The notes beneath the pieces are model-generated. The model ran no database searches. It saw only the letters and a program-made list of their open reading frames with translations, and was not told where the DNA came from. The position numbers and the translations under genes are program-made. A DNA stretch of 64,000 nucleotides from a virus. The stretch lies in IMG/VR virus record IMGVR_UViG_3300042876_000344. The stretch is one strand, 5' to 3'. Shown piece by piece: positions 1 to 64,000 of this stretch; position 1 is the first letter of the stretch, and every line of letters begins with the position of its first letter.

Positions 1-1
1 C

Positions 2-664
2 CAGAAGCTGACGGAGATCAAGAAACAGTTGACGGGCGAGATCTCCGGGAAAGAAACAGAGATCGACCGGCTGATGGACCTGTTATCGAACGGGTACGAG
101 TATCGGCAGGTAGAATGTCGGATCGAATTGGACGTGCCAAGCCAGGGGAAGGCAAGCATTATCCGGATGGACACCAATGAAGTGGTCCGCGTTCGCCGGA
201 TGACCGACGAGGAGATGCAGATCCCCTTGCCGCTGGCCGAAGCCGCGCCTGTCGAGGAGCCCACTGTCGAGGAGCCCGAGCCCGAGCCGGAACCGGAGCC
301 GGAGGCCCCGCCCGTGGAGGTCGTCGAGGCGGAAATCGTGTGCGAGGTAGCCGGGCCGCTCCGCGAGTACTCGCACTCGAAAAATGGCGGCTCATGCTCG
401 CTGATCGTCCACCAGGTCGACGGCGAGATCCGGATGAACTGGGTGGCCGACGCCGAAGGCGAGCATGCCGAGCAGTCCGGAGCCGGGAAAGCCTATCCTT
501 CTGTCGTCGCCGCGGCGAAAGACGGGATGATCGCGATCTGGAACTGGGCGTATGCCCTCATCAATGCGACGACGAACCCGACGAAGCGGGCGGCGCTGCT
601 GTCCGTGGTTGGGTTTGCATCGGACGGGGTGACAGCCCTCCGAAAAGAGGAGCCCCCGGAGTGA
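2..664 (+). CDS. hypothetical protein, 5' end truncated by window edge (coiled-coil N-part, PEPEPEPE linker, globular C-part)
   Basis: Frame of track ORF 29..664 stays open back to nt 2 (QKLTEIKKQL...), so the true start is upstream of the window. Stop TGA 662-664 overlaps the GTG of the next gene (GTGA). Confidence 0.6.
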   Translation, partial: QKLTEIKKQLTGEISGKETEIDRLMDLLSNGYEYRQVECRIELDVPSQGKASIIRMDTNEVVRVRRMTDEEMQIPLPLAEAAPVEEPTVEEPEPEPEPEPEAPPVEVVEAEIVCEVAGPLREYSHSKNGGSCSLIVHQVDGEIRMNWVADAEGEHAEQSGAGKAYPSVVAAAKDGMIAIWNWAYALINATTNPTKRAALLSVVGFASDGVTALRKEEPPE

Positions 665-906
665 CATCGGACCTCACTCGCGGGTTTGCCAGTGGCGTTC
701 TCGTGGCGATGCTGGTGTTTTCCAGTATCTGGTATCTCGCAGACCGCGCGCGGGGAGGCCAACGCCTCCCCGCTGACTGGCTGATATCGGCGCTGCATGC
801 CATCGCGATGATGGCGAAAGCCGTGGCTGATGGCTTCGAATCAGCAGTGAAGGATTACCGCTACATGCGGAAACACTTTGGGAAGGAGTCGGGCCATGCC
901 ATGTAA
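661..906 (+). CDS. small membrane protein
   Basis: GTG 661 overlaps the upstream stop and is in frame with the tail of track ORF 340..906. Hydrophobic helix GVLVAMLVFSSIWYL. The N-terminal two thirds of the track ORF is R/G-rich shadow sequence. Confidence 0.5.
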   Translation: MTSDLTRGFASGVLVAMLVFSSIWYLADRARGGQRLPADWLISALHAIAMMAKAVADGFESAVKDYRYMRKHFGKESGHAM

Positions 907-1141
907 CCTAAAGCCGCTACCAGGCGGAGGCCATGCCATCGTTTGCACGCGCGGGCGACGGCCCATCGTGTGCGTTACGTGTCGCCGTCCTGGCAACATC
1001 TTGTGCGACTATCCGGTGACACGCGACGGGAAACCCGGCACGTGTGACCGGCCATGCTGCCGCCAGCATGCGGTATCAGTTGGGCCGAATCGCGATTACT
1101 GCTTGGCGCATGCGAATCTTTCGGAGGCTGCCAATGGCTGA
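896..1141 (+). CDS. Cys-rich zinc-ribbon-like small protein
   Basis: ATG 896 with GGAG 7 nt upstream, inside track ORF 878..1141. 9 Cys plus His in 81 aa (VCTRG..VCVTC..LCDYP..TCDRPCCRQH..CLAH). Confidence 0.6.
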   Translation: MPCNLKPLPGGGHAIVCTRGRRPIVCVTCRRPGNILCDYPVTRDGKPGTCDRPCCRQHAVSVGPNRDYCLAHANLSEAANG

Positions 1142-2054
1142 CAAGTCCTCTATTGAGTGGACCGACGCGACATGGTCCCCCTTCCGCGGCTGCACCCGGA
1201 TCTCCCCTGGCTGCCAGAACTGCTATGCCGAGCGCATGGCAGCGCGCAATTTGCTAGGGCACAGATCACCCACGACGGGCAATCCGTTCGCCAACATGAC
1301 GCAGGGTGGGCCGCGCTGGACGGGCAAGGTGGAGTTGATCGAGAGCCAGATGAATGCGCCCCTTCGCTGGCGCAGGCCGCGCCGGATATTTGTCAATTCG
1401 ATGAGCGATACGTTCCACGAGCGCGTGTCCGTTGAGTGGATTGAACGCGTTTTCGCGGTGGCGTCAGTGTGCCAGCAGCACACGTTCATTATGCTCACGA
1501 AAAGGTCAAAGCGCCTGCGCGAGTATCACGCCGAAGATCTCATGGGGCGCGGGGCAAGGCATCGCGTCTATAACCGCGCGTACGCCCTCGGGGCAATCTG
1601 GCAGCGGAGTCCCTCCGTAGGCTGGCCGCTCCGCAATATCCACATGGGCATCTCCGCTGAGGATCAACCGCGCTTCGATGAGCGAGTTGAAGATCTGCGC
1701 GCAACGCCCGCCGCCGTCCGCTGGCTCTCAATGGAGCCGCTACTTGGCCCCATTGATCTGGCTGGCCGGCTGGACGGCATCCACTGGGTTGTCGTCGGCG
1801 GCGAGTCTGGACCGGGCGCGCGGCCAGTCCAAAAGGATTGGGTGCGATCCATCCGGAACGCGTGCGTTGAGGCTGGCGTGCCGTTTTTCTTCAAGCAGTG
1901 GGGAGAATATCTCCCTCCAATGACGGATGGCGCGATCACAGATAACGGGCAGGTCCTGAACTGCTCCGATGTGCCAGTGCGTATCGGAAAGTCTCGCGCT
2001 GGGGCATCGCTTGATGGGCGCGAGTGGCGCGAACTGCCGGAGGCTGCGCGATGA
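1134..2054 (+). CDS. phage Gp37/Gp68-like (DUF5131) three-Cys-motif protein
   Basis: Internal ATG 1134 gives MADKSSIEWTDATWSPFRGCTRISPGCQNCYAERMA (IEWT..W.P..GC..S.GC..CYA). C-terminal WVVVGGESGPGARP..WVRSIRNAC..GVPFFFKQWG. Both are hallmarks I associate with DUF5131. Confidence 0.75.
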   Translation: MADKSSIEWTDATWSPFRGCTRISPGCQNCYAERMAARNLLGHRSPTTGNPFANMTQGGPRWTGKVELIESQMNAPLRWRRPRRIFVNSMSDTFHERVSVEWIERVFAVASVCQQHTFIMLTKRSKRLREYHAEDLMGRGARHRVYNRAYALGAIWQRSPSVGWPLRNIHMGISAEDQPRFDERVEDLRATPAAVRWLSMEPLLGPIDLAGRLDGIHWVVVGGESGPGARPVQKDWVRSIRNACVEAGVPFFFKQWGEYLPPMTDGAITDNGQVLNCSDVPVRIGKSRAGASLDGREWRELPEAAR

Positions 2055-2797
2055 GCCCCCGCCAACGTGCCGAGGCCATCATGGCCATCTCGCCCCGGCC
2101 CGCCTGCTTCAATGAGGCGTGGTGGGTGGAGCAGATCACCAGCGCCATCCAGGCGGCCATCAAGGATCTACTCGCCTCCGTAGTCGTGGGGGCCACCATG
2201 GACGGCAATGTGCGCGTGCGGGTGGGCGACTATGAGCAGGTAGTTGAGATCCGAACTGCGCAGCAACAGGCCCTCGCCGCCGCGCTGGAAGACCTCGCCG
2301 CCGTGACTGCCGAGCGGGACGGGTTAGCCGACGAACTACGCAAGACGCACAAACTCCTGGGCGAGACGCAGGAGCGGTACGAAGCCGCGCTGGAGGAGAA
2401 GCGGGCGGAACTGGCGAAGGTAACCAAAGAGCGCGACGAACTGCGCGCGGAACTCGACACTTGCCCCGACTGCGAGGGCGAGGGGTACATCGAGAGCATC
2501 GGGTCCGACAATTACCCGGAGTCGGTTAGATGCGAGCATAAGGGGCTCAAGGCGGCGGAACTGGCGGCGGTCGCGCGGGAGCGGGACGGGCTTGCGGCGG
2601 CGCTGGCAACAGCTCTCCATCGCATGTCGTGTACCGTAAATCACTGCAAAGAGTGCTATGCCTACAGATTGTACAGCAGGCCGTCTGATGTCCTCGCCGC
2701 CCACGACCGCGCAGTCGCGGCGCGGGTGCTGCGGAGAGAAGCCGAGGGGCATTTTAAGGATGAGGGCTATTCGGATCTGAGTGTAGGTGTTCGCTAG
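2051..2797 (+). CDS. coiled-coil protein with CPDCEG / CKEC Cys pairs
   Basis: ATG 2051 overlaps upstream stop (ATGA). Long heptad-like ELRKTHKLLGETQERYEAALEEKRAELAKVTKERDELRAEL. Confidence 0.6.
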   Translation: MSPRQRAEAIMAISPRPACFNEAWWVEQITSAIQAAIKDLLASVVVGATMDGNVRVRVGDYEQVVEIRTAQQQALAAALEDLAAVTAERDGLADELRKTHKLLGETQERYEAALEEKRAELAKVTKERDELRAELDTCPDCEGEGYIESIGSDNYPESVRCEHKGLKAAELAAVARERDGLAAALATALHRMSCTVNHCKECYAYRLYSRPSDVLAAHDRAVAARVLRREAEGHFKDEGYSDLSVGVR

Positions 2798-2841
2798 GTG
2801 TTCGCTAATGATGCAACAGCGTCAAACTTCGGATTTGAGTG

Positions 2842-2870
2842 TTGACAACCACACTGGAATCCGATATTGT
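2842..2870 (+). promoter_or_regulatory. sigma70-like promoter, leaderless geometry
   Basis: TTGACA (2842-2847), 17 nt spacer, TATTGT (2865-2870), then 6 nt to ATG 2877. No SD in between. Confidence 0.55.
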
Positions 2871-2876
2871 AAAAGC

Positions 2877-3155
2877 ATGACAAGTACAAGGATCGACGCC
2901 AAAACGATGAAAGGTGAGATCCGAGTTCGCCGTGGCTACGACATTCGGGTTGACTCGAAGACTGGACAGAAGACGGAGGTTTCCCCCGTCGTTTGTATGT
3001 GCTGCCAGAAGGACATCTTTCACGTCTCTGAACTTATCAATGGCGACATCGTTGGACCGGGATGCGACGGACTCATTGCCTGTCCGGTGTATCGGATTGG
3101 CCGCACGCTCAACAGGAAGCAAGCCGCATACGCTTCATCAAGGGGGTTGCTATGA
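2877..3155 (+). CDS. hypothetical protein
   Basis: ATG 2877 directly after the promoter, inside track ORF 2787..3155. First gene of a visibly more A/T-rich module. Confidence 0.55.
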   Translation: MTSTRIDAKTMKGEIRVRRGYDIRVDSKTGQKTEVSPVVCMCCQKDIFHVSELINGDIVGPGCDGLIACPVYRIGRTLNRKQAAYASSRGLL

Positions 3156-3319
3156 CCGAGCAGGAAGTCGAGCTGATTATAGACAAATTGCGGGAAGCCG
3201 AGAGCATGGTGATCTCGGCCCTCTTGGACGACAGGAAGCGGGATAGCTGGGGGGCGTTGGACGAGTGTAAAGTTCTGATTTGGAAGGCAATGGACCAAGC
3301 GGGAGACGCAGCACGATGA
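3152..3319 (+). CDS. hypothetical small protein
   Basis: ATG 3152 overlaps upstream stop (ATGA). MTEQEVELIIDKLREAES... Confidence 0.55.
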   Translation: MTEQEVELIIDKLREAESMVISALLDDRKRDSWGALDECKVLIWKAMDQAGDAAR

Positions 3320-3495
3320 GTTGGGAAGCGTGGGGCAGCGGCCCGGAACCATTCGACGTTGACAAACTGTATCGGGAAGGGTGGGATTGCGATGAGAGTT
3401 GTGTGGTGTGGTTCAAGGAGGAGGAGCCGGAGAAAGTCTACACACTGGATGAGGCAATCCAAATCTATGAGGATTGGCTATCAAATGAGGAGTAA
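3316..3495 (+). CDS. hypothetical small acidic protein
   Basis: ATG 3316 overlaps upstream stop (ATGA). MSWEAWGSGPEPFDVDKLYREGW... Confidence 0.55.
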   Translation: MSWEAWGSGPEPFDVDKLYREGWDCDESCVVWFKEEEPEKVYTLDEAIQIYEDWLSNEE

Positions 3496-3499
3496 CTCT

Positions 3500-3838
3500 A
3501 TGACGAGAGTCGTCGAGGTAAAGCCGGGTATTGAGATGCGGATTCGTGGCCTCCGATGGGATGACGGCTGGAGGTACGGCTCCCCGGTGGCACTCATAGA
3601 CCCCGTTCTGAAAGTGTACGAGGACGGACGGAGCCTAGAAAGGGCAATCGAAGACCTGTGTATTGATGCGTGTGTTTGCGGCGTACTGAAAGATGAGGAA
3701 GCATGGCGATGGGAAGCGGCTCCGGGTGGGTCCTTGGCCTACCTCAGACGCAAGTTTTACCGCACGCATGTCCAGCGAGTTGATTGTAAGGTGCGGTTCA
3801 TTGTTGACGACGACGGAGAGTTGTGGTGGGAGGCGTAA
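3500..3838 (+). CDS. hypothetical protein
   Basis: ATG 3500 with GAGGAG 7 nt upstream, inside track ORF 3359..3838. Confidence 0.6.
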   Translation: MTRVVEVKPGIEMRIRGLRWDDGWRYGSPVALIDPVLKVYEDGRSLERAIEDLCIDACVCGVLKDEEAWRWEAAPGGSLAYLRRKFYRTHVQRVDCKVRFIVDDDGELWWEA

Positions 3839-4242
3839 TGGGTATGTTTGCGCCGGGTAGAAGCGAGACGGTGAACTACCACTATTGGCCGATCCGATTC
3901 GGCTGGTCTAGTGGGCCATACCAGCAAACACTTTGGCGGTGGGTTAGAAGGGCTATCGACAGCAGGCGGTGGACCCTCGATTACCCACACCGATACACTT
4001 GCCTGTCGTCGCTGGAAATTCACAGGGCTGCTGCCCGTCGAATGTGGCACGGTTGGCCCATCGGGGGCAGTTCAAGGGAGTATGGCTGGACGCTTCACCT
4101 TGGACGGTTTAAGGTGTACTTCGGAGATCCGGACACCACACGGCAATCCGAAATCAGTACTAATGGTCCATCCACACCGCAATCCGAAGTTGGTAAACTG
4201 GCTTCATGCCAAACAGACTCGGACTCAAGGACTGGAAAGTGA
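3838..4242 (+). CDS. hypothetical Trp-rich protein, 3' end probably altered by the IS insertion
   Basis: ATG 3838 overlaps upstream TAA (TAATG). The frame runs into the ISL3 left end and 36 nt into the transposase gene. An alternative overlapping frame (track ORF 3911..4471) cannot be excluded. Confidence 0.45.
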   Translation: MGMFAPGRSETVNYHYWPIRFGWSSGPYQQTLWRWVRRAIDSRRWTLDYPHRYTCLSSLEIHRAAARRMWHGWPIGGSSREYGWTLHLGRFKVYFGDPDTTRQSEISTNGPSTPQSEVGKLASCQTDSDSRTGK

Positions 4243-5549
4243 CGAACGTCGAAGAAAGCACAACAGACATGAGGGTGACGGCAGAGTACACGCCGCCACC
4301 CACGGCCTGCCCTCGCTGTGGGTTGGCCGACCAGCCGCTCTACAAGCACGATGTCCGCACTCAGGAGTTCATGGATACCCCGCTCCACGGAAAGCGGGTC
4401 CATTTGATCGTGAGACGCCAGCGGTACGTCTGCCAAGGGTGCGAGAAAACCTTCCAGCAGATCCTTCCTGATATGGAGGAAGACCGCACGATGACGAAGC
4501 GACTGGTGTCGTACATCAAGCGTCTATCGCTGGAAAAGAAGTTCACTGAGATTGCTGATGAGGTTGGAGTCAACGAGAAGACCGTCCGCAACCTATTCAA
4601 AGAGCACGTCGAAAGGCTCGATTCCGAGCGGGTCATCACGGCCCCGGAGTGGCTTGGCGTGGATGAGCTTCACATATTGGGTGACTTTCGGGCGATGCTC
4701 ACAGCCCCCGGCGAGAAGAAGATTCTTGACCTTCTGGAGAAACGAGACAAGGCTACCGTTCTCAAGTGGATGCTGGCCCTGCCCAACCGGAAGAACGTCA
4801 AGGTGGTGACGATGGACATGCACCGCCCGTACCGGGAAGCTGCGTTGGCAGCGTTTCCGAATGCCGCCTGTGTGGTGGATGTATTCCACGTCGTCAGGAT
4901 GGCAAACAAAGCGGCGGATTCGCTCCGCATCGCACTCAAGGATGAACTGGACCCGAAGGTACGCCGGAAGATCAAGCGTGATCGGTGGATCATTCAGGCA
5001 CGTCGCAGGAACCTGAAGGCTGGCGACGTAATCATGCTGCATTCGTGGGATCGGGTAGTTCCGATGCTCTCGGCAGCATACCGGGCAAAGGAAGACTTCT
5101 ACGACATCTACGAAAAGGCCAAGGACCGGGCGGAAGCTCTTGAACTGTGGGACTTGTGGCTGGAGATGTTGGAGCCGGAACTGAAGAAGCCCTTCAGTGA
5201 ACTGATCCGGGCTGTGACGAACTGGAAGCCCGAAATCTTCAACTTCTTCGACTACCGGGGCAAGACCAACGCCTACACGGAAGCGATCAATAGCGTCATT
5301 CGAGCCATCAACCGTGCTGGTCGTGGCTATAGCCTCGACGCCATCAGAGCCAAGGTGTTGTACGGCGGCAAGAAGCGGCAGACGGACACCGAGTACCAGA
5401 AGGTCGCCTTGTCGATGAAGATCAAGCGGCCCAAGGTGGACACAACTTATCGGGTGGACCCGGAGACAGTGCTCCATGTGGACAAACCACCCAAACCAAA
5501 GAAGAAGACAAGAAAGTATGAGAAATGAATGTCAACACTACAATCCGAA
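4144..5549 (+). mobile_element. ISL3-family insertion sequence (boundaries approximate)
   Basis: Intact ISL3 transposase ORF. The 9-nt CAATCCGAA occurs at 4144-4152, 4180-4188 and 5541-5549 and is a candidate target-site duplication. Clean terminal inverted repeats could not be found by eye. Confidence 0.6.
4206..5528 (+). CDS. ISL3-family DDE transposase
   Basis: N-terminal zf-ISL3 pattern CPRCG..(n)..RRQRYVCQGCEKTF. LGVDELHILG, VTMDMHRPY...VVDVFHVV and KTNAYTEAINSVIRAINRAGRGY match the ISL3 DDE core. 440 aa with no frameshift. Confidence 0.93.
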   Translation: MPNRLGLKDWKVTNVEESTTDMRVTAEYTPPPTACPRCGLADQPLYKHDVRTQEFMDTPLHGKRVHLIVRRQRYVCQGCEKTFQQILPDMEEDRTMTKRLVSYIKRLSLEKKFTEIADEVGVNEKTVRNLFKEHVERLDSERVITAPEWLGVDELHILGDFRAMLTAPGEKKILDLLEKRDKATVLKWMLALPNRKNVKVVTMDMHRPYREAALAAFPNAACVVDVFHVVRMANKAADSLRIALKDELDPKVRRKIKRDRWIIQARRRNLKAGDVIMLHSWDRVVPMLSAAYRAKEDFYDIYEKAKDRAEALELWDLWLEMLEPELKKPFSELIRAVTNWKPEIFNFFDYRGKTNAYTEAINSVIRAINRAGRGYSLDAIRAKVLYGGKKRQTDTEYQKVALSMKIKRPKVDTTYRVDPETVLHVDKPPKPKKKTRKYEK

Positions 5550-5634
5550 TACCCAGGATGAGGTCTTTGGCTGGCATATCTCATCCGCCACAGTTGGAAA
5601 AGAGTTGAGACGTCTTGCCGCCCAGTACGAGGCC

Positions 5635-5662
5635 GGCGAGCGGGAGGTGCCGGGTGAGTAGT
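5635..5662. repeat. 28-nt gene-junction repeat, copy 1
   Basis: GGCGAGCGGGAGGTGCCGGGTGAGTAGT encodes ...GEREVPGE* of the upstream ORF and supplies GGGAGG + GTG for the next gene. Confidence 0.9.
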
Positions 5663-5875
5663 CCGAATTTCAGGCGGCTACTGGCCGCACAAATCGAGCC
5701 ACATCTGATCAGAATCCACGGTTTGCTGGGGAGTGACTACAAGCTGACGCTCATCGCCAGGAACGCAACGATGGAGACCGCCGACGTGATTCTGACGGCT
5801 GACAACCTCGACCTCGCGATTGCGGCGGCGAAGAGGACACGCCAGAACGGCGAGCGGGAGGTACCGGGTGAGTAG
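5654..5875 (+). CDS. hypothetical small protein
   Basis: GTG 5654 lies 5 nt after GGGAGG, in frame with track ORF 5615..5875. Begins MSSPNFRRLLAAQ and ends GEREVPGE*. Confidence 0.6.
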   Translation: MSSPNFRRLLAAQIEPHLIRIHGLLGSDYKLTLIARNATMETADVILTADNLDLAIAAAKRTRQNGEREVPGE

Positions 5876-5876
5876 T
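5849..5876. repeat. 28-nt gene-junction repeat, copy 2
   Basis: GGCGAGCGGGAGGTACCGGGTGAGTAGT, one mismatch to copy 1, 214 nt downstream. Confidence 0.9.
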
Positions 5877-6638
5877 TTCGAGTCCGAGTTTTATAGACTA
5901 CGCGCTACCCTTGTCGACGTGCGGAATGCGGCGATGAGTCAGATTTCGCCGCCAGCGCCGCAGGAGATGGACCGAGAGGCCCTCGTCAATATCGCGGAGA
6001 CGGCCGAGGCAGGCCTCGCTGTGGACGTCCAGGCGCTGCATAAGCATACCGCGATGAGCAAGGCGGCGCAGGAAGATCGACCCTTGGTGCCAAGCCGAGT
6101 GCGCATCTACAGTTATCAGCACGAAGCGTACTGGCGCCCGAATGCGGGTGGCTACACGAGAGAGAAAGAAGAGGCGTGGGTCCTATCGCGAGCTGAAGCC
6201 GAGCGCATAACCAAGCACTGTGGTCCGGAAAAGAGGATCGAGTTAGAACTCGTGCCGAGCAGGTGGAAATCGCGAGCAGAGTTGGAAACTGAGAATGAGC
6301 GGCGCGCGAATGAGGCCCGCAACTGGCAGAGCACCGCAGAGCAGCATTGTCGCAATGAGCAGTATTACCGAGGGATGCTGGCCCAAATTGGAGAGACCCT
6401 CGGGCAGGCGGTCAAAACCTGTGACGACGGAACCACCGTGCCAGATGTTTTGGTGGCCAAGGTGGTGGAGGTCACACTGGCGCGCATCTCGGGGCTGGAG
6501 GCGGAGAACGCCCGGCTGCGGGCGGCGATCTTGGCGGCCCCACACGGGATGCTTTGCCAAGAGTATGCGCACTGGGAGAACGAAAAGTGTGACTGCTGGA
6601 AGCAGGCCGCGCTGGCCGGGGAGGATTCCAATGGCTGA
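5868..6638 (+). CDS. coiled-coil hypothetical protein
   Basis: GTG 5868 after GGGAGG, in frame with track ORF 5820..6638. Begins MSSFESEFYRLRATL. Confidence 0.65.
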   Translation: MSSFESEFYRLRATLVDVRNAAMSQISPPAPQEMDREALVNIAETAEAGLAVDVQALHKHTAMSKAAQEDRPLVPSRVRIYSYQHEAYWRPNAGGYTREKEEAWVLSRAEAERITKHCGPEKRIELELVPSRWKSRAELETENERRANEARNWQSTAEQHCRNEQYYRGMLAQIGETLGQAVKTCDDGTTVPDVLVAKVVEVTLARISGLEAENARLRAAILAAPHGMLCQEYAHWENEKCDCWKQAALAGEDSNG

Positions 6639-6975
6639 ATTCTTTACCTCGACCACGGCACTCAAACTCTACGAGGAGCAGATCGCTGTCCGCGACCGCC
6701 ACATTGCGGAGTTGGAGGTGGCACTTCTGGGCTTCTACGCCGGCCACCAGGGCGGCAGTGACCCGAAACAGGATGACTGCCAATGCCTGAATTGCCGCTC
6801 ATACCGCGCGTACCGGGCGGGGAATACAATCTTGCTCAACGACATGCTCGCCGGGGCGAAACGGATGGCGCTAGAGGAGGCGGCAAGGCACTTCGGCGTT
6901 GAGCCAACAGCCTCCTATCAGGGATCGACTGTCGAGGGGTTTCTGCTGAGCAAGGCGCGGGAGCCCCGTCCATGA
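6631..6975 (+). CDS. hypothetical protein
   Basis: ATG 6631 overlaps the upstream stop (ATGGCTGA). It is the tail of track ORF 6295..6975, whose N-part is shadow sequence. Confidence 0.6.
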   Translation: MAEFFTSTTALKLYEEQIAVRDRHIAELEVALLGFYAGHQGGSDPKQDDCQCLNCRSYRAYRAGNTILLNDMLAGAKRMALEEAARHFGVEPTASYQGSTVEGFLLSKAREPRP

Positions 6976-7340
6976 GCATCCGAGTCGCCTGCCGCCGCGA
7001 CCTCCACTACGACTACACCTATCAATGGCGGCCTGGCCTCCACGTGACCGACAGCGGCCCCGCCACCTGCGCCTGGTGCGGCGGCCAGTGGGCATCCACT
7101 CACCGCCTCCAGTACTCGCCCTGCTGCGGCTCTTCGCGCGTGCAGCCGGGCGCCGTGAGCCTGATGCGCCTCTCGCGGCATCCGAAGCTGCGGCCGATCT
7201 TCGGGGATGTCTTCCGGTGGCGGGGGCTGCGCTGTTGTGCGGCCATCGAGGGCGACAGCGTCCTGGTGGACGGCTTCTGGCGCGTTCCGGTGAAGCTGTG
7301 GCTGCGTGAGGCGCGGATAGCACGGAGGGGCGACGTATGA
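6972..7340 (+). CDS. hypothetical Cys/Trp-rich protein
   Basis: ATGA overlap at 6972. Track ORF. Confidence 0.55.
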   Translation: MSIRVACRRDLHYDYTYQWRPGLHVTDSGPATCAWCGGQWASTHRLQYSPCCGSSRVQPGAVSLMRLSRHPKLRPIFGDVFRWRGLRCCAAIEGDSVLVDGFWRVPVKLWLREARIARRGDV

Positions 7341-7507
7341 TTGCCATCCGCGCGTTCATGTTGATCGCCGACGATGAGCCGAGCCTGCAGGATATTCGGT
7401 TCACGCGGGAGGAGATCGAGAACCTCGCTGATGTCGATTGGTGGCTGGCGCACGGTGGCCGGATCGTTGAAGTAGAGATTCGGGAGGTCCGCGATGGAAC
7501 CACCTAA
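7337..7507 (+). CDS. hypothetical 56-aa protein (below track cutoff)
   Basis: ATG 7337 overlaps upstream TGA (ATGA). MIAIRAFMLIADDEPSLQDIRFTREEIENLADVDWWLAHGGRIVEVEIREVRDGTT*. Confidence 0.5.
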   Translation: MIAIRAFMLIADDEPSLQDIRFTREEIENLADVDWWLAHGGRIVEVEIREVRDGTT

Positions 7508-7763
7508 AGCCGGCGACCAAGTGAGGGTTCGCCGGCGCGTGTTCACTGTCATCTGGGCCGCGGCGAATCACGTGATTTATGTTGTCGACGGCGGCTACAT
7601 GGGGCACGTGGTCAGCATGTCAGACTGGCGGAGACTCACTGCTTCGCCCGCATCGGCACCCGGCGACCGTCAGAAAACACCATCCAGTCCCGGGTCCAAA
7701 TCCGGCCGTCGTGGTAGACGCCCCGCTCCACCTCAATCCACCAGTCCTGATCGTCCAGCCTAA
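7494..7763 (+). CDS. hypothetical protein; C-terminal ~42 codons overlap a convergent gene
   Basis: ATG 7494 with GGGAGG 6 nt upstream. The N-part (MEPPKAGDQVRVRRRVFTVIW...) looks protein-like. The tail is P/S/R-rich and antisense to 7636..7803. Confidence 0.55.
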   Translation: MEPPKAGDQVRVRRRVFTVIWAAANHVIYVVDGGYMGHVVSMSDWRRLTASPASAPGDRQKTPSSPGSKSGRRGRRPAPPQSTSPDRPA

Positions 7764-7803
7764 CGAACACCTCATCGGCCGTCTCAGTGATCGTCCCGTT
7801 CAC
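7636..7803 (-). CDS. hypothetical 55-aa protein, last gene of the late operon (below track cutoff)
   Basis: GTG 7803: MNGTITETADEVFVRLDDQDWWIEVERGVYHDGRIWTRDWMVFSDGRRVPMRAKQ*. By hand count 46 of 55 codons end in G/C. Confidence 0.5.
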   Translation of the reverse strand: MNGTITETADEVFVRLDDQDWWIEVERGVYHDGRIWTRDWMVFSDGRRVPMRAKQ

Positions 7804-7812
7804 GACGCGCCC

Positions 7813-8148
7813 CTACCTGACCACGATACTTAGGCCGCTTGGGGCGTCGGTAGGGACCGGTGCGCCGGCCTGATTACTGGGACCTGACTCCACGCCGCCG
7901 AAGATCGCAGTCACCTGATAACAGTAGGCGCCCGGCTGGACAGTGGTATCGACGTAGGTTTTCACTGCCACCGCGGAAGCAATTTTGGTGAACGTCGGGG
8001 ATGCGCTACAGAGCCCTGAAGCCCGGTAGACGCTGTAAGTGGTGCCGGCGGGGTTGGAGGTATCCGTCCAGGCCAGTGTCGCGCTGTGGGTGGATGTCTG
8101 CGCCAGGGCGGCGACAGCCAAAAACAAAAGGATGATGATGTGTTTCAT
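7813..8148 (-). CDS. secreted single fibronectin-type-III-like domain protein
   Basis: ATG 8148 gives MKHIIILLFLAVAALAQ signal peptide. ATLAWTD..YSVYR...YCYQVTA is an Fn3-like strand pattern. Confidence 0.65.
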   Translation of the reverse strand: MKHIIILLFLAVAALAQTSTHSATLAWTDTSNPAGTTYSVYRASGLCSASPTFTKIASAVAVKTYVDTTVQPGAYCYQVTAIFGGVESGPSNQAGAPVPTDAPSGLSIVVR

Positions 8149-8150
8149 GG

Positions 8151-8447
8151 TTATTCCCAATCAGGCAAGTCCACCGTTTGCCCTGCTAATTCGTGGTGGC
8201 AGTCCGACAGGAACTGGATTCGCCCATCAGTGACAAATGAGTGGCAAACGAAATCCGTCCCCTGGTTGCACAGAAGAGACGGGGTGAACGTCGGACGATC
8301 CATTGAGCCATTCCAGGCCCAGCCGCGCTCTTGGCATTCAATCTCAAAAGGGTGCGCATGCCCGCACCCAGGGCAATGGAAGAGATACATCTTCCCACCG
8401 CGCGATCCTCGGTTCGAATCACCTAAATAGTGGAGTTTGTTTGCCAT
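8151..8447 (-). CDS. DUF6527-like Zn-binding phage protein
   Basis: MYLFHCPGCGHAHPF...WAWNGSMDRPTFTPSLL...CHSFVTDGRIQFLSDCHHELAGQTVDLPDW matches my memory of the DUF6527 pattern. No signal peptide. Confidence 0.5.
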   Translation of the reverse strand: MANKLHYLGDSNRGSRGGKMYLFHCPGCGHAHPFEIECQERGWAWNGSMDRPTFTPSLLCNQGTDFVCHSFVTDGRIQFLSDCHHELAGQTVDLPDWE

Positions 8448-11400
8448 CTAGTTCACCGTCGCTGTCCCGGACACGCGTGCCGTGCCACACGTGACTCGGT
8501 AGTACACAGTGCCGGCGCTGAGGCCGCTGGCTGAGTAGCTGTGTGCTCGCCCCGCGGCCGAGGAGTTGGGATCCGAAGCATCGTCAGAGGATGCCGGCGC
8601 GCCGCTGCCAACCAGGACTTTGCAGGCCGCCGGGCTCGGCCCGATCCAACTCAACACTAGAGTTCCCGTTCCAGGGATAGCTCGGAGGTCGGTGATGCGA
8701 TCCCGCGGCACGAGGGCATACTCAGGCGCCGTCATGCGCAGATTCAGCCCGCTCAAACTGCCCATTACTCGCTCCCAGGCCCTGCGCCCTGTCCCGGTAC
8801 TGGTCGAGTATTCCTCCGCCAGCGCGACCGATGACGCGTAGAGATTCGGGTACGAGTGGCCGTAGCCGACGCCGTTCCACTGGACCCGATCCCACGTCCA
8901 TGTTGCGCCCGCCGAATGGCTCGCCGCGGTTGTCCCGTACATTCCGCGCCCGCCAGTGCAGACCGTGAGCGTGGACTGCCCGGCGATGGGTGAGTCAACG
9001 GCGGATGAGCAGATATTGATCCACTCGCTTTCTATCCGCACAATGGTCGGCTCAAACCAGTCAATGCCGATATTGGCGTTGGAGGTACGCTTGTCAATCA
9101 CGATGGACGTGGCGCTGTTCGTGATGGTATTCACCAGCGCCGCCGTCCGCGGGAACGTAGAGGCCTGCTCTGCCCACGTCTGCGGAATGACATTGGTTGC
9201 CCCAACAACAAACGGAGCGACGTACCAGTCATAGAAATGTGCGTTTGAGTCGGGGTGAATCGCGGAATTGATGAGGTATTTCGAGTATTCCTCGTGCGTG
9301 TAGCGGAACAACGGTTGCCCAGTGGTGGCGTGCAGCCATGCACCGGTCTGCGCCGCCCATCCGATTATGTGGGCGATGTAGTTCAGCATGAAACTCTGTG
9401 TGTAGTTGCCCTCGCTCCAGACCGGCAAGCGCAATGGATTGGACATTCCCTTCATTTGCAGGTGCCTTCCGGAGCACCAGGGCGATACGACGGACGTGTA
9501 GTGGTAGGAGATGACTACCGTGCTGCCGGCGCCCACTGCCGCCGCTCCGTCGTCCTGGAATACGGTGAATCCACCAGGGTAGTAATACCAGTCCCTGCCG
9601 GTATCCACGCCGCGCACGCCAATCGTCTTTGCCGCTCCGTCAACCGTGATGCCCGTCACCGAATAAAGCGGATGGGCGACACCCAGCACTTTGGTCGTGC
9701 CATTCAGTTTGTAGACAGACCAGCCATTCCAATCATTGGTGCTGCTGGAGGTGTGCGTGACACTATTGCTTCCAAGATCACTCCCACGGCAGAAATTGGT
9801 GGCGGTGGTCACCCCGGCATTCCCGCCGCTGATGCCATACGCGCCCTCCCACATTTCATCGTTTTTCTCTAAAATCCGCCTGAAGTACTCGCGTTCCGGC
9901 CACGCGGAAGGAGCGAGCAGCGCACCGTAGGCGATCTCCCGTAGACTCCATGCCGAACTGCGCCAGTTCCCCCAATCCTGCTTCAATCCCCAGTCGCCGC
10001 ATCGCGTGTGGTAGTAGTAGCAGGCGTAATTTGTGCCGCTGGCCATCCACCCAGACAGTGCCATCTGCCCTCGCAAATAGGCGTAGCGCCCGGTCAGGAT
10101 GTACGGCATCGCGAATGCGGCGGGCATGTGACTGGTATCGAACACCCAGCCCTTCGTGTAGGCAGCGTCAGCGCCTCTGGCCCCGTCACAAGGGGTAGCC
10201 GTGCAGACCGGGACGACGGCGTCTGCTCCGTCGCTACCCTCGCCGCTCTGCGCCGCCTTCCAGTCAGGCCGCGCCGAAATACTGGCGATGCGCCCGAATG
10301 CGGGCGTCGTCTGCGCGGTGTCGAAGTAATACTTCTGGCCGTCAGCGGGAGAATCGCGCACCGTCGAATTGTCGCTCTCCCATTCCCAGACGGGCAGCGT
10401 CATCGCGGCGTCTGCGTTGCCCACTAGGAGCTTATCGAAGATCTCTTTTCGCTGCGCGACGGTGAATTGCGAAGTGTCGCCCATGGCAAAAATCTGTGTC
10501 ACATACCAGCGTGGGTGAACACCGATGTCCCCCCTTCCGCCCGTGCCGGGAATGTACTGCTGCCAATTCCCGCAGCGCCCCGCGCCTGGATCGCAATCCT
10601 GGATGTCGGCCGCCCCTTTGTTTGCGTCGAATTGCGCAACGTCTGTAGCGCCACTCCACTGCTGTGAGTAGCTATAGGGCGGCAGAATGCGAGAATGCAC
10701 CATGTAGCGGAGGTTCCAGTCCGTCTGGATTGCAGCGGGCGCGCTGCCATCCCAGAAGTAGCGCGAGAAAGCAGACCGCGCAGGCAGGTCAAACGCGGTC
10801 TTGCTGTACACAGATGCCCCGCTGGTTTTCGTCACCGACAAATCGAACACCTGCCGCTGAAGCCGCGTCGTGGCGCCGTTGATGGCAAGGACCTCCACCT
10901 CCACGCCAGCCCAGCCCGCGTAGAACGAGGCAACGAAAACAGGATGGACGCTCTTGTAGGTGTCGCTCGACGGCGCCTGCCAACTCCCGCCGCTGTACTG
11001 CCAACCGAAATCATAGAGCGGGTTCGGGCGGGTAACGTCCTCGAACACCGCCTGCGTCACGAAAGGCCCGCGCAGCCTATACGTCCACGCACCCGCCGCC
11101 AGCATTGTGCGCGCATTTGCAGAATAGGTTATGAAATCAGCCGTGCCCGATAGCACCGCGCCCCAGGCCGCTCCGTTAAAATTGAGCATCTGCTGCTGAG
11201 TCAGTGCGGCGGCCGCGCATGTCGCCAGATTCCCAAGATGACAGGGGTTGCTATCGGGAACGAAATCCACCACTGCTGAACCGTTGGCCGTGATCGACAC
11301 GGGGAGGCTGACGAACGCAGCCATCACCGACAGGTCTGGCCAAACGCTCTCAACGTCCACCTGCCAATTGGCGGGGACGCTACCACCCACGCGCGGCTTG

Positions 11401-11555
11401 GGGTAGTAGCCTGATGGGAACTCCCCTTGCGCGAAGTATCTATGGATCGTGCGCGGTTGGCTCGTCTGGGTGCTACCAGAGGCGTCGTAGAGACGGACGC
11501 CATTGTTGAACTGCGCAATCAATGGAAATGCCAGCAAAATCAACAGATATTTCAT
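8448..11555 (-). CDS. large secreted fibre/glycan-degrading-like protein with C-terminal Fn3-like domain
   Basis: ATG 11555 overlaps upstream stop (ATGA). MKYLLILLAFPLIAQ signal peptide. 1035 aa. C-terminus (ITDLRAIPGTGTLVLSWIGPS...YYRVTCG) is Fn3-like. Confidence 0.6.
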   Translation of the reverse strand: MKYLLILLAFPLIAQFNNGVRLYDASGSTQTSQPRTIHRYFAQGEFPSGYYPKPRVGGSVPANWQVDVESVWPDLSVMAAFVSLPVSITANGSAVVDFVPDSNPCHLGNLATCAAAALTQQQMLNFNGAAWGAVLSGTADFITYSANARTMLAAGAWTYRLRGPFVTQAVFEDVTRPNPLYDFGWQYSGGSWQAPSSDTYKSVHPVFVASFYAGWAGVEVEVLAINGATTRLQRQVFDLSVTKTSGASVYSKTAFDLPARSAFSRYFWDGSAPAAIQTDWNLRYMVHSRILPPYSYSQQWSGATDVAQFDANKGAADIQDCDPGAGRCGNWQQYIPGTGGRGDIGVHPRWYVTQIFAMGDTSQFTVAQRKEIFDKLLVGNADAAMTLPVWEWESDNSTVRDSPADGQKYYFDTAQTTPAFGRIASISARPDWKAAQSGEGSDGADAVVPVCTATPCDGARGADAAYTKGWVFDTSHMPAAFAMPYILTGRYAYLRGQMALSGWMASGTNYACYYYHTRCGDWGLKQDWGNWRSSAWSLREIAYGALLAPSAWPEREYFRRILEKNDEMWEGAYGISGGNAGVTTATNFCRGSDLGSNSVTHTSSSTNDWNGWSVYKLNGTTKVLGVAHPLYSVTGITVDGAAKTIGVRGVDTGRDWYYYPGGFTVFQDDGAAAVGAGSTVVISYHYTSVVSPWCSGRHLQMKGMSNPLRLPVWSEGNYTQSFMLNYIAHIIGWAAQTGAWLHATTGQPLFRYTHEEYSKYLINSAIHPDSNAHFYDWYVAPFVVGATNVIPQTWAEQASTFPRTAALVNTITNSATSIVIDKRTSNANIGIDWFEPTIVRIESEWINICSSAVDSPIAGQSTLTVCTGGRGMYGTTAASHSAGATWTWDRVQWNGVGYGHSYPNLYASSVALAEEYSTSTGTGRRAWERVMGSLSGLNLRMTAPEYALVPRDRITDLRAIPGTGTLVLSWIGPSPAACKVLVGSGAPASSDDASDPNSSAAGRAHSYSASGLSAGTVYYRVTCGTARVSGTATVN

Positions 11556-12514
11556 CGGTTCAGCCCCGTCATTTTGAATTTCGCCCAATCTACATACAAA
11601 TTCTTATCCGTTGTGTTGCTAGTGCCGATGATGGCGGCTGGCCCGACCGCGTTGCCCGCTGTAGCAACCAACTGCGTGTTGCTGTCGCAACCGCTGGCGC
11701 AGATGGTTTTGCTGGTGCCGTCAATCGTGAAGGTGAGTTTGTTGCCGGTGGCTTCGTGCTTGATTGTGAACCGATGCCACGAGAGATCCTGCCCGACGTT
11801 CATCGTCACCGTCGCGCCTCCGGTGTCGCCGCAGTTGTTTTGAGAACCACACCACTGCGCAACCCATGAGCCGGTGGTGTTTTTTGTGTTGTCTGCGTAT
11901 GCCGCGTCCTCGTCGTATCGGAGCCAGATGTGAGCCTCTGTGCCATCTCCAGCCACTGTATTTGCACCAGACATACCCAACCGCGCCCGTGCTCCACTGG
12001 TACTCAGTGCGAGCCGCGCGATGTAGGATACGGTCCAATCTTTACCGGTCAAATCCGCGTTGGGGATTTGGTTTCCTGAGTAATTGTTCTTCAGCGACAG
12101 CACCGCTGCGCCGCCAATTGTGGTGTTTGGATAAAGCAACAAAACGCCTGAATGGTTGGAGGGTGGTGACCCGAGCCAGATGAATCCACCAGAGCCAGCA
12201 GTCTCGATCCTCCATCCATGTGTGCCGATGATTCCGCTGTTGTTGTAGCCGGCGATGAAATCCTCAACGATGCAGATCTGCGTAGGGTCGGACTGATCGC
12301 AGTCCACAGAGGACCCGCCACCCGCCCCAATCTCCGTCTCCGTGCCTGCGGAGGTGAGCGAGTAGAGTTTGTTGTCCGATTTGAAATACAGTTTGTTCGA
12401 GCCGCTGGCCGGGTTTGTAGGCGTAGCGATCTGCAGCATCACCAGGCCGCCGGAGATGATACCAGCCAGCGCCAGAGTGGCAATGCAAAACAAAATTGCG
12501 AGTGTTCGTTTCAT
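11552..12514 (-). CDS. fibre-like protein with hydrophobic N-terminus and lectin/glucanase-like body
   Basis: AGGAGA SD. MKRTLAILFCIATLALAG. NKLYFKSDNKLYSLTSAGTETEI is a motif common at fibre N-termini. Confidence 0.55.
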   Translation of the reverse strand: MKRTLAILFCIATLALAGIISGGLVMLQIATPTNPASGSNKLYFKSDNKLYSLTSAGTETEIGAGGGSSVDCDQSDPTQICIVEDFIAGYNNSGIIGTHGWRIETAGSGGFIWLGSPPSNHSGVLLLYPNTTIGGAAVLSLKNNYSGNQIPNADLTGKDWTVSYIARLALSTSGARARLGMSGANTVAGDGTEAHIWLRYDEDAAYADNTKNTTGSWVAQWCGSQNNCGDTGGATVTMNVGQDLSWHRFTIKHEATGNKLTFTIDGTSKTICASGCDSNTQLVATAGNAVGPAAIIGTSNTTDKNLYVDWAKFKMTGLNR

Positions 12515-12521
12515 AATTCTC

Positions 12522-13937
12522 CTATCGAACTGTTGCGTTTCCGCTGACGCGGCCAGCGCCGCTGAATGTGGCGGGGGTGGTGTACTGGTAGGCCCCGATG
12601 TCCCAGGGGCCGATGGGCCGAATTACCCCGGATATATCAGTGGTAAACGCGGAGGATAAATCTACGCCTTGGCCACGGGCATATCCGTTAGACTTAAGCC
12701 TGAAATCGTAGGACGCCGGATCAACGAAAGCGGTTGCCGACCCGTTGACTTGCCCGGTTTCAGCCGAAGGGACGATGCCCGTATTGCCGAAATACCCGTT
12801 ATTTGAAAGCGTAGTACCCACCCCGCCGTTGACCGCCGTAAAATGGCCACTCTCGAAGAGGTTATTTTCCACAATAACGTTGGTAGACCCTGGGGCATCC
12901 ATACGTATTTGAGCCAGCACGCCAGGAACAGCGATGCTCCCATAGCCATAAATGGTATTGTTCGCTATTAAAGCATTGGTCATCACCCCACTTAACCCAC
13001 CGCCCGAGCCATCCCGGCTCCAGATGACTCCTGGGCTAATGACGTCGTAGGTTGCAAGGTCCGTGATGTAGAAGATATTGTTGTAAATCAAAGTATTGGA
13101 CCACGCACCAGTAGCGCCCAAAAATGAAATGGCTCCGGAGCCTTTGTTGTTTCTGAAGATGCTGTTGCGAATGATCGTATAATTGGACCCGGTTCCATAG
13201 TACATAATGCCTTGTCCGTGCGCCCCGCTTGTGGTCCCGCCAGTTTCGGAGATAACGGAGTTTTCGATCAATGCTCCGTAGTCTGAATAACTTGATCCGT
13301 TGGCGTCGTCCACCGATAGACCATTTTCACTGGTATCATGTATCCAGCAGTTTGCCAAACGCCATCTGGATGTTCCTGAGAGATGAACGCCTCGCGAATA
13401 ACATGCGTAGTTCCCTGAGTCGTTGCAGGTGTCCATGTATCCAGGCCCCTGAATTTCTAGGTGGGATATATCCAGCGAAGCATTTCCCAAAAAACTCGCA
13501 TCTATGACGATGACTCTGGCGGATACCGTGGGCTGGTCTGATCGGTAAATCTTGATTCCGTGTCCGCTCATACCCGAACCCGTCACCCCGTCAATGACAA
13601 GATAGGACGTGCTGAGATTTAGAGTCCCATCGATGATCGCCTGCCCTGTCGCATAGGCATCATTCCATCCGGTCTCTGCGCCATGCGCGCCCGCCGTCGC
13701 CTTTTTGATAGTTATCGGCGTCGCCCCACTTGGAGACGTGGATATAGTGACCGTGCCCGCGTATGTCCCGCTGGCGATGTAATAGGTGTCGCCGCGTACC
13801 CATGTCCTGCCAGCAATCGCGGTCCATGCGTTTGTCCAGTCCGATCCGTTGTTTGCGCCCGTCGCTCCCGCGCGGATGTAATGGTCTGCCCCAAGCGCAA
13901 ACGAGGATAGGTAGATCAACGCAAGTGCAGGTCTCAT
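12522..13937 (-). CDS. secreted right-handed beta-helix (pectate-lyase-fold) depolymerase-like protein
   Basis: ATG 13937 overlaps upstream stop (ATGA). MRPALALIYLSSFALGA. Repeated NS[IV]..N / NN.I.. turns (IENSVISE, IIRNSIFRNN, LIYNNIFY, IANNTIYG, IVENNLFE). Confidence 0.65.
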   Translation of the reverse strand: MRPALALIYLSSFALGADHYIRAGATGANNGSDWTNAWTAIAGRTWVRGDTYYIASGTYAGTVTISTSPSGATPITIKKATAGAHGAETGWNDAYATGQAIIDGTLNLSTSYLVIDGVTGSGMSGHGIKIYRSDQPTVSARVIVIDASFLGNASLDISHLEIQGPGYMDTCNDSGNYACYSRGVHLSGTSRWRLANCWIHDTSENGLSVDDANGSSYSDYGALIENSVISETGGTTSGAHGQGIMYYGTGSNYTIIRNSIFRNNKGSGAISFLGATGAWSNTLIYNNIFYITDLATYDVISPGVIWSRDGSGGGLSGVMTNALIANNTIYGYGSIAVPGVLAQIRMDAPGSTNVIVENNLFESGHFTAVNGGVGTTLSNNGYFGNTGIVPSAETGQVNGSATAFVDPASYDFRLKSNGYARGQGVDLSSAFTTDISGVIRPIGPWDIGAYQYTTPATFSGAGRVSGNATVR

Positions 13938-14611
13938 TTGATCCCCGCGAGCACCGCCGACCAAGGCGATGGCACCGTTGCCGTTTTGTCTCCGCTAGCG
14001 CCGCTGGACACGGGCGCGGTGTACCCGCAGGCAATCCCCTCGTTGGCCCCGCCGTTGATTGTTCCACAGGATGTCCATCCAGCAGGAATACCAACGGCCC
14101 CGCTTCCATCGGTACTGCCAAAATAGAGCAATATATCTGCTGTTCCGGTGGTTGTGATCGACGTAGCGGTTGCCGTTGTTCCGGTCCCCTTGTTTACAGT
14201 CCCGCAGACATCGGGGGTGGAGGCCGCGCCACTCATCTGCACGATCACGCCAGAGGAGTACTGTGCCCCACCGAACGTAAACGTGTAATTCCCGCCTTCC
14301 GATGAAGCGATCTTGTAGTATGTTGCTACAGATTGCTGGCTGGCTGCTTTCGCGGAACAAACCGACCAGCCAGCGGGGGGCGTCACCGATGTCGCACTTG
14401 AGTTCATCGCTATCCCAGCAAAAAGCATATTCCCGTCTACAATGGAACCCGGTGGGGTTAGAACCAAGGTTGTCGAATTGGCGGAACCAACCGGGCTGGA
14501 GCTGTTGACGAATGCGGGGCCGCCCGCAGCCGCCCGCCGCCCCACCCGCCGCACCGTCATATCCTGCCCTAGTAGGGTGGGGATAATCGCCAGAAAAATC
14601 AGGAACCTCAC
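13934..14611 (-). CDS. secreted hypothetical protein
   Basis: GTG 14611. MRFLIFLAIIPTLLGQ signal-like N-terminus. Confidence 0.55.
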   Translation of the reverse strand: MRFLIFLAIIPTLLGQDMTVRRVGRRAAAGGPAFVNSSSPVGSANSTTLVLTPPGSIVDGNMLFAGIAMNSSATSVTPPAGWSVCSAKAASQQSVATYYKIASSEGGNYTFTFGGAQYSSGVIVQMSGAASTPDVCGTVNKGTGTTATATSITTTGTADILLYFGSTDGSGAVGIPAGWTSCGTINGGANEGIACGYTAPVSSGASGDKTATVPSPWSAVLAGIK

Positions 14612-15969
14612 ATTGCCCTCCTCGTTGTAACCTCGACGCCGACCAACGAAACAACGCCAGTGATCGTGTCCGAGGCATGGCCCCTATCTCTCATGACCTT
14701 GAGGTGCATCAGTTCGCCTGCCGCGCATCCGGTCATTGTGATTCCCGTGATGCTGGCCGTGTTGAGTTGCAACGTCGTGCCCTTGGCTGCGTCGGTAACT
14801 GTATTCGCCGTGTTGTACGCTGCGTCGTTGACCTCGGCGTCGGCGCGGCAAGATGTTGCAACCTGCCAAACTACGTCTCCAGTGGTGGCCGCCGCTTGCC
14901 ACAGGAATTTCACGTCAACGTTGCCGGCCCAGTCGTCGGGCAGCATGATGATCTGCTGGAGCGAGTAGGTATTGTCGCTGTCCGGGAAATCAGCAGTCCC
15001 CCTCATCATGGTCGTTTCAGTGGACCCCGCCGCGCACGTTGCTGTAGGGGCGTTGGATGCCAGCGTATCCCACATCAGCGTGCCCGTCGTGCCAGCGCAG
15101 CCAGCGGCGGGTAGCCAGATCTTGGAACTGAGCGTGATGACGTTCCCAGTGCCCTCGGCGTCGATGGTCTTGTTGGTGAACGTATCGCTGGTTGAGGTTG
15201 TCACGGCAGCCGTGCAGGACTCAGCCGCGCCGCTCGCATCCACGCCCAACGGGAACGAGCCAGCCGAGCAGTTGGAGCCGTTGGCAGCGAGCGCCGTGGC
15301 TGTCGCCGCGTTGCCCGTCGTGCTCTGATTCAGCGTCGGCACATCCGCAGCCTGAATTGCCGCCGTGGCGGGAATGCCGGTGCTCGGGATGTGGGTGACA
15401 AACTGATTCGCCGTGCGAGTGGCACTCGGAACGACGGTGGTGGATTTCACGCCATTTTCGTTGATCGCATAGAGCGTGAGGCTCGTACTGTCGAACCACA
15501 TGCCCATCGTGCTCGCGGCAGGCGTACTCAGCGCCGCGCCCGTCGTGCCCGTGGCGGCAAACTGGCCAGTGCCGGAGGTGGAGAGGACTTTCTGCCAGCC
15601 GGAAGCCGAATCGCAGAACCAGAGGACTTTTGGCGTGGTATCGGTGCGCAACTGCCACTGCTGGCCAGCGGTGCAGGCGCCGGAGGGGTCTGCGGTCACA
15701 GAGGTGACGGCCATGTTGCCGCTACCTGCCGAAGCCTCATCCGCCCAGGTGTTCGTGCCGGTACACAACCGCCCCTTGTGAGTCGTGGTGTTGTAGTAGC
15801 GCATCCCTTCCGTGCAGGTCCCAGGATCGGAGGACTTCTCCGGAACAGGCCGAGAACTGAGAGCCGCGCTCATGTCGATCTTCGTGGCCGCATTCGCGGT
15901 GTGGCCGTAGGTTTCAGTCTGCGCCCATGCCGCGGACGCCAGAACCAGGAGAGAAATCAGGTATCTCAT
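14608..15969 (-). CDS. secreted fibre-like protein
   Basis: MRYLISLLVLASAAWAQ. Two copies of a C..G..(8-12)..C....W motif (CTEGMRYYNTTTHKGRLCTGTNTW; CTAGQQWQLRTDTTPKVLWFCDSASGW). Confidence 0.6.
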   Translation of the reverse strand: MRYLISLLVLASAAWAQTETYGHTANAATKIDMSAALSSRPVPEKSSDPGTCTEGMRYYNTTTHKGRLCTGTNTWADEASAGSGNMAVTSVTADPSGACTAGQQWQLRTDTTPKVLWFCDSASGWQKVLSTSGTGQFAATGTTGAALSTPAASTMGMWFDSTSLTLYAINENGVKSTTVVPSATRTANQFVTHIPSTGIPATAAIQAADVPTLNQSTTGNAATATALAANGSNCSAGSFPLGVDASGAAESCTAAVTTSTSDTFTNKTIDAEGTGNVITLSSKIWLPAAGCAGTTGTLMWDTLASNAPTATCAAGSTETTMMRGTADFPDSDNTYSLQQIIMLPDDWAGNVDVKFLWQAAATTGDVVWQVATSCRADAEVNDAAYNTANTVTDAAKGTTLQLNTASITGITMTGCAAGELMHLKVMRDRGHASDTITGVVSLVGVEVTTRRAM

Positions 15970-17207
15970 TAGAATGACCTCACAATCGTGGCTCGGAACG
16001 TTTGGGCGGAAATCGTAGCCGTTCCCGCGATGCGGCAGACCCGCAACGTGACGGTGTTCGCACTGCTGACGTAGGCAGACCAGAGCAGGCCAGCACCTAG
16101 CCCGGTGGGTGCGCCGATCATCACCTCATCGCCGGTTGCCGCGCCGGTGACGGTGATGCTGCCTTCCTCGCAGGAGTTGGTGAATGTGGACATGCTGAGG
16201 GAGGCTGTTCCAGTGATCCGCGTTGGCACGATGGCCGGGTCCATCAGGATCAGCGAGCCACTCGGAGGCCCGCCGACGTAGCAGGAGCCCGTGTACGCGC
16301 TGCCCGCCGCCGGGTTGATCGTCACATCGCCGCTGCTGTTCGTGGTGTAGGCCACGCCGCTCGCCCAGACGCCATCTGACGTTCGGCGGCAGCCTAGGAA
16401 TACCGGAGTCGTCCCTAGTCCGTGCGTGGCCGCTGTGACCGTCCTGGACGTCTCGCCCGCAAATGCGATCAGGTAGGGCGAGGCGGAGCCCGTGCCCTCA
16501 CCCGCAGGTCCAGTCGCTCCGGTAGCACCCGTGGCACCGGTCGCCCCGGCAACTCCCTGGATGCCCTGAGAGCCTGTCGCGCCAGTGGCGCCGGTTGCGC
16601 CTGTCGGGCCAGTCGGCCCCGTGGGCCCAGCCGTTCCAGAGCCGCCGCTGCCGCCGCCGCCCGTGGTGGTCCAGCAGGTGCCCGTCTCGGCAGGCGAGAA
16701 TCCCACCGTAACCGAGTTCAGACCGAACACGGGAGCAATCGGCGTGATCTCCGTGTCGTCGCTGGCCCTTCGGCATGTGATCGTGACGGCCTTGGTATTC
16801 CAGTTGTGGGTGACGGTCGCACTGGTAGCGGAGGAGAATGACTGTTCAGCCACTGAGCCAACCGGTCCAGTTGGTCCTGTCGGCCCCGATGGCCCCGTGC
16901 TCCCGGTCGCTCCACTGGGCCCCGTCGGGCCCGTTGGCCCTGCCGGTCCAGTTGCACCCGCGGCTCCGGCTGTTCCTGTTGGTCCTGTCGGACCCGTTGG
17001 ACCGATGCTGCCGGCGCCGGCGGCGACCCAGGTGTCGGGCGGGACGGCGCAGTTATAGAGGCCGGCGCTGGCTCCGGTTTTCTGGAAGAGGTCGCCAAGG
17101 TTGCACTTCGCCGGGAGCGTTCCCCCTTGGGGGGTCACCCGGCGCGCGCCGCCAAATTGGGCCATCAGCGGCAAGGATAAAACCAAAACCGCCAGAACGT
17201 GTTTCAT
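15969..17207 (-). CDS. secreted collagen-like triple-helix-repeat fibre protein
   Basis: MKHVLAVLVLSLPLMAQ. Two G-X-Y tracts (GPTGPTGPTGTAGAAGATGPAGPTGPTGPSG..., about 16857-17012, and GPTGPTGPTGATGATGATGSQG..., about 16494-16643). Confidence 0.75.
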   Translation of the reverse strand: MKHVLAVLVLSLPLMAQFGGARRVTPQGGTLPAKCNLGDLFQKTGASAGLYNCAVPPDTWVAAGAGSIGPTGPTGPTGTAGAAGATGPAGPTGPTGPSGATGSTGPSGPTGPTGPVGSVAEQSFSSATSATVTHNWNTKAVTITCRRASDDTEITPIAPVFGLNSVTVGFSPAETGTCWTTTGGGGSGGSGTAGPTGPTGPTGATGATGATGSQGIQGVAGATGATGATGATGPAGEGTGSASPYLIAFAGETSRTVTAATHGLGTTPVFLGCRRTSDGVWASGVAYTTNSSGDVTINPAAGSAYTGSCYVGGPPSGSLILMDPAIVPTRITGTASLSMSTFTNSCEEGSITVTGAATGDEVMIGAPTGLGAGLLWSAYVSSANTVTLRVCRIAGTATISAQTFRATIVRSF

Positions 17208-17512
17208 GATGTTCTCCTCGCTGCCGTCTGCTGAACGTGGCCGTCCAGCTTCTTCTCAATTTCGTCGACTCTCTCTGCGATGTTCTCGATCTTGTCGCCC
17301 TGGGCGTCCAACTGGGCGCCGACAGTGGCCGCTCTCATGAATGAGCCGTTTACCCATTCGCGCGTTTCCCTCTGCTGCAGGGCCATCGTGTCCTTGATTG
17401 CGAGTGAGAATTTGGCAAACTCGGCGCGGACTACATACATGACGATCCCTCCGAGAACGCCTGTCCCTGTCACGGTAGCGCCAATGGCTTCAGCAGTCAT
17501 AGAAAAATCCAT
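17204..17512 (-). CDS. membrane-anchored coiled-coil protein (i-spanin-like or holin-associated)
   Basis: N-terminal helix AIGATVTGTGVLGGIVMYVV followed by a coiled coil (DKIENIAERVDEIEKKL). Confidence 0.45.
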   Translation of the reverse strand: MDFSMTAEAIGATVTGTGVLGGIVMYVVRAEFAKFSLAIKDTMALQQRETREWVNGSFMRAATVGAQLDAQGDKIENIAERVDEIEKKLDGHVQQTAARRTS

Positions 17513-17561
17513 TCGTGTGGCTCCAAGTTAATATTTGGGCGGATGACTGCCGCCCGTTATG

Positions 17562-17855
17562 TCACTGCCGCGGCTCAGTCGTAGTCGTCGTTGACGTTGG
17601 CGTGGTGACCGTCGTTGTGGTGACTGCGCCGTCGCCCCATTCGAGGCGGGGCAGTGGAGACTGCTTGACGTAGGTAGCGAAGTGGTAGAGGCTGGACAAC
17701 GCCAGCATCTGCAGCATGTGCGGCAACCCCTTCGGGTCGAGGTTGAATTCGCCCGGGGCGATGAGCCATGCGGAGAGCGTGGTGGCGATACCTCCGATAA
17801 GGGCGCCGACCAACCCATAAATCCAGCCAATCAGCTTTTTCTGGTTGTTTGTCAT
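17562..17855 (-). CDS. putative holin (two hydrophobic helices, Thr-rich tail)
   Basis: LIGWIYGLVGALIGGIATTLSAWLIA and LQMLALSSLYHFATYV. Lies close to the endolysin. Confidence 0.45.
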   Translation of the reverse strand: MTNNQKKLIGWIYGLVGALIGGIATTLSAWLIAPGEFNLDPKGLPHMLQMLALSSLYHFATYVKQSPLPRLEWGDGAVTTTTVTTPTSTTTTTEPRQ

Positions 17856-17864
17856 CGTGTCCTT

Positions 17865-18110
17865 TCAGGTGGGCGGCGCCGTTGCTCTCGCCGCATTGAT
17901 CTCCGCGCGGATCTGCGCGCTGATTGCCAGGGCCTCGTCCGACGCCTTGATGGCGTTGTCGTCAATCTCCAGGATGGCAATCGGGAAATCCGGAGCTTGC
18001 TTCTTGATGAGGTTGTAGATCGTGCGCGCGGCCGTCGCTTCAATGGAAATCATCGGGATGCTCTGCCCGATCTGAAACGTCATCTGGAGGATTTTGTCGA
18101 TGGTGCTCAT
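17865..18110 (-). CDS. hypothetical 81-aa protein
   Basis: ATG 18110 overlaps upstream stop (ATGA). MSTIDKILQMTFQIGQSIPMISIEATAARTIYNLIKK... It is the tail of track ORF 17865..18494. Confidence 0.5.
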   Translation of the reverse strand: MSTIDKILQMTFQIGQSIPMISIEATAARTIYNLIKKQAPDFPIAILEIDDNAIKASDEALAISAQIRAEINAARATAPPT

Positions 18111-18517
18111 CGTGCCTCCAGGATCATGGTCAGCGTTGAGGTCACGCCCGCGACCAGCCCCGCAACGGTGGGACTGCTGTACTCGGGGGGGAGACCCAAC
18201 GATTTGATAAGCCCTTGGACCGCGGCGATTTTCGTAGTCGGGTCGCCGGAGCGTTGCAGGATGGCGATTGCGGCCTTCTGGGCGGCCGCCACGCGGTCGG
18301 TCCAGTCCAGGATGCTCAGCACCATGGCATCGCTGATCTGCCCGTCCTTGCGGGCCTGGGCCACGCGCTTGACCGCCGCCAGGTTCACCTCGGCCAGAAT
18401 CCCGATTCCCTGGTGGACTCGGAACTCGACGGATTGCGGCGGTGCAGGGGTGCCGGGCGCGGGCTTGTTCCCGCACCCGACAATGAAGAGGCACAGCGCG
18501 ACGAGGAGGGTTCGCAT
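18107..18517 (-). CDS. lipoprotein (lipobox IVGC)
   Basis: MRTLLVALCLFIVGCGNKPAPG is a classic signal II/lipobox. Confidence 0.65.
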   Translation of the reverse strand: MRTLLVALCLFIVGCGNKPAPGTPAPPQSVEFRVHQGIGILAEVNLAAVKRVAQARKDGQISDAMVLSILDWTDRVAAAQKAAIAILQRSGDPTTKIAAVQGLIKSLGLPPEYSSPTVAGLVAGVTSTLTMILEAR

Positions 18518-19197
18518 TACTTCACCACCCTCCAGCCCCAGGCTTCCTTCAGGTGCTTGACTCCCTTGGAGTCGGTGAAGATATCGCCCACGGCATAGCC
18601 GTCGGGCTGGGTCCTCAGTTCATGCTGCGCGGCGCTGATCCCGGAAACGCGCCCCAAGGGGCCTTCGCCCTCGGGGGTGGGCGCCTGCGTCGACACGGGG
18701 GCGGGGGGTGTGGGCGGGATCTCTGCGGCCGGGACCGGACCGGGGGCGGGGCGGGGAACTTCCAGTTCGTCTATCAGGTCCAGGTCGGACTCTACCGATA
18801 CGCCGGCGCCGGCGTGGTAGTAGCGGTCGACGATGCCGGCAGCGTTCAATCGGCGCCCGTTGGGCAGGACCACGGAATAGGTCAGCTTGTCGGCGTAGTA
18901 GATTCCACCTTCGATCCCACGGACAGCCTCAAGGGTGGCGCCGGGAACGAACAATTGGACCAAGCGGAGAGCTTCCTGCGCGCCGGAGGGGCTCGCGCTC
19001 TGTTTCGGGTTGACGTAATGGTTCACTTGCCCGTTCGTCGTGTTGTACACCGCGATGGCGTCAAACAACGCGTAATAGTCTGGGACGAAGGTGTAATCCG
19101 GCTCCGTTCCTTTCGGATGGAAATACGGGTTGTGTGCGGCTGGGCCAGCGTATCCCCAGTCATTGGGGAGGGGTGAGTTTCTGAGGGCGATATTCAT
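18517..19197 (-). CDS. hypothetical protein with Pro-rich linker
   Basis: Track ORF, coupled to the flanking genes by 1-4 nt overlaps. Confidence 0.55.
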   Translation of the reverse strand: MNIALRNSPLPNDWGYAGPAAHNPYFHPKGTEPDYTFVPDYYALFDAIAVYNTTNGQVNHYVNPKQSASPSGAQEALRLVQLFVPGATLEAVRGIEGGIYYADKLTYSVVLPNGRRLNAAGIVDRYYHAGAGVSVESDLDLIDELEVPRPAPGPVPAAEIPPTPPAPVSTQAPTPEGEGPLGRVSGISAAQHELRTQPDGYAVGDIFTDSKGVKHLKEAWGWRVVK

Positions 19198-19739
19198 TCA
19201 GGCAATCCTTTCGACTGGGCCCATGCGCGATAATCCGCATCTCTGGGCCACACGAGAGACGGACATTCGGTTGCCCGCACCTGACGGTGCAGGAGGATTT
19301 TCGTAATCGGGTGCCGCGCCATGATCCAGCGGATGACGGCAATCAGGGTTTCATCCTGTTCTTGGGTGAGCCCTTCCTTCTCGCCCTGGGGCAATGGGCG
19401 ATAGGCTTCAATTTCAATCCCGATGGAGGAGTGGTTGATGTCGCGGTTGCCAGCATGCCAGGCAGCATCCTTTTCGTCGACGCATTGGATAACGGCGCCG
19501 CCCCTGGTGATAACGTAGTGCGCGCTGACCTGTGATTTCGCATCCTGGAACCACTTCACCGCGCCCGCTGCCTTGCCAGACGTGTTGTGCAGCACGATGG
19601 CAGAGATCTCTTTTTCGCGCGGCGACCGATTGGGCGACCGCGCGAATGAGATCGCAAAGTGCAGCGCATTATCCAAGGTACGGCCTCGAAACGACGAAGA
19701 AACTCCGGTCGGCCGTCTGGACAACCGGCGACGTCCCAT
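19194..19739 (-). CDS. N-acetylmuramoyl-L-alanine amidase (Amidase_2/PGRP-type) endolysin
   Basis: AIVLHNTSG..VSAHYVITRGGAVIQCVDEKDAAWHAG..NHSSIGIEIE...RHPITKILLHRQVRATECP is the T7-lysozyme/PGRP amidase pattern. ATG 19739, with an alternative TTG 19687 (GAGG 7 nt upstream). Confidence 0.85.
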   Translation of the reverse strand: MGRRRLSRRPTGVSSSFRGRTLDNALHFAISFARSPNRSPREKEISAIVLHNTSGKAAGAVKWFQDAKSQVSAHYVITRGGAVIQCVDEKDAAWHAGNRDINHSSIGIEIEAYRPLPQGEKEGLTQEQDETLIAVIRWIMARHPITKILLHRQVRATECPSLVWPRDADYRAWAQSKGLPE

Positions 19740-20073
19740 CGTGCGAGATGAGTTGGATGAACCGGCCGGCGGCGAAATCGCCTCCAACCAGCGTCATGAA
19801 GCTGCTCGCCGGGCCGGCAGTGTACTCGACAGGAGCCCCGCCGACATCGTAGACGGGCGCCCATCCAGCGTCGTTGTAGGCTGGCACGTCGTTGGGATAG
19901 GCGAGCCCGCGGCCGTGGTGGACGTTGAGCCTGATCTTGGTCGCTCCCGCATCCCAGGCGGCGGGCATGAAGATGCCGACCAGCGCCTGCCCGTGGAGGG
20001 GGATCGGCTGGCTCACAGACCGGCCAGAAACGAAGCTGGCCGGAATCTCCTGCTGTTGGTAAAACTCGCTCAT
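19669..20073 (-). CDS. hypothetical virion-module protein
   Basis: AAGGAGA SD 8 nt before ATG 20073. Track ORF. Confidence 0.6.
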   Translation of the reverse strand: MSEFYQQQEIPASFVSGRSVSQPIPLHGQALVGIFMPAAWDAGATKIRLNVHHGRGLAYPNDVPAYNDAGWAPVYDVGGAPVEYTAGPASSFMTLVGGDFAAGRFIQLISHDGTSPVVQTADRSFFVVSRPYLG

Positions 20074-23000
20074 TCAGGTAGTCTCCTTAGGAATTCTTTC
20101 ATGATTTCGACCTTGCGTTCTGGGGTAGCCGTGCGGATTGACTTTCCGCCCTCAGCCTTGATGACAGATTGGCGTGCCTGGTTTGCCGCGGAGTTGATGG
20201 CCCTCTTCTTCTGCTGCTCATCGAACGCATCAAATGCCGGGTTCGCCCTGATTCGCTTGATAGCCGCCCGCGCTGCCTTTTCCTGCGCCTCGCGCCGGAG
20301 GGTGTAGTAGGAATTCTCCTGCGCACCGCCGGCGGCAGACGTGAATCTCTTCAGCACCGCGGTGGGCAGCGTCTCTCCGCCGATCTCTTCGGGCTTGATC
20401 GCGCCCGCCGCTGCCGCTGCTGTGTCGGCGAGGTTCAGCAGTTGCGGCGTCCAGCCCCCGAGCGTGGATTTCACGAACTGCTCCACCTTGATGGGAGGAG
20501 CGTTCAGTGCGCCGGCCAGCTTCTTCATCGTCCCGCTGGTATTCGGCGCCACCTGCTCCTCCACCGGCAGGTCCTGCAGCCGCTGGTTCACGATGGGCTT
20601 CTGGCGGAAGGTGTCGAAGTTCGTTGCGTACTCTGTCGACGGCTTCGCGGCCTGCGGCAGGAGCCCCGCCCACATCCCGCGCGGGCTTGGATCGAACGGC
20701 AACACGGACCCGGCAATCGGCCGTGCCACGTCCTGCAGCGGGTTCACCTTCTCCCCGCCCATCTGCGCTTCAATGGCGCGCCGAACAGGAGTGGCGATGG
20801 CGCCGATATCCGGAGCCATTTTCATTTTGAACACGCCATCGTACCGGCCGGTCTTTTCGTTCTTCACCGCGCCCGGCGCGATGTAGATCATGTACCCCTC
20901 TTTTTCGTATTCGGGGATATCCCTGTAGATGGCCCTGCGCTTTTCGTCGTACATATTGGCGACGGTGAGCATCGCCATGGGAGCATACACCCCCACCATG
21001 ATCTTCGTTGCGGTCTGGACGGGCCGATCCTGGAATGCTGACACGAACGACCTGGCGCCCTGGACGCGGGCGTTCAGGTAGAGGATGGCACCGCCTAGGC
21101 CGTTGGTGACATCGCCATGCCGCCGATAGTTTGGGAGCTCATTATTGGCCGCATGGACGCCGGCGGCCTCAGCTTCAGCCGGAGTTGCCCCCCGCCGGAG
21201 ATTCGCCCGCTCTGTCCCGAGGAACAGACGCGCCCGGCCAAACTGCTCGCCCCGGTTGTTGAAGTCCTCAATCGCGCGGATCAGACCGGCGGCGCGCTTT
21301 ACGGGGATGCCGACAGCCCACTTGACCTTGTTGCCCTTGAACCCTTCGGCGTCGACCAAGTGCTTGGCGTAGTCCTTGGCACTGCGAAACTTCCGCATGC
21401 CGCCGACAGTCTGCGGCATCGTCTCACGGAACAGGTCCAGCGAAGTGAACCCGGCCCCGGTTTTCTCGATTCGGCTCCAGGTCTGGTTATGGAAGTAGGC
21501 CGCGGCGAACGCCTGCCCAAACACCTTCGGGTTTAGGGACGTGTCCCGGTATTCCTTCGAATTCACCAGGGTGGTGAACCAGTCTCCCACCGGGTTAGCA
21601 AAACCGAATGCGATGTTCGCCCCCGTCGTGCCCATCCGCGCCAAGCGCGCCGGCCCGTTCATGATGAGAGCCAGGGTCTTGTTCATCTGCTGGGCGTTGA
21701 GACATTTCGCCGCCGCCGCGATCTCCGGCGTGGTCTGGATGACGACCTTCTTGCCGTCGCGCAGATAGGTGAACGACGTTTTCGAGTCTGCCTCGCTGAC
21801 CTCCTGCAGGAGCCCCTGCATTCCCGGCTTGTTGGCGTAGCTGGCCAGGAGCGCCGCCGCCTTGTTTTTCTCGCCCTGCTCGAATGCCTTCCGGGTCCTA
21901 TCAAGCATCGTCTCAAGCGGGTTTTCGATGGCGCGCTCACTGCCGACACGCTTCTGGTAGACGCTCTGGGCGGAGAGGGATGCCGTCGCCTTCGTGCCAG
22001 ACATGTTGGCGGATGCGTCTTCAATGGCGCCCATAATGCGGCTGAGAGGAACATGCTCTGTGCCGTATTGCTGCCGCCAGACGCCGGCGATCTGCTGGCT
22101 CACCAGCCCTGACTTGACGCTATAATCCAGGAGCCTGTCACCAGCCAGCCCCACCTCTTTGGCGAGTTGCCCGTAGGTGATGCCGGATTCATTGGCCGGC
22201 ATGTTCACATACTTGTTGTAAATTGCCTTCGCTCCGGCCAGGTCAACGCCGGTAGCCCGGTCTTTGCCCTGCGACTCGCGGATGGCTTCCTTGGCCACAA
22301 GGAAATCGTTGAGGGCCTGGTAGTCGTCCGCGGCCTGAATCGCGCGCATGAGCCCGCCGTCGCGGATCTCGCGCTCTGCAAGCTCACGGCTGCCGAGCGA
22401 TCGGTCGGCAGCGTTGCTGAAGTCCCGGCGCGATGAATCGTTGTTCTTCGCGAGCACGTCGAGGATCGGGGAGAGGTTGTCGACGAACTCCGCCTTCCGC
22501 TTGGTGAGTTTCTCTAGGAGCGAGTACTCCTTGCCCTTGCGCGCCGCTTCCCGCTTGGCCGCGAGGGTTGCCCGCGCCTGCTCTGCCGCGTCCATCGGCG
22601 GTGCCGGCTGCTTGCCTGGGATCGTGAGGAAGCCGCCCTGGTCGGCTAGGCGGCGGGGGGAGACTCCAGAGGGGGCGTCGAAGAGTCCGGGACCTTCTGA
22701 CGGACCACTGGCCACTCCTCCGCCAGGCTCCGCAGGAACGCCGCCTTCTCCTCCGCGGACAGCCTTGGATACCTCGGCTCTGACGATTCCGTAGAGTTGA
22801 TCTGCGACCTGTTTGCGGGGCTTTCCATCGGCAACCTCTCGGGCTGCCTGGGCGATGGCGTCGGCGATTGGACCGGATTTATCCTGGAGGGCATCGAATA
22901 CTCCCAGCGCCTCGCCAGCTTCTCCAGCGATCTGCGCGTTTCGTTCCGCCTCTATTTTATTCCCAGCGCCGGCCAAACGCGAGGCCGCGTTTTCGTTGCC

Positions 23001-26000
23001 GACGACGGAGAACAACCGCTTCTCTTGACCGAGCCGCGCCTTGATGTCGGCGACAAGGTGCGCTTCTTCGTTGAAGAGGCTCTCCTCGTAGGCATTCGTC
23101 CCGAACAGGGATTCCTGCTCAACCTGCTTGGATCCAGCCTTGCCTGCCCGGCGAACGACCTCTTCCAGCGCACCCTCTCGCATATTGGGATGGCCAGCCA
23201 TGAACTTCGCGACAGCGATCTGCGCCGCCTCGCTGAGGTTGCCCTTGCCGATGATGGCGCCCTGTCGGTGGGTGAGCCCGCCTCGCACAACGTCGTCGAA
23301 CAGCACGCCGGTCAACTTCGAGAGAGCGAGGCCGTCTTCGGCCACCTTCCCCTTCATCGAAATTCCGTTCGCGGCGAGTTCTTCCGGGGTGAGTCCACTG
23401 TCCCTGAATACCTTGGCTGCGTCAACAGCCGTGCCCTTGCCATCACCGATGTTGATGAGCGCGCCCTTCAGCCGGGCCTGTGCTGCGTTGGGGGCATCGA
23501 CATACCGGACAGACATACTGTCCTCGCCGAGGCGTGCGGCCATCTCGTAGCGGTGGTGACCGTTGACAACGTAGGTCTTGCCGTCGGCAGGGTCGCGCCA
23601 GACCGCGATGGTTCCGGCCTTGTCCCTGTCGAACTTCGTGACGCCTTTGTACTCGTCGGTCACACCACCTTTGAGGTAGGCGTCCATCTTGTACTGGAAC
23701 CGCTGCGGGTCGACGTGGAGATCCTCGATCGGAACGCGTATCTCCTTCGGATCGGCAACGACGCGCTGCTGCGCAGGGGCGGCCTGCGCTCCGCCGAGAG
23801 GGATATCCACTTGGCTACCATCTCGCTTGCTAAACGAAATGTGATCCAGTGTAATCTCCTGCCCATCCAGCGCCTTGTTGCCAGCGAACTTCGTGCCCTC
23901 GCCGGGCTTCACGTAGGCCAGCGTTACATGCGGCCGGTATGTCGGATGAGTATCGGTGTGTGGCAGGGCATCCGCGATAGCCTTGTTGATCCGATGAAGA
24001 TCAGGTGATTCAACGTCGACCTTCACGACGTCAGATCCGCTGGCGTTCTTGGCGGGGAAGATACTAGTTTCCCCGAGGCGAGCACGAACCGGATGCTCCC
24101 GCGACAACACTTCGCGTATTTTTTCAATTGCTGCCGGAGAGTCATCATGCAGCCCGTACTTCACGGTGACATGCGGCTGGCTCTCCCTGCCATCTTCCGC
24201 CAGCACGAAATCTGGGATTCTCAGGGATTCCTGCTTTACCTTGTCTGCGACTGGACCAGATAGGTTGGCCTGCGTAGATGCAAATTCGTGCGCAGGGGCG
24301 GCCTGCTCCGCCCCTGCTGGTGCTGCCTTCGGTTGGATCACCTCCTCTCTCGGGGGTTCCGACTTGAGTGCAGGCATGAGATCGTCGACGTGAATTTGAG
24401 CGCTGCCCGGGACGCCTACTGGTTGTAGTCCCTCGCGTCCGGAGGGGGGAATTTCTTGCCGGGATGGTCCTTCTGGAACTGCTCCTTGTTTTTGAAAAAC
24501 TGGACCTGCTTCTCCCGGTGCTGCGCTTGGCTCTGCGACTGGTACGTTCCCAGGTTCTTGCCCTTGCCTGATACCAGCCGGAACTTGTTGCCCACTTTCT
24601 CGATCATTGGGGACCTCCAGGTCGTCGACAGTGAATACTTTCGCGGACTTCAGCGGGGTAGCCGGCTCGAATAGTGGCTTCGCTGGGGCAGGGGGTGCAG
24701 GGGCCTCAACAGCAGGCGGCTGTCGGGTTTCGTTATCTATGAACGTCTGGGCCGCATCCTGCGCTGACCGGGGTGCTTCGAACACGGCAGCGGATTCTGC
24801 GGCCGACTTGAACGGTGTGGCCGGCAGCGCTGTGTCTGGCCGCGCCTGCCAGGAATATTCCCATGGCAGCCTGGTGGAATCTTCGGGGTGAACGTCGGCA
24901 TAGCCCTGCTGATACGCGGCATCTTGGGCGGCCTTGGTGCGGTCGCCGTACCGTTCGAGCAACTGCTCTTTCCTGGATTTAGTAGGCTGGGCTACGGGCT
25001 GTTCTGTTTTCGGAACAGACGGCGGCATAATCTCCACCGGCTGCTCATTCGGTGCCGTCTCGCGTGTTCCGAAGTAATCGCCAGGGCGTTTCGCCTGCGC
25101 CGCGTGCTCCCGCCGCAACTGCTCCAGTTCGATGTTCGCGCGCTGCTCGCCGAGCCGGGCACCCTTGAAGGACGTCCCATTCGCACCGGGTGCAGCCAGC
25201 CCAGCGCCTGTCAGGAAAGCGGCTGCGGTGTCTGTGGGAGATCCGCCACCGATGGCGGTCTCCGCGCCCATCGCTGTGCCCATGCCAGCCATCCTGGTGG
25301 CGGTGCGCGCCGGAGCCATGACGTGCCCTAGGGAGCCGAGCGCGGCACCCTTCGCTCCAGCCAGAGCAGCATGCCCGAATCCCTTGTCGGCTTCAGATGC
25401 GGCGTCGACGGCCGCCATGCCGAGAGGACCACCCAGCACCGCCGTAGCCACGCCATACTTCGCCAGATCGACAGGAGCCTGTCCGATGGCCTCATACAGG
25501 GGCTTCGCCAGCCCCGTGGCCCCCTGCCCTTCGAGTTTGTTCGCCTCTCCCTGGTAGAACTCCTCCACTGGAGTATACGGGTTTGCGTTCTCCGTGCCGG
25601 CTACGTGGTAGGTAGTCGCCCCGCGAAGCCCAAGATTCGCCGCCCGTGATGCGTCGGCGGCGATCTCATCGCGCCACCCCTTGCCAGGCGAGGCAGGAAC
25701 AGAGGAGGGGACAGGCAGATCTGGCGCGACGGCGGGCTTCGACATATAGGGGTTGCCCGCCATGTCGGCGCCCATCTGCGCCAAGTTCCCGCCGAGTTTT
25801 GCCGTCTTCGCGACAGCGCGATTGTAGCCCTGCTGAATCGACCGCGCCGGCCGGATGATGCTCTCGCTGATGAGGTTCATCCCGGTTGCGCCGGGCGTCT
25901 CCTCCATCTTCACCTTCGGAGCGGCGATGCCCTTGAGAGGGATACCGGCCGCTTGCGATGCCTGCTCGTTGAGATCTGGAGGGACCAGATCGTCGACCGA

Positions 26001-26033
26001 AACCACGAGATCATCTACAGAGTATTTGGGCAT
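20070..26033 (-). CDS. giant polyvalent internal-virion/ejection-type protein (2H phosphoesterase + ParB-like nuclease domains)
   Basis: 1987-aa ORF in the gp16-like position after smaller internal proteins. HVTVKYG and HVTLAYV form the two HxT motifs of a 2H/LigT-like domain (about 23799-24281). IRVPIEDLHVDPQRFQYK...YVVNGHHRYEMA is a ParB/Srx-like domain (about 23454-23750). Gly/Ala-rich hydrophobic N-region. Confidence 0.8.
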   Translation of the reverse strand: MPKYSVDDLVVSVDDLVPPDLNEQASQAAGIPLKGIAAPKVKMEETPGATGMNLISESIIRPARSIQQGYNRAVAKTAKLGGNLAQMGADMAGNPYMSKPAVAPDLPVPSSVPASPGKGWRDEIAADASRAANLGLRGATTYHVAGTENANPYTPVEEFYQGEANKLEGQGATGLAKPLYEAIGQAPVDLAKYGVATAVLGGPLGMAAVDAASEADKGFGHAALAGAKGAALGSLGHVMAPARTATRMAGMGTAMGAETAIGGGSPTDTAAAFLTGAGLAAPGANGTSFKGARLGEQRANIELEQLRREHAAQAKRPGDYFGTRETAPNEQPVEIMPPSVPKTEQPVAQPTKSRKEQLLERYGDRTKAAQDAAYQQGYADVHPEDSTRLPWEYSWQARPDTALPATPFKSAAESAAVFEAPRSAQDAAQTFIDNETRQPPAVEAPAPPAPAKPLFEPATPLKSAKVFTVDDLEVPNDRESGQQVPAGIRQGQEPGNVPVAEPSAAPGEAGPVFQKQGAVPEGPSRQEIPPSGREGLQPVGVPGSAQIHVDDLMPALKSEPPREEVIQPKAAPAGAEQAAPAHEFASTQANLSGPVADKVKQESLRIPDFVLAEDGRESQPHVTVKYGLHDDSPAAIEKIREVLSREHPVRARLGETSIFPAKNASGSDVVKVDVESPDLHRINKAIADALPHTDTHPTYRPHVTLAYVKPGEGTKFAGNKALDGQEITLDHISFSKRDGSQVDIPLGGAQAAPAQQRVVADPKEIRVPIEDLHVDPQRFQYKMDAYLKGGVTDEYKGVTKFDRDKAGTIAVWRDPADGKTYVVNGHHRYEMAARLGEDSMSVRYVDAPNAAQARLKGALINIGDGKGTAVDAAKVFRDSGLTPEELAANGISMKGKVAEDGLALSKLTGVLFDDVVRGGLTHRQGAIIGKGNLSEAAQIAVAKFMAGHPNMREGALEEVVRRAGKAGSKQVEQESLFGTNAYEESLFNEEAHLVADIKARLGQEKRLFSVVGNENAASRLAGAGNKIEAERNAQIAGEAGEALGVFDALQDKSGPIADAIAQAAREVADGKPRKQVADQLYGIVRAEVSKAVRGGEGGVPAEPGGGVASGPSEGPGLFDAPSGVSPRRLADQGGFLTIPGKQPAPPMDAAEQARATLAAKREAARKGKEYSLLEKLTKRKAEFVDNLSPILDVLAKNNDSSRRDFSNAADRSLGSRELAEREIRDGGLMRAIQAADDYQALNDFLVAKEAIRESQGKDRATGVDLAGAKAIYNKYVNMPANESGITYGQLAKEVGLAGDRLLDYSVKSGLVSQQIAGVWRQQYGTEHVPLSRIMGAIEDASANMSGTKATASLSAQSVYQKRVGSERAIENPLETMLDRTRKAFEQGEKNKAAALLASYANKPGMQGLLQEVSEADSKTSFTYLRDGKKVVIQTTPEIAAAAKCLNAQQMNKTLALIMNGPARLARMGTTGANIAFGFANPVGDWFTTLVNSKEYRDTSLNPKVFGQAFAAAYFHNQTWSRIEKTGAGFTSLDLFRETMPQTVGGMRKFRSAKDYAKHLVDAEGFKGNKVKWAVGIPVKRAAGLIRAIEDFNNRGEQFGRARLFLGTERANLRRGATPAEAEAAGVHAANNELPNYRRHGDVTNGLGGAILYLNARVQGARSFVSAFQDRPVQTATKIMVGVYAPMAMLTVANMYDEKRRAIYRDIPEYEKEGYMIYIAPGAVKNEKTGRYDGVFKMKMAPDIGAIATPVRRAIEAQMGGEKVNPLQDVARPIAGSVLPFDPSPRGMWAGLLPQAAKPSTEYATNFDTFRQKPIVNQRLQDLPVEEQVAPNTSGTMKKLAGALNAPPIKVEQFVKSTLGGWTPQLLNLADTAAAAAGAIKPEEIGGETLPTAVLKRFTSAAGGAQENSYYTLRREAQEKAARAAIKRIRANPAFDAFDEQQKKRAINSAANQARQSVIKAEGGKSIRTATPERKVEIMKEFLRRLPE
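24378..24404. repeat. imperfect direct repeat flanking the nested-ORF cassette (downstream copy)
   Basis: Minus-strand AGCGCTCAAATTCACGTCGACGATCTC encodes SAQIHVDDL in the giant frame. Confidence 0.75.
24416..24607 (-). CDS. nested 63-aa ORF in the +1 frame of the giant gene
   Basis: GGAGG lies 6 nt before ATG 24607. MIEKVGNKFRLVSGKGKNLGTYQSQSQAQHREKQVQFFKNKEQFQKDHPGKKFPPPDARDYNQ*. 53 of 63 codons end in G/C (hand count), against about 18 of 63 for the giant frame over the same nucleotides. Confidence 0.55.
   Translation of the reverse strand: MIEKVGNKFRLVSGKGKNLGTYQSQSQAQHREKQVQFFKNKEQFQKDHPGKKFPPPDARDYNQ
24618..24647. repeat. imperfect direct repeat flanking the nested-ORF cassette (upstream copy)
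   Basis: Minus-strand TCCGCGAAAGTATTCACTGTCGACGACCTG encodes SAKVFTVDDL. The GTCGAC cores of the two copies are exactly 240 nt apart. Confidence 0.75.
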
Positions 26034-26040
26034 TTATTGC

Positions 26041-27318
26041 CTACTCGAAAACCACTGAGCCGTCCGGATTGAATCCCTTGATAATCGCCTCTTTGCCGTC
26101 TTTTGTTTTTGCTCGCTGCCCAGCCCTGAACACATGCCCTGAAGAGCTCTTGAATTCAGGGAGCAGCTTCTGCCCGGCTGCTGGCTTCGGCGGCGCAGGC
26201 GGCTTAGGAGGCGCTTGGCCGACTCCCTGTAATACCGGGGCGCGCTCCTGCGTAATGCTCCCTCCCAGGTTCACGATCTCCTGGAGATAGGACTCCTGGA
26301 TCTGCTCCTTCTTTTTGTTGAGCCGGTCCTGGATTTCCTTCTTTGCCGGCTCCAGCAGGGTGTAGTCGATGGCAATTTTCCCGTCAGGGCCCTTTTTCTG
26401 GTAGGGGTTGGTAAGCCCTGCGGTCAACTCTGCTGTCTCCTTTGCGGCCTCTTCTTCTGCCGCCGCCAGTCGGCTCGCCTTGACCCGCTCCGCCATCTGG
26501 AATTGGCCGGGCTTCCCTCTCTCGTCGCCGCTTCCGGCTCCACCAACCTTCGGAGGCCGGATTACATTCTTGCCCGCGATGTAATTGATCCGGTCTGGCC
26601 CCTTCAGCCCCATCTGGTTAGCTTCTTTCATCCGGCGAGCCGTGGCGGCTTCGTCCATCTCTTCCCTCGTGGGAGCCATCGGCTTCATCGGCCCACCCTC
26701 GCCGATCACCCTCCCAGTCAGAGGGTCAATCGCCCGGGCGCCTGGTGACAGGACTGTCGGCGCGGGCTGTTTCGGGTGACGCATCTCATAGTCAATCTGC
26801 GCCTGCTTGCGGTCCTCCGTCTCTCCCTGCCTCGCCCACAATCCGCCCTGCGCCTCGGCCTGCGCCTGCCGCCGCTGCTGCTCTGCCTGGTTCGCGGCGA
26901 TCTTCGCGCGGGCTTCCGCAGCACCGACGTCCTGCCCGTACTCATTCATTTGCCGGGTGTACTTCGGATGAATTACCGCCGGATTCAGGAACATCTCCCC
27001 GACAGTCTGCAGTGCGCCCTTCCAGCCCTTCGCGGGTTGGAGTTGCGGGCGATTCGCGATGGTCTGCTTCAGTTCCTCGTCGGCATTCATGGCGGCGCGC
27101 GTACTCTCGCGAGCATCGTCTGCCGTGCGCCATGCCGGCATCTGCGGGCTGGCTGACTGCGCCGGCATCTGCGGGGGAGCCTCGACCGGCGGCGGCTCCT
27201 GGGCGAGACGCGGAGGCGGCGGAGGGATGTACTTCAGCTTCCGAGGGTCGAGCGGGTCGAGGGCCTCATCGTACTTCGGCTTGTTCGGGTCATTGAGATA
27301 TTCCAAGGGATCGTACAT
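26041..27318 (-). CDS. putative internal virion protein (Pro/Gln/Lys-rich, coiled)
   Basis: Track ORF. Position between tail genes and the giant protein. Low-complexity helical composition. Confidence 0.55.
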   Translation of the reverse strand: MYDPLEYLNDPNKPKYDEALDPLDPRKLKYIPPPPPRLAQEPPPVEAPPQMPAQSASPQMPAWRTADDARESTRAAMNADEELKQTIANRPQLQPAKGWKGALQTVGEMFLNPAVIHPKYTRQMNEYGQDVGAAEARAKIAANQAEQQRRQAQAEAQGGLWARQGETEDRKQAQIDYEMRHPKQPAPTVLSPGARAIDPLTGRVIGEGGPMKPMAPTREEMDEAATARRMKEANQMGLKGPDRINYIAGKNVIRPPKVGGAGSGDERGKPGQFQMAERVKASRLAAAEEEAAKETAELTAGLTNPYQKKGPDGKIAIDYTLLEPAKKEIQDRLNKKKEQIQESYLQEIVNLGGSITQERAPVLQGVGQAPPKPPAPPKPAAGQKLLPEFKSSSGHVFRAGQRAKTKDGKEAIIKGFNPDGSVVFE

Positions 27319-27320
27319 CG

Positions 27321-29075
27321 TTACCCCCCAAATGCTTTTTTCGTGGCGGCGCTGGCAACTCCGCCTACAACGCCCTTGAGGACGCTACCCCAGCCACTCG
27401 CATCCTTCGCCGTCTGGTAGTTCTGGTTGTTCCGGGTCGCGGTGTTCGCCGCCCCCGTCATCGTGCCGTAGTTCTCGATCCGCTGGGCGTTGGCGGTGTT
27501 CACGTTATTGCTGGCTTGGGACTGCTGGCCGGTGAGGAATCCGCGGCCCTCAGCCTCTTCCGCTTTCTTCTGGTTCGCTACCGTCGTCGCGTTCGCCGTC
27601 GACCGATCCGCAACGCCAAATCCCTGGTTGGCCTTCTGCTGCTGGGCGAACTGGGTCGCCCCCTGGCGGTTCGTGGCCACCGTGCCGGCGCGCTGCGTCC
27701 CGGCTGCGTCAATCTGCTGCTGCAGGGCGATGCCGGTATTCTGGTTCGCCTGGTTCGCCGCCTGCTTCCGCGCCGCCAGTTCCAGTTCGGTCGAAACCCC
27801 CACGTCCTGCTTGTTCTTCTCAGCCGCCAGCCGCTGCGCCGCGATGTTTTTCTCGGCATCCGAGAGATATCCCGTGAGGGATTGTTCCGCCCCGAGGCGG
27901 GTTTTCTCGGAACTCAGCGCAGAATTCACGCCGAGGTCGGCAAGCGAGAGTTCCGCGTTGCTGCGGAGGCCGGCGTAGTTGTTGGCGCCCTGCATCCGGA
28001 GCCCTTCGGCGTCCATTAGGGTTTTCCGCTGCGCGGCGTCGGCGCCCACTTCGGCATTCGCCCGGGCGTCGGCACTGTCCACCGCGGATTGCTGATCGAG
28101 GCGCGCGCGAGCTGCGGCAACGGCCAGGGGTGAGGCGTTCCCGGAGGCAGCCGCGCGCATCTGGAGGTCCTGTTGCGCCGCCCGGTACTGGTTTCCGACC
28201 TGGCGCTGGCTCTTGTTGATGATGGCCTCGCGCTGCGCGTCCGTCATCCGCATGCCCGTGGTGTCGGCATGCAGGTCGTTGTAGTTGATGGCGTCCCGAA
28301 CGTTCGTGCCGGCCGTCCCCACGGTGCGATTCACACCAGCCGCAACGCCCCTGTCCATCTTCAGGGCTGTCGGGTCGATGGCCCCGCGCTGGGATGCGGC
28401 AACTTCGCCGGTCATGTTCTGGAGCGCATCATTGCCGGCGTCCCGCTCTGCGCGGACGTATCTGCCTGCGTCGTTCTCGATTTGGTCGGTGGTGGAGGGG
28501 TCGTAATAGGCACGGGCCTTCTCGGGGTCGCCGAGCATCGCCGCCTGTTCGTCGCCGGTCAGTTGCAGTTCTTGCGCCTGCTCCGGGGTATATTCCAGAC
28601 CCTTCAGCCGCTCGTCATTGAGGATTCGCTTGGTGGTGTCGGCGTCGTATCCGCCCTGCCCGGAAAGGATCGGGTTGTACTGGTCGATGGCCTTCTTCTG
28701 GAAATACCCTTCGTCGAGCCCTGCCTGGTTCGCCCGGTTCTGCAAACTGCCGGCAATGGCGCCGCCCTCGGCATAGGCCATCTGCCGGTCCTGGAGCGCC
28801 ATCCCGCCGGGGTCCTTGTCGCTCACCGCCGCCGGGTTGTAGGTGCTGGTTGCCGGCGCGCCGCTGCGCGAGTAGTCGCCGAGAACATTCGGGCCACCGT
28901 AGGATTCGTCTCCGCCCGTGCTGTAGATGACGCCGGGGGGAGGACCCCCAGGTGTAGTGGGGCGGTTGACATCGGCAGTTTCCCCCATGCCGCCATAGGC
29001 CGCCAGATCCTGGGGGCTCAGTAGTCTATCCGTAGCCGTCGACCCGAAGCGTTTTTTGGAGTCGGTGAATGTCAT
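27321..29075 (-). CDS. putative internal virion protein (Ala/Gln/Asn-rich helical)
   Basis: Track ORF, assigned on position and composition. Confidence 0.55.
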   Translation of the reverse strand: MTFTDSKKRFGSTATDRLLSPQDLAAYGGMGETADVNRPTTPGGPPPGVIYSTGGDESYGGPNVLGDYSRSGAPATSTYNPAAVSDKDPGGMALQDRQMAYAEGGAIAGSLQNRANQAGLDEGYFQKKAIDQYNPILSGQGGYDADTTKRILNDERLKGLEYTPEQAQELQLTGDEQAAMLGDPEKARAYYDPSTTDQIENDAGRYVRAERDAGNDALQNMTGEVAASQRGAIDPTALKMDRGVAAGVNRTVGTAGTNVRDAINYNDLHADTTGMRMTDAQREAIINKSQRQVGNQYRAAQQDLQMRAAASGNASPLAVAAARARLDQQSAVDSADARANAEVGADAAQRKTLMDAEGLRMQGANNYAGLRSNAELSLADLGVNSALSSEKTRLGAEQSLTGYLSDAEKNIAAQRLAAEKNKQDVGVSTELELAARKQAANQANQNTGIALQQQIDAAGTQRAGTVATNRQGATQFAQQQKANQGFGVADRSTANATTVANQKKAEEAEGRGFLTGQQSQASNNVNTANAQRIENYGTMTGAANTATRNNQNYQTAKDASGWGSVLKGVVGGVASAATKKAFGG

Positions 29076-29084
29076 GATGCCTCC

Positions 29085-30050
29085 TTAGACTGGCGGGCTG
29101 GTGATGCCCATCGGGATGGTGTGCGTGTGGTTGTCGGCGCCGCCGGGATCTGTCGTCGTGCTGGACCCTGCGTAATAGTGGGCGTGGTTCCCGGTGGAGA
29201 AATAGGCAGCCACCAGCGCGGCCAGCGAGGCGACAGACATGGAAGCGAGGGTGGAACCGTTCCAGTAGAGCACCAGCCCAGAAGTGAGGCCCGTTCCGGC
29301 CACATCCGCCGCCGCGCCCAGGTCGATTTTCGCGGTTTTGAGTTTCTTCGACGCGTCGAGTTTCAGGGGCATCGACGCGGACAAACCAGACGCGGAGAAC
29401 TGGGCGTTCCCGGACTCCAGGACAACCGCCTCGCCGGGGCCGCTGTAAACCTCCAGCCGCCCTGGCGTGGCGCGGGTGTATTTCCCCGTCGCCGGGTCGT
29501 AAACCGTGATGCGCCCGCTGCCTGAGCCGTTCGCCACTTCGGCGATGACGCTGGCCTCGGCATCGTTCCACACATACAGGCCGCTGTCACCCATCGCCGC
29601 CTTGAACCCGCTGACGTCGTTCTTGACCTGGATGCCCATTGTCCCATTGGGGTCGATGTAGTTCCCGAGGGTGGTGGTGGCGCCATCCTTCTGGACGATG
29701 ATGATAGCGTTCCGGATGTTCAGCGTACCGGTATTGTCGACGAAGAGGTTCGCGGTGTCAGGGCCAGTACCGCCGATGTAGACCTGCGCGAAAAACGCGC
29801 CGATGTATTTGTCCTGCGCCCCGATCCAGGCGATGAGGTTACCGTCCTGGTCGGTGACGACAATCGGGTCCTGCGCCTCTGGCGTGGACTGCAGGGTTTT
29901 GTAGATGCGCTCGAAATGCTGCTGGACGAGAGAAAGAGCCTGCGCCGTCTCGGGGCTTACCCTTCTGAATGCGTCTGCGAGTTGTAGGAGCGATGGGGGT
30001 GTCTTCTCATCTTTTGAAAGAAGGGGCTTTATGATGCCCGACTGAATCAC
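29085..30050 (-). CDS. tail/fibre-associated structural protein
   Basis: Track ORF. Beta-rich, no signal peptide, follows the 638-aa tail protein. Confidence 0.5.
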   Translation of the reverse strand: MIQSGIIKPLLSKDEKTPPSLLQLADAFRRVSPETAQALSLVQQHFERIYKTLQSTPEAQDPIVVTDQDGNLIAWIGAQDKYIGAFFAQVYIGGTGPDTANLFVDNTGTLNIRNAIIIVQKDGATTTLGNYIDPNGTMGIQVKNDVSGFKAAMGDSGLYVWNDAEASVIAEVANGSGSGRITVYDPATGKYTRATPGRLEVYSGPGEAVVLESGNAQFSASGLSASMPLKLDASKKLKTAKIDLGAAADVAGTGLTSGLVLYWNGSTLASMSVASLAALVAAYFSTGNHAHYYAGSSTTTDPGGADNHTHTIPMGITSPPV

Positions 30051-30053
30051 AAT

Positions 30054-31970
30054 CTACCTCCGGGTCAGATGTGCGCTGTAGTAAACGCGAACTGCTGACA
30101 AGAGGAAATAGCCATTCAGCTCTTCCACTCTGATGCGGAGCGATTCCTGCTCCGAGCTCAAAAACCATTGTCGCAGAGGTTCCTTCCCAGGGGAAGACTC
30201 CAATGCGATTGGCAAAGCAGAAACTTGCTTTACCCGTCCCATCCCGTAGGCTGTCAAATACAGAGATCCCGCCCCCTTCACCCGGAAGTGGGCGCCGTGG
30301 AACTGTCTCACCTGCCCCGGCGTCGTCTTCGGCGGGAGGAGTGAGGTTTCAAACTGTGACCGGATAGCCAGGCCGTCGTCGTTGTACGGCTGCGCGTCTT
30401 GCGCGTTCTTCTGGCGGTAGATCTTCGTGCCGCTGGCCTCCCAGACCTCCTGCAGGCTGGTCGTCGGGTTCGTGCCGATGCAGCCGGCACCGATGGCCCG
30501 GCCGTCGTACCAGGAGTCAGGAGAGAACGCGATCTCTTCGGGGGAGGTGCCGTTCGTGTAGTCGAACGTGAACCGGTAGTTCGCCTGGGTCGCGCCGTCG
30601 AGCGGCACCCACACGCGGACTTTCTGGTTTTTCGCGTCGTCCACCACTACGATTTCAGCGGCCGCGTTCCAGTTGATGCGCGCCCACCAGTCTGCTACAT
30701 AATAGCTGACCGGCTTGTCCGGATACGCTCCGCCCTGGAACAGGTAGAGCCCGCCCGTGTGCGCCACCCAGGCGTAACCCTGCGAGGGATTCGCGGACAC
30801 GCACCGCGGCGCCAGAACGCCGATCCGGCCGTCTACCAGTTGCATCGTCGGCCACTGAACCGGAACCAGCCCGTTGTCGGAGGTGTAGTAGGTCCAGTTC
30901 GGGCCCAGGATATAGAGCCCGTTCGGCATCATGAACGCCGTGACCATCCGCCGGAATCCGGGCAGGGAAAGAACATGCTGATCGGCGGTGATGTGCTGCG
31001 GCTTCTCCGGCTCGCTCACCCACATTTGGGAGAGGCCGTTGAGTTCCGCGATGTACCCGATCCGGTTACCGATTTCCACCACCACGCTGGGATTGAAGGG
31101 GCCATTGCCCGTGATGTCCTGGCTGAACAGAGAGAGGTTCTCTGTGACATCCGTACCCGTGGCCTCCAGGTCTGCGTCGGAGATATCAGCCAACGCGCCC
31201 ACCACAAACGAGGACCCGCCGGGGACGGCCGCGCCCAGGCTGGGGACCAAATACCATCGGTTCAGATTCTTGGTGGTGGTGATGACTGGGTAAACCTTCG
31301 TCACCTCAACCGGCCAGGTTGTCGTCGGCGCAATCGAGAACACGAGTTGCTTGTCGCCGGCGGCGGTAAAATCGACAATCCCTGAGATTGTGCCCTGATA
31401 CCCGGTCCTGGTTTCGGCGATGAAGCCAAGCCGGTGGAGCCCCGCCGTGATGTTCCCCGTGGAGAGTTCGGACGGCGTGATTGTCGCCGCCACACGCCCC
31501 AGGAATGCGCGGTCCACCTCCAGCGCCGAGCCGTTGACGTTCACGATGCGGCAGGGGCCAGCGCCGCGGCCGCTGGAATTCTGACAGGCGATATAAACCC
31601 GGTTGCCGCCAGACACGATGCTGGCCGACACCATGGCCGCCTGAGTGAACAGCGTATACGGCTCAACCCCGCTGGGCGAGCCGATGCTGAAATAGCATTT
31701 CGCCACTCCGGCAGCGTTCACGTAGAACAGGTAATTGCCCGCGAGGCTGACAGCATCGGGGGTTTTCACCCAATTGAAGAGGCTCCGTACGGCCTCGTTA
31801 GGGTTCAGCAGTTGACCGAATCCGAAACGAGTCCGTACGGCTCCCGGCTGGTATTCCACATTCTCGGCAAACCGGCTCCCCTCCATCGGCACGTCGGACT
31901 CCTCCATGGCTGTCCAGGGCCCACGGAAAGTCGTGATGTCGACGTAAGGGTAGCCGGAGATCAGCGACAT
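30054..31970 (-). CDS. large tail structural protein (tail tube B / hub-like by position)
   Basis: 638 aa, in the position of podovirus tail tubular B / gp10-like proteins. Not motif-verified. Confidence 0.5.
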   Translation of the reverse strand: MSLISGYPYVDITTFRGPWTAMEESDVPMEGSRFAENVEYQPGAVRTRFGFGQLLNPNEAVRSLFNWVKTPDAVSLAGNYLFYVNAAGVAKCYFSIGSPSGVEPYTLFTQAAMVSASIVSGGNRVYIACQNSSGRGAGPCRIVNVNGSALEVDRAFLGRVAATITPSELSTGNITAGLHRLGFIAETRTGYQGTISGIVDFTAAGDKQLVFSIAPTTTWPVEVTKVYPVITTTKNLNRWYLVPSLGAAVPGGSSFVVGALADISDADLEATGTDVTENLSLFSQDITGNGPFNPSVVVEIGNRIGYIAELNGLSQMWVSEPEKPQHITADQHVLSLPGFRRMVTAFMMPNGLYILGPNWTYYTSDNGLVPVQWPTMQLVDGRIGVLAPRCVSANPSQGYAWVAHTGGLYLFQGGAYPDKPVSYYVADWWARINWNAAAEIVVVDDAKNQKVRVWVPLDGATQANYRFTFDYTNGTSPEEIAFSPDSWYDGRAIGAGCIGTNPTTSLQEVWEASGTKIYRQKNAQDAQPYNDDGLAIRSQFETSLLPPKTTPGQVRQFHGAHFRVKGAGSLYLTAYGMGRVKQVSALPIALESSPGKEPLRQWFLSSEQESLRIRVEELNGYFLLSAVRVYYSAHLTRR

Positions 31971-31975
31971 GACGC

Positions 31976-32500
31976 CTAGCTGACGACCTCAAACGGAATT
32001 TCGATAGTGCCGTTCAGGGCGGCGGAGGCGTGGATGTTCGTGATTTCGATATCCACAGTGCCGGCACCGGGGATCACCTTCGTGACGTAGGGGATGCCCG
32101 TCGTGGCCGCGCCAACGCCGGCCGCTCGCCGCGCGTTACAGACCACCACGGATGCCGCGGTGATTTTGGTATTGGTCAGGGTGACCGTGTGCGTTCCGGC
32201 CGCGGCCGTGGTCAGCGCGGCAGAGGTCAAGAGCCCCGTCTTCTTCGACAGGGTGGCCGTGCCGGTGGCGCCGGTCCCCGTGATGGCAGCCGTGCCGCTG
32301 TCACGCGGGCCGAGTTCGACCTGGTTGGATGCGTTGACAGTGATGCCGGCGATTGTTGCCGTGCCTGCCGCGTTGTCCCAGATGAGGGAGCGATTGTTCG
32401 GGAAAGCGTAGTCAATGCCATCGCCGGCCGTCGACGGAACCCCGCCCTTGCCAGCGAACAACGCCCTCCAAGCTGCTTCGAGATTGAAAAAACCAGCCAT
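31976..32500 (-). CDS. virion structural protein (Thr/Ala/Gly-rich beta)
   Basis: Track ORF in the head-tail module. Confidence 0.5.
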   Translation of the reverse strand: MAGFFNLEAAWRALFAGKGGVPSTAGDGIDYAFPNNRSLIWDNAAGTATIAGITVNASNQVELGPRDSGTAAITGTGATGTATLSKKTGLLTSAALTTAAAGTHTVTLTNTKITAASVVVCNARRAAGVGAATTGIPYVTKVIPGAGTVDIEITNIHASAALNGTIEIPFEVVS

Positions 32501-32501
32501 G

Positions 32502-33191
32502 TTAGTAGATCATCCTTTCCATCAGACGGCGCGACCGGAATCTGCCGGGTCGCTTCGGCCTTTTCTGTTTTTCCAGGAGCATGGGATGGATTAGGCCACG
32601 AAGAAGCCCACCTGACCCATCTGCCTCCATATTCGGCCCCAACGCTTCGCGCTTCAGCCGATCAGCCTCACCCGGCCCCATGTTGCGGCCAGCCAGCCAC
32701 GAGGCTGTCCGCGTTGCCAGAAAACTCAAACTGTTGTCGATGCCAACGGGTCCGGACGTAGGGCAGGACCCGCTGGCGATGTAATCGACCTTCAGGTAAC
32801 GGATGCTGGTCGAGGGCACGAACAGGAGAGTGTCTCCCTCGTAAGCCCACAGGCCGAGGACGGAGCGCGGGGTCGGGTCGGGCAGGAAATCCACTGGGCG
32901 CATGTGCGCCCATGGTTCAGCCGAGGAGCCTCGCTCCCAGAGATTCTCGGGCTCTCCCCAGTCTGAAACTCCCATCGTTGCCGGGGTGAGCGATGACGTG
33001 TTCGCCGGCAGCGTGTAATACACCGTCCGGTTGACCTTCTGCAGGTCCCACTGCATCATGAGGTCCCAGAATTCCCGATACGCCAACCCGATAAACGGTC
33101 GCTGGGTGGCCGCGTCGAATACCTCCAGCAGAGGGTCGCCGAGGAGTTGGCCCACCAGGTCGTTGATTTCGGCAATCGTCGTATCGGCCAT
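32502..33191 (-). CDS. head-tail connector-region protein
   Basis: ATG 33191 (MADTTIAEINDLVGQ) lies 2 nt after the upstream stop. The first 81 codons of track ORF 32502..33434 overlap the upstream gene and are shadow-like. Confidence 0.55.
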   Translation of the reverse strand: MADTTIAEINDLVGQLLGDPLLEVFDAATQRPFIGLAYREFWDLMMQWDLQKVNRTVYYTLPANTSSLTPATMGVSDWGEPENLWERGSSAEPWAHMRPVDFLPDPTPRSVLGLWAYEGDTLLFVPSTSIRYLKVDYIASGSCPTSGPVGIDNSLSFLATRTASWLAGRNMGPGEADRLKREALGPNMEADGSGGLLRGLIHPMLLEKQKRPKRPGRFRSRRLMERMIY

Positions 33192-33193
33192 GG

Positions 33194-33922
33194 TTAACCT
33201 TTCTTCGGGGGAGGCGGCGGGGGCGAAGAGAACAAGTCTCCGACCGGCAGGCCCTTCTCCCGCTTCGCCTTGTTCAGCATCTCCTGCAGTTCCGCCTTCT
33301 GGAGGTGGATCTGGACCCAACGGCTGTAGTCCATGACGTTCTCGCAGTAGGGGCAGGACAGCACGGAACTTTCGACCAGCCGACCGCACATTGAGCAGGG
33401 AACCATTTTCAGGTCCTGCGGCGGCCGCATCCACTCGTAGTTGGTGTCACCCAGCCAAGTGGCGGCGCCGCGGTGCAGGTCGGACACGTCCAACTTCTGC
33501 CCGGCCGCCCAGAGGTCCTGAGCCTCCAGCACCAGCACCCGGGCCCAGCGCGCCTGCCGGGCCTCAGCCGCGGCCAGTTCGGCGCTGGTCGGTTCCGGTC
33601 CCTCGCAGATAAACACGCCAGGCGAGCCAACCTCAGAGTGCAGATGGTTCGTCGTGAACGACTCGACAATGGACTGCGCCCACTCCAACGAGGAGTACGG
33701 CACGTCCATGCTGTTGTCGGCGCTCATGTGCGTGTTCTGGAAGAACGGCGGGACGCGCACCACGCAGTATTCGCCGCGCTTCTGCGCCGGGAATCTGATC
33801 GTGGTACGCCAGCCCCCCTGCCCGATTTGGGGCTTGTAGGGCTGCGTGTTCTCCAGGTCCATGAAATGGATGGAGCACACCGTCGTGAACATGGAAGAGA
33901 TGTCGGGGATGGTAGATGTCAT
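33194..33922 (-). CDS. hypothetical head-module protein with CxxC..CxxC near C-terminus
   Basis: Track ORF. VPCSMCGRLVESSVLSCPYCENV. Confidence 0.5.
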   Translation of the reverse strand: MTSTIPDISSMFTTVCSIHFMDLENTQPYKPQIGQGGWRTTIRFPAQKRGEYCVVRVPPFFQNTHMSADNSMDVPYSSLEWAQSIVESFTTNHLHSEVGSPGVFICEGPEPTSAELAAAEARQARWARVLVLEAQDLWAAGQKLDVSDLHRGAATWLGDTNYEWMRPPQDLKMVPCSMCGRLVESSVLSCPYCENVMDYSRWVQIHLQKAELQEMLNKAKREKGLPVGDLFSSPPPPPPKKG

Positions 33923-34452
33923 TGAGTCTTTCCGGGGTAACTGATGTGGCCCTTCGAGCCAGGTACAGTGTTAGTCCATCGGTCGTTCACCAAGTCCTCA
34001 GCCTTGGCGTCGAAATCTCGCTCTTTCTTGTCGCGCGCGACGGAGATTTTCTCCGTCAATTGGGCAAGTGTCTGGGCGTCCGTCTCCCGAATCTGGTTAA
34101 TCACCCAGTAGGTGAGCTCATCCGTGGGGAGTTTCCCCTCAAAAAGGAGGACGTCGGTTGCCCGGTATCGGCCATTTGCCGGGTACGGGATCAGCTTCCC
34201 GATCTGCGCCTGCCACTCTGACAGCGGGGGTGGCTTGAGCCACTGGGCCAACGTCCAGACGTTCCCATCAACTTGGTTCGCCCTGATCGTGGGGCCCAGT
34301 GGATCCGGTTTCACGAACACGGACAGGTCAGGACCCCAGATCCATTTGAATCGCTGGTCGCCCGATGGGGACGTGCCCAGCGCGTCTCTGAGTCTTTGGT
34401 TGCAGCGGGCCACTACTGCCGCAACGATGGGGTCCTGCCGTGTCTCAATCAT
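33919..34452 (-). CDS. hypothetical head-module protein
   Basis: AAGGA SD before ATG 34452. Track ORF. Confidence 0.55.
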   Translation of the reverse strand: MIETRQDPIVAAVVARCNQRLRDALGTSPSGDQRFKWIWGPDLSVFVKPDPLGPTIRANQVDGNVWTLAQWLKPPPLSEWQAQIGKLIPYPANGRYRATDVLLFEGKLPTDELTYWVINQIRETDAQTLAQLTEKISVARDKKERDFDAKAEDLVNDRWTNTVPGSKGHISYPGKTQ

Positions 34453-34485
34453 GCAAGTCCTTTGTTTTCAGTCAAAAAATAACCG

Positions 34486-35805
34486 TTAGTACCCAGCAGG
34501 AATGCTCAGCCCGGTGATGAAGCCTTCCCATCCCAGGTCGACGTTGTAGAAGTTCTCGACAACGTACAGGAACATGGACCAGGAAGCCGTCACACCGCCG
34601 CTGGAGTTGCGACCTTCGAAGAAATACGTCCCGTTGCCGGGGTTCTTCCACCAGTCGAGCTCCTGCGCGTACACGCGGCCCCAATTCTTCAGAGCCAGCC
34701 AGTCGATTTTCGATTTCGACTGATGCACGTCGATCTTGTGTTTGATGCCCCACAGCGTCACTTCGTCCGCAGTGGAGGGCATCAGATCGACGAGGCCCTG
34801 GGCAGCGCCGGGGGTCCGATCCTGCTTCATGATGGCCATGTTGAGCTTCTTCATCTGGCCGACCTGCGCATCATGCACGATGCCGGTCAGATCCGTCGGC
34901 AGGGAACCGCGGCGCTGGCGGATGCGCGACTTCAGGATGTCGCCCATCTCCGGCACGAGGTAGCCGCTCTGCGCGTCGTACCAGTTCGGCCGGATCTCGG
35001 CGTAGTTGGCGAGCGACAGGCCCAGCAGGTTGCCAGAAACGGCGGTGGAGTGGAAATACCGCAGGGTATTCATCCAGGCCGGCGCGGTGAACACGCTGGT
35101 GGAGCTGCCACTGGTCACGCCGGGGAAGGCGAGGTAGTCAGTGGCGGCGGGCGAAACCGAGCCCAGGTTGGTGATGTGGGCGGTGCCGGCCTGCTTGTTG
35201 ATGTTGTCGATGTACGGCATCGTGTCACCAACCGCGAGGCCGTAGGTCTTCCAGGTAGCCAGCGTGGAGTCGAAGATCTCGACCGGCTGGCCGACCTGCA
35301 GGTGATTGGCGCCGAACTCCGTATCGAAGGTGAACGTGCCACCGGAGTAGCCCGTCGCCTTCGCTACCAAGCCCTGAGCGCCGCCCTGGTTCAGGAAGGA
35401 CGTGTTGCAGTACCGGAGCATGTTCGGCATCGCCTTGGCCGTGTTGCGCTTCAGGACGTTCACCCGGCTCTGCTCGCTGGTCTGCGTGGCCAGGATGCTG
35501 TCCTGATCCATCGACACGGCGAGACGAACAGGGTAGTAGCCCTGGTACTGCTGCTTCATTTTGAAGCCCTGGCCCTGACCGAGAGCGCCGTTGGCCAGGT
35601 TGAAGCCGGCGAAGTTGCCCGTGGGCTGGATCTCCAGCGGGATGCGGAAGTCCTTGCCGTCTTCGGTTTTGGAGATCTTGGTGGCGTCGGTCTGCTTCTT
35701 CAGCAGATTGTAGGTGGTGCCGCCATTCTCGTAGAGTTCGCGCAGTTCCTTGCGCACGACCTGCAGATTTGCCTCGTAGACGTCTGCAATTGCTTGAACC
35801 GACAT
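34486..35805 (-). CDS. major capsid protein (by position and size)
   Basis: 439 aa directly after the scaffold-like gene in portal-scaffold-coat order. Not motif-verified. Confidence 0.7.
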   Translation of the reverse strand: MSVQAIADVYEANLQVVRKELRELYENGGTTYNLLKKQTDATKISKTEDGKDFRIPLEIQPTGNFAGFNLANGALGQGQGFKMKQQYQGYYPVRLAVSMDQDSILATQTSEQSRVNVLKRNTAKAMPNMLRYCNTSFLNQGGAQGLVAKATGYSGGTFTFDTEFGANHLQVGQPVEIFDSTLATWKTYGLAVGDTMPYIDNINKQAGTAHITNLGSVSPAATDYLAFPGVTSGSSTSVFTAPAWMNTLRYFHSTAVSGNLLGLSLANYAEIRPNWYDAQSGYLVPEMGDILKSRIRQRRGSLPTDLTGIVHDAQVGQMKKLNMAIMKQDRTPGAAQGLVDLMPSTADEVTLWGIKHKIDVHQSKSKIDWLALKNWGRVYAQELDWWKNPGNGTYFFEGRNSSGGVTASWSMFLYVVENFYNVDLGWEGFITGLSIPAGY

Positions 35806-35808
35806 TTT

Positions 35809-37029
35809 TTATCCCTCGCTGAATCGCCGCAACTGCTCGTCGAAGGGAACCCCCTCCGCCTTCCATTGCGCGATTCGGTTACTGTTGGGCGAAGCCGTAC
35901 CGGACAAGCCGGCTGGTTCGCGCCGTGCCTGCAATTTCGCCTGTGTCTGATGCACTTTGGCGTTGGCTGCAACGGCGGTTGCCGCGAATTTGTCGATGAT
36001 GGGCTTCGCCCGTCTCGCTAGAACATCGGCGGCAAACCTGCGCACGGTCGCATCCACGATGCCCCGCGTCTGTTCCGACGGCGAGGTTTTCGCGTTGCGT
36101 AAATCTCTCATCAACTCAGCTCGGCGGATGGGGTTGTTATTCAACGCCCCATCAATCTCAGATTTCAGCAGGAGGTTCAACTGGTTCCATTCCGGCTTGC
36201 CTCGGTAGGCATCGGCGACTTCCTTCGGAATCATCTTCTCGATCTCCGCGGACTTCGCCTGCTCGACCTGCGTATCAATCTGCTGGGCGAGGGACTGGTA
36301 GTGCTGCTGCTGCTGCGCCTGCTCCCTCGCCCGGTAGGCGTTCAACTGTTCCTGTAGTGAATTGTATTGCTGGGCCTGCGGGTCCGGAGCCTGGAAATCA
36401 GTCTCCGTCCGGAACCGGCCGGTCAACGCCAGTTCCATGTTCTGACAAGCCTTGAACAGGTTCGCATCCCCGGTCTGGATGGAATGCTGGTACACGCTGT
36501 CCAGCATCTGATTCTGGACCTGCCCCGTGATCTGTTGGTACGCTTCCGGCGCCACTTGCGGCAGCATCTCCAGCGCGCGCTCAGCCAAGTGCGAGATGGT
36601 CGCCGGCGGCGCCTTCAGCAGCATGAAGTCCGCGGCGCGCTTCACGCTGTCAGGTTCACCGCTGTTCCAGTCGTCGAGCAACGCCTGCGAGCCGAGGCTG
36701 CGCTTCCAGTGCTCCTGGATCACCTCAACTGACGGGTTCGGGCCCACCGCCTCTTCCAGCGACCGCTTGAACTTGTCGCTGCCCCACATCCTGTCCCACT
36801 TCGTCTTTGAACAGGAGTAGAGTTTCCCATTCTCGTCTACCTTGTCGGGGGTGACGTCTCCGAACGGGTCATCTTCGACAACCTCGGGGGTCTCCGGCGC
36901 GGCCGTCTCTACTGCATCGGGTGCCGGGGTGGCATCAACTGCGGGGGCCGTCTCAACGGCCGGCGTGTCTGCAACTGGAGCGACAGCTTCCGTCGTCGCG
37001 GGAGTGTCGAGAGTGGCGATATCGTCCAT
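35809..37029 (-). CDS. scaffolding protein (by position and composition)
   Basis: 406 aa, acidic Pro/Ala/Thr-rich N-terminus then long Gln-rich helices. Lies between portal and capsid. Confidence 0.55.
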   Translation of the reverse strand: MDDIATLDTPATTEAVAPVADTPAVETAPAVDATPAPDAVETAAPETPEVVEDDPFGDVTPDKVDENGKLYSCSKTKWDRMWGSDKFKRSLEEAVGPNPSVEVIQEHWKRSLGSQALLDDWNSGEPDSVKRAADFMLLKAPPATISHLAERALEMLPQVAPEAYQQITGQVQNQMLDSVYQHSIQTGDANLFKACQNMELALTGRFRTETDFQAPDPQAQQYNSLQEQLNAYRAREQAQQQQHYQSLAQQIDTQVEQAKSAEIEKMIPKEVADAYRGKPEWNQLNLLLKSEIDGALNNNPIRRAELMRDLRNAKTSPSEQTRGIVDATVRRFAADVLARRAKPIIDKFAATAVAANAKVHQTQAKLQARREPAGLSGTASPNSNRIAQWKAEGVPFDEQLRRFSEG

Positions 37030-37036
37030 GGGGCTC

Positions 37037-39289
37037 CTACTGTACTGGAAGTTCCGGCCCTATCCCCTGTTCCGGGGGGTTGGGTGATTCCGGTTTCGGT
37101 TTCTCTGGCTGTCCTTCTTCTGGCGGTGGCATCGGGGGCGGCTGGCCTGCTGCCAATTGCGCCATTCCGTGCGCGACGACATTTGCGAACCCATTCGGGT
37201 TTTCATTTGCCGCCTTTAACCCGCTTTCGTCGTTGCACCATTGCTGAATCAATGAAGCAAAAACAAGATTATCATCAACGAACGGCTGCACAGGAATAGT
37301 GGGGACCATCGAGCCATCAGGCCCCATCGTGGGCGAGCCCTTCAGCAGCTTCTGAATCCGCTCATTCACCGCGCGCTGATAATTCTCATTCGAGCTCTTG
37401 AAGTCAACCATGCCAGGCAGCAGGTAATCCTGCAGCGCCGCGGCATTGTAGGGCTTGTCCAGATCGAGTGCCGCCGCCACCTCCGGATTCTGCTTGATGA
37501 TCGACGAGAGCATGTCCGTCTTTTCGGCCCAGGACATCGGCACGCCGACTTCAGCCTCAAACCGGAACCGGCCACCTTTCAGCTTCGCCACATCGAACAT
37601 CGGGACCGGCCCATCGGGCGTTTCCTTCACCGGCAGGCCGTCGCCATGTTCGGCCACCAGCTTGACGCACTTGGTCACGATGACGACCCAGCCCTGCGCC
37701 GTCAGTTCACCGATAGGCGCGTTCTGCATGAGCGCCTGCTGGATGCGGAGGCGAGCGCCTTCGGCTGTGGGGTCTTTCTCATTGGCGCCGAATACCGGCG
37801 GCGTCAGCCCCGTGTGCTGCTGAACCGTGCCGTCGATCTTGTCTATCAGGGGCAGGTATTCAGCCAGCGCGCCTTGCGGCGTCGAGACGGTATGGAACCC
37901 GTCCTGGAGCCGCTGGCCGGCGGCGGCCTTCGCCTCAATGATCTCCGTCGGCAGCGTCCCGCGATTATTCAACTGCTCCAAATCGAGCCAGCCGGCCGAC
38001 ACAACCGTCATCGGGAGCTTCCGCTCAGACAACGCAAATAGCAGGTTGTAGAAATCGTTGATGAGGTCCTGTTGACCCAGGATGCCCCAGCAGAACGGGT
38101 CATTGTAGAGGTAGTCCGATGGCTCCACCTGTATGGCGGTCCACACGTCGGAGAGTTTCTCCTCGTCGATCCCGACCAGCCGGCCCGCCACGCGGGAAAT
38201 TCGGATGCCGTTCGGGAATTTCTCCTTCAGGTATTTCCGCTTCTCTTCGGACTGGAACATCTCGTACATCGGCGGCGTGAGCCACACGCGCGAGTGAATC
38301 CAGCGTTGCTTCTCGCCGATGCGCGTCATACCCGAGAGCGACTGTGCCTGCGCCCGGGTGATGGACCCCTGCTGCTGCGCTACCGTCTCGCCCTGCATGC
38401 CGCCCGTCGCCGGGTCCAGATGCTCGCGGAGTTTCTGCCCGTAGAGTTGCAGGAGAATTCCAGGATGCTCATCGTACTCATAGACGAGGAAGGGGCAATG
38501 GTCCAGCGTCTTCGCGTCGAACGGGACAGTGACCTCCATGCCGGTGCAGATCCGAAACATCGGCCCGCTATTGGCGTAGGTCTGCTCTCCCACCTGCTGC
38601 GGGACAGATACCATCGTCGGCGGCTGCTCGATCATCGGGACGAGGCACTGCGGGCAGACGCCATCGGCGGATTCAGTCTGGCCGCACGTCGGGCAGACCG
38701 GGCCGCCGGTTCCCGGCTGCGGAACCTGCATGGGTTCCAGAATCGGTTCCGTGCGTGAGCCAAACAGATCTTCGTCTGGAGTGAACGGATGGTAGATGTA
38801 GCGGGTGCCGCTCTTGAACGCATGGTAAAACAACTCAACATTGCGGAGCCGTGCGTTCCAGGCCTTCAGGAGCCACTGGTAAACCTTGTCGGCCTCCTCG
38901 CGCGCCATGCGGTCGGCCTCAGAGGCATTGTCCTCAGCCAGACACTTCATGTTGTAATACGCGCGAGTGCCCATGCTGCCGACGAATTTCCGGCAGTAGC
39001 CCTTGATGATGTCGATGTTGTAGTCCAGCAGGCCGGAGGCTTCCACATTCGGATCACCGGACATCCCCGAGGTGTTCTGGCCGACGGCCATGTAATCGAG
39101 AGAACCGCCCGGCCCCAGAACGGGGGCAAGGTATTGCAGTCCGCGGAGGTACAGGTCACACTTCCGCAGCCGCATGAACTGCCACGTCTTTTCCTGTTGG
39201 ATCTCAGCATCGACGTGCCGGGACAGAACGCCGTTCAGTTCATCCTTGAGGAATTCAACCGGGTCAATCTCTGGGAGTTGCGGATTCAC
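37037..39289 (-). CDS. portal protein (by position and size)
   Basis: 750 aa, upstream of scaffold and capsid. Not motif-verified. Confidence 0.7.
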   Translation of the reverse strand: MNPQLPEIDPVEFLKDELNGVLSRHVDAEIQQEKTWQFMRLRKCDLYLRGLQYLAPVLGPGGSLDYMAVGQNTSGMSGDPNVEASGLLDYNIDIIKGYCRKFVGSMGTRAYYNMKCLAEDNASEADRMAREEADKVYQWLLKAWNARLRNVELFYHAFKSGTRYIYHPFTPDEDLFGSRTEPILEPMQVPQPGTGGPVCPTCGQTESADGVCPQCLVPMIEQPPTMVSVPQQVGEQTYANSGPMFRICTGMEVTVPFDAKTLDHCPFLVYEYDEHPGILLQLYGQKLREHLDPATGGMQGETVAQQQGSITRAQAQSLSGMTRIGEKQRWIHSRVWLTPPMYEMFQSEEKRKYLKEKFPNGIRISRVAGRLVGIDEEKLSDVWTAIQVEPSDYLYNDPFCWGILGQQDLINDFYNLLFALSERKLPMTVVSAGWLDLEQLNNRGTLPTEIIEAKAAAGQRLQDGFHTVSTPQGALAEYLPLIDKIDGTVQQHTGLTPPVFGANEKDPTAEGARLRIQQALMQNAPIGELTAQGWVVIVTKCVKLVAEHGDGLPVKETPDGPVPMFDVAKLKGGRFRFEAEVGVPMSWAEKTDMLSSIIKQNPEVAAALDLDKPYNAAALQDYLLPGMVDFKSSNENYQRAVNERIQKLLKGSPTMGPDGSMVPTIPVQPFVDDNLVFASLIQQWCNDESGLKAANENPNGFANVVAHGMAQLAAGQPPPMPPPEEGQPEKPKPESPNPPEQGIGPELPVQ

Positions 39290-39597
39290 GCCAAATTCCT
39301 CATCGCCTTATTGAACTCTTCGTGCTGCTTGCGGACCAGATCACGGGCGAATACCCGCGAGGGGATCATGGAGGATGGAGCCTCTGCTACCGGAACCTCT
39401 TCCTCGGGAGCGGCGCTGAAAATCCGGCGCCCCGTGGCTCTCATTGCCATGGCGTCTGCGACCCTCTGCAGGTCGTCGATCCGCGCATCCTTCGTGTCAA
39501 CTTCCCGCTGTAGCGAATCGCACTCCAGACGCAGGGCTTCCACCCGTGCCTGGAGGACGGCGTACTGCGGGAACATCGACAGGAAAAACTCGATCAT
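39286..39597 (-). CDS. hypothetical coiled-coil protein
   Basis: Track ORF with ATGA-type coupling to the portal gene. Confidence 0.5.
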   Translation of the reverse strand: MIEFFLSMFPQYAVLQARVEALRLECDSLQREVDTKDARIDDLQRVADAMAMRATGRRIFSAAPEEEVPVAEAPSSMIPSRVFARDLVRKQHEEFNKAMRNLA

Positions 39598-39914
39598 TCA
39601 GATTCCTTCTCGCCAAATAGAGAGCAGTGGCCCTCGTCATCAACTTGGAATCCCAGCCAAGTACAGCCGTCTTCCGTGTTGTACTCGCAGACGCCGCACT
39701 TCTCGCTGCCGTCGTGGTATCCAACGGATTCAGGCGGGACGTATTTGCCGTCCATGGAGTGCTCCGCAGCTTCCTGCTTGGGGGACTCCATTTTCTCCTC
39801 GTCCTCTTCCTCTACTTCCTTCTCGCGCGGACCGCGCACGGCCGGGCCCTGGACAGGCGGGCCGGGCTTTTTCTTGCTGGCCGCGATCATGATTGCGAAC
39901 CCTGACTTCTTCAT
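39594..39914 (-). CDS. hypothetical protein (basic N-terminus, acidic middle, 4-Cys C-part)
   Basis: ATG 39914 (MKKSGFAIMIAASKKK); the track start 39932 is TTG. CGVCEYNTEDGCTW...HC. Confidence 0.5.
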   Translation of the reverse strand: MKKSGFAIMIAASKKKPGPPVQGPAVRGPREKEVEEEDEEKMESPKQEAAEHSMDGKYVPPESVGYHDGSEKCGVCEYNTEDGCTWLGFQVDDEGHCSLFGEKESE

Positions 39915-39952
39915 TAGTAGACCCCGTTCCAAGTGTATGCTATGGTTTTCTC

Positions 39953-40828
39953 ATGAGCCTTTGTGAATGCGGATGTGGTGGGCAAACCAACAACGGTCGA
40001 CGGTTTATCAAGCCGCACCAAGTCAAGCTGATGCAGGAAAGAAATACCGGAAGACAATACACGAGAGAGCATCTTGAGAAACTTTGGGCTGGTCGGCGCG
40101 CAAACCCGCCAACCAAAAAACAACGGACCACGGAGACTATAAGCTGCGCGTGTGGATGCGGCGGCAGTCTTACCACCCCCGATGACAGGGGAAGACAGAG
40201 AAAATTTATACAGAATCATCAGACAAAGACGCTTGTCAGCCTCAGAGAAAGGCCGTACCCGCCATCTCCAGTTAAAGGCAGAAAAGCCAGCGAAGAGACA
40301 AGACGCAAGCTGAGCGAATCGCACAAGGGGAAGCAGTCCCAGTCCAAAGGCATAAAGAGGGGCCCATCTCCACTCAAGGGGATTAGCCGCGGATTTCGCC
40401 ACTCCCTCGAAACGAAGAAGAAGATATCCGAAGCCAACAAGGGAGACAAAAGCCACCTGTGGAGAGGCGGCTCTCTCCCAGCCAGAGATGAGAGGACAAA
40501 AACGGTGGAATGGAAGCATCTGCGCCGCATAGTATATGAGAGAGACAAGTGGTGTTGCGTAGTATGCAGAGTCCATTGCAGAAATAGCGGAGGCAAGAAC
40601 AAGACAATACAATGCCATCATATAGTGCCAGTGAGGTACGGAGGTAGCGACGACATCAGCAACCTCGCCTCTGTTTGCGTTAGTTGCCACAAAAGGCAGG
40701 AGTCGCTTTACGGTAAACCGTCCTACTTTTGGGGCAGCTACCACAGGGTCCTCCAGGAAAAAGAATCCCCCGCGTCTTTCCCGCAGACCTGCACAGAATC
40801 CTTCACTCCGGCCCCGCCGGCCAAATAG
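39953..40828 (+). CDS. HNH homing endonuclease with CxCGCG zinc motifs and NUMOD3-like repeats
   Basis: ATG 39953. CECGCGGQT and CACGCGGSL. KGRKASEETRRKLSESHKG and GFRHSLETKKKISEANKG are NUMOD3-like. HNH core: CVVCRVH...IQCHHIVPVRYGGSDDISNLASVCVSCHKRQ. Opposite strand to all neighbours, visibly more A/T-rich, and the 3' end overlaps the tailspike gene by 91 nt. Confidence 0.85.
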   Translation: MSLCECGCGGQTNNGRRFIKPHQVKLMQERNTGRQYTREHLEKLWAGRRANPPTKKQRTTETISCACGCGGSLTTPDDRGRQRKFIQNHQTKTLVSLRERPYPPSPVKGRKASEETRRKLSESHKGKQSQSKGIKRGPSPLKGISRGFRHSLETKKKISEANKGDKSHLWRGGSLPARDERTKTVEWKHLRRIVYERDKWCCVVCRVHCRNSGGKNKTIQCHHIVPVRYGGSDDISNLASVCVSCHKRQESLYGKPSYFWGSYHRVLQEKESPASFPQTCTESFTPAPPAK

Positions 40829-42516
40829 TTAAACGTTCCTCGTGTCGTCGCGTCACACGTCGGCGCCGTTGCAGAGGAAAGCTGGGGCTGGTTGGCAAAA
40901 ACAACGCGTGTCCCCGCGGCATTGAACACCGACCCGAGAACAATCTGGTCTGAAGAACTCGCCCCGATAAGAATCATGTCTGAGGAGTTGGCGGCATTCC
41001 TCGTCCCAATGAACGTATTGTTATGAATCCTCAGCGGCATGTACCCAGCGGACACGGCCGCCGCATTGGAGAAATCAATACCTACGCCATAGTCGATGAT
41101 AGGAGTCCCCACGAAGTTGATACCGTACTGCTGAGGCTTGGCGAAGCTGAACTTCATCGTGTTCTTCACCTTGTGGTTCCAGATCCCGCCGAACAGGTCA
41201 ACGGCGTTGATAATCCCAGGGGTTGCGTATGTCTGATCTCCCCCTGTGGTTTCGATCCAGTTCCATTGAGTGATATGGTTCCACGATTCGGACTGGAGAT
41301 AATTCCTCCACTCGTATAGCCCGGTCGCCGTGAGCAAATACCCAAACCCGTTGTCCCATGCGCAGCCAAGCGCCGAAGCATAGCAGGCAGGAGTCCCCAA
41401 CTCCAGCGACGTTGAGGCGACGGTATCGATCGCGTAGGACCCGTTTGCGATCGTGACTGGAATAGTGAACGTGTTCGAGCCGGTGGAGGTCGCCGGGAAA
41501 TTCCCGCGCAGCGTGGTGTTCGCGCTGGTGATATAAACGCCTTGCTGCGAACGGAGATTGTGCGCCGTCGGCGTTGTTACCGTGCACACGTTCGAGGAGC
41601 AACTAGTGGACGACGTAGACAAGCTGTTGAGATCGCCGATTGTTGTGTCTGCAAAAGATGAGCTATCCAGGAATTGAGCGTATATGCCATGGTAGGGGGG
41701 CCTTGCATCAAACGAGATGAAGCCCTTGCCTGCCTTGATGGAACAGACGTCCTTGTTGCTGGTTCCCAGTATCATCCCGCCGCCGGCTGTGCCGCCCCAG
41801 ATGACATAATTATCCAGCATGATCTGGCCGGAGCCGTCGCCGCACCTGGGCGTCGTGGTGATACCTGAACCTTCAACCACCAGGCCATAGCCATTGGTGT
41901 GGTTGGCGATGGTGAAATAGTTCGCGACGAAGTTGTACGTGTCATACAGCCAAAGCCCGGTAGCGGCCCGGTTGTTGGCGTCGAAGGTGATTTTCTCCAC
42001 GCTGGAGTTGAGTTGCGTGTACCCGCCGCTGCTGGAAAACTTAACGATAAATCCGCCGGCTGTTGCGCCAGAGGGATACTTCAACAGCGTCGAGCCCGTG
42101 TCGGAAGACCATGGAGTGCGGCTTCCCTGCCCGACCAAGTGAATATTGTTCTTCGTGATAACCAAGTTTGCAATCATGGCCGTGCCAGCGGGGAACATGA
42201 TCGTTCCGCCTGTCGACGGCAGCGCGCTGATGCAGGAAGACAGGGCCGAAGTGTCATCGGTTGAGCCATTGACAGCAAGCCCGCAATCCGTAGTGGCCCG
42301 CAGGAAGGGAATCGAAAAGGACCCAGGCGCAGCATAGTCTGTGCCGGAAACGGCTGCAGCCAAATGCCCGCTCCCGTCGATCTTCGTGATCGAGCCAGAC
42401 GATGGCAATGACCCTCCGTTGATCGTTGTCAGTGTGGGCTTGTTCTTGATCTGGGTGTTGTAGTCAACCTGCTGGGCAGGGAGCAAAAGCGGCAGGAGAA
42501 TCAGTAGTTTCTTCAT
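40738..42516 (-). CDS. signal-peptide-bearing beta-helix tailspike/pectate-lyase-superfamily protein
   Basis: MKKLLILLPLLLPAQQ. VNGSTDDTSALSSCISALPSTGGTIMFPAGT is the Pectate_lyase_3-type opening. C-terminal C..(n)..VCGKDAGDSFSWRTLW. Confidence 0.7.
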   Translation of the reverse strand: MKKLLILLPLLLPAQQVDYNTQIKNKPTLTTINGGSLPSSGSITKIDGSGHLAAAVSGTDYAAPGSFSIPFLRATTDCGLAVNGSTDDTSALSSCISALPSTGGTIMFPAGTAMIANLVITKNNIHLVGQGSRTPWSSDTGSTLLKYPSGATAGGFIVKFSSSGGYTQLNSSVEKITFDANNRAATGLWLYDTYNFVANYFTIANHTNGYGLVVEGSGITTTPRCGDGSGQIMLDNYVIWGGTAGGGMILGTSNKDVCSIKAGKGFISFDARPPYHGIYAQFLDSSSFADTTIGDLNSLSTSSTSCSSNVCTVTTPTAHNLRSQQGVYITSANTTLRGNFPATSTGSNTFTIPVTIANGSYAIDTVASTSLELGTPACYASALGCAWDNGFGYLLTATGLYEWRNYLQSESWNHITQWNWIETTGGDQTYATPGIINAVDLFGGIWNHKVKNTMKFSFAKPQQYGINFVGTPIIDYGVGIDFSNAAAVSAGYMPLRIHNNTFIGTRNAANSSDMILIGASSSDQIVLGSVFNAAGTRVVFANQPQLSSATAPTCDATTRGTFNYLAGGAGVKDSVQVCGKDAGDSFSWRTLW

Positions 42517-44450
42517 CAGTAAATCGCCCTCACGTCGGCCCCGCTCTCCGGCGCCGCGGTAAATGTCACATTGGTCCCTGACCGGGTGTACCCCAGGCCT
42601 TCAAACATCATCACTCCATTCCAGAGGACAACCTTCGGTGTCTGGCTGAAGGCGAACGTGGTGGTGACTCCATTCGGCGACGTCGACGACGACACCAGCC
42701 TCATGTTCGGCGCCGTGCCGCATGTGATCGAACCATCCGTGTTCACCGATGAAACGAAATCACCCGTGCTGCAGGTCTGCGACAGCACTCCGCCCTTCAC
42801 TGTCGAACTGGGGGCCGGCAGCCGGGCGCCGTTCAGCGTGCCGCTGGTGATATTCGTAGCGTTTGTGGTGTCCGTAGTGGCGCTGGGGGCGAATGACGGC
42901 CACGTGGATGGCGCTCCGGTGATGATCGGCTGTTTCGTCGCGTCGACGACCGTGATGTTTGCCGATCCGTCGAACAGGACCCCGTTGATTGTGCGCGCTG
43001 TCTGCAGCACGGTTGCGGATCCAGAGTTCCCAGTGATGGTGACGGCCAGGGTGCCACTCAGCGCGTCGGAGCCCCCTTGAATATGCGTACTCGCGTGGGC
43101 GGTCGGAGCCATGGATGTGGGCGCACCGCTAAGTTGCGAGTACCCGACCTGCGTACAGGTAGGAGATCCGGTTGTCGTTGCGGTTGCGTACTGGCCGGCG
43201 GTGCAGGCCCCGACTCCGGAGTAGGTTCCAGAGGCCTGTTTCGTAGCCAGTCCTGTATCGACATAGGTTTTGACGGCATTCTGTGTGGGGTACAGGGCGT
43301 TGCTTGCGCCCAGGGCTGTGTTGGTGGACTTGTTCGCCACATTCTCAGCGGTGAACCCTAGCGTCGGCTCATATGGCAGGGCCGGGATATCGGCCGCGAC
43401 CAGAGCCCGAAGGGTGGGGGCGCCAGAAACTCCATTCGGCGTGGCATACACGCGATTAGCCAGACCGGTTCCGATTGCCGCCTGGTAATCCGTGCCAGCA
43501 ACTGCGGCCGAGAACCCGCCCGTGCCGTTTCCTTTCAGCAGATCCGCGCCAGATGTGGCTGGTGCATAGTCGGTGCCAGCGGCCGCCGAAGAAAAGCCTC
43601 CGGCTCCATTCCCTTTGAGAAGGGCGGAGCCGGAGGTTGCCGGTGCATAGTCAGTGCCGCTCGCTGCCGCCGAAAAGCCACCTGTACCGTTGCCTTTGAG
43701 AATCGCTGTACCCGAAGTCTGAGGCGCGTAGGAGAGCGCCGGGATGTCGCCTGCAACCAGAAGCCGCCACGCCGGAGCGCCGCCGCCGCTCGCCGGGCCG
43801 GCGAACACGTAGTTCTGAAGCGTCGAAGCCAGGCCAATGCCGCCCCGGGAGACAGCCAGCGTACCGGTCCAGCCGAGGGAGTGCGTTGTGCCCGTCGACG
43901 TCAGGGTCACGTTGGTGTCGTTCACGAACGTCTGGACCGGATCAGTCAAGCCGTTGAGGGAGGTAATGCCGGAACCGCCTGCCCCGGTCTGATCGGACCC
44001 GCAACTGAAGACGTGAGTAGTTGAGTTGTAGAGGAGTTTATCCGTGGTGCCATTGCTGCAACTTGGGAGGACCGACAGGCTGAACGCGCTTCCGTCGGCG
44101 ATGGGGACGCCATTCGCAGTGACGCCCCCAAGGGCCGAACGGGCGCGGGCATCGGTGAAGTAGAGGCGAGTGCCTTCAGCGATATCGGTAGTCGAAGAGG
44201 GGATGGTGGGGAATGTGGCGAGGGATAAGTCTCCACGGAGATACTGGCTGGTGGACCCGGTAACAATGGTGCCCTGTTTTCCAGACAAGGCGTTATTCAG
44301 GTCCGTCTGGGCGGAGAGTGTCCCGGTGATTCCACCCCATGTCGCAGATCCCCCCCCACCACCGCCGCCAGTGACACGGTTGGGACCGTCCACCTTGGTT
44401 TGCGCGGCGAGACCAAAACAAAAAACTACGACGAGTAGCCACCTCACCAT
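42516..44450 (-). CDS. signal-peptide-bearing tail-fibre-like protein with three 25-aa tandem repeats
   Basis: MVRWLLVVVFCFGLAAQ. Gly7 run. WGGITGTLSAQTDLNNAL fibre-like motif, plus repeats (see repeat feature). Confidence 0.65.
   Translation of the reverse strand: MVRWLLVVVFCFGLAAQTKVDGPNRVTGGGGGGGSATWGGITGTLSAQTDLNNALSGKQGTIVTGSTSQYLRGDLSLATFPTIPSSTTDIAEGTRLYFTDARARSALGGVTANGVPIADGSAFSLSVLPSCSNGTTDKLLYNSTTHVFSCGSDQTGAGGSGITSLNGLTDPVQTFVNDTNVTLTSTGTTHSLGWTGTLAVSRGGIGLASTLQNYVFAGPASGGGAPAWRLLVAGDIPALSYAPQTSGTAILKGNGTGGFSAAASGTDYAPATSGSALLKGNGAGGFSSAAAGTDYAPATSGADLLKGNGTGGFSAAVAGTDYQAAIGTGLANRVYATPNGVSGAPTLRALVAADIPALPYEPTLGFTAENVANKSTNTALGASNALYPTQNAVKTYVDTGLATKQASGTYSGVGACTAGQYATATTTGSPTCTQVGYSQLSGAPTSMAPTAHASTHIQGGSDALSGTLAVTITGNSGSATVLQTARTINGVLFDGSANITVVDATKQPIITGAPSTWPSFAPSATTDTTNATNITSGTLNGARLPAPSSTVKGGVLSQTCSTGDFVSSVNTDGSITCGTAPNMRLVSSSTSPNGVTTTFAFSQTPKVVLWNGVMMFEGLGYTRSGTNVTFTAAPESGADVRAIY
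43476..43733. repeat. coding tandem repeat, 3 x ~75 nt
   Basis: (GTDYAPATSG.ALLKGNG.GGFS.AA)x3 in the fibre-like ORF. The DNA copies are clearly similar. Confidence 0.8.
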
Positions 44451-45007
44451 ATCTCAGCCTCCAGCGTATCCCCAATCTGCGGGATGTAGCCAGGCTGCAT
44501 GGTGATGAGCCCGCCTGAAAACGTATAGCCCGTGCCCTCCCGGAGCTTCAGGCCGTTCAGGAACAAGGACAGATGAACCGTGGATGCCGTGACGCCGAAC
44601 AGGTTGTTCACGCCGTTGATCGTCCCGCTGGGGACCGTCGTCGTGGGCGTCGTGCGCGCCTCTCCCGTGCCGATGCTTTGGCTGCCCACCACTGCGCGGA
44701 TCACGGCGCCGGCCGGCGGAGCGATGCCGAATGTGATTGTGCCGGCCGTCGCGTCTCGGGTGTAGTCGATGACCTCAGTCATCAACAACCCGCCATTGAA
44801 GATCAGGCACTCAGGCAGGGGGGCGACGATGTAGAAGGTTTTGTTTACGCCGTCGATGGTGCCAGTGACGGAGAGGATCTCAGACGAACCGCTATTGTCG
44901 GCAATCCAGGAGAGGTCGGTGTTTCGCGCGAACATCCCGAATGGAATTAGGTTTCGCTTCCGGCAGGCCGCCATGAAGTTCGCAAACGCAATCGGTCCAT
45001 CAGGCAA
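44444..45007 (-). CDS. structural protein with two tandem Ig-like repeats
   Basis: Two copies of G.I[DN]GVN..F......L.[FL]NG......DYT/GYT..G.IT...G..P..G. Located immediately after TerL. Confidence 0.55.
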   Translation of the reverse strand: MPDGPIAFANFMAACRKRNLIPFGMFARNTDLSWIADNSGSSEILSVTGTIDGVNKTFYIVAPLPECLIFNGGLLMTEVIDYTRDATAGTITFGIAPPAGAVIRAVVGSQSIGTGEARTTPTTTVPSGTINGVNNLFGVTASTVHLSLFLNGLKLREGTGYTFSGGLITMQPGYIPQIGDTLEAEIW

Positions 45008-45010
45008 GTA

Positions 45011-46996
45011 TCAACTCCTCATCATCAGTAGCCGCTTTGCCTTTGATGCCAGCCTTGGGATATGCGTCACCCGACGGCCGACTTCCCGATCACGCGCCGC
45101 AGCTTCCGCTGCGCGATTCACCTGCACCATCGTACTCGCATTCGCGCCAGGATGGCAAGCCCTATATGCCTCTACCTTGTTTTGAATGAACACGTCACGA
45201 GGGAGGGCCTCTTCCGCGAACGCGAAATTATGGACCAGATGAACTGCACTATCCAGTACGTCATCACCGTCCTGCTTCGCCGCCTCTTCCGTGTTTCCGT
45301 CCTTCTCTACCGCCGCCTGAATCCCCTGGATCAGGTTCACGCACTCAGAGAAAATCTGCAGTACCGGCAGTACTTCCTGTTTTATCTCCTCGATTGAGCG
45401 CTTGTACTCGGCGTAGGCTGTCACCCCTTGGGTGTCGATCAGGTATCGCGCCACATTCTCGTCGTAAACCGGGGCCCCAGTCAGAGGCTGCCAGCGCATG
45501 TACTCCCGCATCAGGGTGTAGCCGTGCTTCCGTTTCGCGCCACCGCCGGCCGGAATCAGCGCCAGGGCCACCCTTGCGGAAACTGCCGCATACCGCGCCT
45601 GCAGGCTCTCCCATGCTTCCTTCGGCGTCATCCCCTGTTCATCATCGTTCGGGGCGAACGCGAACACCGTGCCGGAGCCGAGCACCGCCTCCATCCCACG
45701 CTTGATCTGATCCGCCTCTGATTCTCTACCATCCCGATGGAAACAGTCGTGAGACAGGTAGACACTCATCGCATGTGATGGCAACGCCTGGAGATCCTTG
45801 TACGCCAACTCCGCAACGTGCGCGCCGGCCTCCATCGTCGATAGCCCGCGGAATTTAGATTCCTTATAGAACACGAGTTGCTTATTCGGTTTCCAACATG
45901 CCAGCGTTACGCCGGAGTCATGGCTGTAGCCCCAGTCGAACCCGATCGCCCGCGGCCACCACGGCGCCAGATAGCAGGGGTCGATGACGTGGACGGCGTT
46001 CTCCGGCTCGCTAGCGTGCCGTGTCTTCCGGAACGTCCTGAAGAATGAGCCAGCCACCACGTCGAAATCGCCCAAGCCCATGCGCTTGTACTCGATCTCG
46101 TCGAACGTCTTCATCGACTCCAGGTTCTGGATGTACTGGCTGTTCTCTTCCAGGAAGTATGGATTGTCCCAAGCTGTCGAGTGGATGGCCAGCCGCTTCG
46201 TACCGGTGATTGGGCAAACGTAGGGCTTACCGTACGGCCATGGCTCAGCGCCACCGTGCGCGTAGCGGAACCGCTTGTTGATCCAGGGGACGCCCGGGCC
46301 GTTCGGGTTCAGTGTCAGCATGACTTGGCAACGCATCTCCCGTCCGTACTTCGTGCGGTTGCGTTGCTTCAGTCGGACGTACAGCAGCTCCGTCTCGATG
46401 TGGCTGGCTTCCTCGATCACGATCCGAACGAACTGCTTGCCCATGTACTTCTGGTAGGAGTTCGGATCTGCCAGGTGGCCGAAGTACACAGCCGCCCCAG
46501 ACGGGAACTCCACCATCATTGGGTTCTCTTTGCAGTCGGCGCCGAGCTTCTTCGCGATGTCGCTGAACCGGCGGTAGTAGTCGTCGAGGTCGGTGGCGTT
46601 CTTGCGGAGCACCAGCGCCTCGTACTTCGGATGGGCGCAGTACGACACGTCGGCCGGTGTGTCGCCGACTGGGCGGAGGTTCCCCCTCAATAGAAAACCA
46701 AAGGTTGCTTCCGTCTTCGCCGACCCAGCTCCGCCGAACAGCGCGATCTCGTCGGCATCCGACGTCAACGCCTGCGCCTGCGGGCCAGGCTTGCAGCGGC
46801 AGGGGATTTTGTGCTGGTGGTGGAAGACCCGCTTGCCATCGGGCCCGATGTCGTATCCGGCGCACTTCACGTACCGCCAGGCGATCAGGTCCTCGTCCTG
46901 CGCGGCAACGTGCTGCGCGTACTCCTCGCCTTTGAGGTTGGCAAAGAGGACCTGCGGGGGCGGTGCCTTCTTGACCTTCGAGGAAATGCGGGCCAT
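45011..46996 (-). CDS. terL: terminase large subunit
   Basis: Walker A LFGGAGSAKTEAT, Walker B FVRIVIEEASH, C-terminal nuclease-type GFDWGYSHDSGV. 661 aa. First gene of the leftward operon. Confidence 0.9.
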   Translation of the reverse strand: MARISSKVKKAPPPQVLFANLKGEEYAQHVAAQDEDLIAWRYVKCAGYDIGPDGKRVFHHQHKIPCRCKPGPQAQALTSDADEIALFGGAGSAKTEATFGFLLRGNLRPVGDTPADVSYCAHPKYEALVLRKNATDLDDYYRRFSDIAKKLGADCKENPMMVEFPSGAAVYFGHLADPNSYQKYMGKQFVRIVIEEASHIETELLYVRLKQRNRTKYGREMRCQVMLTLNPNGPGVPWINKRFRYAHGGAEPWPYGKPYVCPITGTKRLAIHSTAWDNPYFLEENSQYIQNLESMKTFDEIEYKRMGLGDFDVVAGSFFRTFRKTRHASEPENAVHVIDPCYLAPWWPRAIGFDWGYSHDSGVTLACWKPNKQLVFYKESKFRGLSTMEAGAHVAELAYKDLQALPSHAMSVYLSHDCFHRDGRESEADQIKRGMEAVLGSGTVFAFAPNDDEQGMTPKEAWESLQARYAAVSARVALALIPAGGGAKRKHGYTLMREYMRWQPLTGAPVYDENVARYLIDTQGVTAYAEYKRSIEEIKQEVLPVLQIFSECVNLIQGIQAAVEKDGNTEEAAKQDGDDVLDSAVHLVHNFAFAEEALPRDVFIQNKVEAYRACHPGANASTMVQVNRAAEAAARDREVGRRVTHIPRLASKAKRLLMMRS

Positions 46997-47029
46997 TGCC
47001 TACAGCATACACCCAGATCAAATACTCTC

Positions 47030-47059
47030 TTGACTGTGCATATCATATACGAGTATCAT
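47030..47059 (+). promoter_or_regulatory. sigma70-like promoter of the rightward arm, leaderless geometry
   Basis: TTGACT (47030-47035), 18 nt spacer, TATCAT (47054-47059), then 7 nt to ATG 47067. Confidence 0.55.
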
Positions 47060-47066
47060 AGTAGCC

Positions 47067-47216
47067 ATGAAATGCTTACGGTGCGGGCACCAGTGGGTCA
47101 AGCGGGTAAAGAACCCGGTGACCTGCCCGAAATGTCGAACTCCCTACTGGCAAAAGCCAAAAAAAGAGAGTACAGTGGGGACAGTTCTCTCCTCCTCCAG
47201 GGGAGGCGGTAAATGA
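47067..47216 (+). CDS. 49-aa zinc-ribbon protein (below track cutoff)
   Basis: MKCLRCGHQWVKRVKNPVTCPKCRTPYWQKPKK... (CxxC-13-CxxC). Its TGA overlaps the ATG of the next gene (ATGA), and its 3' end supplies GGGAGG for that gene. Confidence 0.6.
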   Translation: MKCLRCGHQWVKRVKNPVTCPKCRTPYWQKPKKESTVGTVLSSSRGGGK

Positions 47217-47560
47217 GCAGACCGTCTCCCCCTTCCCTCCACACCAGCGAAAACAAAGTCGAACGCGACATCATCTGCTTCCTCCAGCAGCAGACTCCCA
47301 ACTGGATCATCGACCGGAACCACGTCGGGCTGTTCTTCAACCGCATGGGTACGCCGGTCAAGATCGGTCGGAAAGGCCAGTGCGATTGGCGAGCGATGCG
47401 CGCTGGGCAGTACTTCGAGTTCGAGGTGAAGGCGCCGGGGGAGAAGCCGAAGCCGGCACAGTACGAGTACATGGCGCTGCGCACCCACCAGGGGATTTTG
47501 GTGACGTGGGCCGATTCGCTGGAGATGTTTGAACGGTGGTATAAGGCGGTGGCACTGTGA
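47213..47560 (+). CDS. VRR-NUC-type PD-(D/E)XK nuclease
   Basis: ERDIICFL....GQCDWRAM...YFEFEVKAPGEKP..Q is a D..(n)..E.K core of typical VRR-NUC size. Confidence 0.6.
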   Translation: MSRPSPPSLHTSENKVERDIICFLQQQTPNWIIDRNHVGLFFNRMGTPVKIGRKGQCDWRAMRAGQYFEFEVKAPGEKPKPAQYEYMALRTHQGILVTWADSLEMFERWYKAVAL

Positions 47561-47976
47561 CAAGAAAATGGTTCCTCGGCTTGATAGGCCTCGGGGCGGC
47601 AGGGCAGACGACAGTCACAATCTACGCGCCCAAGGATAGGCTCTCTACAGAAAAACCAGTGGACCTGCCCGGAGCCAGTTTGTTCGAGCGCAACAACGTG
47701 ACCATCCCGTATCACACGGTCGAACATCAGCCGTACAAGCCCGCCAACGGCGAGTGCCCGGTCTGCGGGACGATGGCGCCGACGTACAGGCGGATGATGG
47801 TCAGTATGGGATTCATGGCCAAATGCAAGCCAACCCCGGGTTATCGCGCGGACGATGTAAGGACTTGGGTTGTGCAGTGCGAGGAGGTTAAGGATTGGGA
47901 CGGGCCGCAGTCTCGCACTGTTCGCTGCGCCCACTGCTCGGCGGCGTTCTGGCAGGACGCGGAGGACGTGAAATGA
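47557..47976 (+). CDS. hypothetical protein with hydrophobic N-terminus and CPVCG/CAHC pairs
   Basis: Track ORF, ATGA coupling, MTRKWFLGLIGLGAAGQ. Confidence 0.55.
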   Translation: MTRKWFLGLIGLGAAGQTTVTIYAPKDRLSTEKPVDLPGASLFERNNVTIPYHTVEHQPYKPANGECPVCGTMAPTYRRMMVSMGFMAKCKPTPGYRADDVRTWVVQCEEVKDWDGPQSRTVRCAHCSAAFWQDAEDVK

Positions 47977-48233
47977 GTAATCAGAATGGAGTGTTCCAGT
48001 GGCACCCCGGCACAGAGGATGACGGCGGCCACATCGAATGCCGTTCGTCTAGCGGCACAGTGCTGGGGCGAGTCCGCAAGATCCCTAGCCTCTGCAAGTG
48101 GGAGGATATCCCGCACGTCGGCGAGGCGTGGGTGACGCTCCACAAGCTGCACTGGGCCGAGGAAGAGGCAGTGGAGGCAATGGAGCAGTTCTGGCGCGAT
48201 GCCGTTGCGACAGTAAAGGAGATGGGCCTATGA
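47973..48233 (+). CDS. small protein, member of the phage-internal paralog family
   Basis: ATG 47973 (ATGA coupling). FQWHPG...SGTVLGRV.....HWAEEEAVEAMEQFW fits the family pattern. Confidence 0.6.
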   Translation: MSNQNGVFQWHPGTEDDGGHIECRSSSGTVLGRVRKIPSLCKWEDIPHVGEAWVTLHKLHWAEEEAVEAMEQFWRDAVATVKEMGL

Positions 48234-48439
48234 CGCACCATCTCACCTGCAACTGCGGGCGCGTGCTGCATGTGCGCACCTGCTGCGCTGCCTGCCCTAC
48301 GTGCCAGATCGTCTACAGGATAACCATTATTTCCCGCCCAATGACGGCACCCGAGCGAGCCGTCGCCGCCGCACAGTTGCGAGGCGAGCGGCTGCCGGAG
48401 CCGGAGCCGACCGTCACGGCGATGGAGGGGCTGCGGTGA
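48230..48439 (+). CDS. Cys-rich small protein
   Basis: ATG 48230 (ATGA). MTHHLTCNCGRVLHVRTCCAACPTCQ. Confidence 0.55.
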   Translation: MTHHLTCNCGRVLHVRTCCAACPTCQIVYRITIISRPMTAPERAVAAAQLRGERLPEPEPTVTAMEGLR

Positions 48440-48588
48440 CCCGCACACCCCTAGCCCCACTCGATGAACGCCCGATCCGCGTCTGGGCGCTGGTGCAAGC
48501 GATGGTGGACCTGTGCCGGCGCCGGAAGCTGAAGCTGCCGGGGAGGCCGGCGGCGGTAAAGGAGCCATGGAGGGTAGCCAAATGGTAA
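48436..48588 (+). CDS. hypothetical 50-aa protein
   Basis: GTG 48436 (GTGA coupling). It is the tail of track ORF 48301..48588. Confidence 0.4.
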   Translation: MTRTPLAPLDERPIRVWALVQAMVDLCRRRKLKLPGRPAAVKEPWRVAKW

Positions 48589-49964
48589 CCCTCCGCCCCT
48601 ACCAGCAGCAGGCAATCGACGGACTCCGCGCCGCCGTGCGGATCGGGCAGCGCCGACCGATCCTGGTGGCTCCAACCGGCAGCGGCAAGACTGTCATCGC
48701 TGCATCGCTCATCCAGGGCGCCCAGCAGCGCGGCTCGCAGATCCTGTTCATCGCCCATCGACGCGAACTCATCGCGCAGACGTCGCAGAAACTCGACGAC
48801 ATCGGCGCCGATCACGGCATCATCCAGGCGGGGAATACAAGAACCAACACCCTCCCCATCCAGGTAGCATCCGTGCAGACCATGAACCGCCGGGCATCGT
48901 GGTTCACGCCGCAGATCATCATCATAGATGAAGCGCACAGAGCACCCTCGGATAGCTATCAAAAGATAGTCAACGAATTCCCCTCCGCCGTCGTCATCGG
49001 CCTGACCGCCACCCCCTGCCGTACTGACGGCCGCGGCCTGGGGACGTTCTTCAACGCGATCGTCGAGTGCCCCGGTGTCGGCGAGCTCACCCGTATGGGG
49101 TTCCTCGTGCCGGCCGTCACCTACAGCCAGGCGCCGCCGAATCTCAAGGGAGTACACAAGCTGGCCGGCGACTACAACAACGACGAACTCGCAGCCGTGA
49201 TGAATGAGCGGAAGCTGGTCGGCAACGTCGTCGACCACTGGCGCAAGTATGCCTTCGGCCAGCCCACTATCGTCTTCGCGGTCAACATCGAACACTCCCT
49301 CGCCATCACGAAGCAATTCCTAGCCGCCGGAATCTCCTGCGAGCACATCGACGGGGGGACACCGAACGAAATCCGCGACGGGGTATTCTCCCGCGCGCTG
49401 GTCGTCAGCAACGTCGGCGTCTACACAGAGGGCACCGACGTGCCCCGTGTCTCCTGCATCGTCATCGCCCGGCCCACCATGTCCGTCGGGCTCTACCTGC
49501 AGATGGCCGGCCGCGGGCTCCGCCCCTCGCCGGGAAAGACAAACTGCATCATCCTGGACCACGGCGGCTGCGCCCGGATGCACGGGCTGGTCGGCCAGGA
49601 GCGCATCTGGACCCTGACGAACTACGCCGGCATCCGCACTGCCAATGGCCCGGCCATCGACGTGCGCGACACCATCAAGGTCTGTCCGAAGTGTTTGCTG
49701 GTCACTGATCGCGAAGCGAAGAAGTGTGAGTGCGGCTACACGTTCTCCGCCGCATCGCTGAAGTCAGTCAGCGGGGAACTGACTGAAGCGAGGGCCGTTC
49801 ACATCCCCACGGAAGATGAGAAGAGAAAGGCATACCAAAGAGCACTATGGATCCAACGAACGAAAACCAAGAAGGACGGGAGCCCATACAGCCCCCTGTT
49901 CGCGAAGATGCGGTTCAAGGCGATGTACGGGACGTGGCCGCCGAAGGAGTGGGACAGGATGTGA
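48582..49964 (+). CDS. SF2 DEAD/DEAH-box DNA helicase
   Basis: ATG 48582 with GGAGGG 7 nt upstream. LRPYQQQAI, APTGSGKT, IIIDEAHRA, GLTATPCR, YLQMAGRGLR. Confidence 0.9.
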   Translation: MVTLRPYQQQAIDGLRAAVRIGQRRPILVAPTGSGKTVIAASLIQGAQQRGSQILFIAHRRELIAQTSQKLDDIGADHGIIQAGNTRTNTLPIQVASVQTMNRRASWFTPQIIIIDEAHRAPSDSYQKIVNEFPSAVVIGLTATPCRTDGRGLGTFFNAIVECPGVGELTRMGFLVPAVTYSQAPPNLKGVHKLAGDYNNDELAAVMNERKLVGNVVDHWRKYAFGQPTIVFAVNIEHSLAITKQFLAAGISCEHIDGGTPNEIRDGVFSRALVVSNVGVYTEGTDVPRVSCIVIARPTMSVGLYLQMAGRGLRPSPGKTNCIILDHGGCARMHGLVGQERIWTLTNYAGIRTANGPAIDVRDTIKVCPKCLLVTDREAKKCECGYTFSAASLKSVSGELTEARAVHIPTEDEKRKAYQRALWIQRTKTKKDGSPYSPLFAKMRFKAMYGTWPPKEWDRM

Positions 49965-50164
49965 GCCCGTTCTACTGGAGCGGGGACATGCTGATCCTGA
50001 AAGAGACTGAACAGATAGTGGGAGAAATCCTGGACCACAGAGGATTATATGCTGTGCGGGTATGGTCAGGATACGCCGGCAGGTGGACTGAGGTGACGTT
50101 CTGGGCGACCCGACAGGCCGCCATGGCTGCTACGGAGAAGCGGTTCATGGAGTGCAAACGATGA
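49961..50164 (+). CDS. small protein, paralog family member
   Basis: GTG 49961 (GTGA). SPFYWSGDMLILKETEQIVGEI...TFWATRQAAMAATEKRF. Confidence 0.6.
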   Translation: MSPFYWSGDMLILKETEQIVGEILDHRGLYAVRVWSGYAGRWTEVTFWATRQAAMAATEKRFMECKR

Positions 50165-50388
50165 GCGGTAACGAACCAAACAGCGAACCAATCTTTTTTT
50201 GGAGTGGGGATAACCTCATCCTGAGAGAAACCGGCCAAGTGATTGGCGAAGTCGGAGAAGCCAAGATCTACGGCGCGCAAGCGTGGTCGCCCAAGACCCA
50301 GCGCTGGGATGGGAATCTGACGTTCTGGCCTACACGCGCCTTTGCCATGGCAGATGTAGAGAAGCGAGTTAAAGGAAGTCTACTATGA
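50161..50388 (+). CDS. small protein, paralog family member
   Basis: ATG 50161 (ATGA). PIFFWSGDNLILRETGQVIGEV...TFWPTRAFAMADVEKRV, clearly similar to the preceding gene. Confidence 0.65.
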   Translation: MSGNEPNSEPIFFWSGDNLILRETGQVIGEVGEAKIYGAQAWSPKTQRWDGNLTFWPTRAFAMADVEKRVKGSLL

Positions 50389-50576
50389 CCTGGGACGGCC
50401 AATATCTCCTCGACGCCAACCTCAACCGCATCGGCATGGTCTGCATGGTGGGGTATTTCTACGATTCGATCGTCTTCTTCCGGGGGCAGTTCCACCTTGG
50501 GAAGACAGCGACCAACGTTCAGGCCAAGGAAGAGTTGGAGGCGTGGTGGCGGGACGTGCAGGCGGTGAGGCTATGA
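50385..50576 (+). CDS. small protein, paralog family member (divergent)
   Basis: ATGA coupling. MTWDGQYLLDANLNRIGMV...LGKTATNVQAKEELEAWW. Confidence 0.55.
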   Translation: MTWDGQYLLDANLNRIGMVCMVGYFYDSIVFFRGQFHLGKTATNVQAKEELEAWWRDVQAVRL

Positions 50577-50782
50577 ACCGCCTTTCATGGAACGAAGAAA
50601 GCACGGGCAGCCACTTCGACGTCAGCTACGAAGCGCCTCTGCTATTTGCATGGGCGAATGGCATATATCTGGGCACCGCCACAATCGAAGACGGGACTGT
50701 TGTGCCACCACCCGCACACCCATACGGCGACAACCCGGCTGAATGGGCAGCGGCGATCGCAAAGATGGAAGGGAGACTATGA
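50573..50782 (+). CDS. hypothetical small protein
   Basis: ATG 50573 (ATGA coupling). Confidence 0.5.
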   Translation: MNRLSWNEESTGSHFDVSYEAPLLFAWANGIYLGTATIEDGTVVPPPAHPYGDNPAEWAAAIAKMEGRL

Positions 50783-50979
50783 AGCTCATACGTTTCAAGT
50801 ATCTGTATTTTGAAGATTACATTTTCGTCAACCCTAAGCATGTTCAAGCTGTATATAAATGCAGAAGAGAGGGGGCGGAGAAATTAGACGCAGCTGAAAT
50901 GATGATCGGAGGGCAGCCTGTTCCAGTAGCAGAGTGTTTGGAGTCTGTGATTAACCTGCTACAGGAGGTGACACCGTGA
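50779..50979 (+). CDS. hypothetical small protein (A/T-richer)
   Basis: ATG 50779 (ATGA). MKLIRFKYLYFEDYIFVNPKH. Confidence 0.5.
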   Translation: MKLIRFKYLYFEDYIFVNPKHVQAVYKCRREGAEKLDAAEMMIGGQPVPVAECLESVINLLQEVTP

Positions 50980-51185
50980 CCTGGTTCGACACCGGCCCAC
51001 GAATTTTCTCGCTCGACAACAACATGGGCGTAGTCTGGGAAACGCTCTACGACGGATGGCTAGGCTCTGTGACGATCAATGGCATTATTACCCGGATGCC
51101 TTGCGCCCCCAACGCCGACTCCGCCAAGAAACTCGTCGAAGACTACTGGGAGGCAGCATGGGCACTCAAGCCTCAAAAACCATGA
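50976..51185 (+). CDS. small protein, paralog family member
   Basis: GTGA/ATGA coupling. MTWFDTGPRIFSLDNNMGVV...NADSAKKLVEDYW. Confidence 0.55.
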   Translation: MTWFDTGPRIFSLDNNMGVVWETLYDGWLGSVTINGIITRMPCAPNADSAKKLVEDYWEAAWALKPQKP

Positions 51186-51433
51186 GCCCCTTCAAATGGA
51201 CCAACGACCCCTGCAAGACCGGCCGCACCTGGCGACTCTCCCTCCGCGCCACCGGCCAGATCGTCGGCCGCGTTCTCACTGAGCCGCTCGACGACGGCAG
51301 CATGGCGTTCACGGCGCTGATCTTCAAGCGTGGATGGGAATCACTTGGGAGTTATCTCACATGGCAGCAGGCAAAGAAAACAATTCAGAACGAAATCTCT
51401 GGGCGCCTGGAATCCCCTACGACAAGTGGCTGA
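51182..51433 (+). CDS. small protein, paralog family member
   Basis: ATG 51182 (ATGA). SPFKWTND...ATGQIVGRV...LGSYLTWQQAKKTIQNEI. Confidence 0.6.
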   Translation: MSPFKWTNDPCKTGRTWRLSLRATGQIVGRVLTEPLDDGSMAFTALIFKRGWESLGSYLTWQQAKKTIQNEISGRLESPTTSG

Positions 51434-51606
51434 TGATGCAGAAGCATTGCACGCCGGCCGAACTTGAAGAGTATAGGAAGGAGCAAGAACGTGCCAGAAT
51501 CACCGAATCTTCTAAACGCGATGTTCGGAAGAAATCAATGCGAGGACGACCAGTCGATCCCCAACTCCCAATACATGGGGCCGACCGCACGCTGGGTTCT
51601 GAATAA
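51433..51606 (+). CDS. hypothetical basic 57-aa protein
   Basis: ATG 51433 overlaps upstream TGA. MMQKHCTPAELEEYRKEQERAR. Confidence 0.45.
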   Translation: MMQKHCTPAELEEYRKEQERARITESSKRDVRKKSMRGRPVDPQLPIHGADRTLGSE

Positions 51607-51787
51607 AACACCAACGCCCCGCCGCTTCCCCGTCGCCATCCAGCCGCGGCGGATCATGCAGGTGCAAGCGCAGGTCAGACGGAAGAAGAAAATAGAAGAA
51701 GACAGGAAAAAGCGCATCGCGGAGTGGTTAGCAATAGAGATGTTCGGAGAGCCCGGCCGGTGCCCCTGGTGGCGGAGGTGGCTATGA
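51575..51787 (+). CDS. hypothetical basic protein (start uncertain)
   Basis: ATG 51575 inside track ORF 51464..51787. Overlaps the previous ORF by 32 nt. Its stop is coupled (ATGA) to the next gene. Confidence 0.35.
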   Translation: MGPTARWVLNKTPTPRRFPVAIQPRRIMQVQAQVRRKKKIEEDRKKRIAEWLAIEMFGEPGRCPWWRRWL

Positions 51788-52014
51788 ATAGCCCATCCGC
51801 ACCTCGTTTTACCTGGAAGACGAAAAAAGACACGCGAGTTCTATACTCCACCAGCAAAAAACAGCTTGGTGCCGTATGCCACGATCGCGCCTCATTCTAC
51901 TTGATTGCCTATGTCGGGAGGAGAGATCTCTACATCGGGAGTTATCCGACAGAAAATCGAGCCCGAGCCGCACTCATCCGGTGGTGGCTGAGGATCGTGA
52001 GGACTGAACTATGA
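51784..52014 (+). CDS. small protein, paralog family member
   Basis: ATG 51784 (ATGA). PRFTWKTKKD...KKQLGAV...IGSYPTENRARAALIRWW. Confidence 0.6.
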   Translation: MNSPSAPRFTWKTKKDTRVLYSTSKKQLGAVCHDRASFYLIAYVGRRDLYIGSYPTENRARAALIRWWLRIVRTEL

Positions 52015-52277
52015 GCGAAAGCATCACCTTCACCATCATCTACGACAGCTTCACCTGCCCGTTCTGCATGGCCAGCGTCAAAACTCCGCACAGCGGGAGG
52101 CTCCACACATGCTCGCGTTGCGGTGAGGCGTTCTGGCGCGGCGGCGTGCCTGACACCACTCAGCCCCCCGCCTGCGACAACTGCCTCTTCGCCCGCGGCT
52201 ACTCCTGCTGCGCGCACCCCACCACCATCCCATTCTCGGAGCGTCGGTGGTGCGGAGAGTGGAGGGCAGCGCGATGA
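52011..52277 (+). CDS. Cys-rich (9 Cys) zinc-binding-like protein
   Basis: Track ORF. CPFC..(14)..CSRCG..(17)..CDNC...CC. Confidence 0.55.
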   Translation: MSESITFTIIYDSFTCPFCMASVKTPHSGRLHTCSRCGEAFWRGGVPDTTQPPACDNCLFARGYSCCAHPTTIPFSERRWCGEWRAAR

Positions 52278-52495
52278 CCCCCTCCTGCACCTGCGGCCAC
52301 TGCCGCCGCTGCATCGCCCGCGAGTACCAGAAACGCCGCGGCCGTACCGTCCTGCCCACCACGTTCGAGCAGGCCGTCGAAGCACGCAAACACTCAGCCG
52401 GCCTGCTGATGTGGCCGCATATCAGCCAGTCCATCCGGACGCTGGAGGATTCCTTCCCGCATCTGCGCAATACTCAGATAGGGGACCCATGCTGA
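52274..52495 (+). CDS. small protein with N-terminal CTCGHCRRC motif
   Basis: ATG 52274 (ATGA coupling). Confidence 0.5.
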   Translation: MTPSCTCGHCRRCIAREYQKRRGRTVLPTTFEQAVEARKHSAGLLMWPHISQSIRTLEDSFPHLRNTQIGDPC

Positions 52496-52653
52496 AACTC
52501 ATCATCGAGATCCCAGCCCTCGACCGGCTCCTCGACTACCTCGAAGGCCGGGAAATTTCAACCCTCACTGCGGAGATCATCCGTCTCACCGCAAAACTCG
52601 CAACGTCCGAATCCACTCTCAAGGAGTCTATCTCAAATGGCCAACTTCGCTGA
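52489..52653 (+). CDS. hypothetical 54-aa helical protein
   Basis: ATG 52489. MLKLIIEIPALDRLLDYLEGREISTLTAEIIRL. It is the tail of the long shadow ORF 52123..52653. Confidence 0.45.
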   Translation: MLKLIIEIPALDRLLDYLEGREISTLTAEIIRLTAKLATSESTLKESISNGQLR

Positions 52654-52900
52654 ACTCGCCGCGGCAGTCGCCGCCCTCTCTGAACAGGTCGCCGCCACCG
52701 AAGGCACTGAAGCCTCCGCCGTCGCCCTCATCAACGGCTTCGCAACCCAGGTCACCACCGCCGTCGAAGCCGCCCTCACCGCCGACAACGCCGCCGATGA
52801 CGCCTCCATCGCCGCCGCCAAACAGGCCATCGTCGACGTTACCGCCCGCTTCAACGCCTCGGCCGCGGTGCTTGGCGCTGCCGTGGCGAGCAACCAGTAG
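52637..52900 (+). CDS. Ala-rich helical small protein
   Basis: Track ORF, followed directly by a strong intrinsic terminator. Confidence 0.55.
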   Translation: MANFAELAAAVAALSEQVAATEGTEASAVALINGFATQVTTAVEAALTADNAADDASIAAAKQAIVDVTARFNASAAVLGAAVASNQ

Positions 52901-52921
52901 ATTAAAACCGTATCATCTGAA

Positions 52922-52950
52922 ACCGGGGGCTGAAAAGCTCCCGGTTTTTT
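52922..52950 (+). terminator. rho-independent terminator
   Basis: ACCGGGGGC / GCTCCCGGT 9-bp stem (one G.U pair), loop TGAAAA, followed by a T6 run. Confidence 0.75.
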
Positions 52951-52951
52951 G

Positions 52952-52981
52952 TTGACATTGAGTCCTCTATTCTAATAGAGT
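52952..52981 (+). promoter_or_regulatory. promoter with overlapping palindromic operator
   Basis: TTGACA (52952-52957), 18 nt spacer, TAGAGT (52976-52981), then 6 nt to ATG 52988. A perfect inverted repeat CTCTATT-ct-AATAGAG (52965-52980) overlaps the -10. Confidence 0.5.
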
Positions 52982-52987
52982 ATCCTC

Positions 52988-53158
52988 ATGACTACCAGCC
53001 TAGCCTCCCCTCGGCAAGCAGCAGAGCACCTCGCACTCAACAAAAACACTGTCTATAAAATGATCCGCGACAAGCGTATCCCCTCCGTCAAAATCGGCAA
53101 GGCCGTCCGCATTCCCTGGCGTTGGCTCCACGCACAGGCGGAGGCGGCCGGGAAATGA
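52988..53158 (+). CDS. excisionase-family (MerR-like) helix-turn-helix protein, 56 aa (below track cutoff)
   Basis: MTTSLASPRQAAEHLALNKNTVYKMIRDKRIPSVKIGKAVRIPWRWL... matches the Xis/AlpA-type HTH_17 pattern. Its TGA overlaps the next ATG. Confidence 0.65.
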   Translation: MTTSLASPRQAAEHLALNKNTVYKMIRDKRIPSVKIGKAVRIPWRWLHAQAEAAGK

Positions 53159-53547
53159 AAATCAAACGGCCCGCCTACTACGACCTCGACTTCGCCAGCG
53201 AACTCGAAGCTCGATGGTTCGTTCTCTTCGCGGAGCAGGGCACGAAGATCATCCTGCACCCAGACTCCCCTGAAGGATGGGAGAAATTCCCAACACAGCC
53301 TTCATTCTTGATCGACGACATATGGTGCTACGCTCTCGTCGTGCCGCAAGGCAAGTCTCCATCAAAGAAAGTCCTGGCCGATTTCAAGGAGTGGGACGGC
53401 GAAGGGGCATCGGGCCTCTGGGTCTTTGAGGGCCCTCCGGCCGACAAACTCTACGATGGCGTCCACCCTAGCCTCTACTGGAAGAATATTCCAACCCCGG
53501 AATTCGAACGCGCACTCAAGATCGCCCTTTCCATCCAGTTCGAGTAG
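53155..53547 (+). CDS. hypothetical protein with degenerate PD-(D/E)XK-like N-terminal motif
   Basis: ATG 53155 (ATGA). FASELEARWFVLFAEQG resembles the S.LEARWA.FF opening of small phage nucleases, but the downstream D/E.K positions are not conserved. Confidence 0.5.
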   Translation: MKIKRPAYYDLDFASELEARWFVLFAEQGTKIILHPDSPEGWEKFPTQPSFLIDDIWCYALVVPQGKSPSKKVLADFKEWDGEGASGLWVFEGPPADKLYDGVHPSLYWKNIPTPEFERALKIALSIQFE

Positions 53548-53555
53548 TCACCACC

Positions 53556-55547
53556 ATGACAGCCATGCCCTCCCACTCATCCTCCCCCATGCTCGAATGG
53601 GCCCTCCGCTACGCCGCCATGGGCTGGCCCGTCTTCCGGCTTCAGGGGAAAAAACCCGTCAAGGACACCCACGGATTCAAGGACGCCACGACCGATCCCG
53701 ACCAGATCCGCGACTGGTGGCGCGTCAACTACAACATCGGGATCCACTGCAGTCAGTTCTGGGTCCTCGACGTCGATCCCGCGAAGGGTGGCTTCACATC
53801 TCTCCAATCCTTCCCTGAAAAACTCGATACCCTCACCCAGATCACGGGCTCCGGCGGCCGGCACTACCTCTTCCAGAACCCCGGCTTCCACGTCAGCAAC
53901 TCATCCGAATCCATCGCCCCTGGCGTCGACGTTCGAGGATCGGACGGCTACATCGTCGCCTGCCCCTCCATCCACCCGGATACCCGCAAACCCTACGAAT
54001 GGTACGGGACCAAGGACCCCACTCCCCAGGACATCAAACCCGCCCCTCAGTGGCTCCTCGACAAACTGACGAAACCAGCCCCGCCGGCGCCCATCACCAT
54101 TTCCGAGAAAATCTCCAAGGGCCAGCGCCACAAAACCCTCACCTCTCTCGCCGGCACCATGCGACGCCGCGGCTGCACTCCCGAGGAAATCCTCGCAGCT
54201 ATCCGCGTCACCAACTCCACCCGCTGTGACCCGCCCTACAACGACAAACACCTCCAGCAGATCGCCAACAGCATGGAGAAATACGCACCGGCTTTATCCC
54301 CCGCGGAAACGCCGGTCGAGGTCTCAACCCTCCCCGACTGGACCAAAATGCTCCAGCGCAATGACAAGGGCAAACCCATCCCCAACGTCGTCAACGCCTC
54401 TCTCCCCCTCAACTTCGACCCCGCCTTCGCCGACGCCATCCGCTTCAACCTCCTCCGATCCTCCATCGAAATCTCCCGCAACATCCCCGAGATGCTCGTC
54501 TACAACGCCCCCTGCGAATGGGCCGACAAACACGACATCGCCTACGCCGCATGGTGCCAAACCAAGGGAATCCAGATCGCCCCCACCACCGCAGCCCACG
54601 CCGCCATCCTTATCTCCAACCTCAGATCCTTTCACCCCGTCCAGGAATACCTGAACTCTCTCGTCTGGGACGGCGTTCCGCGGATCACCACCTGGCTCAA
54701 CGCCTACTGCGGCGTCGAGGACAACCTCTATACCCAGACCGTCGGCCGCAAATGGCTTATCTCCGCCGTCAACCGCGCCCTCCACCCCGGATGCAAGGTC
54801 GACTCCTGCCTCATCCTCGAAGGCAAACAGAACATCGGCAAATCCCGGGCCCTCAACATCCTCGGCGGAGACTGGTACACCGACCAGATCAAGGATCTCG
54901 ACTCCAACGACGCCGCCCTCCAGGCTTCCCGCGTCTGGATCGTCGAAATCGGCGAGCTCGACGCCTTCCGCAAATCCGAAACTACCGCCTTCAAGGCCTT
55001 CCTCTCACGCCAAATCGACCAGTTCCGACCCGCCTACGGCCGCCACGTCCAAACATTCCCCCGCCAGTGCGTCTTCGCCGGCACCACCAACCAGGATCAG
55101 TACCTCCACGACGAAACAGGGAATAGGCGTTTCTGGCCCGTACGCTGCCACCAGATCCTCCAGGACGCCCTCGCCACCGATAGGGACCAACTCTGGGCCG
55201 AGGCCGTCGTAGCGGCCAATTCCGGCGAACCCTGCTGGATCGAGGACGCCGACGTCATCACCGCCGCCACCGGCGAAGCCAATATCCGCTTCATCGACGA
55301 CGCCTGGGCCGAAAAACTTATCCCTTGGATGGTCGACCGCTTCGCCATGGGCGACAGATTCGTCACCACCTCTCAACTCCTCGAATCCTGCCTCGACATG
55401 CGCACCAAGGACTGGACCCAGCGCGATCAGGACCGCGTGGCTAAAATCCTACGCCAACTCCACTTCGCGCGCCGCAAATTCCGCTCCGGTCAATCAGTCG
55501 TCTGGGGATGGCATCCAACCTCAGACTCCACCTCCCCATTCGACTAG
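53556..55547 (+). CDS. bifunctional prim-pol primase / D5-VirE-type P-loop helicase
   Basis: N-terminal prim-pol (GWPVFRL.GKKP....GFKDAT.D...I..WW, VLDVD, SGGRHYLF, DVRGSDGYIVACPSIH). PriCT-like (KGQRHKTLTSLAGTMRRRG). Walker A in LILEGKQNIGKSRALNILGG. Confidence 0.9.
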   Translation: MTAMPSHSSSPMLEWALRYAAMGWPVFRLQGKKPVKDTHGFKDATTDPDQIRDWWRVNYNIGIHCSQFWVLDVDPAKGGFTSLQSFPEKLDTLTQITGSGGRHYLFQNPGFHVSNSSESIAPGVDVRGSDGYIVACPSIHPDTRKPYEWYGTKDPTPQDIKPAPQWLLDKLTKPAPPAPITISEKISKGQRHKTLTSLAGTMRRRGCTPEEILAAIRVTNSTRCDPPYNDKHLQQIANSMEKYAPALSPAETPVEVSTLPDWTKMLQRNDKGKPIPNVVNASLPLNFDPAFADAIRFNLLRSSIEISRNIPEMLVYNAPCEWADKHDIAYAAWCQTKGIQIAPTTAAHAAILISNLRSFHPVQEYLNSLVWDGVPRITTWLNAYCGVEDNLYTQTVGRKWLISAVNRALHPGCKVDSCLILEGKQNIGKSRALNILGGDWYTDQIKDLDSNDAALQASRVWIVEIGELDAFRKSETTAFKAFLSRQIDQFRPAYGRHVQTFPRQCVFAGTTNQDQYLHDETGNRRFWPVRCHQILQDALATDRDQLWAEAVVAANSGEPCWIEDADVITAATGEANIRFIDDAWAEKLIPWMVDRFAMGDRFVTTSQLLESCLDMRTKDWTQRDQDRVAKILRQLHFARRKFRSGQSVVWGWHPTSDSTSPFD

Positions 55548-55588
55548 AGGCCAAGAGGCCAAGAGGCCAAGAGGAACATGAGGAACAT
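55547..55588. repeat. tandem GAGGCCAA x3 followed by GAGGAACAT x2
   Basis: Read directly. Begins at the last base of the primase stop codon. Confidence 0.95.
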
Positions 55589-56054
55589 TTGTTACCCTCC
55601 GCAAGTCATTGATTCATTACCTATGTACCCTATGTTCCTCTTGTTCCCCCTATATACTGATACATTATACATATCGTATACCGCCTACGGTACACCACCA
55701 CCCCCCCCCCTGTTCCCCACGCCTCTAGGGAAATGGGTGCAACATAGAGGAACGGAGGAACAAATCTCGCAACCTCCAAAGAATCAATTAGATACAGACT
55801 GCAGGCAAAGAGGAACATCTGTTCCCCGTTCCTCTCAAATAGGGGACCCATCGCCAAAATGGACCAGGCAGTACCCAGTCCGTCGTACCTCCGCCCAGGC
55901 AGGCCTAGCTAAAACGCGCGCAAGGGGACCCGTGCACGCGCGGGGGTAGGGGGAGGGGGTGGTCTCGCGCGCAGGACATTGCCCTAGTCTTGGACATGTC
56001 CTGGACTACAGACAGAGCAGGACTACAGTCAAGACACGAGACAAGACACGAGAC
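55547..56054. promoter_or_regulatory. putative replication origin / iteron field
   Basis: GAGGAAC(A) cores at 55571, 55580, 55747, 55755 and 55810 (+), and at 55634-55640 and 55828-55834 (-). A/T-rich block 55651-55680. C10 run 55701-55710. GC-rich palindromes at 55915-55975. GGACATGTCC near 55992-56001. Tandem AAGACACGAGAC x2 at 56031-56054. No convincing gene. Confidence 0.5.
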
Positions 56055-56076
56055 CAGTCGGTTCCGATAATGGTGA

Positions 56077-56790
56077 TTATCGGGCAGGTGGAGGCGGTGG
56101 CGGCGGGGCGAAGGGGTCGATGCCCTGGCCGATGAGCCTGATGGCCTGCTTGCGTTCGGCGGCACTCAACTTTTGAAGGAGCTGCATTCGGCTCGGCGGC
56201 TTTGGCGGCTTCGGTTGCCGCTTGACGGGCGGTGGCAGCTCGGCAACCGGTTCAGGGTCAGGCTCAGGTGCCGGCAACGCCTCAACCTCAACCACCTGGC
56301 CCTGGTCCTGCTCCTGGCCCTCATCCAGGACCTGCGGAGTGTAGACCAGCATCTGAACGGTGGTCTGCGAGTGAACCTGGTTCACCTCGCCTCGAAGCTG
56401 GGCCTGGAGCTGAAGTGCTGCCGTTTCAGCACGATCCACGGACGCCCACCCGGAAACGTCCTTGTCCTTCTCCGCGAGATCCAGTATCCGGTCATAGCGG
56501 GCGAGCTTCTTCGCCACGAGGTCGGCGGTACTGGTTTGAGCGATCAGCGCCGGTAGCACGTTTTTAGTCATTCGTGCTACGCCGGCAGCGTCCTTGTTAA
56601 CTTGAGACCGGGTATTGGGATAGTTTCCGAGGGCGGCTGGTCTAACGATACGTTGCTTAAAACGGCTGAGGGTTTGGCAGGTGAGGCCAAAATCGGATGC
56701 TATCGACCTGAGCGTATCTCCCGCTAAGATTCTGGAAATAATAGCCTTAGACTCCGGGTGCGATGCGATCTTGGAGGAAAAGTTGCTCAC
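56077..56790 (-). CDS. HTH DNA-binding protein (candidate immunity regulator or orphan small terminase)
   Basis: GTG 56790. N-terminal HTH ISRILAGDTLRSIASDFGLTCQTLSRFK, central coiled coil, PEPDPEP and poly-Pro C-tail. The only minus-strand gene in the right arm. Confidence 0.6.
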   Translation of the reverse strand: MSNFSSKIASHPESKAIISRILAGDTLRSIASDFGLTCQTLSRFKQRIVRPAALGNYPNTRSQVNKDAAGVARMTKNVLPALIAQTSTADLVAKKLARYDRILDLAEKDKDVSGWASVDRAETAALQLQAQLRGEVNQVHSQTTVQMLVYTPQVLDEGQEQDQGQVVEVEALPAPEPDPEPVAELPPPVKRQPKPPKPPSRMQLLQKLSAAERKQAIRLIGQGIDPFAPPPPPPPAR

Positions 56791-56976
56791 AATCCGATTT
56801 TGGGCGGGTGAAAGTGCGTTTTCGCTCGGCTTGGAGTCGGTTTGAGTCGGTTTTTGGGGGCCGAACGGCGGTAAAGCTGCCCGCTAAAAAGAATATTTCG
56901 TTTATTTTCAGTAGTTTAAGGCGCCATAGGATTCATCCTAGTTGTTTCGTACAGAGTTCCGATATCAAATGAACAC

Positions 56977-57126
56977 ATGACGCCGACACAAGGAATTTGG
57001 AGAGCGAAAACGGCGGCGATAGGTGCGGCGAGCCCGTACCGGGCGGCGTTGCGGTCGTTGTTGGCTGATGGATGCCCGCGCCGGTTGGCGGGGCAGATAG
57101 CGAGGAAAATATGCGCGGGCAGTTAG
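56977..57126 (+). CDS. possible 49-aa Cro-like/HTH-like ORF (below track cutoff)
   Basis: ATG 56977 lies 8 nt after TATCAA (56963-56968). MTPTQGIWRAKTAAIGAASPYRAALRSLLADGCPRRLAGQIARKICAGS*. Overlaps the next gene by 16 nt. Confidence 0.3.
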   Translation: MTPTQGIWRAKTAAIGAASPYRAALRSLLADGCPRRLAGQIARKICAGS

Positions 57127-57332
57127 ATGTTCTGCGGGAAATAGCGCACGCGGCGGGGTTCGTGGCGTATACGGTGGAACTGGACGCGGGCGAAGTGCTG
57201 GAAGTCAGCATGGAACGCGATAACGGCGACCACCTGAAGATTATAGGCCGGTGGTGGTATTACACGCCATGGGGCGCGACACTACCGACGATTGGGATGG
57301 ACCAGGCGACGTTGAAGGCGGTGACGAAATGA
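57111..57332 (+). CDS. hypothetical small protein
   Basis: ATG 57111 with GAGGA 5 nt upstream. MRGQLDVLREIAHAAG. Confidence 0.55.
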   Translation: MRGQLDVLREIAHAAGFVAYTVELDAGEVLEVSMERDNGDHLKIIGRWWYYTPWGATLPTIGMDQATLKAVTK

Positions 57333-57553
57333 AGGGGCAACTAGAGATTCTTCACGGCCTCTGGGCGATCCGCTGGGAAGGGGGCCGGGTGGATTTCACC
57401 CGGTTCCCGCCGACAGTGAAAGCAGAGCGTGTGCTGCGGGCGGTTCAAGCGGAGTTTAAGGGATTTGAAATAACCGGTCCGGCAGAGCCGGGCTGGTTAT
57501 TTGATGAGATGTGGGAAGTAACGCCGTTGTTTGCGGCGGAAGGAGAGAAATGA
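57329..57553 (+). CDS. hypothetical small protein (N-terminus similar to the preceding gene)
   Basis: ATG 57329 (ATGA). MKGQLEILHGLW compared with MRGQLDVLREIA. Confidence 0.55.
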   Translation: MKGQLEILHGLWAIRWEGGRVDFTRFPPTVKAERVLRAVQAEFKGFEITGPAEPGWLFDEMWEVTPLFAAEGEK

Positions 57554-57714
57554 GAAACGTAACGTTGTACCGGAGCGCGGGCGGTGTGCTGGTCACCCGC
57601 CGACGCGTGAGAGATGCTCGGGCGGATCTGAGGATTCACCCGGAGCTGTGGATGCCGGTTTATGACCCGACGCCGTTACTGGCAGTGGGGGAATCACTGG
57701 AGGTGCGGCGCTGA
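57550..57714 (+). CDS. hypothetical 54-aa protein
   Basis: ATG 57550 (ATGA coupling). Confidence 0.45.
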   Translation: MRNVTLYRSAGGVLVTRRRVRDARADLRIHPELWMPVYDPTPLLAVGESLEVRR

Positions 57715-57784
57715 GCAACCGATCGTGCCGCCGGTTTGGATCGGCGGCAGTGTCGGGGGTTCAGCCCCGGGAAGGAATGAGGAA

Positions 57785-57973
57785 ATGAGAATCAGACCAT
57801 GGCCGAACGGGCGCGGGTGCGATGTGGGCCTGACAGAGGTCCACTACGGCGAGCACCTGAGCGTATGGCATCACACGGAAGGCGGGCGCGTGAAACATCT
57901 GACGGCGCCGGCGAGTATGGGAGTTTTGGAAGCCGTCCGGCTGTGCCGGGCGAGAGGGGAGAGGGTGAGATGA
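57785..57973 (+). CDS. hypothetical 62-aa protein
   Basis: ATG 57785 after GGAATGAGGAA. Its stop is coupled (ATGA) to the next gene. Confidence 0.5.
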   Translation: MRIRPWPNGRGCDVGLTEVHYGEHLSVWHHTEGGRVKHLTAPASMGVLEAVRLCRARGERVR

Positions 57974-58383
57974 CGAAGAAGATGAAAGAACGCATGATCG
58001 CCATCGGCGAATTGAAAGCACTGCTGAAGCCGGGCGATACCGTGTACACGATTCTGAGGCATTGCAGCCGATCAGGGATGAGCCGGGTTATTGATCTCCA
58101 GGTGATGGTGAACAATGAGCCGCGATTCATCGGCTGGACTGCGGCGGTTGCCATGGGCGACCGCTACGACGACAAGCGGGGAGGGATCGTCATCGGCGGC
58201 TGCGGGATGGATATGGGGTTTGCTCTGGTTTATAACCTCGCCTCCGTGGTGTTCGCTGACGGATTCACCTGCCCGGGGCCTGGCTGCCCGTCTGCCGATC
58301 ACTCGAACGGCGACCGGAATTATGAACCGCACGAGCACGCGGGCGTTGCTGGCGGGTACGCGCTGCGGCAGAGGTGGCTGTAA
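57970..58383 (+). CDS. conserved-looking hypothetical protein (GCGMDMGF motif)
   Basis: ATG 57970 (ATGA). YTILRHCSRSGMSRVIDL...GGCGMDMGFALVYNL...CPSADHSNG. I recognise the pattern from other phages but not a function. Confidence 0.6.
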   Translation: MTKKMKERMIAIGELKALLKPGDTVYTILRHCSRSGMSRVIDLQVMVNNEPRFIGWTAAVAMGDRYDDKRGGIVIGGCGMDMGFALVYNLASVVFADGFTCPGPGCPSADHSNGDRNYEPHEHAGVAGGYALRQRWL

Positions 58384-58508
58384 TGGAACTCACCCTATCT
58401 CAGTTGGTTTTGATCGCGGGATGCGGGCTCATCCTGCTGGTCTGCGGGATTGTGGACGCGCGGGATTATGCGCGGCGGAAGCGGATTATCCGGAGGTGCA
58501 TGGAATGA
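58383..58508 (+). CDS. 41-aa single-pass membrane peptide (below track cutoff)
   Basis: TAATG coupling. MELTLSQLVLIAGCGLILLVCGIVDARDYARRKRIIRRCME*. Confidence 0.45.
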   Translation: MELTLSQLVLIAGCGLILLVCGIVDARDYARRKRIIRRCME

Positions 58509-58714
58509 AACCCTGCGAGTGCGGCAGTGTTGAGTTTGAAATTGAGGCGGTATATGCGGCGAAGGACCGCATCCGTCTGGATCGGGGAAGCAATGATTTC
58601 GATATCACCGACACCCACTACGGCGATGGCGAGTGGGAAGACTGGGAAGCGGTCACGTGCTGCGAGTGCGGGAAAACGATGACGTATTCGGAATGGAGCA
58701 ATCAGGATGAGTAA
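58505..58714 (+). CDS. small zinc-ribbon-like protein
   Basis: ATG 58505 with GGAGG 8 nt upstream. CECG..(46)..CCECG. Confidence 0.55.
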   Translation: MKPCECGSVEFEIEAVYAAKDRIRLDRGSNDFDITDTHYGDGEWEDWEAVTCCECGKTMTYSEWSNQDE

Positions 58715-58886
58715 TCACTACGTTGTCACCTGGGAGATGGATATCGACGCGGGCACGCCTGAAGAGGCGGCCCGCCAGGCGTGGGAGGCGATGCGACGGC
58801 CTGAGAGCACTGCCAACGTGTTCGATGTGCTGGACACTGAGGGCGGGTGTACGAGGGTGGACCTGATGGAGGGGGGAGATAACTAA
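58707..58886 (+). CDS. hypothetical 59-aa acidic protein (below track cutoff)
   Basis: ATG 58707. MSNHYVVTWEMDIDAGTPEEAARQAWEAMRRPESTANVFDVLD... Confidence 0.5.
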   Translation: MSNHYVVTWEMDIDAGTPEEAARQAWEAMRRPESTANVFDVLDTEGGCTRVDLMEGGDN

Positions 58887-58887
58887 A

Positions 58888-59361
58888 ATGTGTTGCTGCG
58901 AGAAACCAAATATCAACGGAGAGATGGGCTACTCATGGGACGGGGAAAGCATAGGCGTGCGTCCAGCTTCCGCCCCGGAGGTAGCCGAACGGGATGTGAT
59001 TTTGTTTGATGAGCCCGGCAGATGTGGGGGGATGGATAGCCACTGCCACCACTACAGGCTAGTGAAGAACGTGGGCACTTACCTACTGGTTCGGAACGGT
59101 GGGGGAGACCAGCGCTTGCGCGTTTCTCTTCCTCGCGGATTCTCCCTCGAATTTATGGATTCCAATACTCGGTATTGGATACTGAACGCGATCTACCACG
59201 CCCATTCAGACGGGATTAGCGAGGCGCGCACTAATACCGCTGCCGAGTTCCGGAAGGCGTTTGCGGAGGGCAGGCTCAAGAAGCGCAAGCTACGGGGGAG
59301 CAACTCCGTAAAGGTTTGGATTGAGGATCGGCTGAGAACACCAGAGCAACCGGGGGAGTAA
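58888..59361 (+). CDS. hypothetical protein with MCCCE N-terminus
   Basis: Track ORF. Confidence 0.55.
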   Translation: MCCCEKPNINGEMGYSWDGESIGVRPASAPEVAERDVILFDEPGRCGGMDSHCHHYRLVKNVGTYLLVRNGGGDQRLRVSLPRGFSLEFMDSNTRYWILNAIYHAHSDGISEARTNTAAEFRKAFAEGRLKKRKLRGSNSVKVWIEDRLRTPEQPGE

Positions 59362-59444
59362 TCCCCCATGGCCCGCAGGGTTGACGCCTCCACGTGGCGC
59401 GGGCTGGATTCGACAGAGAGCAACCGGGAAGGAACAAGGAGAAC

Positions 59445-59678
59445 ATGACACCACTGGAAGCATTGATTCACCGCTACGGAGCGGACCGGTCAATGGAATA
59501 CACCGGCGACATCTGGGGGAATCTGGATATCACATTGACGCCTGCCGAAGTGCTGGCACTGCACCAGGCGCAGGGGTGGGATGAGGACGGCTACGCTGTT
59601 CGCAACGGAGACCGGCGCGGGGACGCCACGCTGGTGCACGAGCCGAGCGGAATCACGATTCTGAGGCTCGCGCAATGA
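59445..59678 (+). CDS. hypothetical small protein
   Basis: ATG 59445 with AAGGAG 4 nt upstream, inside track ORF 59394..59678. Confidence 0.55.
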   Translation: MTPLEALIHRYGADRSMEYTGDIWGNLDITLTPAEVLALHQAQGWDEDGYAVRNGDRRGDATLVHEPSGITILRLAQ

Positions 59679-60133
59679 CCCAATCCGCCCTATTCGAAAT
59701 CCCAGTAGCCACTGAGCGGAACTTCTACCGCTGCGGGGACTGCCTGTCGGTAGTGGCCGTCGACGGTCGCCGGCAACGGCTGAGTTGCCAGTGCGGCGGC
59801 ACGCTGGAGCACATGGGCCGGGTCGAGGGTGACCGGCTGACGAAAACGCAGTACCTCTGCCCGTGCGACGGCCGGTGCACGGGCGCCCTAGGGCCGAACT
59901 GCGACTGCCAGTGCGGCGGGGCGAACCACGGGAGCGGGCGGGTGGTGGAGGTCCAGGTGGACGCCGGGCGGGCCGTGGTGAAGCCGCAGAACTGGGGGCA
60001 GGCTCAGCGAATAGCCGAGGAGTACCGACGAGCCGTGAACACTGCCAGGGCGCGGGGCGTGTCGCTGTGGCGACTGAACGCGGCGGCGGCGCTGAAGACA
60101 CACGGGAAACGGATGGAGATGCTGACGAAGTAG
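59675..60133 (+). CDS. multi-Cys zinc-binding-like protein
   Basis: ATGA coupling. YRCGDC..SCQCGG..CPCDGRCTG..CDCQCGG. Confidence 0.55.
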   Translation: MTQSALFEIPVATERNFYRCGDCLSVVAVDGRRQRLSCQCGGTLEHMGRVEGDRLTKTQYLCPCDGRCTGALGPNCDCQCGGANHGSGRVVEVQVDAGRAVVKPQNWGQAQRIAEEYRRAVNTARARGVSLWRLNAAAALKTHGKRMEMLTK

Positions 60134-60174
60134 GGCGCGTCCTGCGCCCCTGCCCTCGCGAGTCGGGGGCAGGG
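60133..60174 (+). other. two overlapping GC-rich hairpins without T-run
   Basis: GGGCGC-gtcct-GCGCCC (60133-60149) and CCCTGCCC-11 nt-GGGCAGGG (60148-60174), directly after a stop codon. Confidence 0.3.
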
Positions 60175-60199
60175 AGGGAGGACGAACCAAAAGAGAACC

Positions 60200-60433
60200 A
60201 TGAACAGAATGAGCGTGAGGGGAATACACACAGGGCGCGTTGTCCTGTCGTGGGACGATCGACAGGTGGCAACCCTGGTCAAAGGGATTGACGCCAGTTC
60301 AAGGAGGCACCACTGGCACGTTATCTTGCGAAGCGGCCAGTACCCCGTGGGGCCGACTAGCCCATGCCTTCTCATTGCCTGCCGACAGGTGATCCGGCAC
60401 TACTGGACGACATTCCAGGGCGGGGGGATTTAG
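60200..60433 (+). CDS. hypothetical small protein
   Basis: Track ORF. Confidence 0.4.
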   Translation: MNRMSVRGIHTGRVVLSWDDRQVATLVKGIDASSRRHHWHVILRSGQYPVGPTSPCLLIACRQVIRHYWTTFQGGGI

Positions 60434-60441
60434 GAGAGACG

Positions 60442-60753
60442 ATGAAGACACCACCAGCGCCTGCCTGTAAAGGCTCCCTGCGTGATCTGTGCAACGCGGG
60501 GCTTGATGGTTTCGCCATATCAGAACTAGCTGCATCTGAAGAGTTTTTTGTAATTAGGGGGAGTCGGCTGCCGATATTCATCGCCTCGGCTGACGGTGTG
60601 TTTATGGGTGATGACGTAGCCCCCGCCAATGCGTGGGAGCGGGTGTGGTGCCATGTGTGCTGGCAACTCAGCTATACGGATGCCGAAGTTGAGGAGTACA
60701 GGGGTTACTTCGAGTTGATTGAAGCGTGGATTGAGGGAGAAACCAGTGAATGA
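60442..60753 (+). CDS. hypothetical protein
   Basis: ATG 60442 with AGGAGA 4 nt upstream, inside track ORF 60364..60753. Confidence 0.55.
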   Translation: MKTPPAPACKGSLRDLCNAGLDGFAISELAASEEFFVIRGSRLPIFIASADGVFMGDDVAPANAWERVWCHVCWQLSYTDAEVEEYRGYFELIEAWIEGETSE

Positions 60754-61579
60754 TCTTGCTCTCCATCGCCCTGATTTGGGCGCTATTGCGCGTCTGGCAG
60801 TCGACGCGCAACGAAACGAGAACACTGCACGGGCGTATGCCAGAGCCATCAACCGATACGTCGAGTGGCACGTCCAGCAGCCGGAGCCGTTCAGCCGGCG
60901 AACTGTGATGGCGTGGATGAAAGAGACGGGCGCCGGCAACCAGGAGTTGTCGGCGCTTCGCACGTTGGCGCGGGAAGCCTACCAGAACGGGCTGATCGAC
61001 GACGCCACCACGTACGGCATCACGATGATTCCGGGGGTGCGGCACGAGGGCCGGCGGTCGGGGAACTGGCTGGACCGCGCCAACCTGGCGAAACTGCTGG
61101 AGGTCGCCGCGGATCGGCCGCGGGATCTCGCAATGATTCACCTGCTGACGTACGGGGCGTTGAGGAGAGAAGAGGTGGTGGGCTTGGACTGTGAGCAGCT
61201 GGTCCAGCGGTCGGGCCGGTGGGTGCTGCTGGACGTCAAGCGGAAACGGAATCGAATCCAGACGATCCCACTACTGGAGAGCACTGCCTGGGTGGTGGGG
61301 TCCTGGATCAAAGGAAAGACCGGGAAGATGTTCCCAATCACCAGCCGAAGACTGTACGACATCGTGCGGGAACTGGCCGGACTGGCAGGGATTGAGGATT
61401 TGGGATGCCATGATCTGAGACGGACGGGTGCAGCGCTGATGCGATCTGCGGGCGCGCCGCTGGAGAAGATCCAGAAACACCTGGGACACGCCAGCATCAT
61501 GACGACCACGATTTATTTGCAGGATGTGGACGACCTCAGCGATTCCGCTATTGACTATTTACCAAAAAATAGTGGATAA
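60746..61579 (+). CDS. int: tyrosine recombinase / phage integrase (short, XerC/D-like)
   Basis: N-terminal SAM-like ENTARAYARAINRYVEW. Catalytic ALRREE (R), HDLRRTGAALM (HxxR) and LGHASIMTTTIY (H..Y). Start GTG 60746 (GGGAG upstream) or ATG 60719. Confidence 0.88.
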   Translation: MNDLALHRPDLGAIARLAVDAQRNENTARAYARAINRYVEWHVQQPEPFSRRTVMAWMKETGAGNQELSALRTLAREAYQNGLIDDATTYGITMIPGVRHEGRRSGNWLDRANLAKLLEVAADRPRDLAMIHLLTYGALRREEVVGLDCEQLVQRSGRWVLLDVKRKRNRIQTIPLLESTAWVVGSWIKGKTGKMFPITSRRLYDIVRELAGLAGIEDLGCHDLRRTGAALMRSAGAPLEKIQKHLGHASIMTTTIYLQDVDDLSDSAIDYLPKNSG

Positions 61580-61586
61580 TACACCA

Positions 61587-61721
61587 GTGAAGAAGATTCA
61601 GACGTTCGTGACCGATAAAGGGTTCGCCAAGCTGAAGGCGCTGGCGAAGCGGCATGGGGTTTCCATGGGGCGGATTATCGACAGGTTGCTGGAGAAGCTG
61701 GAGGTTCCGGAGCCGAAATGA
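61587..61721 (+). CDS. ribbon-helix-helix (CopG/Arc-like) 44-aa protein
   Basis: GTG 61587, 8 nt after the int stop. KKIQTFVTDKGFAKLKALAKRHGVSMGRIIDRLLEKL is a strand-helix-helix pattern. Confidence 0.55.
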   Translation: MKKIQTFVTDKGFAKLKALAKRHGVSMGRIIDRLLEKLEVPEPK

Positions 61722-61801
61722 GAGCCATTATTGATTCGATTCTCATCATCGCGGCAGCCTGGCTGATCGTGTATTTGTTCACGCCGACGAGGGGGGACTG
61801 A
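61718..61801 (+). CDS. 27-aa membrane peptide
   Basis: ATGA coupling. MRAIIDSILIIAAAWLIVYLFTPTRGD*. Confidence 0.4.
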   Translation: MRAIIDSILIIAAAWLIVYLFTPTRGD

Positions 61802-61932
61802 TGCGGGTTTATCAGGACAACGAAGGACCAGTCTACATCGAGGACCGAATGAGAACACTGCGTGTAATTCGTATTGTTCTGGCTGCTGAACTGATCGCGC
61901 TGGTTGCGCTGATCGCGTGGTGTTTCCGATGA
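61801..61932 (+). CDS. 43-aa C-terminally anchored membrane peptide
   Basis: TGATG coupling. MRVYQDNEGPVYIEDRMRTLRVIRIVLAAELIALVALIAWCFR*. Confidence 0.4.
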   Translation: MRVYQDNEGPVYIEDRMRTLRVIRIVLAAELIALVALIAWCFR

Positions 61933-62072
61933 TCGCCTGGGGCGAAGGTCGCCGGCCGCGTCCGCAGTCGATGGAGGAGCGGCTCCGGCGCACGCTCCTG
62001 TGGATGACGGCGATTGCCGTGCTGCTGGCTGCGGCGGTAGCGGGTTTGTTGGTTTCCTTGATCCGAGGATGA
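61929..62072 (+). CDS. 47-aa C-terminally anchored membrane peptide
   Basis: ATGA coupling. MIAWGEGRRPRPQSMEERLRRTLLWMTAIAVLLAAAVAGLLVSLIRG*. Confidence 0.4.
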   Translation: MIAWGEGRRPRPQSMEERLRRTLLWMTAIAVLLAAAVAGLLVSLIRG

Positions 62073-62083
62073 ATGCAGGATTG

Positions 62084-62114
62084 GGGGCTGGATGAGGACG
62101 GCTCCCGTTTTTTC
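62084..62114 (+). terminator. probable intrinsic terminator
   Basis: GGGGGC (62084-62089) / GCTCCC (62101-62106) stem with one G.U pair, 11-nt loop, then GTTTTTTC. Confidence 0.45.
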
Positions 62115-62130
62115 ATTTGAAGGGAGAATT

Positions 62131-62334
62131 ATGCAAGGTTTTGACTGGGCACTGCAACAGATGCAGGCTCACGCGATTGTCCGCCGCCAGGCCTGGGCCG
62201 AGAAGGGCATGGTGGTTTTGCTGGTCTCATTTGGCGGCGAGTTGCGCCTGTGCAAGAAGCTGAAGACCGGGAGCATCGGTATCTGGGCAGCCACGCAGGA
62301 TGACCTGCTGGCGCAGGACTGGGAGGCAGTGTGA
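62131..62334 (+). CDS. DUF2829 / Tad2-like small protein
   Basis: ATG 62131 with AGGGAG 5 nt upstream. MQGFDWALQQMQAHAIVRRQAWAEKGMVV...GIWAATQDDLLAQDWEAV fits F.WAL..(n)..R..W..G and the C-terminal W...Q.DLLA.DWE.V signature. The middle is shorter than usual. Confidence 0.55.
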   Translation: MQGFDWALQQMQAHAIVRRQAWAEKGMVVLLVSFGGELRLCKKLKTGSIGIWAATQDDLLAQDWEAV

Positions 62335-62573
62335 GGATTGACCTCTCTCCCGAGCGCAGCACCGCGCTGAAGTTCTTCGCCCACGAGGGCGGCATCACCA
62401 CGCTGGGGTTCTCGAATGCGGAGTACGATTACGAGGACCCCGAGGGGGTGCACTTCGAGAACCTAAAGGCAGCCGAGAGGCCGACGAGTTATTTCAAGAC
62501 CGGCGCGATGGGCCCGCATGTGGGGAAGCGGCCGGTGGAGAAAAAAGGAGAGAAGGATGCGAAAGAAGAGTAA
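62331..62573 (+). CDS. hypothetical protein with Lys/Glu-rich tail
   Basis: GTG 62331 (GTGA coupling). Track ORF. Confidence 0.5.
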   Translation: MRIDLSPERSTALKFFAHEGGITTLGFSNAEYDYEDPEGVHFENLKAAERPTSYFKTGAMGPHVGKRPVEKKGEKDAKEE

Positions 62574-62850
62574 CTACAAGATCGTCCGCACCTACAGCGC
62601 GGGCGTATTCGCGGGGGAGGTTCTCTCGCGCAACGGGAAAGAGGTGGAGATGGCCAACGCCCGCCGCCTCTGGTATTGGAGTGGGGCTGCGAGCCTCAGC
62701 GAGTTGGCAATGAGCGGCACGAAAGACCCGAAGAACTGCAAATTCCCCACTGCGGTTGGCCGGGTGGTACTGACGGAAGCGATCGAGATTTTGGATGTTA
62801 CGGCTGAAGCGCAAGCATCCATCGAGGCTGTCCCGGTATGGCGCGCGTAG
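62557..62850 (+). CDS. conserved phage small protein (ARRLWYWSGAASLSELA motif)
   Basis: ATG 62557 after AAAGGAGAGAAGG. KIVRTYSAGVFAGEV..GKEVEMANARRLWYWSGAASLSELA..G...P.NCKF...V..V.LTEAIEILDVT. The pattern is familiar from many phages; function unknown to me. Confidence 0.6.
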   Translation: MRKKSNYKIVRTYSAGVFAGEVLSRNGKEVEMANARRLWYWSGAASLSELAMSGTKDPKNCKFPTAVGRVVLTEAIEILDVTAEAQASIEAVPVWRA

Positions 62851-63263
62851 GCTCCGGCTACGGCTCCGGCGACGGCTCCGGCTACGGCTCCGGCTCCGGC
62901 TACGGCTACGGCTCCGGCTCCGGCTACGGCGACGGCTCCGGCTACGGCTACGGCGACGGCTACGGCGACGGCTCCGGCTACGGCTACGGCGACGGCTCCG
63001 GCTACGGCTACGGCTACGGCTCCGGCGACGGCTCCGGCTCCGGCTCCGGCTACGGCGACGGCTACGGCTCCGGCGACGGCTCCGGCTACGGCTACGGCTA
63101 CGGCTCCGGCTACGGCTCCGGCGACGGCTACGGCGACGGCTCCGGCTACGGCTCCGGCTACGGCTACGGCGACGGCTCCGGCGACGGCTCCGGCGACGGC
63201 TCCGGCTACGGCGACGGCTCCGGCGACGGCTCCGGCTCCGGCTACGGCTACGGCTCCGGCTAA
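62838..63263 (+). CDS. perfect (Gly-X)n repeat protein, X = Ser/Tyr/Asp
   Basis: ATG 62838 (MARV) sits at the repeat start and TAA 63261 falls exactly at the repeat end. 137 residues of strict G-X alternation. Confidence 0.55.
   Translation: MARVGSGYGSGDGSGYGSGSGYGYGSGSGYGDGSGYGYGDGYGDGSGYGYGDGSGYGYGYGSGDGSGSGSGYGDGYGSGDGSGYGYGYGSGYGSGDGYGDGSGYGSGYGYGDGSGDGSGDGSGYGDGSGDGSGSGYGYGSG
62850..63260. repeat. 411-nt cryptically simple hexanucleotide repeat (GGCTCC / GGCTAC / GGCGAC)
   Basis: Read directly. Only these three hexamers occur, in non-periodic order, and all six frames are open. Confidence 0.95.
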
Positions 63264-63373
63264 TCCAAGCCAAACAATTTCGCTGGGCGCCAACGAGGCA
63301 ACAACTTAGGCGTTCCGTGCGGAGGAGCCGGTGCACCTGAGAACTGGCCGGCTCCAGAAACGAAGGGGAGACT

Positions 63374-63559
63374 ATGCCAGCAGGACGGCCCCCGGTCTAT
63401 CCGGGGATAGCAAAAAAGATGAAGAAGGGCGAGCAGGTGATCGTGCCCTCAAAGGCAATCGACTTGTCATCGCACACGTTATGCAAGGAGCTGCGGAAGC
63501 TGGGGCGAACACCCCAATTCAAGCGGCTGCGCGGGAAGGCGGCTATCTGGTGGGTGTAG
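63374..63559 (+). CDS. hypothetical basic small protein
   Basis: Track ORF. MPAGRPPVYPGIAKKMKKGEQ. Confidence 0.5.
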   Translation: MPAGRPPVYPGIAKKMKKGEQVIVPSKAIDLSSHTLCKELRKLGRTPQFKRLRGKAAIWWV

Positions 63560-64000
63560 CCCTAACGCGCGACGAGAGCCACGTCTACCGGCTGGGCGCC
63601 GAGGTCCTGCCGAGCATCACGCAGGTGCTGCAGGACGTCGGCATTGTCGACTACGGATTCCTGGCTCCGGAGGAGCGCGATGCCGCGATGGCGAAGGGGC
63701 GTCTGATTCACCTCCAGACGGAGTTGGATGATCGCGGAGCCCTGGATGAATCCCTGGCTGACATGGGATACGTGGATGGGTGGCGGGCGTTCAGACGCGA
63801 TTACGAGTTCACGCCGGCGCACAGGGAGAAGATGGTTTACCATCCGGTGTTCTTCTATGCTGGGACACCAGACGCAGTGAACGCCGACACGGTGGTGGAA
63901 ATCAAAACCGGAGTGCCTCAGTCGTGGGTGAAGTACCAGCTTGCAGCCCAAGCCATGCTTTGCAACGTGCGGCGGCGGGTGTGTGTCGAGTTGCCAGGGA
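63550..64000 (+). CDS. PD-(D/E)XK (Cas4/RecB-like) nuclease, 3' end truncated by window edge
   Basis: The frame is open to nt 64000 and is not in the track because it has no stop. HVYRLGAEVLPSITQVL, GRLIHLQTE, YAGTPDAV..DTVVEIKTG (D..E.K), YQLAAQA. Start GTG 63550 or ATG 63481. Confidence 0.55.
   Translation, partial: MGVALTRDESHVYRLGAEVLPSITQVLQDVGIVDYGFLAPEERDAAMAKGRLIHLQTELDDRGALDESLADMGYVDGWRAFRRDYEFTPAHREKMVYHPVFFYAGTPDAVNADTVVEIKTGVPQSWVKYQLAAQAMLCNVRRRVCVELPG

Follow-up and report, generated by a model that had tools for sequence, protein, structure and literature searches.

Exopolysaccharide (EPS) loci can encode exported glycanases, as exemplified by PslG, ExoK and the AlgL-type enzymes. 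Among phages, the mycobacteriophage protein LysB is a lysis-cassette accessory for an extra envelope layer, T5 Llp blocks the receptor, and streptococcal phages carry, after their lysis module, a secreted prophage cargo of DNases and superantigens. WceF of Pantoea stewartii is a further exported glycanase encoded in an EPS locus (PMC7949094), and the phages of Porphyromonas gingivalis specify proteins of unassigned function with SPI/Q-rule signals, for which a role at the cell surface was proposed (PMC10367356). Virion-borne or soluble depolymerases and tailspikes direct beta-helix and fibre architectures against capsule and EPS, and soluble forms are known; the proteins reported below share these architectures, but the known ones fold in the cytoplasm, are released by lysis, and none has been described with a Sec signal (PMC6966330, PMC5380687).

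The window, i.e. the whole stretch of 64,000 nucleotides that was analysed, belongs to a soil Acidobacteria virus and contains nine late genes whose products resemble fibres, lectins and polysaccharide enzymes and all open with export-type N-termini; the genes lie on the minus strand, in two blocks. The features are:

7813..8148, minus strand: g111, 111 aa; signal peptide (…AALA+Q), small Fn3-like protein (pattern only)
8151..8447, minus strand: DUF6527 ORF between g1035 and g111, 98 aa, without signal peptide (PF20137, 1.9e-13)
8448..11555, minus strand: g1035, 1035 aa; signal peptide (…PLIA+Q), multidomain CAZyme-like protein
11552..12514, minus strand: g320, 320 aa; 24-residue hydrophobic N-terminal helix, Cys-less variant of the post-signal module, concanavalin-like (L-type) lectin domain
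12522..13937, minus strand: g471, 471 aa; signal peptide (…FALGA+D), right-handed beta-helix (pectate-lyase fold)
13934..14611, minus strand: g225, 225 aa, GTG start; signal peptide (…TLLG+Q), beta-rich
14608..15969, minus strand: g453, 453 aa; signal peptide (…AAWA+Q), post-signal Cys module, fibre region with TDTFTNKTI motif
15969..17207, minus strand: g412, 412 aa; signal peptide (MKHVLAVLVLSLPLMA+Q), Cys-bridged post-signal module, two collagen-repeat blocks, conserved C-terminal domain
17204..19676, minus strand: lysis module, directly upstream of g412 and translationally coupled to it; includes a 226-aa and an 81-aa ORF and the next four features
17204-17512, minus strand: g102, 102-aa protein with TM segment and coiled coil
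17562-17855, minus strand: holin-like 97-aa protein
18107-18517, minus strand: lipoprotein with LVGC lipobox
19194-19676, minus strand: Amidase_2 endolysin
39893..40828, plus strand: HNH/NUMOD3 homing endonuclease beside the g644/g592 pair
40738..42516, minus strand: g592, 592 aa; signal peptide (…LLPA+QQ), rhamnogalacturonase-type beta-helix
42516..44450, minus strand: g644, 644 aa; signal peptide (…GLAA+Q), repeat-rich and fibre-like, between TerL and the presumed portal

All nine N-termini quoted in the first-pass annotation were found letter for letter in the window, each start is preceded by a GAGG/GGAG/GGGG-like ribosome-binding site, and independent Logan gene calls gave identical starts and lengths for the nine ORFs. 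The seven signal-bearing genes that had been described as consecutive are present, their run being broken by the signal-less DUF6527 ORF, a homologue of which comes after the 1034-aa gene in the relative L041. K or R occupies position 2-3 in all nine, the predicted -1 residue is always A or G, and +1 is Q in seven. The proposed pattern of basic residue, hydrophobic core and cleavage site holds for eight (uncharged core of 11-15 residues) and fails for g320, with its core of ~24 residues. By our own rule-based scoring, a crude heuristic that was used together with indirect evidence, the whole set is signal-bearing versus 4 of ~55 other genes (Fisher p = 2.6e-8), these four being two weak cases, a lipoprotein and a membrane protein of holin-like type. 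Judged from sequence, eight of the nine look like cleavable SPI substrates, while g320 resembles a lectin anchored in the membrane.

Fibres were presumed to be without export signals as a rule, and this premise was borne out: of 28 complete fibre ORFs that carry the g453 motif on other viral contigs, none has a signal, so that such N-termini do not characterise fibres in general. Even numbers of cysteines in closely spaced pairs occur in eight of the nine mature proteins (2 Cys in g111, 4 in g225, 6 in pairs in g644, 8 in the mature part of g412, 10 in g592, 10 closely paired in g453 and 14 paired in g1035), versus 0-1 in each of six signal-less neighbours (g321, g584, g425, g1987, g134 and g226), a parity and pairing as would be expected of exported, disulfide-bonded proteins. 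The Q at +1 agrees in style with exported proteins of the host Bryobacteraceae. It is hardly credible, then, that the hydrophobic N-termini reflect chance, a gene-calling artefact or a docking motif unrelated to export: the L found at -3 in six of nine would fit such an origin, but the starts are backed by ribosome-binding sites and independent gene calls, homologues differ in sequence and yet keep the physico-chemical signal pattern, host-encoded homologues have the same N-terminal feature, and both the 28 negative controls and the cysteine pairing are consistent with export. The P. gingivalis phage proteins likewise have Sec/SPI signals of host style that leave Gln at the N-terminus; those, however, come from scattered single genes in Bacteroidota phages, whereas the present nine fibre-, lectin- and enzyme-like genes form two blocks, are coupled to lysis genes, belong to an Acidobacteriota host and have a demonstrable counterpart in a host operon.

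Database matches agree with most of the labels given earlier. The collagen repeats of g412 (Pfam Collagen, E 1.6e-12) and the beta-helix of g471 (Pfam Beta_helix, 2.5e-10; also a DUF5123 and a weak choice-of-anchor Q match) were recovered, whereas the Fn3 label of g111 has no Pfam match and describes a sequence pattern only; signal-bearing proteins of 122 aa in L041 and in the SU10-like phage L040 show 54-59% identity to g111. g225 matches phrog_6813 (1.1e-8) and has no counterpart in L041. In the second block, TerL was confirmed and the portal is a positional guess; g644, with weak PHROG tail and tail-fibre matches, overlaps an upstream 187-aa gene that itself comes after TerL, and g592 (Pfam PF12708, 1.7e-8) shares 50% identity over 575 aa with a signal-bearing 885-aa cassette protein of L040. 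The adjacent HNH/NUMOD3 endonuclease marks a mobile insertion slot. Local G+C is 55% at g592 and 54% at g471 (genome 62%).

The lectin-like label of g320 was upheld at the fold level: its AF2 model (pLDDT 76; helix at residues 2-21) retrieved with Foldseek the lectin modules of SO2946, Aap and SraP as well as legume lectins (E 2e-9, TM 0.5-0.64). The N-terminal helix is a probable uncleaved signal anchor, and the suggestion that the N-termini serve as uncleaved anchors thus applies to g320 and its family, with their 24-residue hydrophobic helix, and not to the other genes. By synteny g320 invariably accompanies g1035, on its upstream side. The latter is modelled (AF2, pLDDT 89.5, pTM 0.91, residues 1-14 disordered) as a monomer with beta-sandwiches, a helical core and a C-terminal Ig/Fn3-like domain. 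No sequence match to its family was found in Pfam, NCBIfam or PDB, and the top PDB structural match, a PL26 rhamnogalacturonan lyase, is weak (E 1e-4, TM just 0.26-0.29), which counts against a secretome of glycan-cutting enzymes. The 94 homologues, where the source names a taxon, come only from Acidobacteriota/Bryobacteraceae; all those inspected with a complete 5' end keep the signal at 35-64% identity, one of them once a start farther upstream, missed in gene calling, is used.

Comparison with host chromosomal relatives places the 1035-aa protein in an Acidobacteriota family with a conserved operon, i.e. a three-gene cassette (fibre, lectin, ~1030 aa) on Bryobacteraceae and Solibacter chromosomes. 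None of the five chromosomal cassettes with annotated flanks has phage genes within 10 kb; four adjoin exopolysaccharide genes (glycosyltransferases, flippase, pyruvyl transferase and similar), and the fifth (L044) is a five-gene variant adjoining Wzy_C. The same two upstream partner genes occur in nine GTDB species-representative genomes, two of which overlap the flank-annotated loci. For the core of the cassette, this operon, together with the phage copies of g1035 that form a subclade nested inside the chromosomal family, lends direct support to the idea that host-type surface proteins were captured. The placement recalls the EPS-locus glycanases, likewise exported, sited within an exopolysaccharide cluster and of phage-depolymerase-like or CAZyme folds; unlike these, the g1035 family lacks a sequence match and has only a weak lyase-like fold match, always occurs together with a fibre protein and a lectin anchored in the membrane, and has copies that circulate in phages. 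That the genes are auxiliary metabolic genes, whose secreted products would degrade pectin- or rhamnogalacturonan-like plant polymers to feed the lysogen, is very unlikely: the pectate-lyase fold, the rhamnogalacturonase-type match and the weak resemblance to PL26 would suit it, and signal peptides have been reported for ~5% of soil prophage CAZymes (PMC13507307), but the layout is that of a late operon with lysis genes, the host homologues lie in EPS biosynthesis and not in polysaccharide-utilisation loci, and fibre, collagen and lectin parts are unexpected for nutrient acquisition.

Four other phage loci have the g320 and 1035-aa pair, with signals, next to lysis genes, which brings the count to five phage genomes of three types, the window included. 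In L040 the cassette fills the tail/tail-fibre slot of SU10. The N-termini of cassette proteins are conserved and the C-termini swapped between close relatives; thus, the first 81 aa of g453 are 74% identical to a 384-aa protein of L041, the remainder being replaced, and the C-terminal domain of g412 is common to L041, L040, L038 and host cassette fibres. The g453 motif also occurs in bona fide fibre-type ORFs, and the g412 collagen repeats give tail-fibre PHROG matches. In T7-like gene orders, tail fibres are expected at the position of the cassette. We recognised no signal-less fibre or tailspike candidate in the window's phage or in L040, in both of which all fibre-like genes bear signals; this is weak evidence, most structural ORFs of the window matching nothing. 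It is on these grounds, and on the oxidative folding that the paired cysteines suggest, that the proteins might be true receptor-binding fibres or spikes, exported to acquire periplasmic disulfides and joined to tails at lysis or once holin lesions have merged cytoplasm and periplasm. The L040 slot, the lack of a recognised signal-less fibre, the fibre-type matches and the receptor-binding-protein-like swapping count against a secretome. We nevertheless regard assembly into tails as rather unlikely, because host chromosomes carry the cassette without phage genes nearby, the model of g1035 is a monomer of enzyme-like build and not a trimeric spike, and two siphovirus loci keep signal-bearing fibre-like genes as well as large signal-less proteins adjoining the tail genes (a 1780-aa protein immediately after the tape measure in the prophage L038, and a tail protein with a gpJ-like Pfam match in the separate contig L003). 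Moreover, the post-signal module is common to host proteins and to phages of differing tail type, and is therefore not a tail-specific adaptor. We found no precedent for exported receptor-binding fibres in the literature searched. The nine proteins are probably not components of the virus particle.

As to timing, adjacent genes overlap or abut at their start and stop codons from g102 through g111 (the g412 start overlaps the g102 stop as ATGA) and from the post-TerL gene through g592. This coupling to late and lysis genes, whose products would, by their sequence features, include spanin and holin, makes late lytic expression more likely than lysogenic conversion. Of the earlier proposal of a phage secretome that remodels exopolysaccharide or mediates lysogenic conversion, the first function is thus the best supported and the second is less likely. 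Expression from the prophage, with host surface glycans being remodelled or masked such that other phages would be blocked or biofilm properties changed, is unlikely. A tyrosine integrase is encoded, the L038 cassette occupies a classical moron position after the lysis genes and near the prophage end, host homologues reside in EPS loci, and the Porphyromonas proteins are proposed cell-surface modifiers (PMC10367356). Yet there is no intergenic room for a promoter of their own, and sigma-70-like sites are fewer than in shuffled sequence (by a scan not validated for Acidobacteriota). The streptococcal cargo is similar in following the lysis genes, in its Sec signals and in being mosaic and exchangeable, but has its own promoters and animal-host targets, whereas translation of the present genes is coupled to that of late genes and their products resemble glycan binders and cleavers.

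We put it at about an even chance that the cassette specifies a late secretome of host origin, exported through Sec, which would bind and cut the exopolysaccharide of the host and thereby help virions escape. This reading draws on the signals in all nine genes and few others, the paired cysteines and host-style Q at +1, the retention of signals in g1035 homologues, the host cassettes with the phage copies nested in their family, the recurrence beside lysis genes in three phage types, the post-signal module, the overlapping or abutting codons, and the glycan-related folds (L-type lectin, two beta-helices, lyase-like multidomain protein). The core matches a host operon beside slime genes, so that the site of action is most likely the cell's sugar coat outside the cytoplasm. 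The nine proteins, expressed late from a cassette co-transcribed with the lysis genes, would be exported by the host Sec system, eight of them with cleavage of the signal, and would form disulfide bonds as they fold in the periplasm or farther out. The core (fibre domain, g320 lectin and g1035) would derive from the three-gene operon of Bryobacteraceae/Solibacter, and still exchange with it, the phage having enlarged it with additional beta-helix and fibre modules. Acting from outside the cytoplasm, the set would bind and enzymatically cut exopolysaccharide or surface glycans in the late phase, by which progeny may get clear of the matrix without being caught on debris. LysB and T5 Llp would be comparable in function only, being late or lysis-linked and handling a layer outside the peptidoglycan or sparing progeny from debris, with unrelated biochemistry. 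If this is true, the cassette would be an extra-envelope extension of the lysis cassette rather than a set of virion parts.

The phage is uncultured and known from metagenome contigs alone; its contig (~66 kb, 62% G+C, Logan SRR24010765) is covered nearly completely by the window, and a long late operon runs on the minus strand. The genes for which the first-pass annotation had proposed Sec-type signal peptides lie in two places, i.e. a cassette beyond the lysis genes (g412 to g111, where gN denotes a minus-strand ORF of N residues) and a pair near the large terminase gene (g644 and g592). All nine quoted N-termini were recovered from the sequence exactly as written. The features are:

4206-5528, plus: ISL3 transposase
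7813-8148, minus: g111
8151-8447, minus: DUF6527 (PF20137) ORF of 98 aa, without signal; a homologue lies behind the 1034-aa gene of phage locus L041
8448-11555, minus: g1035
11552-12514, minus: g320
12522-13937, minus: g471
13934-14611, minus: g225
14608-15969, minus: g453
15969-17207, minus: g412
17204-17512, minus: g102, last gene of the lysis module
19194-19676: Amidase_2 endolysin
20070-26033, minus: polyvalent protein of 1987 aa (MuF-like, 2'-5' RNA ligase/LigT, LPD38)
40738-42516, minus: g592
42516-44450, minus: g644
45011-46996: large terminase TerL, identity confirmed
60719-61579, plus: tyrosine integrase
further plus-strand genes: primase/VapE protein, helicase

The N-termini had been described as a basic residue, a hydrophobic core of 10-15 residues and an A-x-A/AQ-type cleavage site. 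The first two elements hold almost throughout (K/R at position 2-3 in 9/9, a core of 11-15 residues in 8/9), the exception being g320 with a core of ~24; this long core, together with a helix at residues 2-21 of its structure model, makes g320 more likely a signal anchor. The cleavage site stands in so far as A/G occupies -1 in all nine and Gln +1 in seven, but -3 is A in three and L in the other six, the latter being tolerated rather than canonical at a signal-peptidase site. The chosen starts are preceded by GAGG/GGAG/GGGG-type ribosome-binding sites and agree with independent gene calls, and a simple rule-based scorer passed 9/9 of these genes versus 4 of ~55 others (Fisher p = 2.6e-8), of which two were weak cases and the other two a lipoprotein and a holin-like protein; that the signal-like N-termini are an artefact is scarcely credible. 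The seven genes of the cassette, earlier called consecutive, are all present but not strictly adjacent, because the DUF6527 ORF sits between g1035 and g111.

A protein whose folding takes place in an oxidising compartment is expected to carry its cysteines in pairs and in even number. The count is even in eight of the nine mature proteins (2, 14, 6, 4, 10, 8, 10, 6; g471 has 3) and most cysteines form close pairs (e.g. 105/113, 321/328, 451/456, 52/69, 131/150); six late-operon ORFs without signal (321, 584, 425, 1987, 134 and 226 aa) have 0-1. These pairs, and the retention of the feature in homologues, lend indirect support to the predicted export and cleavage of the nine proteins. Inspected by eye, the C-termini show no PEP-CTERM or T9SS-type sorting signals. 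An internal start just past the signal, which would yield a cytoplasmic isoform, was considered and rejected: an in-frame ATG is present in the prophage locus L038, but the nine genes are inconsistent in this respect. In the early region, a 139-aa ORF (47557-47976, plus) begins with a signal-like stretch that closes with GQ and contains several cysteine pairs of the CxxC type; its product is possibly a tenth exported protein, perhaps with an exclusion function.

From g102, which encodes a membrane and coiled-coil protein, through g111 the gaps between genes are at most 7 nt, and the start codons mostly overlap the stop codon before them; equally tight packing is seen for g644 and g592 behind the gene that follows TerL. 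Such an arrangement favours transcription late in infection, together with the packaging and lysis genes; a scan for promoters and terminators (a method unvalidated for this phylum) scored no more sites than in shuffled sequence. Close coupling to late genes also speaks against a role of the set in lysogenic conversion or superinfection exclusion; an integrase is present and the cassette is placed after the lysis genes, as such a role might have it, and on balance we consider it quite unlikely.

No PHROG, Pfam or PDB sequence family matches the ORFs that separate terminase and polyvalent protein: PHROG and Pfam at relaxed thresholds returned nothing for the core structural ORFs, nor did a PDB sequence search for those of 638, 584 and 750 aa, so the labels 'portal' and 'capsid' are positional guesses. 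The presumed capsid protein found no relative among genome contigs, g102 no match among viral contigs, and a metagenome scan recovered three relatives only, one of them (L045) of use. The polyvalent protein contains a single cysteine in 1987 residues and a weak Acb1 (anti-CBASS) match in its RNA ligase/LigT domain (E 0.004).

Several other properties of the genome were observed. The ISL3 transposase lies in a 2.8-kb segment (2764-5555) that shares 99.8% nucleotide identity with its counterpart in L041 (14156-16947), versus 65-82% for the remainder of both genomes, which points to an element that was recently active or recently shared between the two phages. A 12-bp tandem repeat, GGCTCCGGCTAC, present in 34 copies (62838-63263, plus), constitutes a 141-aa ORF made nearly entirely of Gly/Ser/Tyr/Asp repeats with a third-position G+C of 0.99. 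The G+C content falls to ~54-55% at 12000-14000 (g471/g320) and 40000-42000 (g592) versus 62% for the genome, as would fit a recent gain from a source of lower G+C, e.g. the 53% G+C phage L040; beside the low-G+C g592, between it and the presumed portal region, an HNH/NUMOD3 homing endonuclease gene is located on the opposite strand (39893-40828, plus).

The premise that fibres normally lack export signals was borne out. The g453 motif TDTFTNKTI is found in 31 IMG/VR loci, and in 28 of 28 control fibre ORFs (the loci whose fibre ORF is 5'-complete, L003 left out) the N-terminus is hydrophilic and without a signal. The exception, L003 (a 59% G+C contig), encodes four fibre-like proteins whose signals end in AQ, as well as a gpJ-type tail protein (Pfam Phage-tail_3) without one. 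No account of Sec signals on tail fibres turned up in the literature searched, and tblastn of g453, g592, g644 and g1035 against 50,697 deposited phage genomes gave no match.

The proteins resemble fibres, lectins and carbohydrate-active enzymes to differing degrees. The likeness to fibres consists of collagen-driven PHROG tail-fibre matches, the fibre motif in g453 and two beta-helices. Collagen repeats in g412 and a right-handed beta-helix in g471 are as first annotated, and g592 is a beta-helix of the rhamnogalacturonase type, but the 'Fn3' label of g111 found no confirmation in Pfam. For g320, annotated as lectin-like, the model (pLDDT 76) places a concanavalin-like jelly roll behind the N-terminal helix, and Foldseek agrees by matching it to the L-type lectin modules of SO2946, Aap and SraP and to legume lectins (E 2e-9 to 1e-7, TM 0.5-0.64 against the target). 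The g1035 model (pLDDT 89.5, pTM 0.91, first 14 residues disordered) shows a monomer built of several domains, with beta-sandwiches, a helical core and, at the C-terminus, an Ig/Fn3-like domain. Sequence-family searches with g1035 gave no matches and a PDB sequence search with its profile came back empty; at the structural level its matches in the viral library are uncharacterised proteins and its best PDB match is a PL26 rhamnogalacturonan lyase (E 1e-4, TM just 0.26-0.29), so that a polysaccharide enzyme is a lead from the model and not a finding. That the set serves auxiliary metabolism on plant polymers seems to us very improbable.

Four more phage loci have a g320-like gene with a g1035-like gene behind it, in every case beside lysis genes: L041 and L045, which are relatives of the window phage, L040, a 94-kb podovirus with an SU10-type capsid, and L038, a siphovirus prophage with tape measure, M15 endolysin and integrase. 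All readable cassette N-termini in these loci have signals (five each in L041 and L040, three in L045, two in L038; the L045 g1035 homologue, at a contig end, and an incompletely called collagen-like ORF of L038 were left out of the counts), the signal of the L038 g1035 homologue being supplied by a start further upstream, overlooked by the gene caller. Besides its cassette, L038 encodes a 1780-aa protein without signal or family match directly after the tape measure, presumably a tail protein. The composition of the cassette across phages is mosaic. L041 lacks g225 and g471, its counterpart of g453 retains the N-terminal 81 residues (74% identity) while the remainder of the protein is replaced, and its g1035 copy is closer to that of L040 (82.5% identity) than to that of the window (62%).

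The first-pass annotation had also suggested a comparison with host chromosomal paralogues, and this comparison uncovered an operon. g1035 has 94 homologues, for which the sole taxa named by a source are Acidobacteriota/Bryobacteraceae; full-length homologues and their contexts are found in Acidobacteriota (Bryobacteraceae, Candidatus Solibacter), and from this taxonomy and the exchange of genes we infer the host of the phage. Five chromosomal loci, on contigs of 190-441 kb, combine genes for a fibre-like protein of 435-539 aa, a g320-like protein of 332-344 aa and a protein of ~1030 aa, and no phage genes occur within 10 kb of them. Four (L034, L036, L042 and L043) are situated inside exopolysaccharide (EPS) loci, next to glycosyltransferases, a Polysacc_synt flippase, a pyruvyl transferase, a deacetylase or UDP-glucose dehydrogenase, whereas the phage copy is situated inside a phage late operon; the fifth, L044, is a five-gene variant in which the ~1030-aa counterpart measures 965 aa and Wzy_C alone is nearby. 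Flanking genes are common within two pairs of the five loci. Nine species-representative genomes of GTDB that have a full-length homologue, two of them overlapping the five loci, carry both partner genes directly upstream of it, a count that concerns upstream partners only; they belong to Bryobacteraceae, Candidatus Solibacter and unclassified Acidobacteriota. Neighbour-joining places the phage copies together in a single subclade inside the host family, with the chromosomal copy P0005 interleaved among them. Two of the host cassettes have a second, divergent paralogue of 770-794 aa as neighbour (L034 13175-15559, minus; L042 13196-15508, minus); it carries a signal peptide and shares 29% identity with the first 580 residues of g1035, and the N-terminal half of g1035 alone occurs also in genomes of Blastocatellia, Planctomycetota and Alphaproteobacteria.

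Phage and host proteins moreover share a module of ~40 residues directly past the signal (…KP.R…LP..C..G..FF.T….LY.C….W), which is present in g412 (~20-65), g453 (~35-80), an 885-aa protein of L040 and host proteins in L034, L036 and L042-L044; g320 carries a Cys-less variant, and P0099, of the g320 family, shows the form with Cys in the corresponding place. No Pfam model covers this Cys-bridged module. A word-indexed search with the N-terminal module of g453 (109 aa) returned one match; an exhaustive search of representatives, used in its place, recovered the module in 201 representative protein clusters, N-terminally past the signal or in up to 8-11 tandem copies. Its presence both in host proteins and in phages with different tails makes a role in tail-specific attachment unlikely. 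Gln at +1 likewise recurs in several host proteins (L034, L042-L044) and, by a crude pattern, in at least 87 of the 149 module-family representatives P0111-P0259, and exported proteins in Bryobacteraceae flanks often have signals ending in …A/G|Q; judged from sequence, the signal style of the nine phage proteins is that of the host. The Q-rule, described as Bacteroidetes-specific (PMC5837995), concerns substrates that have the same Gln at +1, but the probable host here belongs to the Acidobacteriota and not to the Bacteroidota. The frequent Gln after the acidobacterial signal-peptidase site thereby puts the Bacteroidetes specificity of the Q-rule in question.

In the textbook view, a tailed-phage particle is put together entirely in the cytoplasm, and its receptor-binding proteins are no exception. 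If the nine proteins were nevertheless true receptor-binding proteins that mature in the periplasm, this view would change. The conserved N-termini with swapped C-termini are like those of receptor-binding proteins, the L040 cassette sits in the slot of the SU10 tail and tail-fibre genes, and no signal-less fibre candidate is recognisable in the window phage or L040, most core structural ORFs being unmatched; against this stand the host operon, the shared module, which is not specific to the phage's own tail, the export signals in 9/9 and the siphovirus cases L038 and L003, and we regard such a role as unlikely. It is similarly doubtful that phages of Bryobacteraceae, and perhaps of Acidobacteriota more widely, have Sec-routed fibres and depolymerases that would fold oxidatively in the periplasm and join particles built in the cytoplasm only once holin lesions have opened one compartment to the other, or after lysis; to our knowledge, no such two-compartment assembly route has been described for tailed phages.

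Alongside the observed signals, cysteine pairs, operon link to the lysis genes, host-operon homology and synteny, and exchange among phages, we propose, as a reading whose chances we judge to be evenly balanced, that the set is exported late in infection and folds with disulfides, g320 remaining membrane-anchored, and that it would bind and cut the host EPS, allowing progeny to leave the matrix and sparing them from loss on debris; normal processing of the same polymer would then fall to the chromosomal operon. Elements of this proposal are known from elsewhere: Porphyromonas phages are reported to have genes with host-style signal peptidase I/Q-rule signals (PMC10367356), ~5% of soil prophage CAZymes have signals (PMC13507307), and WceF is a tailspike-like enzyme encoded within an EPS cluster (PMC7949094). 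The four host loci resemble those of exported glycanases of the WceF, PslG and ExoK type in lying within EPS biosynthesis genes, whereas the match of g1035 to a glycanase fold is weak. In the literature searched we found no report of a whole block of Sec-signal-bearing fibre-, lectin- or enzyme-like phage genes, of the linkage of such a block to a lysis module, or of the g1035 host operon.

Whether the proteins act on EPS or in receptor binding, 'tail fibre-like' genes of Acidobacteriota may encode exported proteins, and host-range predictions from them could mislead. Acidobacterial EPS is poorly characterised, and if the proposed action on it is correct, the set would provide candidate enzymes for this polymer, while the three-gene operon of Bryobacteraceae and Solibacter and the widespread Cys-bridged post-signal module would represent a new exported family. 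Phages of slime-forming soil Acidobacteria would then possess a 'fourth lysis function', namely a set of exported lectins, fibres and enzymes, derived from the host, that handles the exopolysaccharide layer.

Follow-up and report, generated by a model that had tools for sequence, protein, structure and literature searches.

Overprinted genes are familiar from small-genome viruses such as phage φX174, in which gene E lies in D and gene B in A, and in phage λ Rz1 lies inside Rz in the +1 frame. Morons are independent small genes that have been inserted between phage genes (Hendrix and colleagues). The two-component spanins include Rz1-type genes that are embedded in the +1 frame of Rz-type genes (PMC6139136, PMC5295617), and the polyvalent proteins are described as fusions in a single polypeptide; the combination of 2H, DdrB-like ParB and LPD38 domains is listed as restricted to the phage-type polyvalent proteins (Iyer, Burroughs, Anand, de Souza and Aravind 2017; PMC5512222). 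The locus analyzed here is probably best explained as an independently initiated gene nested in a polyvalent-protein gene, with the host frame (frame A) reading through it as a disordered linker. Its features in the window (the whole 64-kb stretch of viral DNA that was analyzed) are as follows:

20070–26033, minus strand: giant ORF encoding a 1987-aa phage-type polyvalent protein (Pfam and PHROGs)
24416–24607, minus strand: nested 63-codon gene, ATG to TAG (ORF list, homologues, family HMM and pN/pS)
24614–24618, minus strand: putative Shine-Dalgarno (SD) sequence GGAGG of the nested gene, followed by a 6-nt spacer and the ATG
24378–24617, minus strand: 240-nt (80-codon) segment, present in the window and missing in the related contig L070
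24619–24647, minus strand: upstream copy of the duplicated site, SAKVFTVDDL in frame A, DNA core ATTCACTGTCGACGACCT
24379–24405, minus strand: downstream copy of the duplicated site, SAQIHVDDL in frame A, DNA core ATTCACGTCGACGATCT
25986–26018, minus strand: two more VDDL motifs, at the N-terminus of the giant protein (YSVDDLVVSVDDLVPP)

The giant protein consists of an N-terminal region, a disordered linker, a 2H phosphoesterase domain (aa 617–740), a ParB-like domain (about aa 760–890) and an LPD38 domain (aa 1703–1877), and its matches include PF13563 (7e-15), PF18857 (LPD38; 5.5e-17) and ParB-like PHROGs (1.6e-6). By the criteria of PMC5512222 (several unrelated effector-type domains, including 2H, DdrB-ParB and LPD38) it is a phage-type polyvalent protein. 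Its surroundings are late and structural genes, which include those for an amidase endolysin and a collagen-like tail fibre, and one PHROGs match falls in the C-terminal part of a family with the label "portal protein"; from this genomic context we predict that the giant protein is virion-associated. No relatives of the locus were found among cultured phages at the DNA level, and at the protein level cultured phages gave only distant matches (<40% identity) to parts of the giant protein. The giant gene shares the 2H, DdrB-like ParB and LPD38 combination with the phage-type polyvalent proteins (PMC5512222), and the mini-domain encoded by the nested gene occurs in frame in polyvalent-type proteins elsewhere; here, however, this one module lies inside the gene but out of frame, apparently as a separate cistron.

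The nested ORF was first noticed from the DNA letters alone, and its described position (24607 to 24416, in the +1 frame, with GGAGG 6 nt 5' of the ATG) is correct in every respect: it is offset by one in the giant ORF, the peptide (MIEKVGNKFRLVSGKGKNLGTYQSQSQAQHREKQVQFFKNKEQFQKDHPGKKFPPPDARDYNQ, from the ORF list and translation) matches, and GGAGG, spacer and ATG are as listed above. The in-frame upstream TGA is also present, but at codon −15 (24652) and not about 17 codons away. Equally exact were the counts of codons that end in G or C, 53 of 63 in the small frame and 18 of 63 in frame A. The latter is the lowest value in the whole giant gene, where frame A averages 46.1 ± 7.0 such codons per 63; this minimum (at gene nt 1425) coincides with the cassette, and the +1 frame reaches its maximum of 54 at nt 1438. 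As had been stated, frame A has no stop codon across the segment. This is not improbable by itself, as frame A stays open in about 10% of cases when the 63-aa ORF is recoded synonymously with the genome's codon usage. In frame A the 240-nt segment is read as residues 473–552 of the giant protein (EVPNDRESGQQ...GSAQIHVDDL), a P/G/Q/E-rich linker with a hydrophobic fraction of 0.19 and a disorder-promoting fraction of 0.74, which resembles the surrounding linker (aa 280–600).

In the window and in seven related contigs the nested gene is a complete start-to-stop ORF within a same-strand ORF of another frame, and at the sequence level it has its own translation initiation signals in two lineages whose spacer bases differ; the bases around the conserved GGAGG-N6-ATG vary (GGAGGTCCCCAATG versus GGAGGTGTTCAATG). 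We infer that internal initiation by ribosomes at this GGAGG-N6-ATG (24607) probably yields the 63-aa protein separately from the giant one. RNA structure around the SD showed no excess over shuffled sequences (z +0.68), and a hairpin that sequesters the ribosome binding site was rejected on this value; an RNA element or intron was likewise rejected, there being no Rfam match. Searches around the nested gene found no σ70-like promoter site above chance, and only chance-level stem-loops, all on the opposite strand, as terminator candidates. It resembles the morons as a small accessory gene carried by only some of the relatives, but it lies inside a coding sequence whose frame reads through it, with no promoter-like site and with terminator-like sites at chance level, and so differs from an intergenic moron with its own promoter and terminator. 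The embedded spanin genes (λ Rz1/Rz) are similar in that a larger phage gene contains, in its +1 frame, a complete small gene with its own start, and both frames are open. The 63-aa product, however, has no signal peptide (no hydrophobic signal segment of any kind), no lipobox and no cysteine, and it is therefore not an Rz1-like o-spanin. In addition, the outer spanin gene is a lysis gene and the outer gene here is predicted to encode a polyvalent virion protein; here the embedded gene appears to be the older, widespread sequence and the outer frame across it the newer reading, and the embedded gene comes and goes between close relatives.

The product is made up of a widespread, basic mini-domain of strand-strand-strand-helix form, whose core is residues 1–43, and a lineage-specific tail (residues 44–63). 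The family has a basic core of about 43 aa with the pattern I.K..[FY]RLVSK.GKNLGT...A..REKQV.[FY]FK, in which I2, L11, S13, G16, L19, G20, A28, E32, F38 and K39 are invariant in 74 sequences including the 63-aa product. The family HMM has a single match in a six-frame translation of the window, in the small frame (73.9 bits, E 7e-24), and detected no second copy of the module in these 64 kb. Its members comprise 2943 representative clusters at 50% identity (E ≤ 1e-3), 59 loci in IMG/VR, and 927 proteins at E ≤ 0.001, many of them 43–50 aa long and every one labelled "hypothetical". Judged by its sequence, the +1-frame ORF is not there by chance, as it encodes a complete protein of this very large and unannotated family. 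The 63-aa query itself has five close matches, including free-standing genes in L007, L008 and L009, and no match to cultured-phage proteins at E below 0.9. Elsewhere the module is either a free-standing phage gene of 43–60 aa or an in-frame domain (N-terminal, C-terminal or internal) of large phage proteins, several of which are polyvalent; the ORFs that contain it reach 1551 aa. Its partner domains include ParB_N, Amidoligase_2, Zeta_toxin, DUF5824, GH19 and cytidylyltransferase, to which a Foldseek search of BFVD adds XkdF, ART-PolyVal and LPD proteins.

Pfam and PHROGs searches with the 63-aa protein and canonical family members gave only phrog_3684 ("unknown function"; E 0.002–0.012) and chance-level Pfam matches, a profile search of the PDB sequences with the family found nothing, and a literature search by the family motifs found no papers. 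Structure prediction, suggested when the ORF was first noticed, gave a confident AlphaFold2 model (pLDDT 84) with strands at residues 2–5, 8–12 and 18–22 and a helix at 25–47. Its best PDB matches in Foldseek are UPF0339/YegP (DUF1508) proteins (3bid, 6q2z and 2k7i), which are alike in size (about 45–60 aa of strands plus helix) and whose motif [FY]R[FL]...G...A we take to be loosely similar. No PDB fold match was significant, and identity with UPF0339/YegP was rejected (Foldseek E 0.6–3.4, best 0.63; TM about 0.35–0.38; no Pfam hit at E ≤ 10), so this likeness is a lead and not a relationship. The antiparasitic or structural role mentioned in the original prediction was a guess. Given its pI of 10.0 and the fusion of its relatives to ParB, amidoligase, Zeta-toxin, ART-PolyVal, XkdF and LPD domains, the product is most likely a small nucleic-acid-binding or virion-binding accessory that would act alongside the injected polyvalent protein; this is the weakest step in our argument.

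The seven contigs with the same nested arrangement derive from seven samples, and each of them has the SD-N6-ATG and two open frames. One may ask whether the arrangement is an assembly or sequencing artefact in which two compensating indels have shifted a normally in-frame domain of the giant protein, since in many other large phage proteins the module is indeed an in-frame internal domain. We consider this almost certainly wrong; the same two open frames in seven independent assemblies, from different samples and different assemblers, exclude such indels, which had been named in advance as a finding that would overturn the nested-gene idea. Moreover, the +1 ORF has its own ATG, SD and TAG stop, its frame is closed 15 codons upstream, and the segment borders contain no homopolymer tracts.

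The conserved block that the relatives share with the window, between two divergent lineages, comprises only the stretch from the SD and ATG through the TAG (gene nt 1416–1619, window 24415–24618), which is 87–88% identical to the window, and the flanks are 72–81% identical; the higher identity of the block could in part reflect recent lateral spread instead of constraint. In the L001–L006 lineage the ORF is present without flanking repeats, and the L001 lineage flanks have been remodelled, both VDDL copies and the 3' spacer being gone. An analysis of codon-position substitutions, proposed earlier as a check, gave pN/pS values of 0.13, 0.38 and 0 for the small frame and 0.9–1.06 for frame A, based on 3–25 substitutions among four distinct sequences; each of the three differences between L001 and L004 leaves the small-frame amino acid unchanged but replaces the one in frame A. 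The small frame thus looks to be under purifying selection and frame A looks neutral-like, which is the reverse of the pattern (frame-A amino acids conserved, with synonymous variation in frame A) that would have spoken against a nested gene. As in overprinting of the φX174 type there is dual coding in which one frame is constrained and the other is compositionally biased and disorder-prone, but here the constrained frame belongs to a horizontally widespread family and is not a de novo gene, and the disorder-prone "new" frame is that of the large host protein.

These comparisons also bear on the idea that the cassette is a silent passenger, a recent insertion that is no longer expressed, or never was, that is harmless to the giant ORF by chance and that will decay. 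Frame A would, as noted, be open in roughly one coding in ten, the L070 relative manages without the segment, and the carriers form a narrow lineage only, with no others in IMG/VR, JGI metagenomes or GTDB genomes, from all of which an exact 28-mer of the cassette is absent. Against this, 24 of 192 bases (12.5%) differ between the window and L001 cassettes, yet ORF, stop and SD are intact in both and the changes are skewed to synonymous ones in the small frame; the remodelling of the L001-lineage flanks ends precisely at the SD on one side and the stop codon on the other; and host codons have apparently served to rebuild the L001 SD, which reads GGAGGTG where the empty L070 site has GAAGGTG. 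We therefore regard a silent passenger as unlikely.

A programmed +1 frameshift just before 24607, with termination at the TAG at 24416, would give a protein of about 540 aa, the N-terminal region followed by a C-terminal copy of the module, in addition to the full-length protein. Many family members do have the module C-terminally in proteins of 330–710 aa, but these proteins are unlike the N-terminal 470 aa of the giant protein (BLASTP, no hit at 1e-3), and outside the nested lineage the genes closest to the small gene are free-standing and start at the equivalent M-[T]-I-x-K. The prfB gene has an SD-stimulated +1 shift, and the SD-like GGAGG that stands 2 nt before a CCC codon here (GGAGG TC CCC AAT G) recalls it; the +1 frame is also open for 14 codons 5' of the ATG in the window and for 32 in L001. 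The candidate slip codon varies, however, being CCC AAT in the window and L069 and TTC AAT in L001–L006, the A site contains no stop or rare codon, and the conserved SD, 6-nt spacer and ATG have the geometry of an initiation site. The locus thus lacks the makings of a prfB-type programmed frameshift site, and frameshifting appears very unlikely.

The giant ORF might instead be two genes, of about 470 and about 1440 aa, with the small gene between them and a frame-A join that is not usefully translated. Automatic callers did report, on short related contigs, the 63-aa ORF followed 9–50 nt on by a new gene, but these contigs are truncated. A strong SD-like AAGGAGGTGATCC follows the small-ORF stop in L001 and is 66 nt beyond the stop in the window; GGAGGTGATCC is, however, also found within the continuous ORF of L070, and no properly spaced frame-A start comes after it. 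L070 joins both parts directly in one ORF without the cassette, and frame A is stop-free in all eight sequences, so that ribosomes coming from the N-terminal part have to carry on. We find a two-gene arrangement highly improbable.

The GTCGAC cores reported to lie 240 nt apart are parts of the sequence GTCGACGAYCT, which occurs at 24619–24629 and 24379–24389, with a spacing of exactly 240 nt, and for a third time at 25987–25997; these three matches compare with 0.11 expected, and none of 100 shuffles reached three. Every copy encodes VDDL, a motif found at residues 6, 13, 469 and 549, the N-terminal pair of which had also been pointed out, and the second N-terminal VDDL uses GTCGACGATCT and has VP after it, as do the cassette-flanking copies. 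The flanking sequences had been described as imperfect direct repeats of about 27 nt, which holds at the peptide level (SAKVFTVDDL versus SAQIHVDDL) but not for the DNA, where the repeat, ATTCAC(T)GTCGACGA(C/T)CT, spans 18 versus 17 nt with one indel and one mismatch. Terminal inverted repeats were sought in the segment and none was found, nor were there other inverted repeats, Rfam matches, or Pfam endonuclease or intein matches; the 63-aa protein is its sole ORF, and the segment does not have the properties of an autonomous mobile element.

Whether homologues have or miss the segment precisely at the VDDL repeats is answered by L070 (IMGVR_UViG_3300033066_000373), whose giant-gene homologue, a continuous ORF of at least 1606 aa, lacks the segment. 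Where the window reads KVFTVDDL(E)VP, then the cassette, then SAQIHVDDLMP, L070 has just one ...SAKVFTVEDLVPAPRPSS... site; in other words, the single L070 site, KVFTVEDLVP, is duplicated in the window on either side of the 240-nt segment. The upstream window copy corresponds to the left half of the L070 site (SAKVFTVEDL), and after the downstream copy the window (ATGCCTGCAC...) continues as L070 does after its single site (GTACCTGCAC). The repeats of the window and L069, set against the single L070 site, would fit a target-site duplication, although they are imperfect and are absent in L001–L006. The original proposal, a small gene with its own ribosome binding site that was inserted at or duplicated from a VDDL boundary while the host ORF stayed open, therefore stands as regards the nested gene and the polymorphism of the site, but the cassette is not always accompanied by the repeats. 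The comparison involves three lineage states that are mosaic and about equally distant, and insertion and repeat-mediated deletion would be expected to give the same picture. IMG/VR scans with the N-terminal and ParB regions returned the L070 contig alone, a JGI metagenome scan for more carriers or empty sites found none, and a protein-database search with the L070 junction found only free-standing 2H phosphoesterases and no new site states.

If a nested gene is the correct explanation, ribosomes would start internally at 24607 to yield the separate 63-aa protein, while those translating the giant gene would read the same nucleotides in frame A as an 80-residue disordered spacer, which would be tolerated because the linker in which it falls is long and flexible and separates folded modules. 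The segment would have been gained or lost by recombination at the short repeated linker motif (...FTV[DE]DL.VP), and only versions whose length is a multiple of three and whose frame A is free of stops would have survived.

The neighbouring 2H phosphoesterase module, in the same linker, is bounded by an exact 18-nt direct repeat and is precisely missing in the L001 lineage, where one repeat copy remains; its closest relatives are free-standing genes of 172–240 aa. These properties of the 2H module, together with the occurrence of one and the same mini-domain as a free-standing gene, as a nested gene at this locus and as an in-frame part of other polyvalent proteins, lead us to suggest, very tentatively, that the locus may be an intermediate of polyvalent-protein module gain or loss, caught in the act. 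Free-standing small phage genes would recombine into the linkers of polyvalent genes at short repeated motifs, would persist at first as out-of-frame nested cistrons that the host frame reads through as extra linker, and would later be fused in frame or excised. The site states found (empty, filled with repeats, filled and trimmed, and a neighbouring repeat-bounded module) bear on how polyvalent proteins are assembled, and the nested gene with these neighbouring states is a natural experiment on polyvalent-protein genes. The locus also bears on how new disordered protein segments arise from an existing gene that is read in another frame.

The mini-domain family is abundant and uncharacterized, its 2943 clusters having neither a Pfam model nor an assigned function in PHROGs, and since it travels with phage anti-defence or effector modules it is a reasonable target for functional work. 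Gene callers miss the 63-aa gene or split the giant gene there, as happened in the related contigs, and such nested cistrons in large phage genes are probably under-counted. At this locus the two readings can be separated by a single base change, as ATG to ACG at 24606 abolishes the nested start codon but leaves the frame-A amino acid the same (AAT to AAC).

The mechanical ORF list, together with the sequence of 24300–24750 (-), contains the 63-codon ORF that the original prediction had placed in the +1 frame inside the giant gene. Its ATG is preceded at 6 nt by GGAGG as described, and the nearest in-frame upstream stop is indeed a TGA, though at codon -15 rather than about 17 codons away.

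Reading frames at the locus
20070–26033 (-), giant gene, 1987 codons, read in frame A
24416–24607 (-), nested small ORF, 63 codons from ATG, offset +1 relative to frame A

A recount agrees that 53 of the 63 small-ORF codons end in G/C, whereas frame A has G/C at only 18 of the 63 third positions there. Counted in stretches of 63 codons, frame-A GC3 has a mean of 46.1 ± 7.0 across the giant gene, with its minimum (18) at gene nt 1425, where the small ORF starts at nt 1426, and the highest +1-frame value in the whole gene (54) lies at gene nt 1438; the cassette is thus the GC3 extreme of the entire giant gene. The openness of frame A across the cassette should be read with caution, as it is not improbable: about 10% of recodings leave it open, given the peptide and local codon usage. 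Searches of the cassette region for a promoter, a terminator, structured RNA, an Rfam match and inverted repeats were all negative. Identification of the cassette gene as a moron was rejected, since it is intragenic and has neither promoter nor terminator; an autonomous mobile element was also considered and rejected.

A first homologue search with the 63-aa product returned five relatives, two of 63 aa (97% and 83% identity) and three of 45–49 aa (55–66% identity) that are encoded by ordinary free-standing small genes on other phage contigs (L007, L008 and L009; the L007 copy follows RusA and lies upstream of a head-tail connector gene). A profile built from these six sequences matches 59 loci in IMG/VR and, at E <= 1e-3, 2943 representative clusters (50% identity) among 1.84 billion proteins; in 90% clusters it matches 927 proteins, many of 43–50 aa and all labelled "hypothetical". 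Against the window the family HMM finds one copy only, in exactly the small-ORF frame (73.9 bits). Judged by this homology, the small-ORF product is a member of a real protein family. The shared module is a basic core of about 43 aa, here called the mini-domain, and the 63-aa protein has a pI of 10.0. In the fetched loci the module is either free-standing (45–62 aa) or fused in frame, N-terminally, C-terminally or internally, in ORFs that reach 1551 aa, with ParB_N, Amidoligase_2, Zeta toxin, DUF5824, GH19, cytidylyltransferase and HAD domains as partners. Foldseek against BFVD finds it in uncultured phages, within XkdF, ART-PolyVal and LPD-containing proteins, and also in Vibrio phage phi-pp2 and Yersinia phage TG1, in proteins of 52–59 aa. 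No Pfam model, no informative or annotated PHROG and no PDB relative by sequence was found for it, and its motif had no match in the searchable literature. An AlphaFold2 model (74-sequence alignment, pLDDT 84) has short strands at residues 2–5, 8–12 and 18–22 and a helix at 25–47; the best matches in a PDB fold search, UPF0339/YegP-like proteins, are not significant (E 0.6). From the charge of the protein and the domains that accompany the module elsewhere, one might guess at an accessory of injected effector proteins that binds nucleic acid or the virion. The family consensus is MTIRKVK.GYRLVSKKGKNLGTY.T.AGAEKREKQVQYFKH, and free-standing forms mostly end in a Lys/Arg-rich tail, the nested copy having a different 20-aa tail. 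In one family protein of 416 aa (P0022) the mini-domain at 213–256 is directly followed by a stretch that resembles ribosome modulation factor, PF04957, below the threshold (23.4 bits, cutoff 27.9; residues 213–304 overall), which hints weakly at a connection with the ribosome or RNA.

The giant product carries a combination of domains typical of phage-type polyvalent proteins (PMC5512222), and its gene has an amidase endolysin and a collagen-like tail fibre among its neighbours.

Domains of the 1987-aa product
aa 617–740, 2H phosphoesterase domain, PF13563
aa 1703–1877, LPD38, PF18857
ParB-like domain, from the Pfam/PHROGs search

A long flexible linker is suggested for residues ~280–600, where hydrophobics are scarce and P/G/Q/E/S/A abundant, and the frame-A peptide of the cassette segment is of the same kind.

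Six samples yielded contigs that encode the 83%-identical protein (L001–L006), and a seventh contig, L069, encodes the 97%-identical one. In each of the seven, neither frame is interrupted within the segment and the ATG has a GGAGG 6 nt ahead of it, and this recurrence in independent assemblies excludes an assembly artefact as the source of the nested arrangement. In BLASTN of the giant gene against the related contigs the cassette is a discrete block running from the SD through the stop codon (gene nt 1416–1619, window 24415–24618), 87–88% identical within flanks that are 72–81% identical and differently arranged. In L001–L006 the VDDL repeats around the ORF are absent; the ORF directly follows ...SAKESAEVF, its stop directly precedes GGAAGGAGGTGATCCAG, and the L001-type SD, GCGGAGGTGTTC, stands where the host codons of the empty site read GCGAAGGTGTTT. 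The flanks were therefore remodelled only up to the boundaries of a functional cistron.

Substitutions in the two frames of the cassette (small numbers, 3–24 differences per pair)
Window and L069: 7 differences; pN/pS 0.13 in the small frame, 0.9 in frame A
Window and L001: 24 differences; pN/pS 0.38 in the small frame, 1.06 in frame A
L001 and L004: 3 differences; small frame 0 (3/3 synonymous), frame A 3/3 non-synonymous

These comparisons are mutually consistent and agree with the GC3 pattern and the deep small-frame homology; the pattern of synonymous variation in frame A that the original prediction had named as evidence against it is not seen (frame A 0.9–1.06). That the small ORF is a silent passenger is disfavoured by this selection pattern, by retention of the nested arrangement in relatives and by the bounding of remodelling at the cistron. 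The giant gene of L001 falls into three ORFs (2224–4902, 4376–6556 and 6541–7569), with runs of N and spurious opposite-strand gene calls in 2224–7569; the breaks are probably scaffold gaps or assembly frameshifts, not biology.

The sequence GTCGACGAYCT occurs three times in 64 kb (0.11 expected), always within the giant gene, and two copies (24619–24629 and 24379–24389) are spaced by exactly 240 nt, as had been noted; extended by its flanks, the repeat reads ATTCAC(T)GTCGACGA(C/T)CT. The proposal that the 240-nt segment is present or absent precisely at the VDDL repeats is borne out by an IMG/VR contig, L070, whose relative of the giant gene is 72–82% identical to the window by BLASTN (87% in the best-conserved N-terminal segment) and holds no trace of the mini-domain. 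It reads ...PLKSAAESAKVFTVEDLVPAPRPSSPELPRKEVIQSAPVAG... where the window has ...PLKSAKVFTVDDL(E)VP-NDRE...[cassette]...GSAQIHVDDLMP-ALKSEPPREEVIQPKAAPAG....; the short site is thus single in L070 and duplicated on either side of the segment in the window and L069. Its giant ORF is uninterrupted for at least 1606 codons and frame A contains no stop, which excludes the reading of the giant ORF as two separate genes. The polymorphism would fit either insertion with site duplication or deletion by recombination between the repeats, and the three lineages (window, L001 and L070), being mosaic and roughly equidistant, give no choice between them. That the window and L001 have the lineage-specific tail (residues 44–63) in common speaks for the nested copy having arisen once. 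At the protein level the window giant protein has four copies of the motif [ST]V[DE]DL.(V/M)P (two at the extreme N-terminus, two around the cassette), L070 has one and L001 none; the motif could be a docking motif, a cleavage motif or merely a recombination scar.

Occurrences of the [ST]V[DE]DL.(V/M)P motif
25986–26018 (-), window
24619–24629 (-), window
24379–24389 (-), window
~9298–9320, counterpart in L070

We consider it likely that translation of the 63-aa protein starts internally at 24607, and that frame-A reading of the same bases would give the giant protein 80 additional linker residues. A +1 frameshift is the rival source of the small-frame product, but conservation falls on the initiation geometry and not on the candidate slip codon, and the proteins that carry the module at their C-terminus show no resemblance to the N-terminal region found here. 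The architecture is like that of lambda Rz1 in Rz, an embedded +1-frame gene (PMC6139136, PMC5295617); the product differs from spanins in having neither cysteine nor signal sequence, and a spanin identity was rejected on these grounds. In contrast to classical overprinting, the constrained frame here is the old widespread gene, and the host read-through is the newer reading. Just downstream of the cassette site the giant ORF contains a near-perfect anti-SD complement, (A)AGGAGGTGATCC, coding (K/E)EVIQ and kept in all three lineages, including the empty-site L070. No frame-A start codon lies at proper spacing 3' of it; ribosome pausing or plain codon conservation could account for it.

Positions of the anti-SD complement
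24345, window (GGAGGTGATCC)
3755–3766, L001
~9350–9362, L070

The locus might be a snapshot of polyvalent proteins gaining and losing modules by way of short repeats in their linkers, a reading supported by the repeat-bounded presence and absence of the neighbouring 2H module and by its free-standing nearest relatives. On either side of this module lies one copy of an exact 18-nt direct repeat, TGCGCAGGGGCGGCCTGC; the copies, both coding for QAAPA, are 519 nt (173 codons) apart.

The 2H module and its repeats in the window
23770–23787, 18-nt repeat
~23788–24288, 2H module
24289–24306, 18-nt repeat

In L001–L006 the module is precisely missing and a single repeat copy is present; in L070 the module is present and the second copy absent. 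The pattern matches that of the VDDL-flanked cassette 100 nt away. The nearest database relatives of the in-frame 2H domain (window 23788–24288, aa ~584–748) are free-standing phage proteins of 172–240 aa, 50–56% identical and labelled "2'-5' RNA ligase", many of which also match the Acb1 (anti-CBASS) Pfam family; their free-standing state suggests either capture of the domain from a solo gene or its release as one. Finally, L001 (~2950–3560) and L070 (~8700–9290) have a linker duplication of ~150 aa, in which the unit YQQGY.DVHPED..RLPWE.SWQARPDTA.PA.P.KSA.ESA.VF occurs twice, against once in the window, and the peptide SA.ESA.VF recurs several times.
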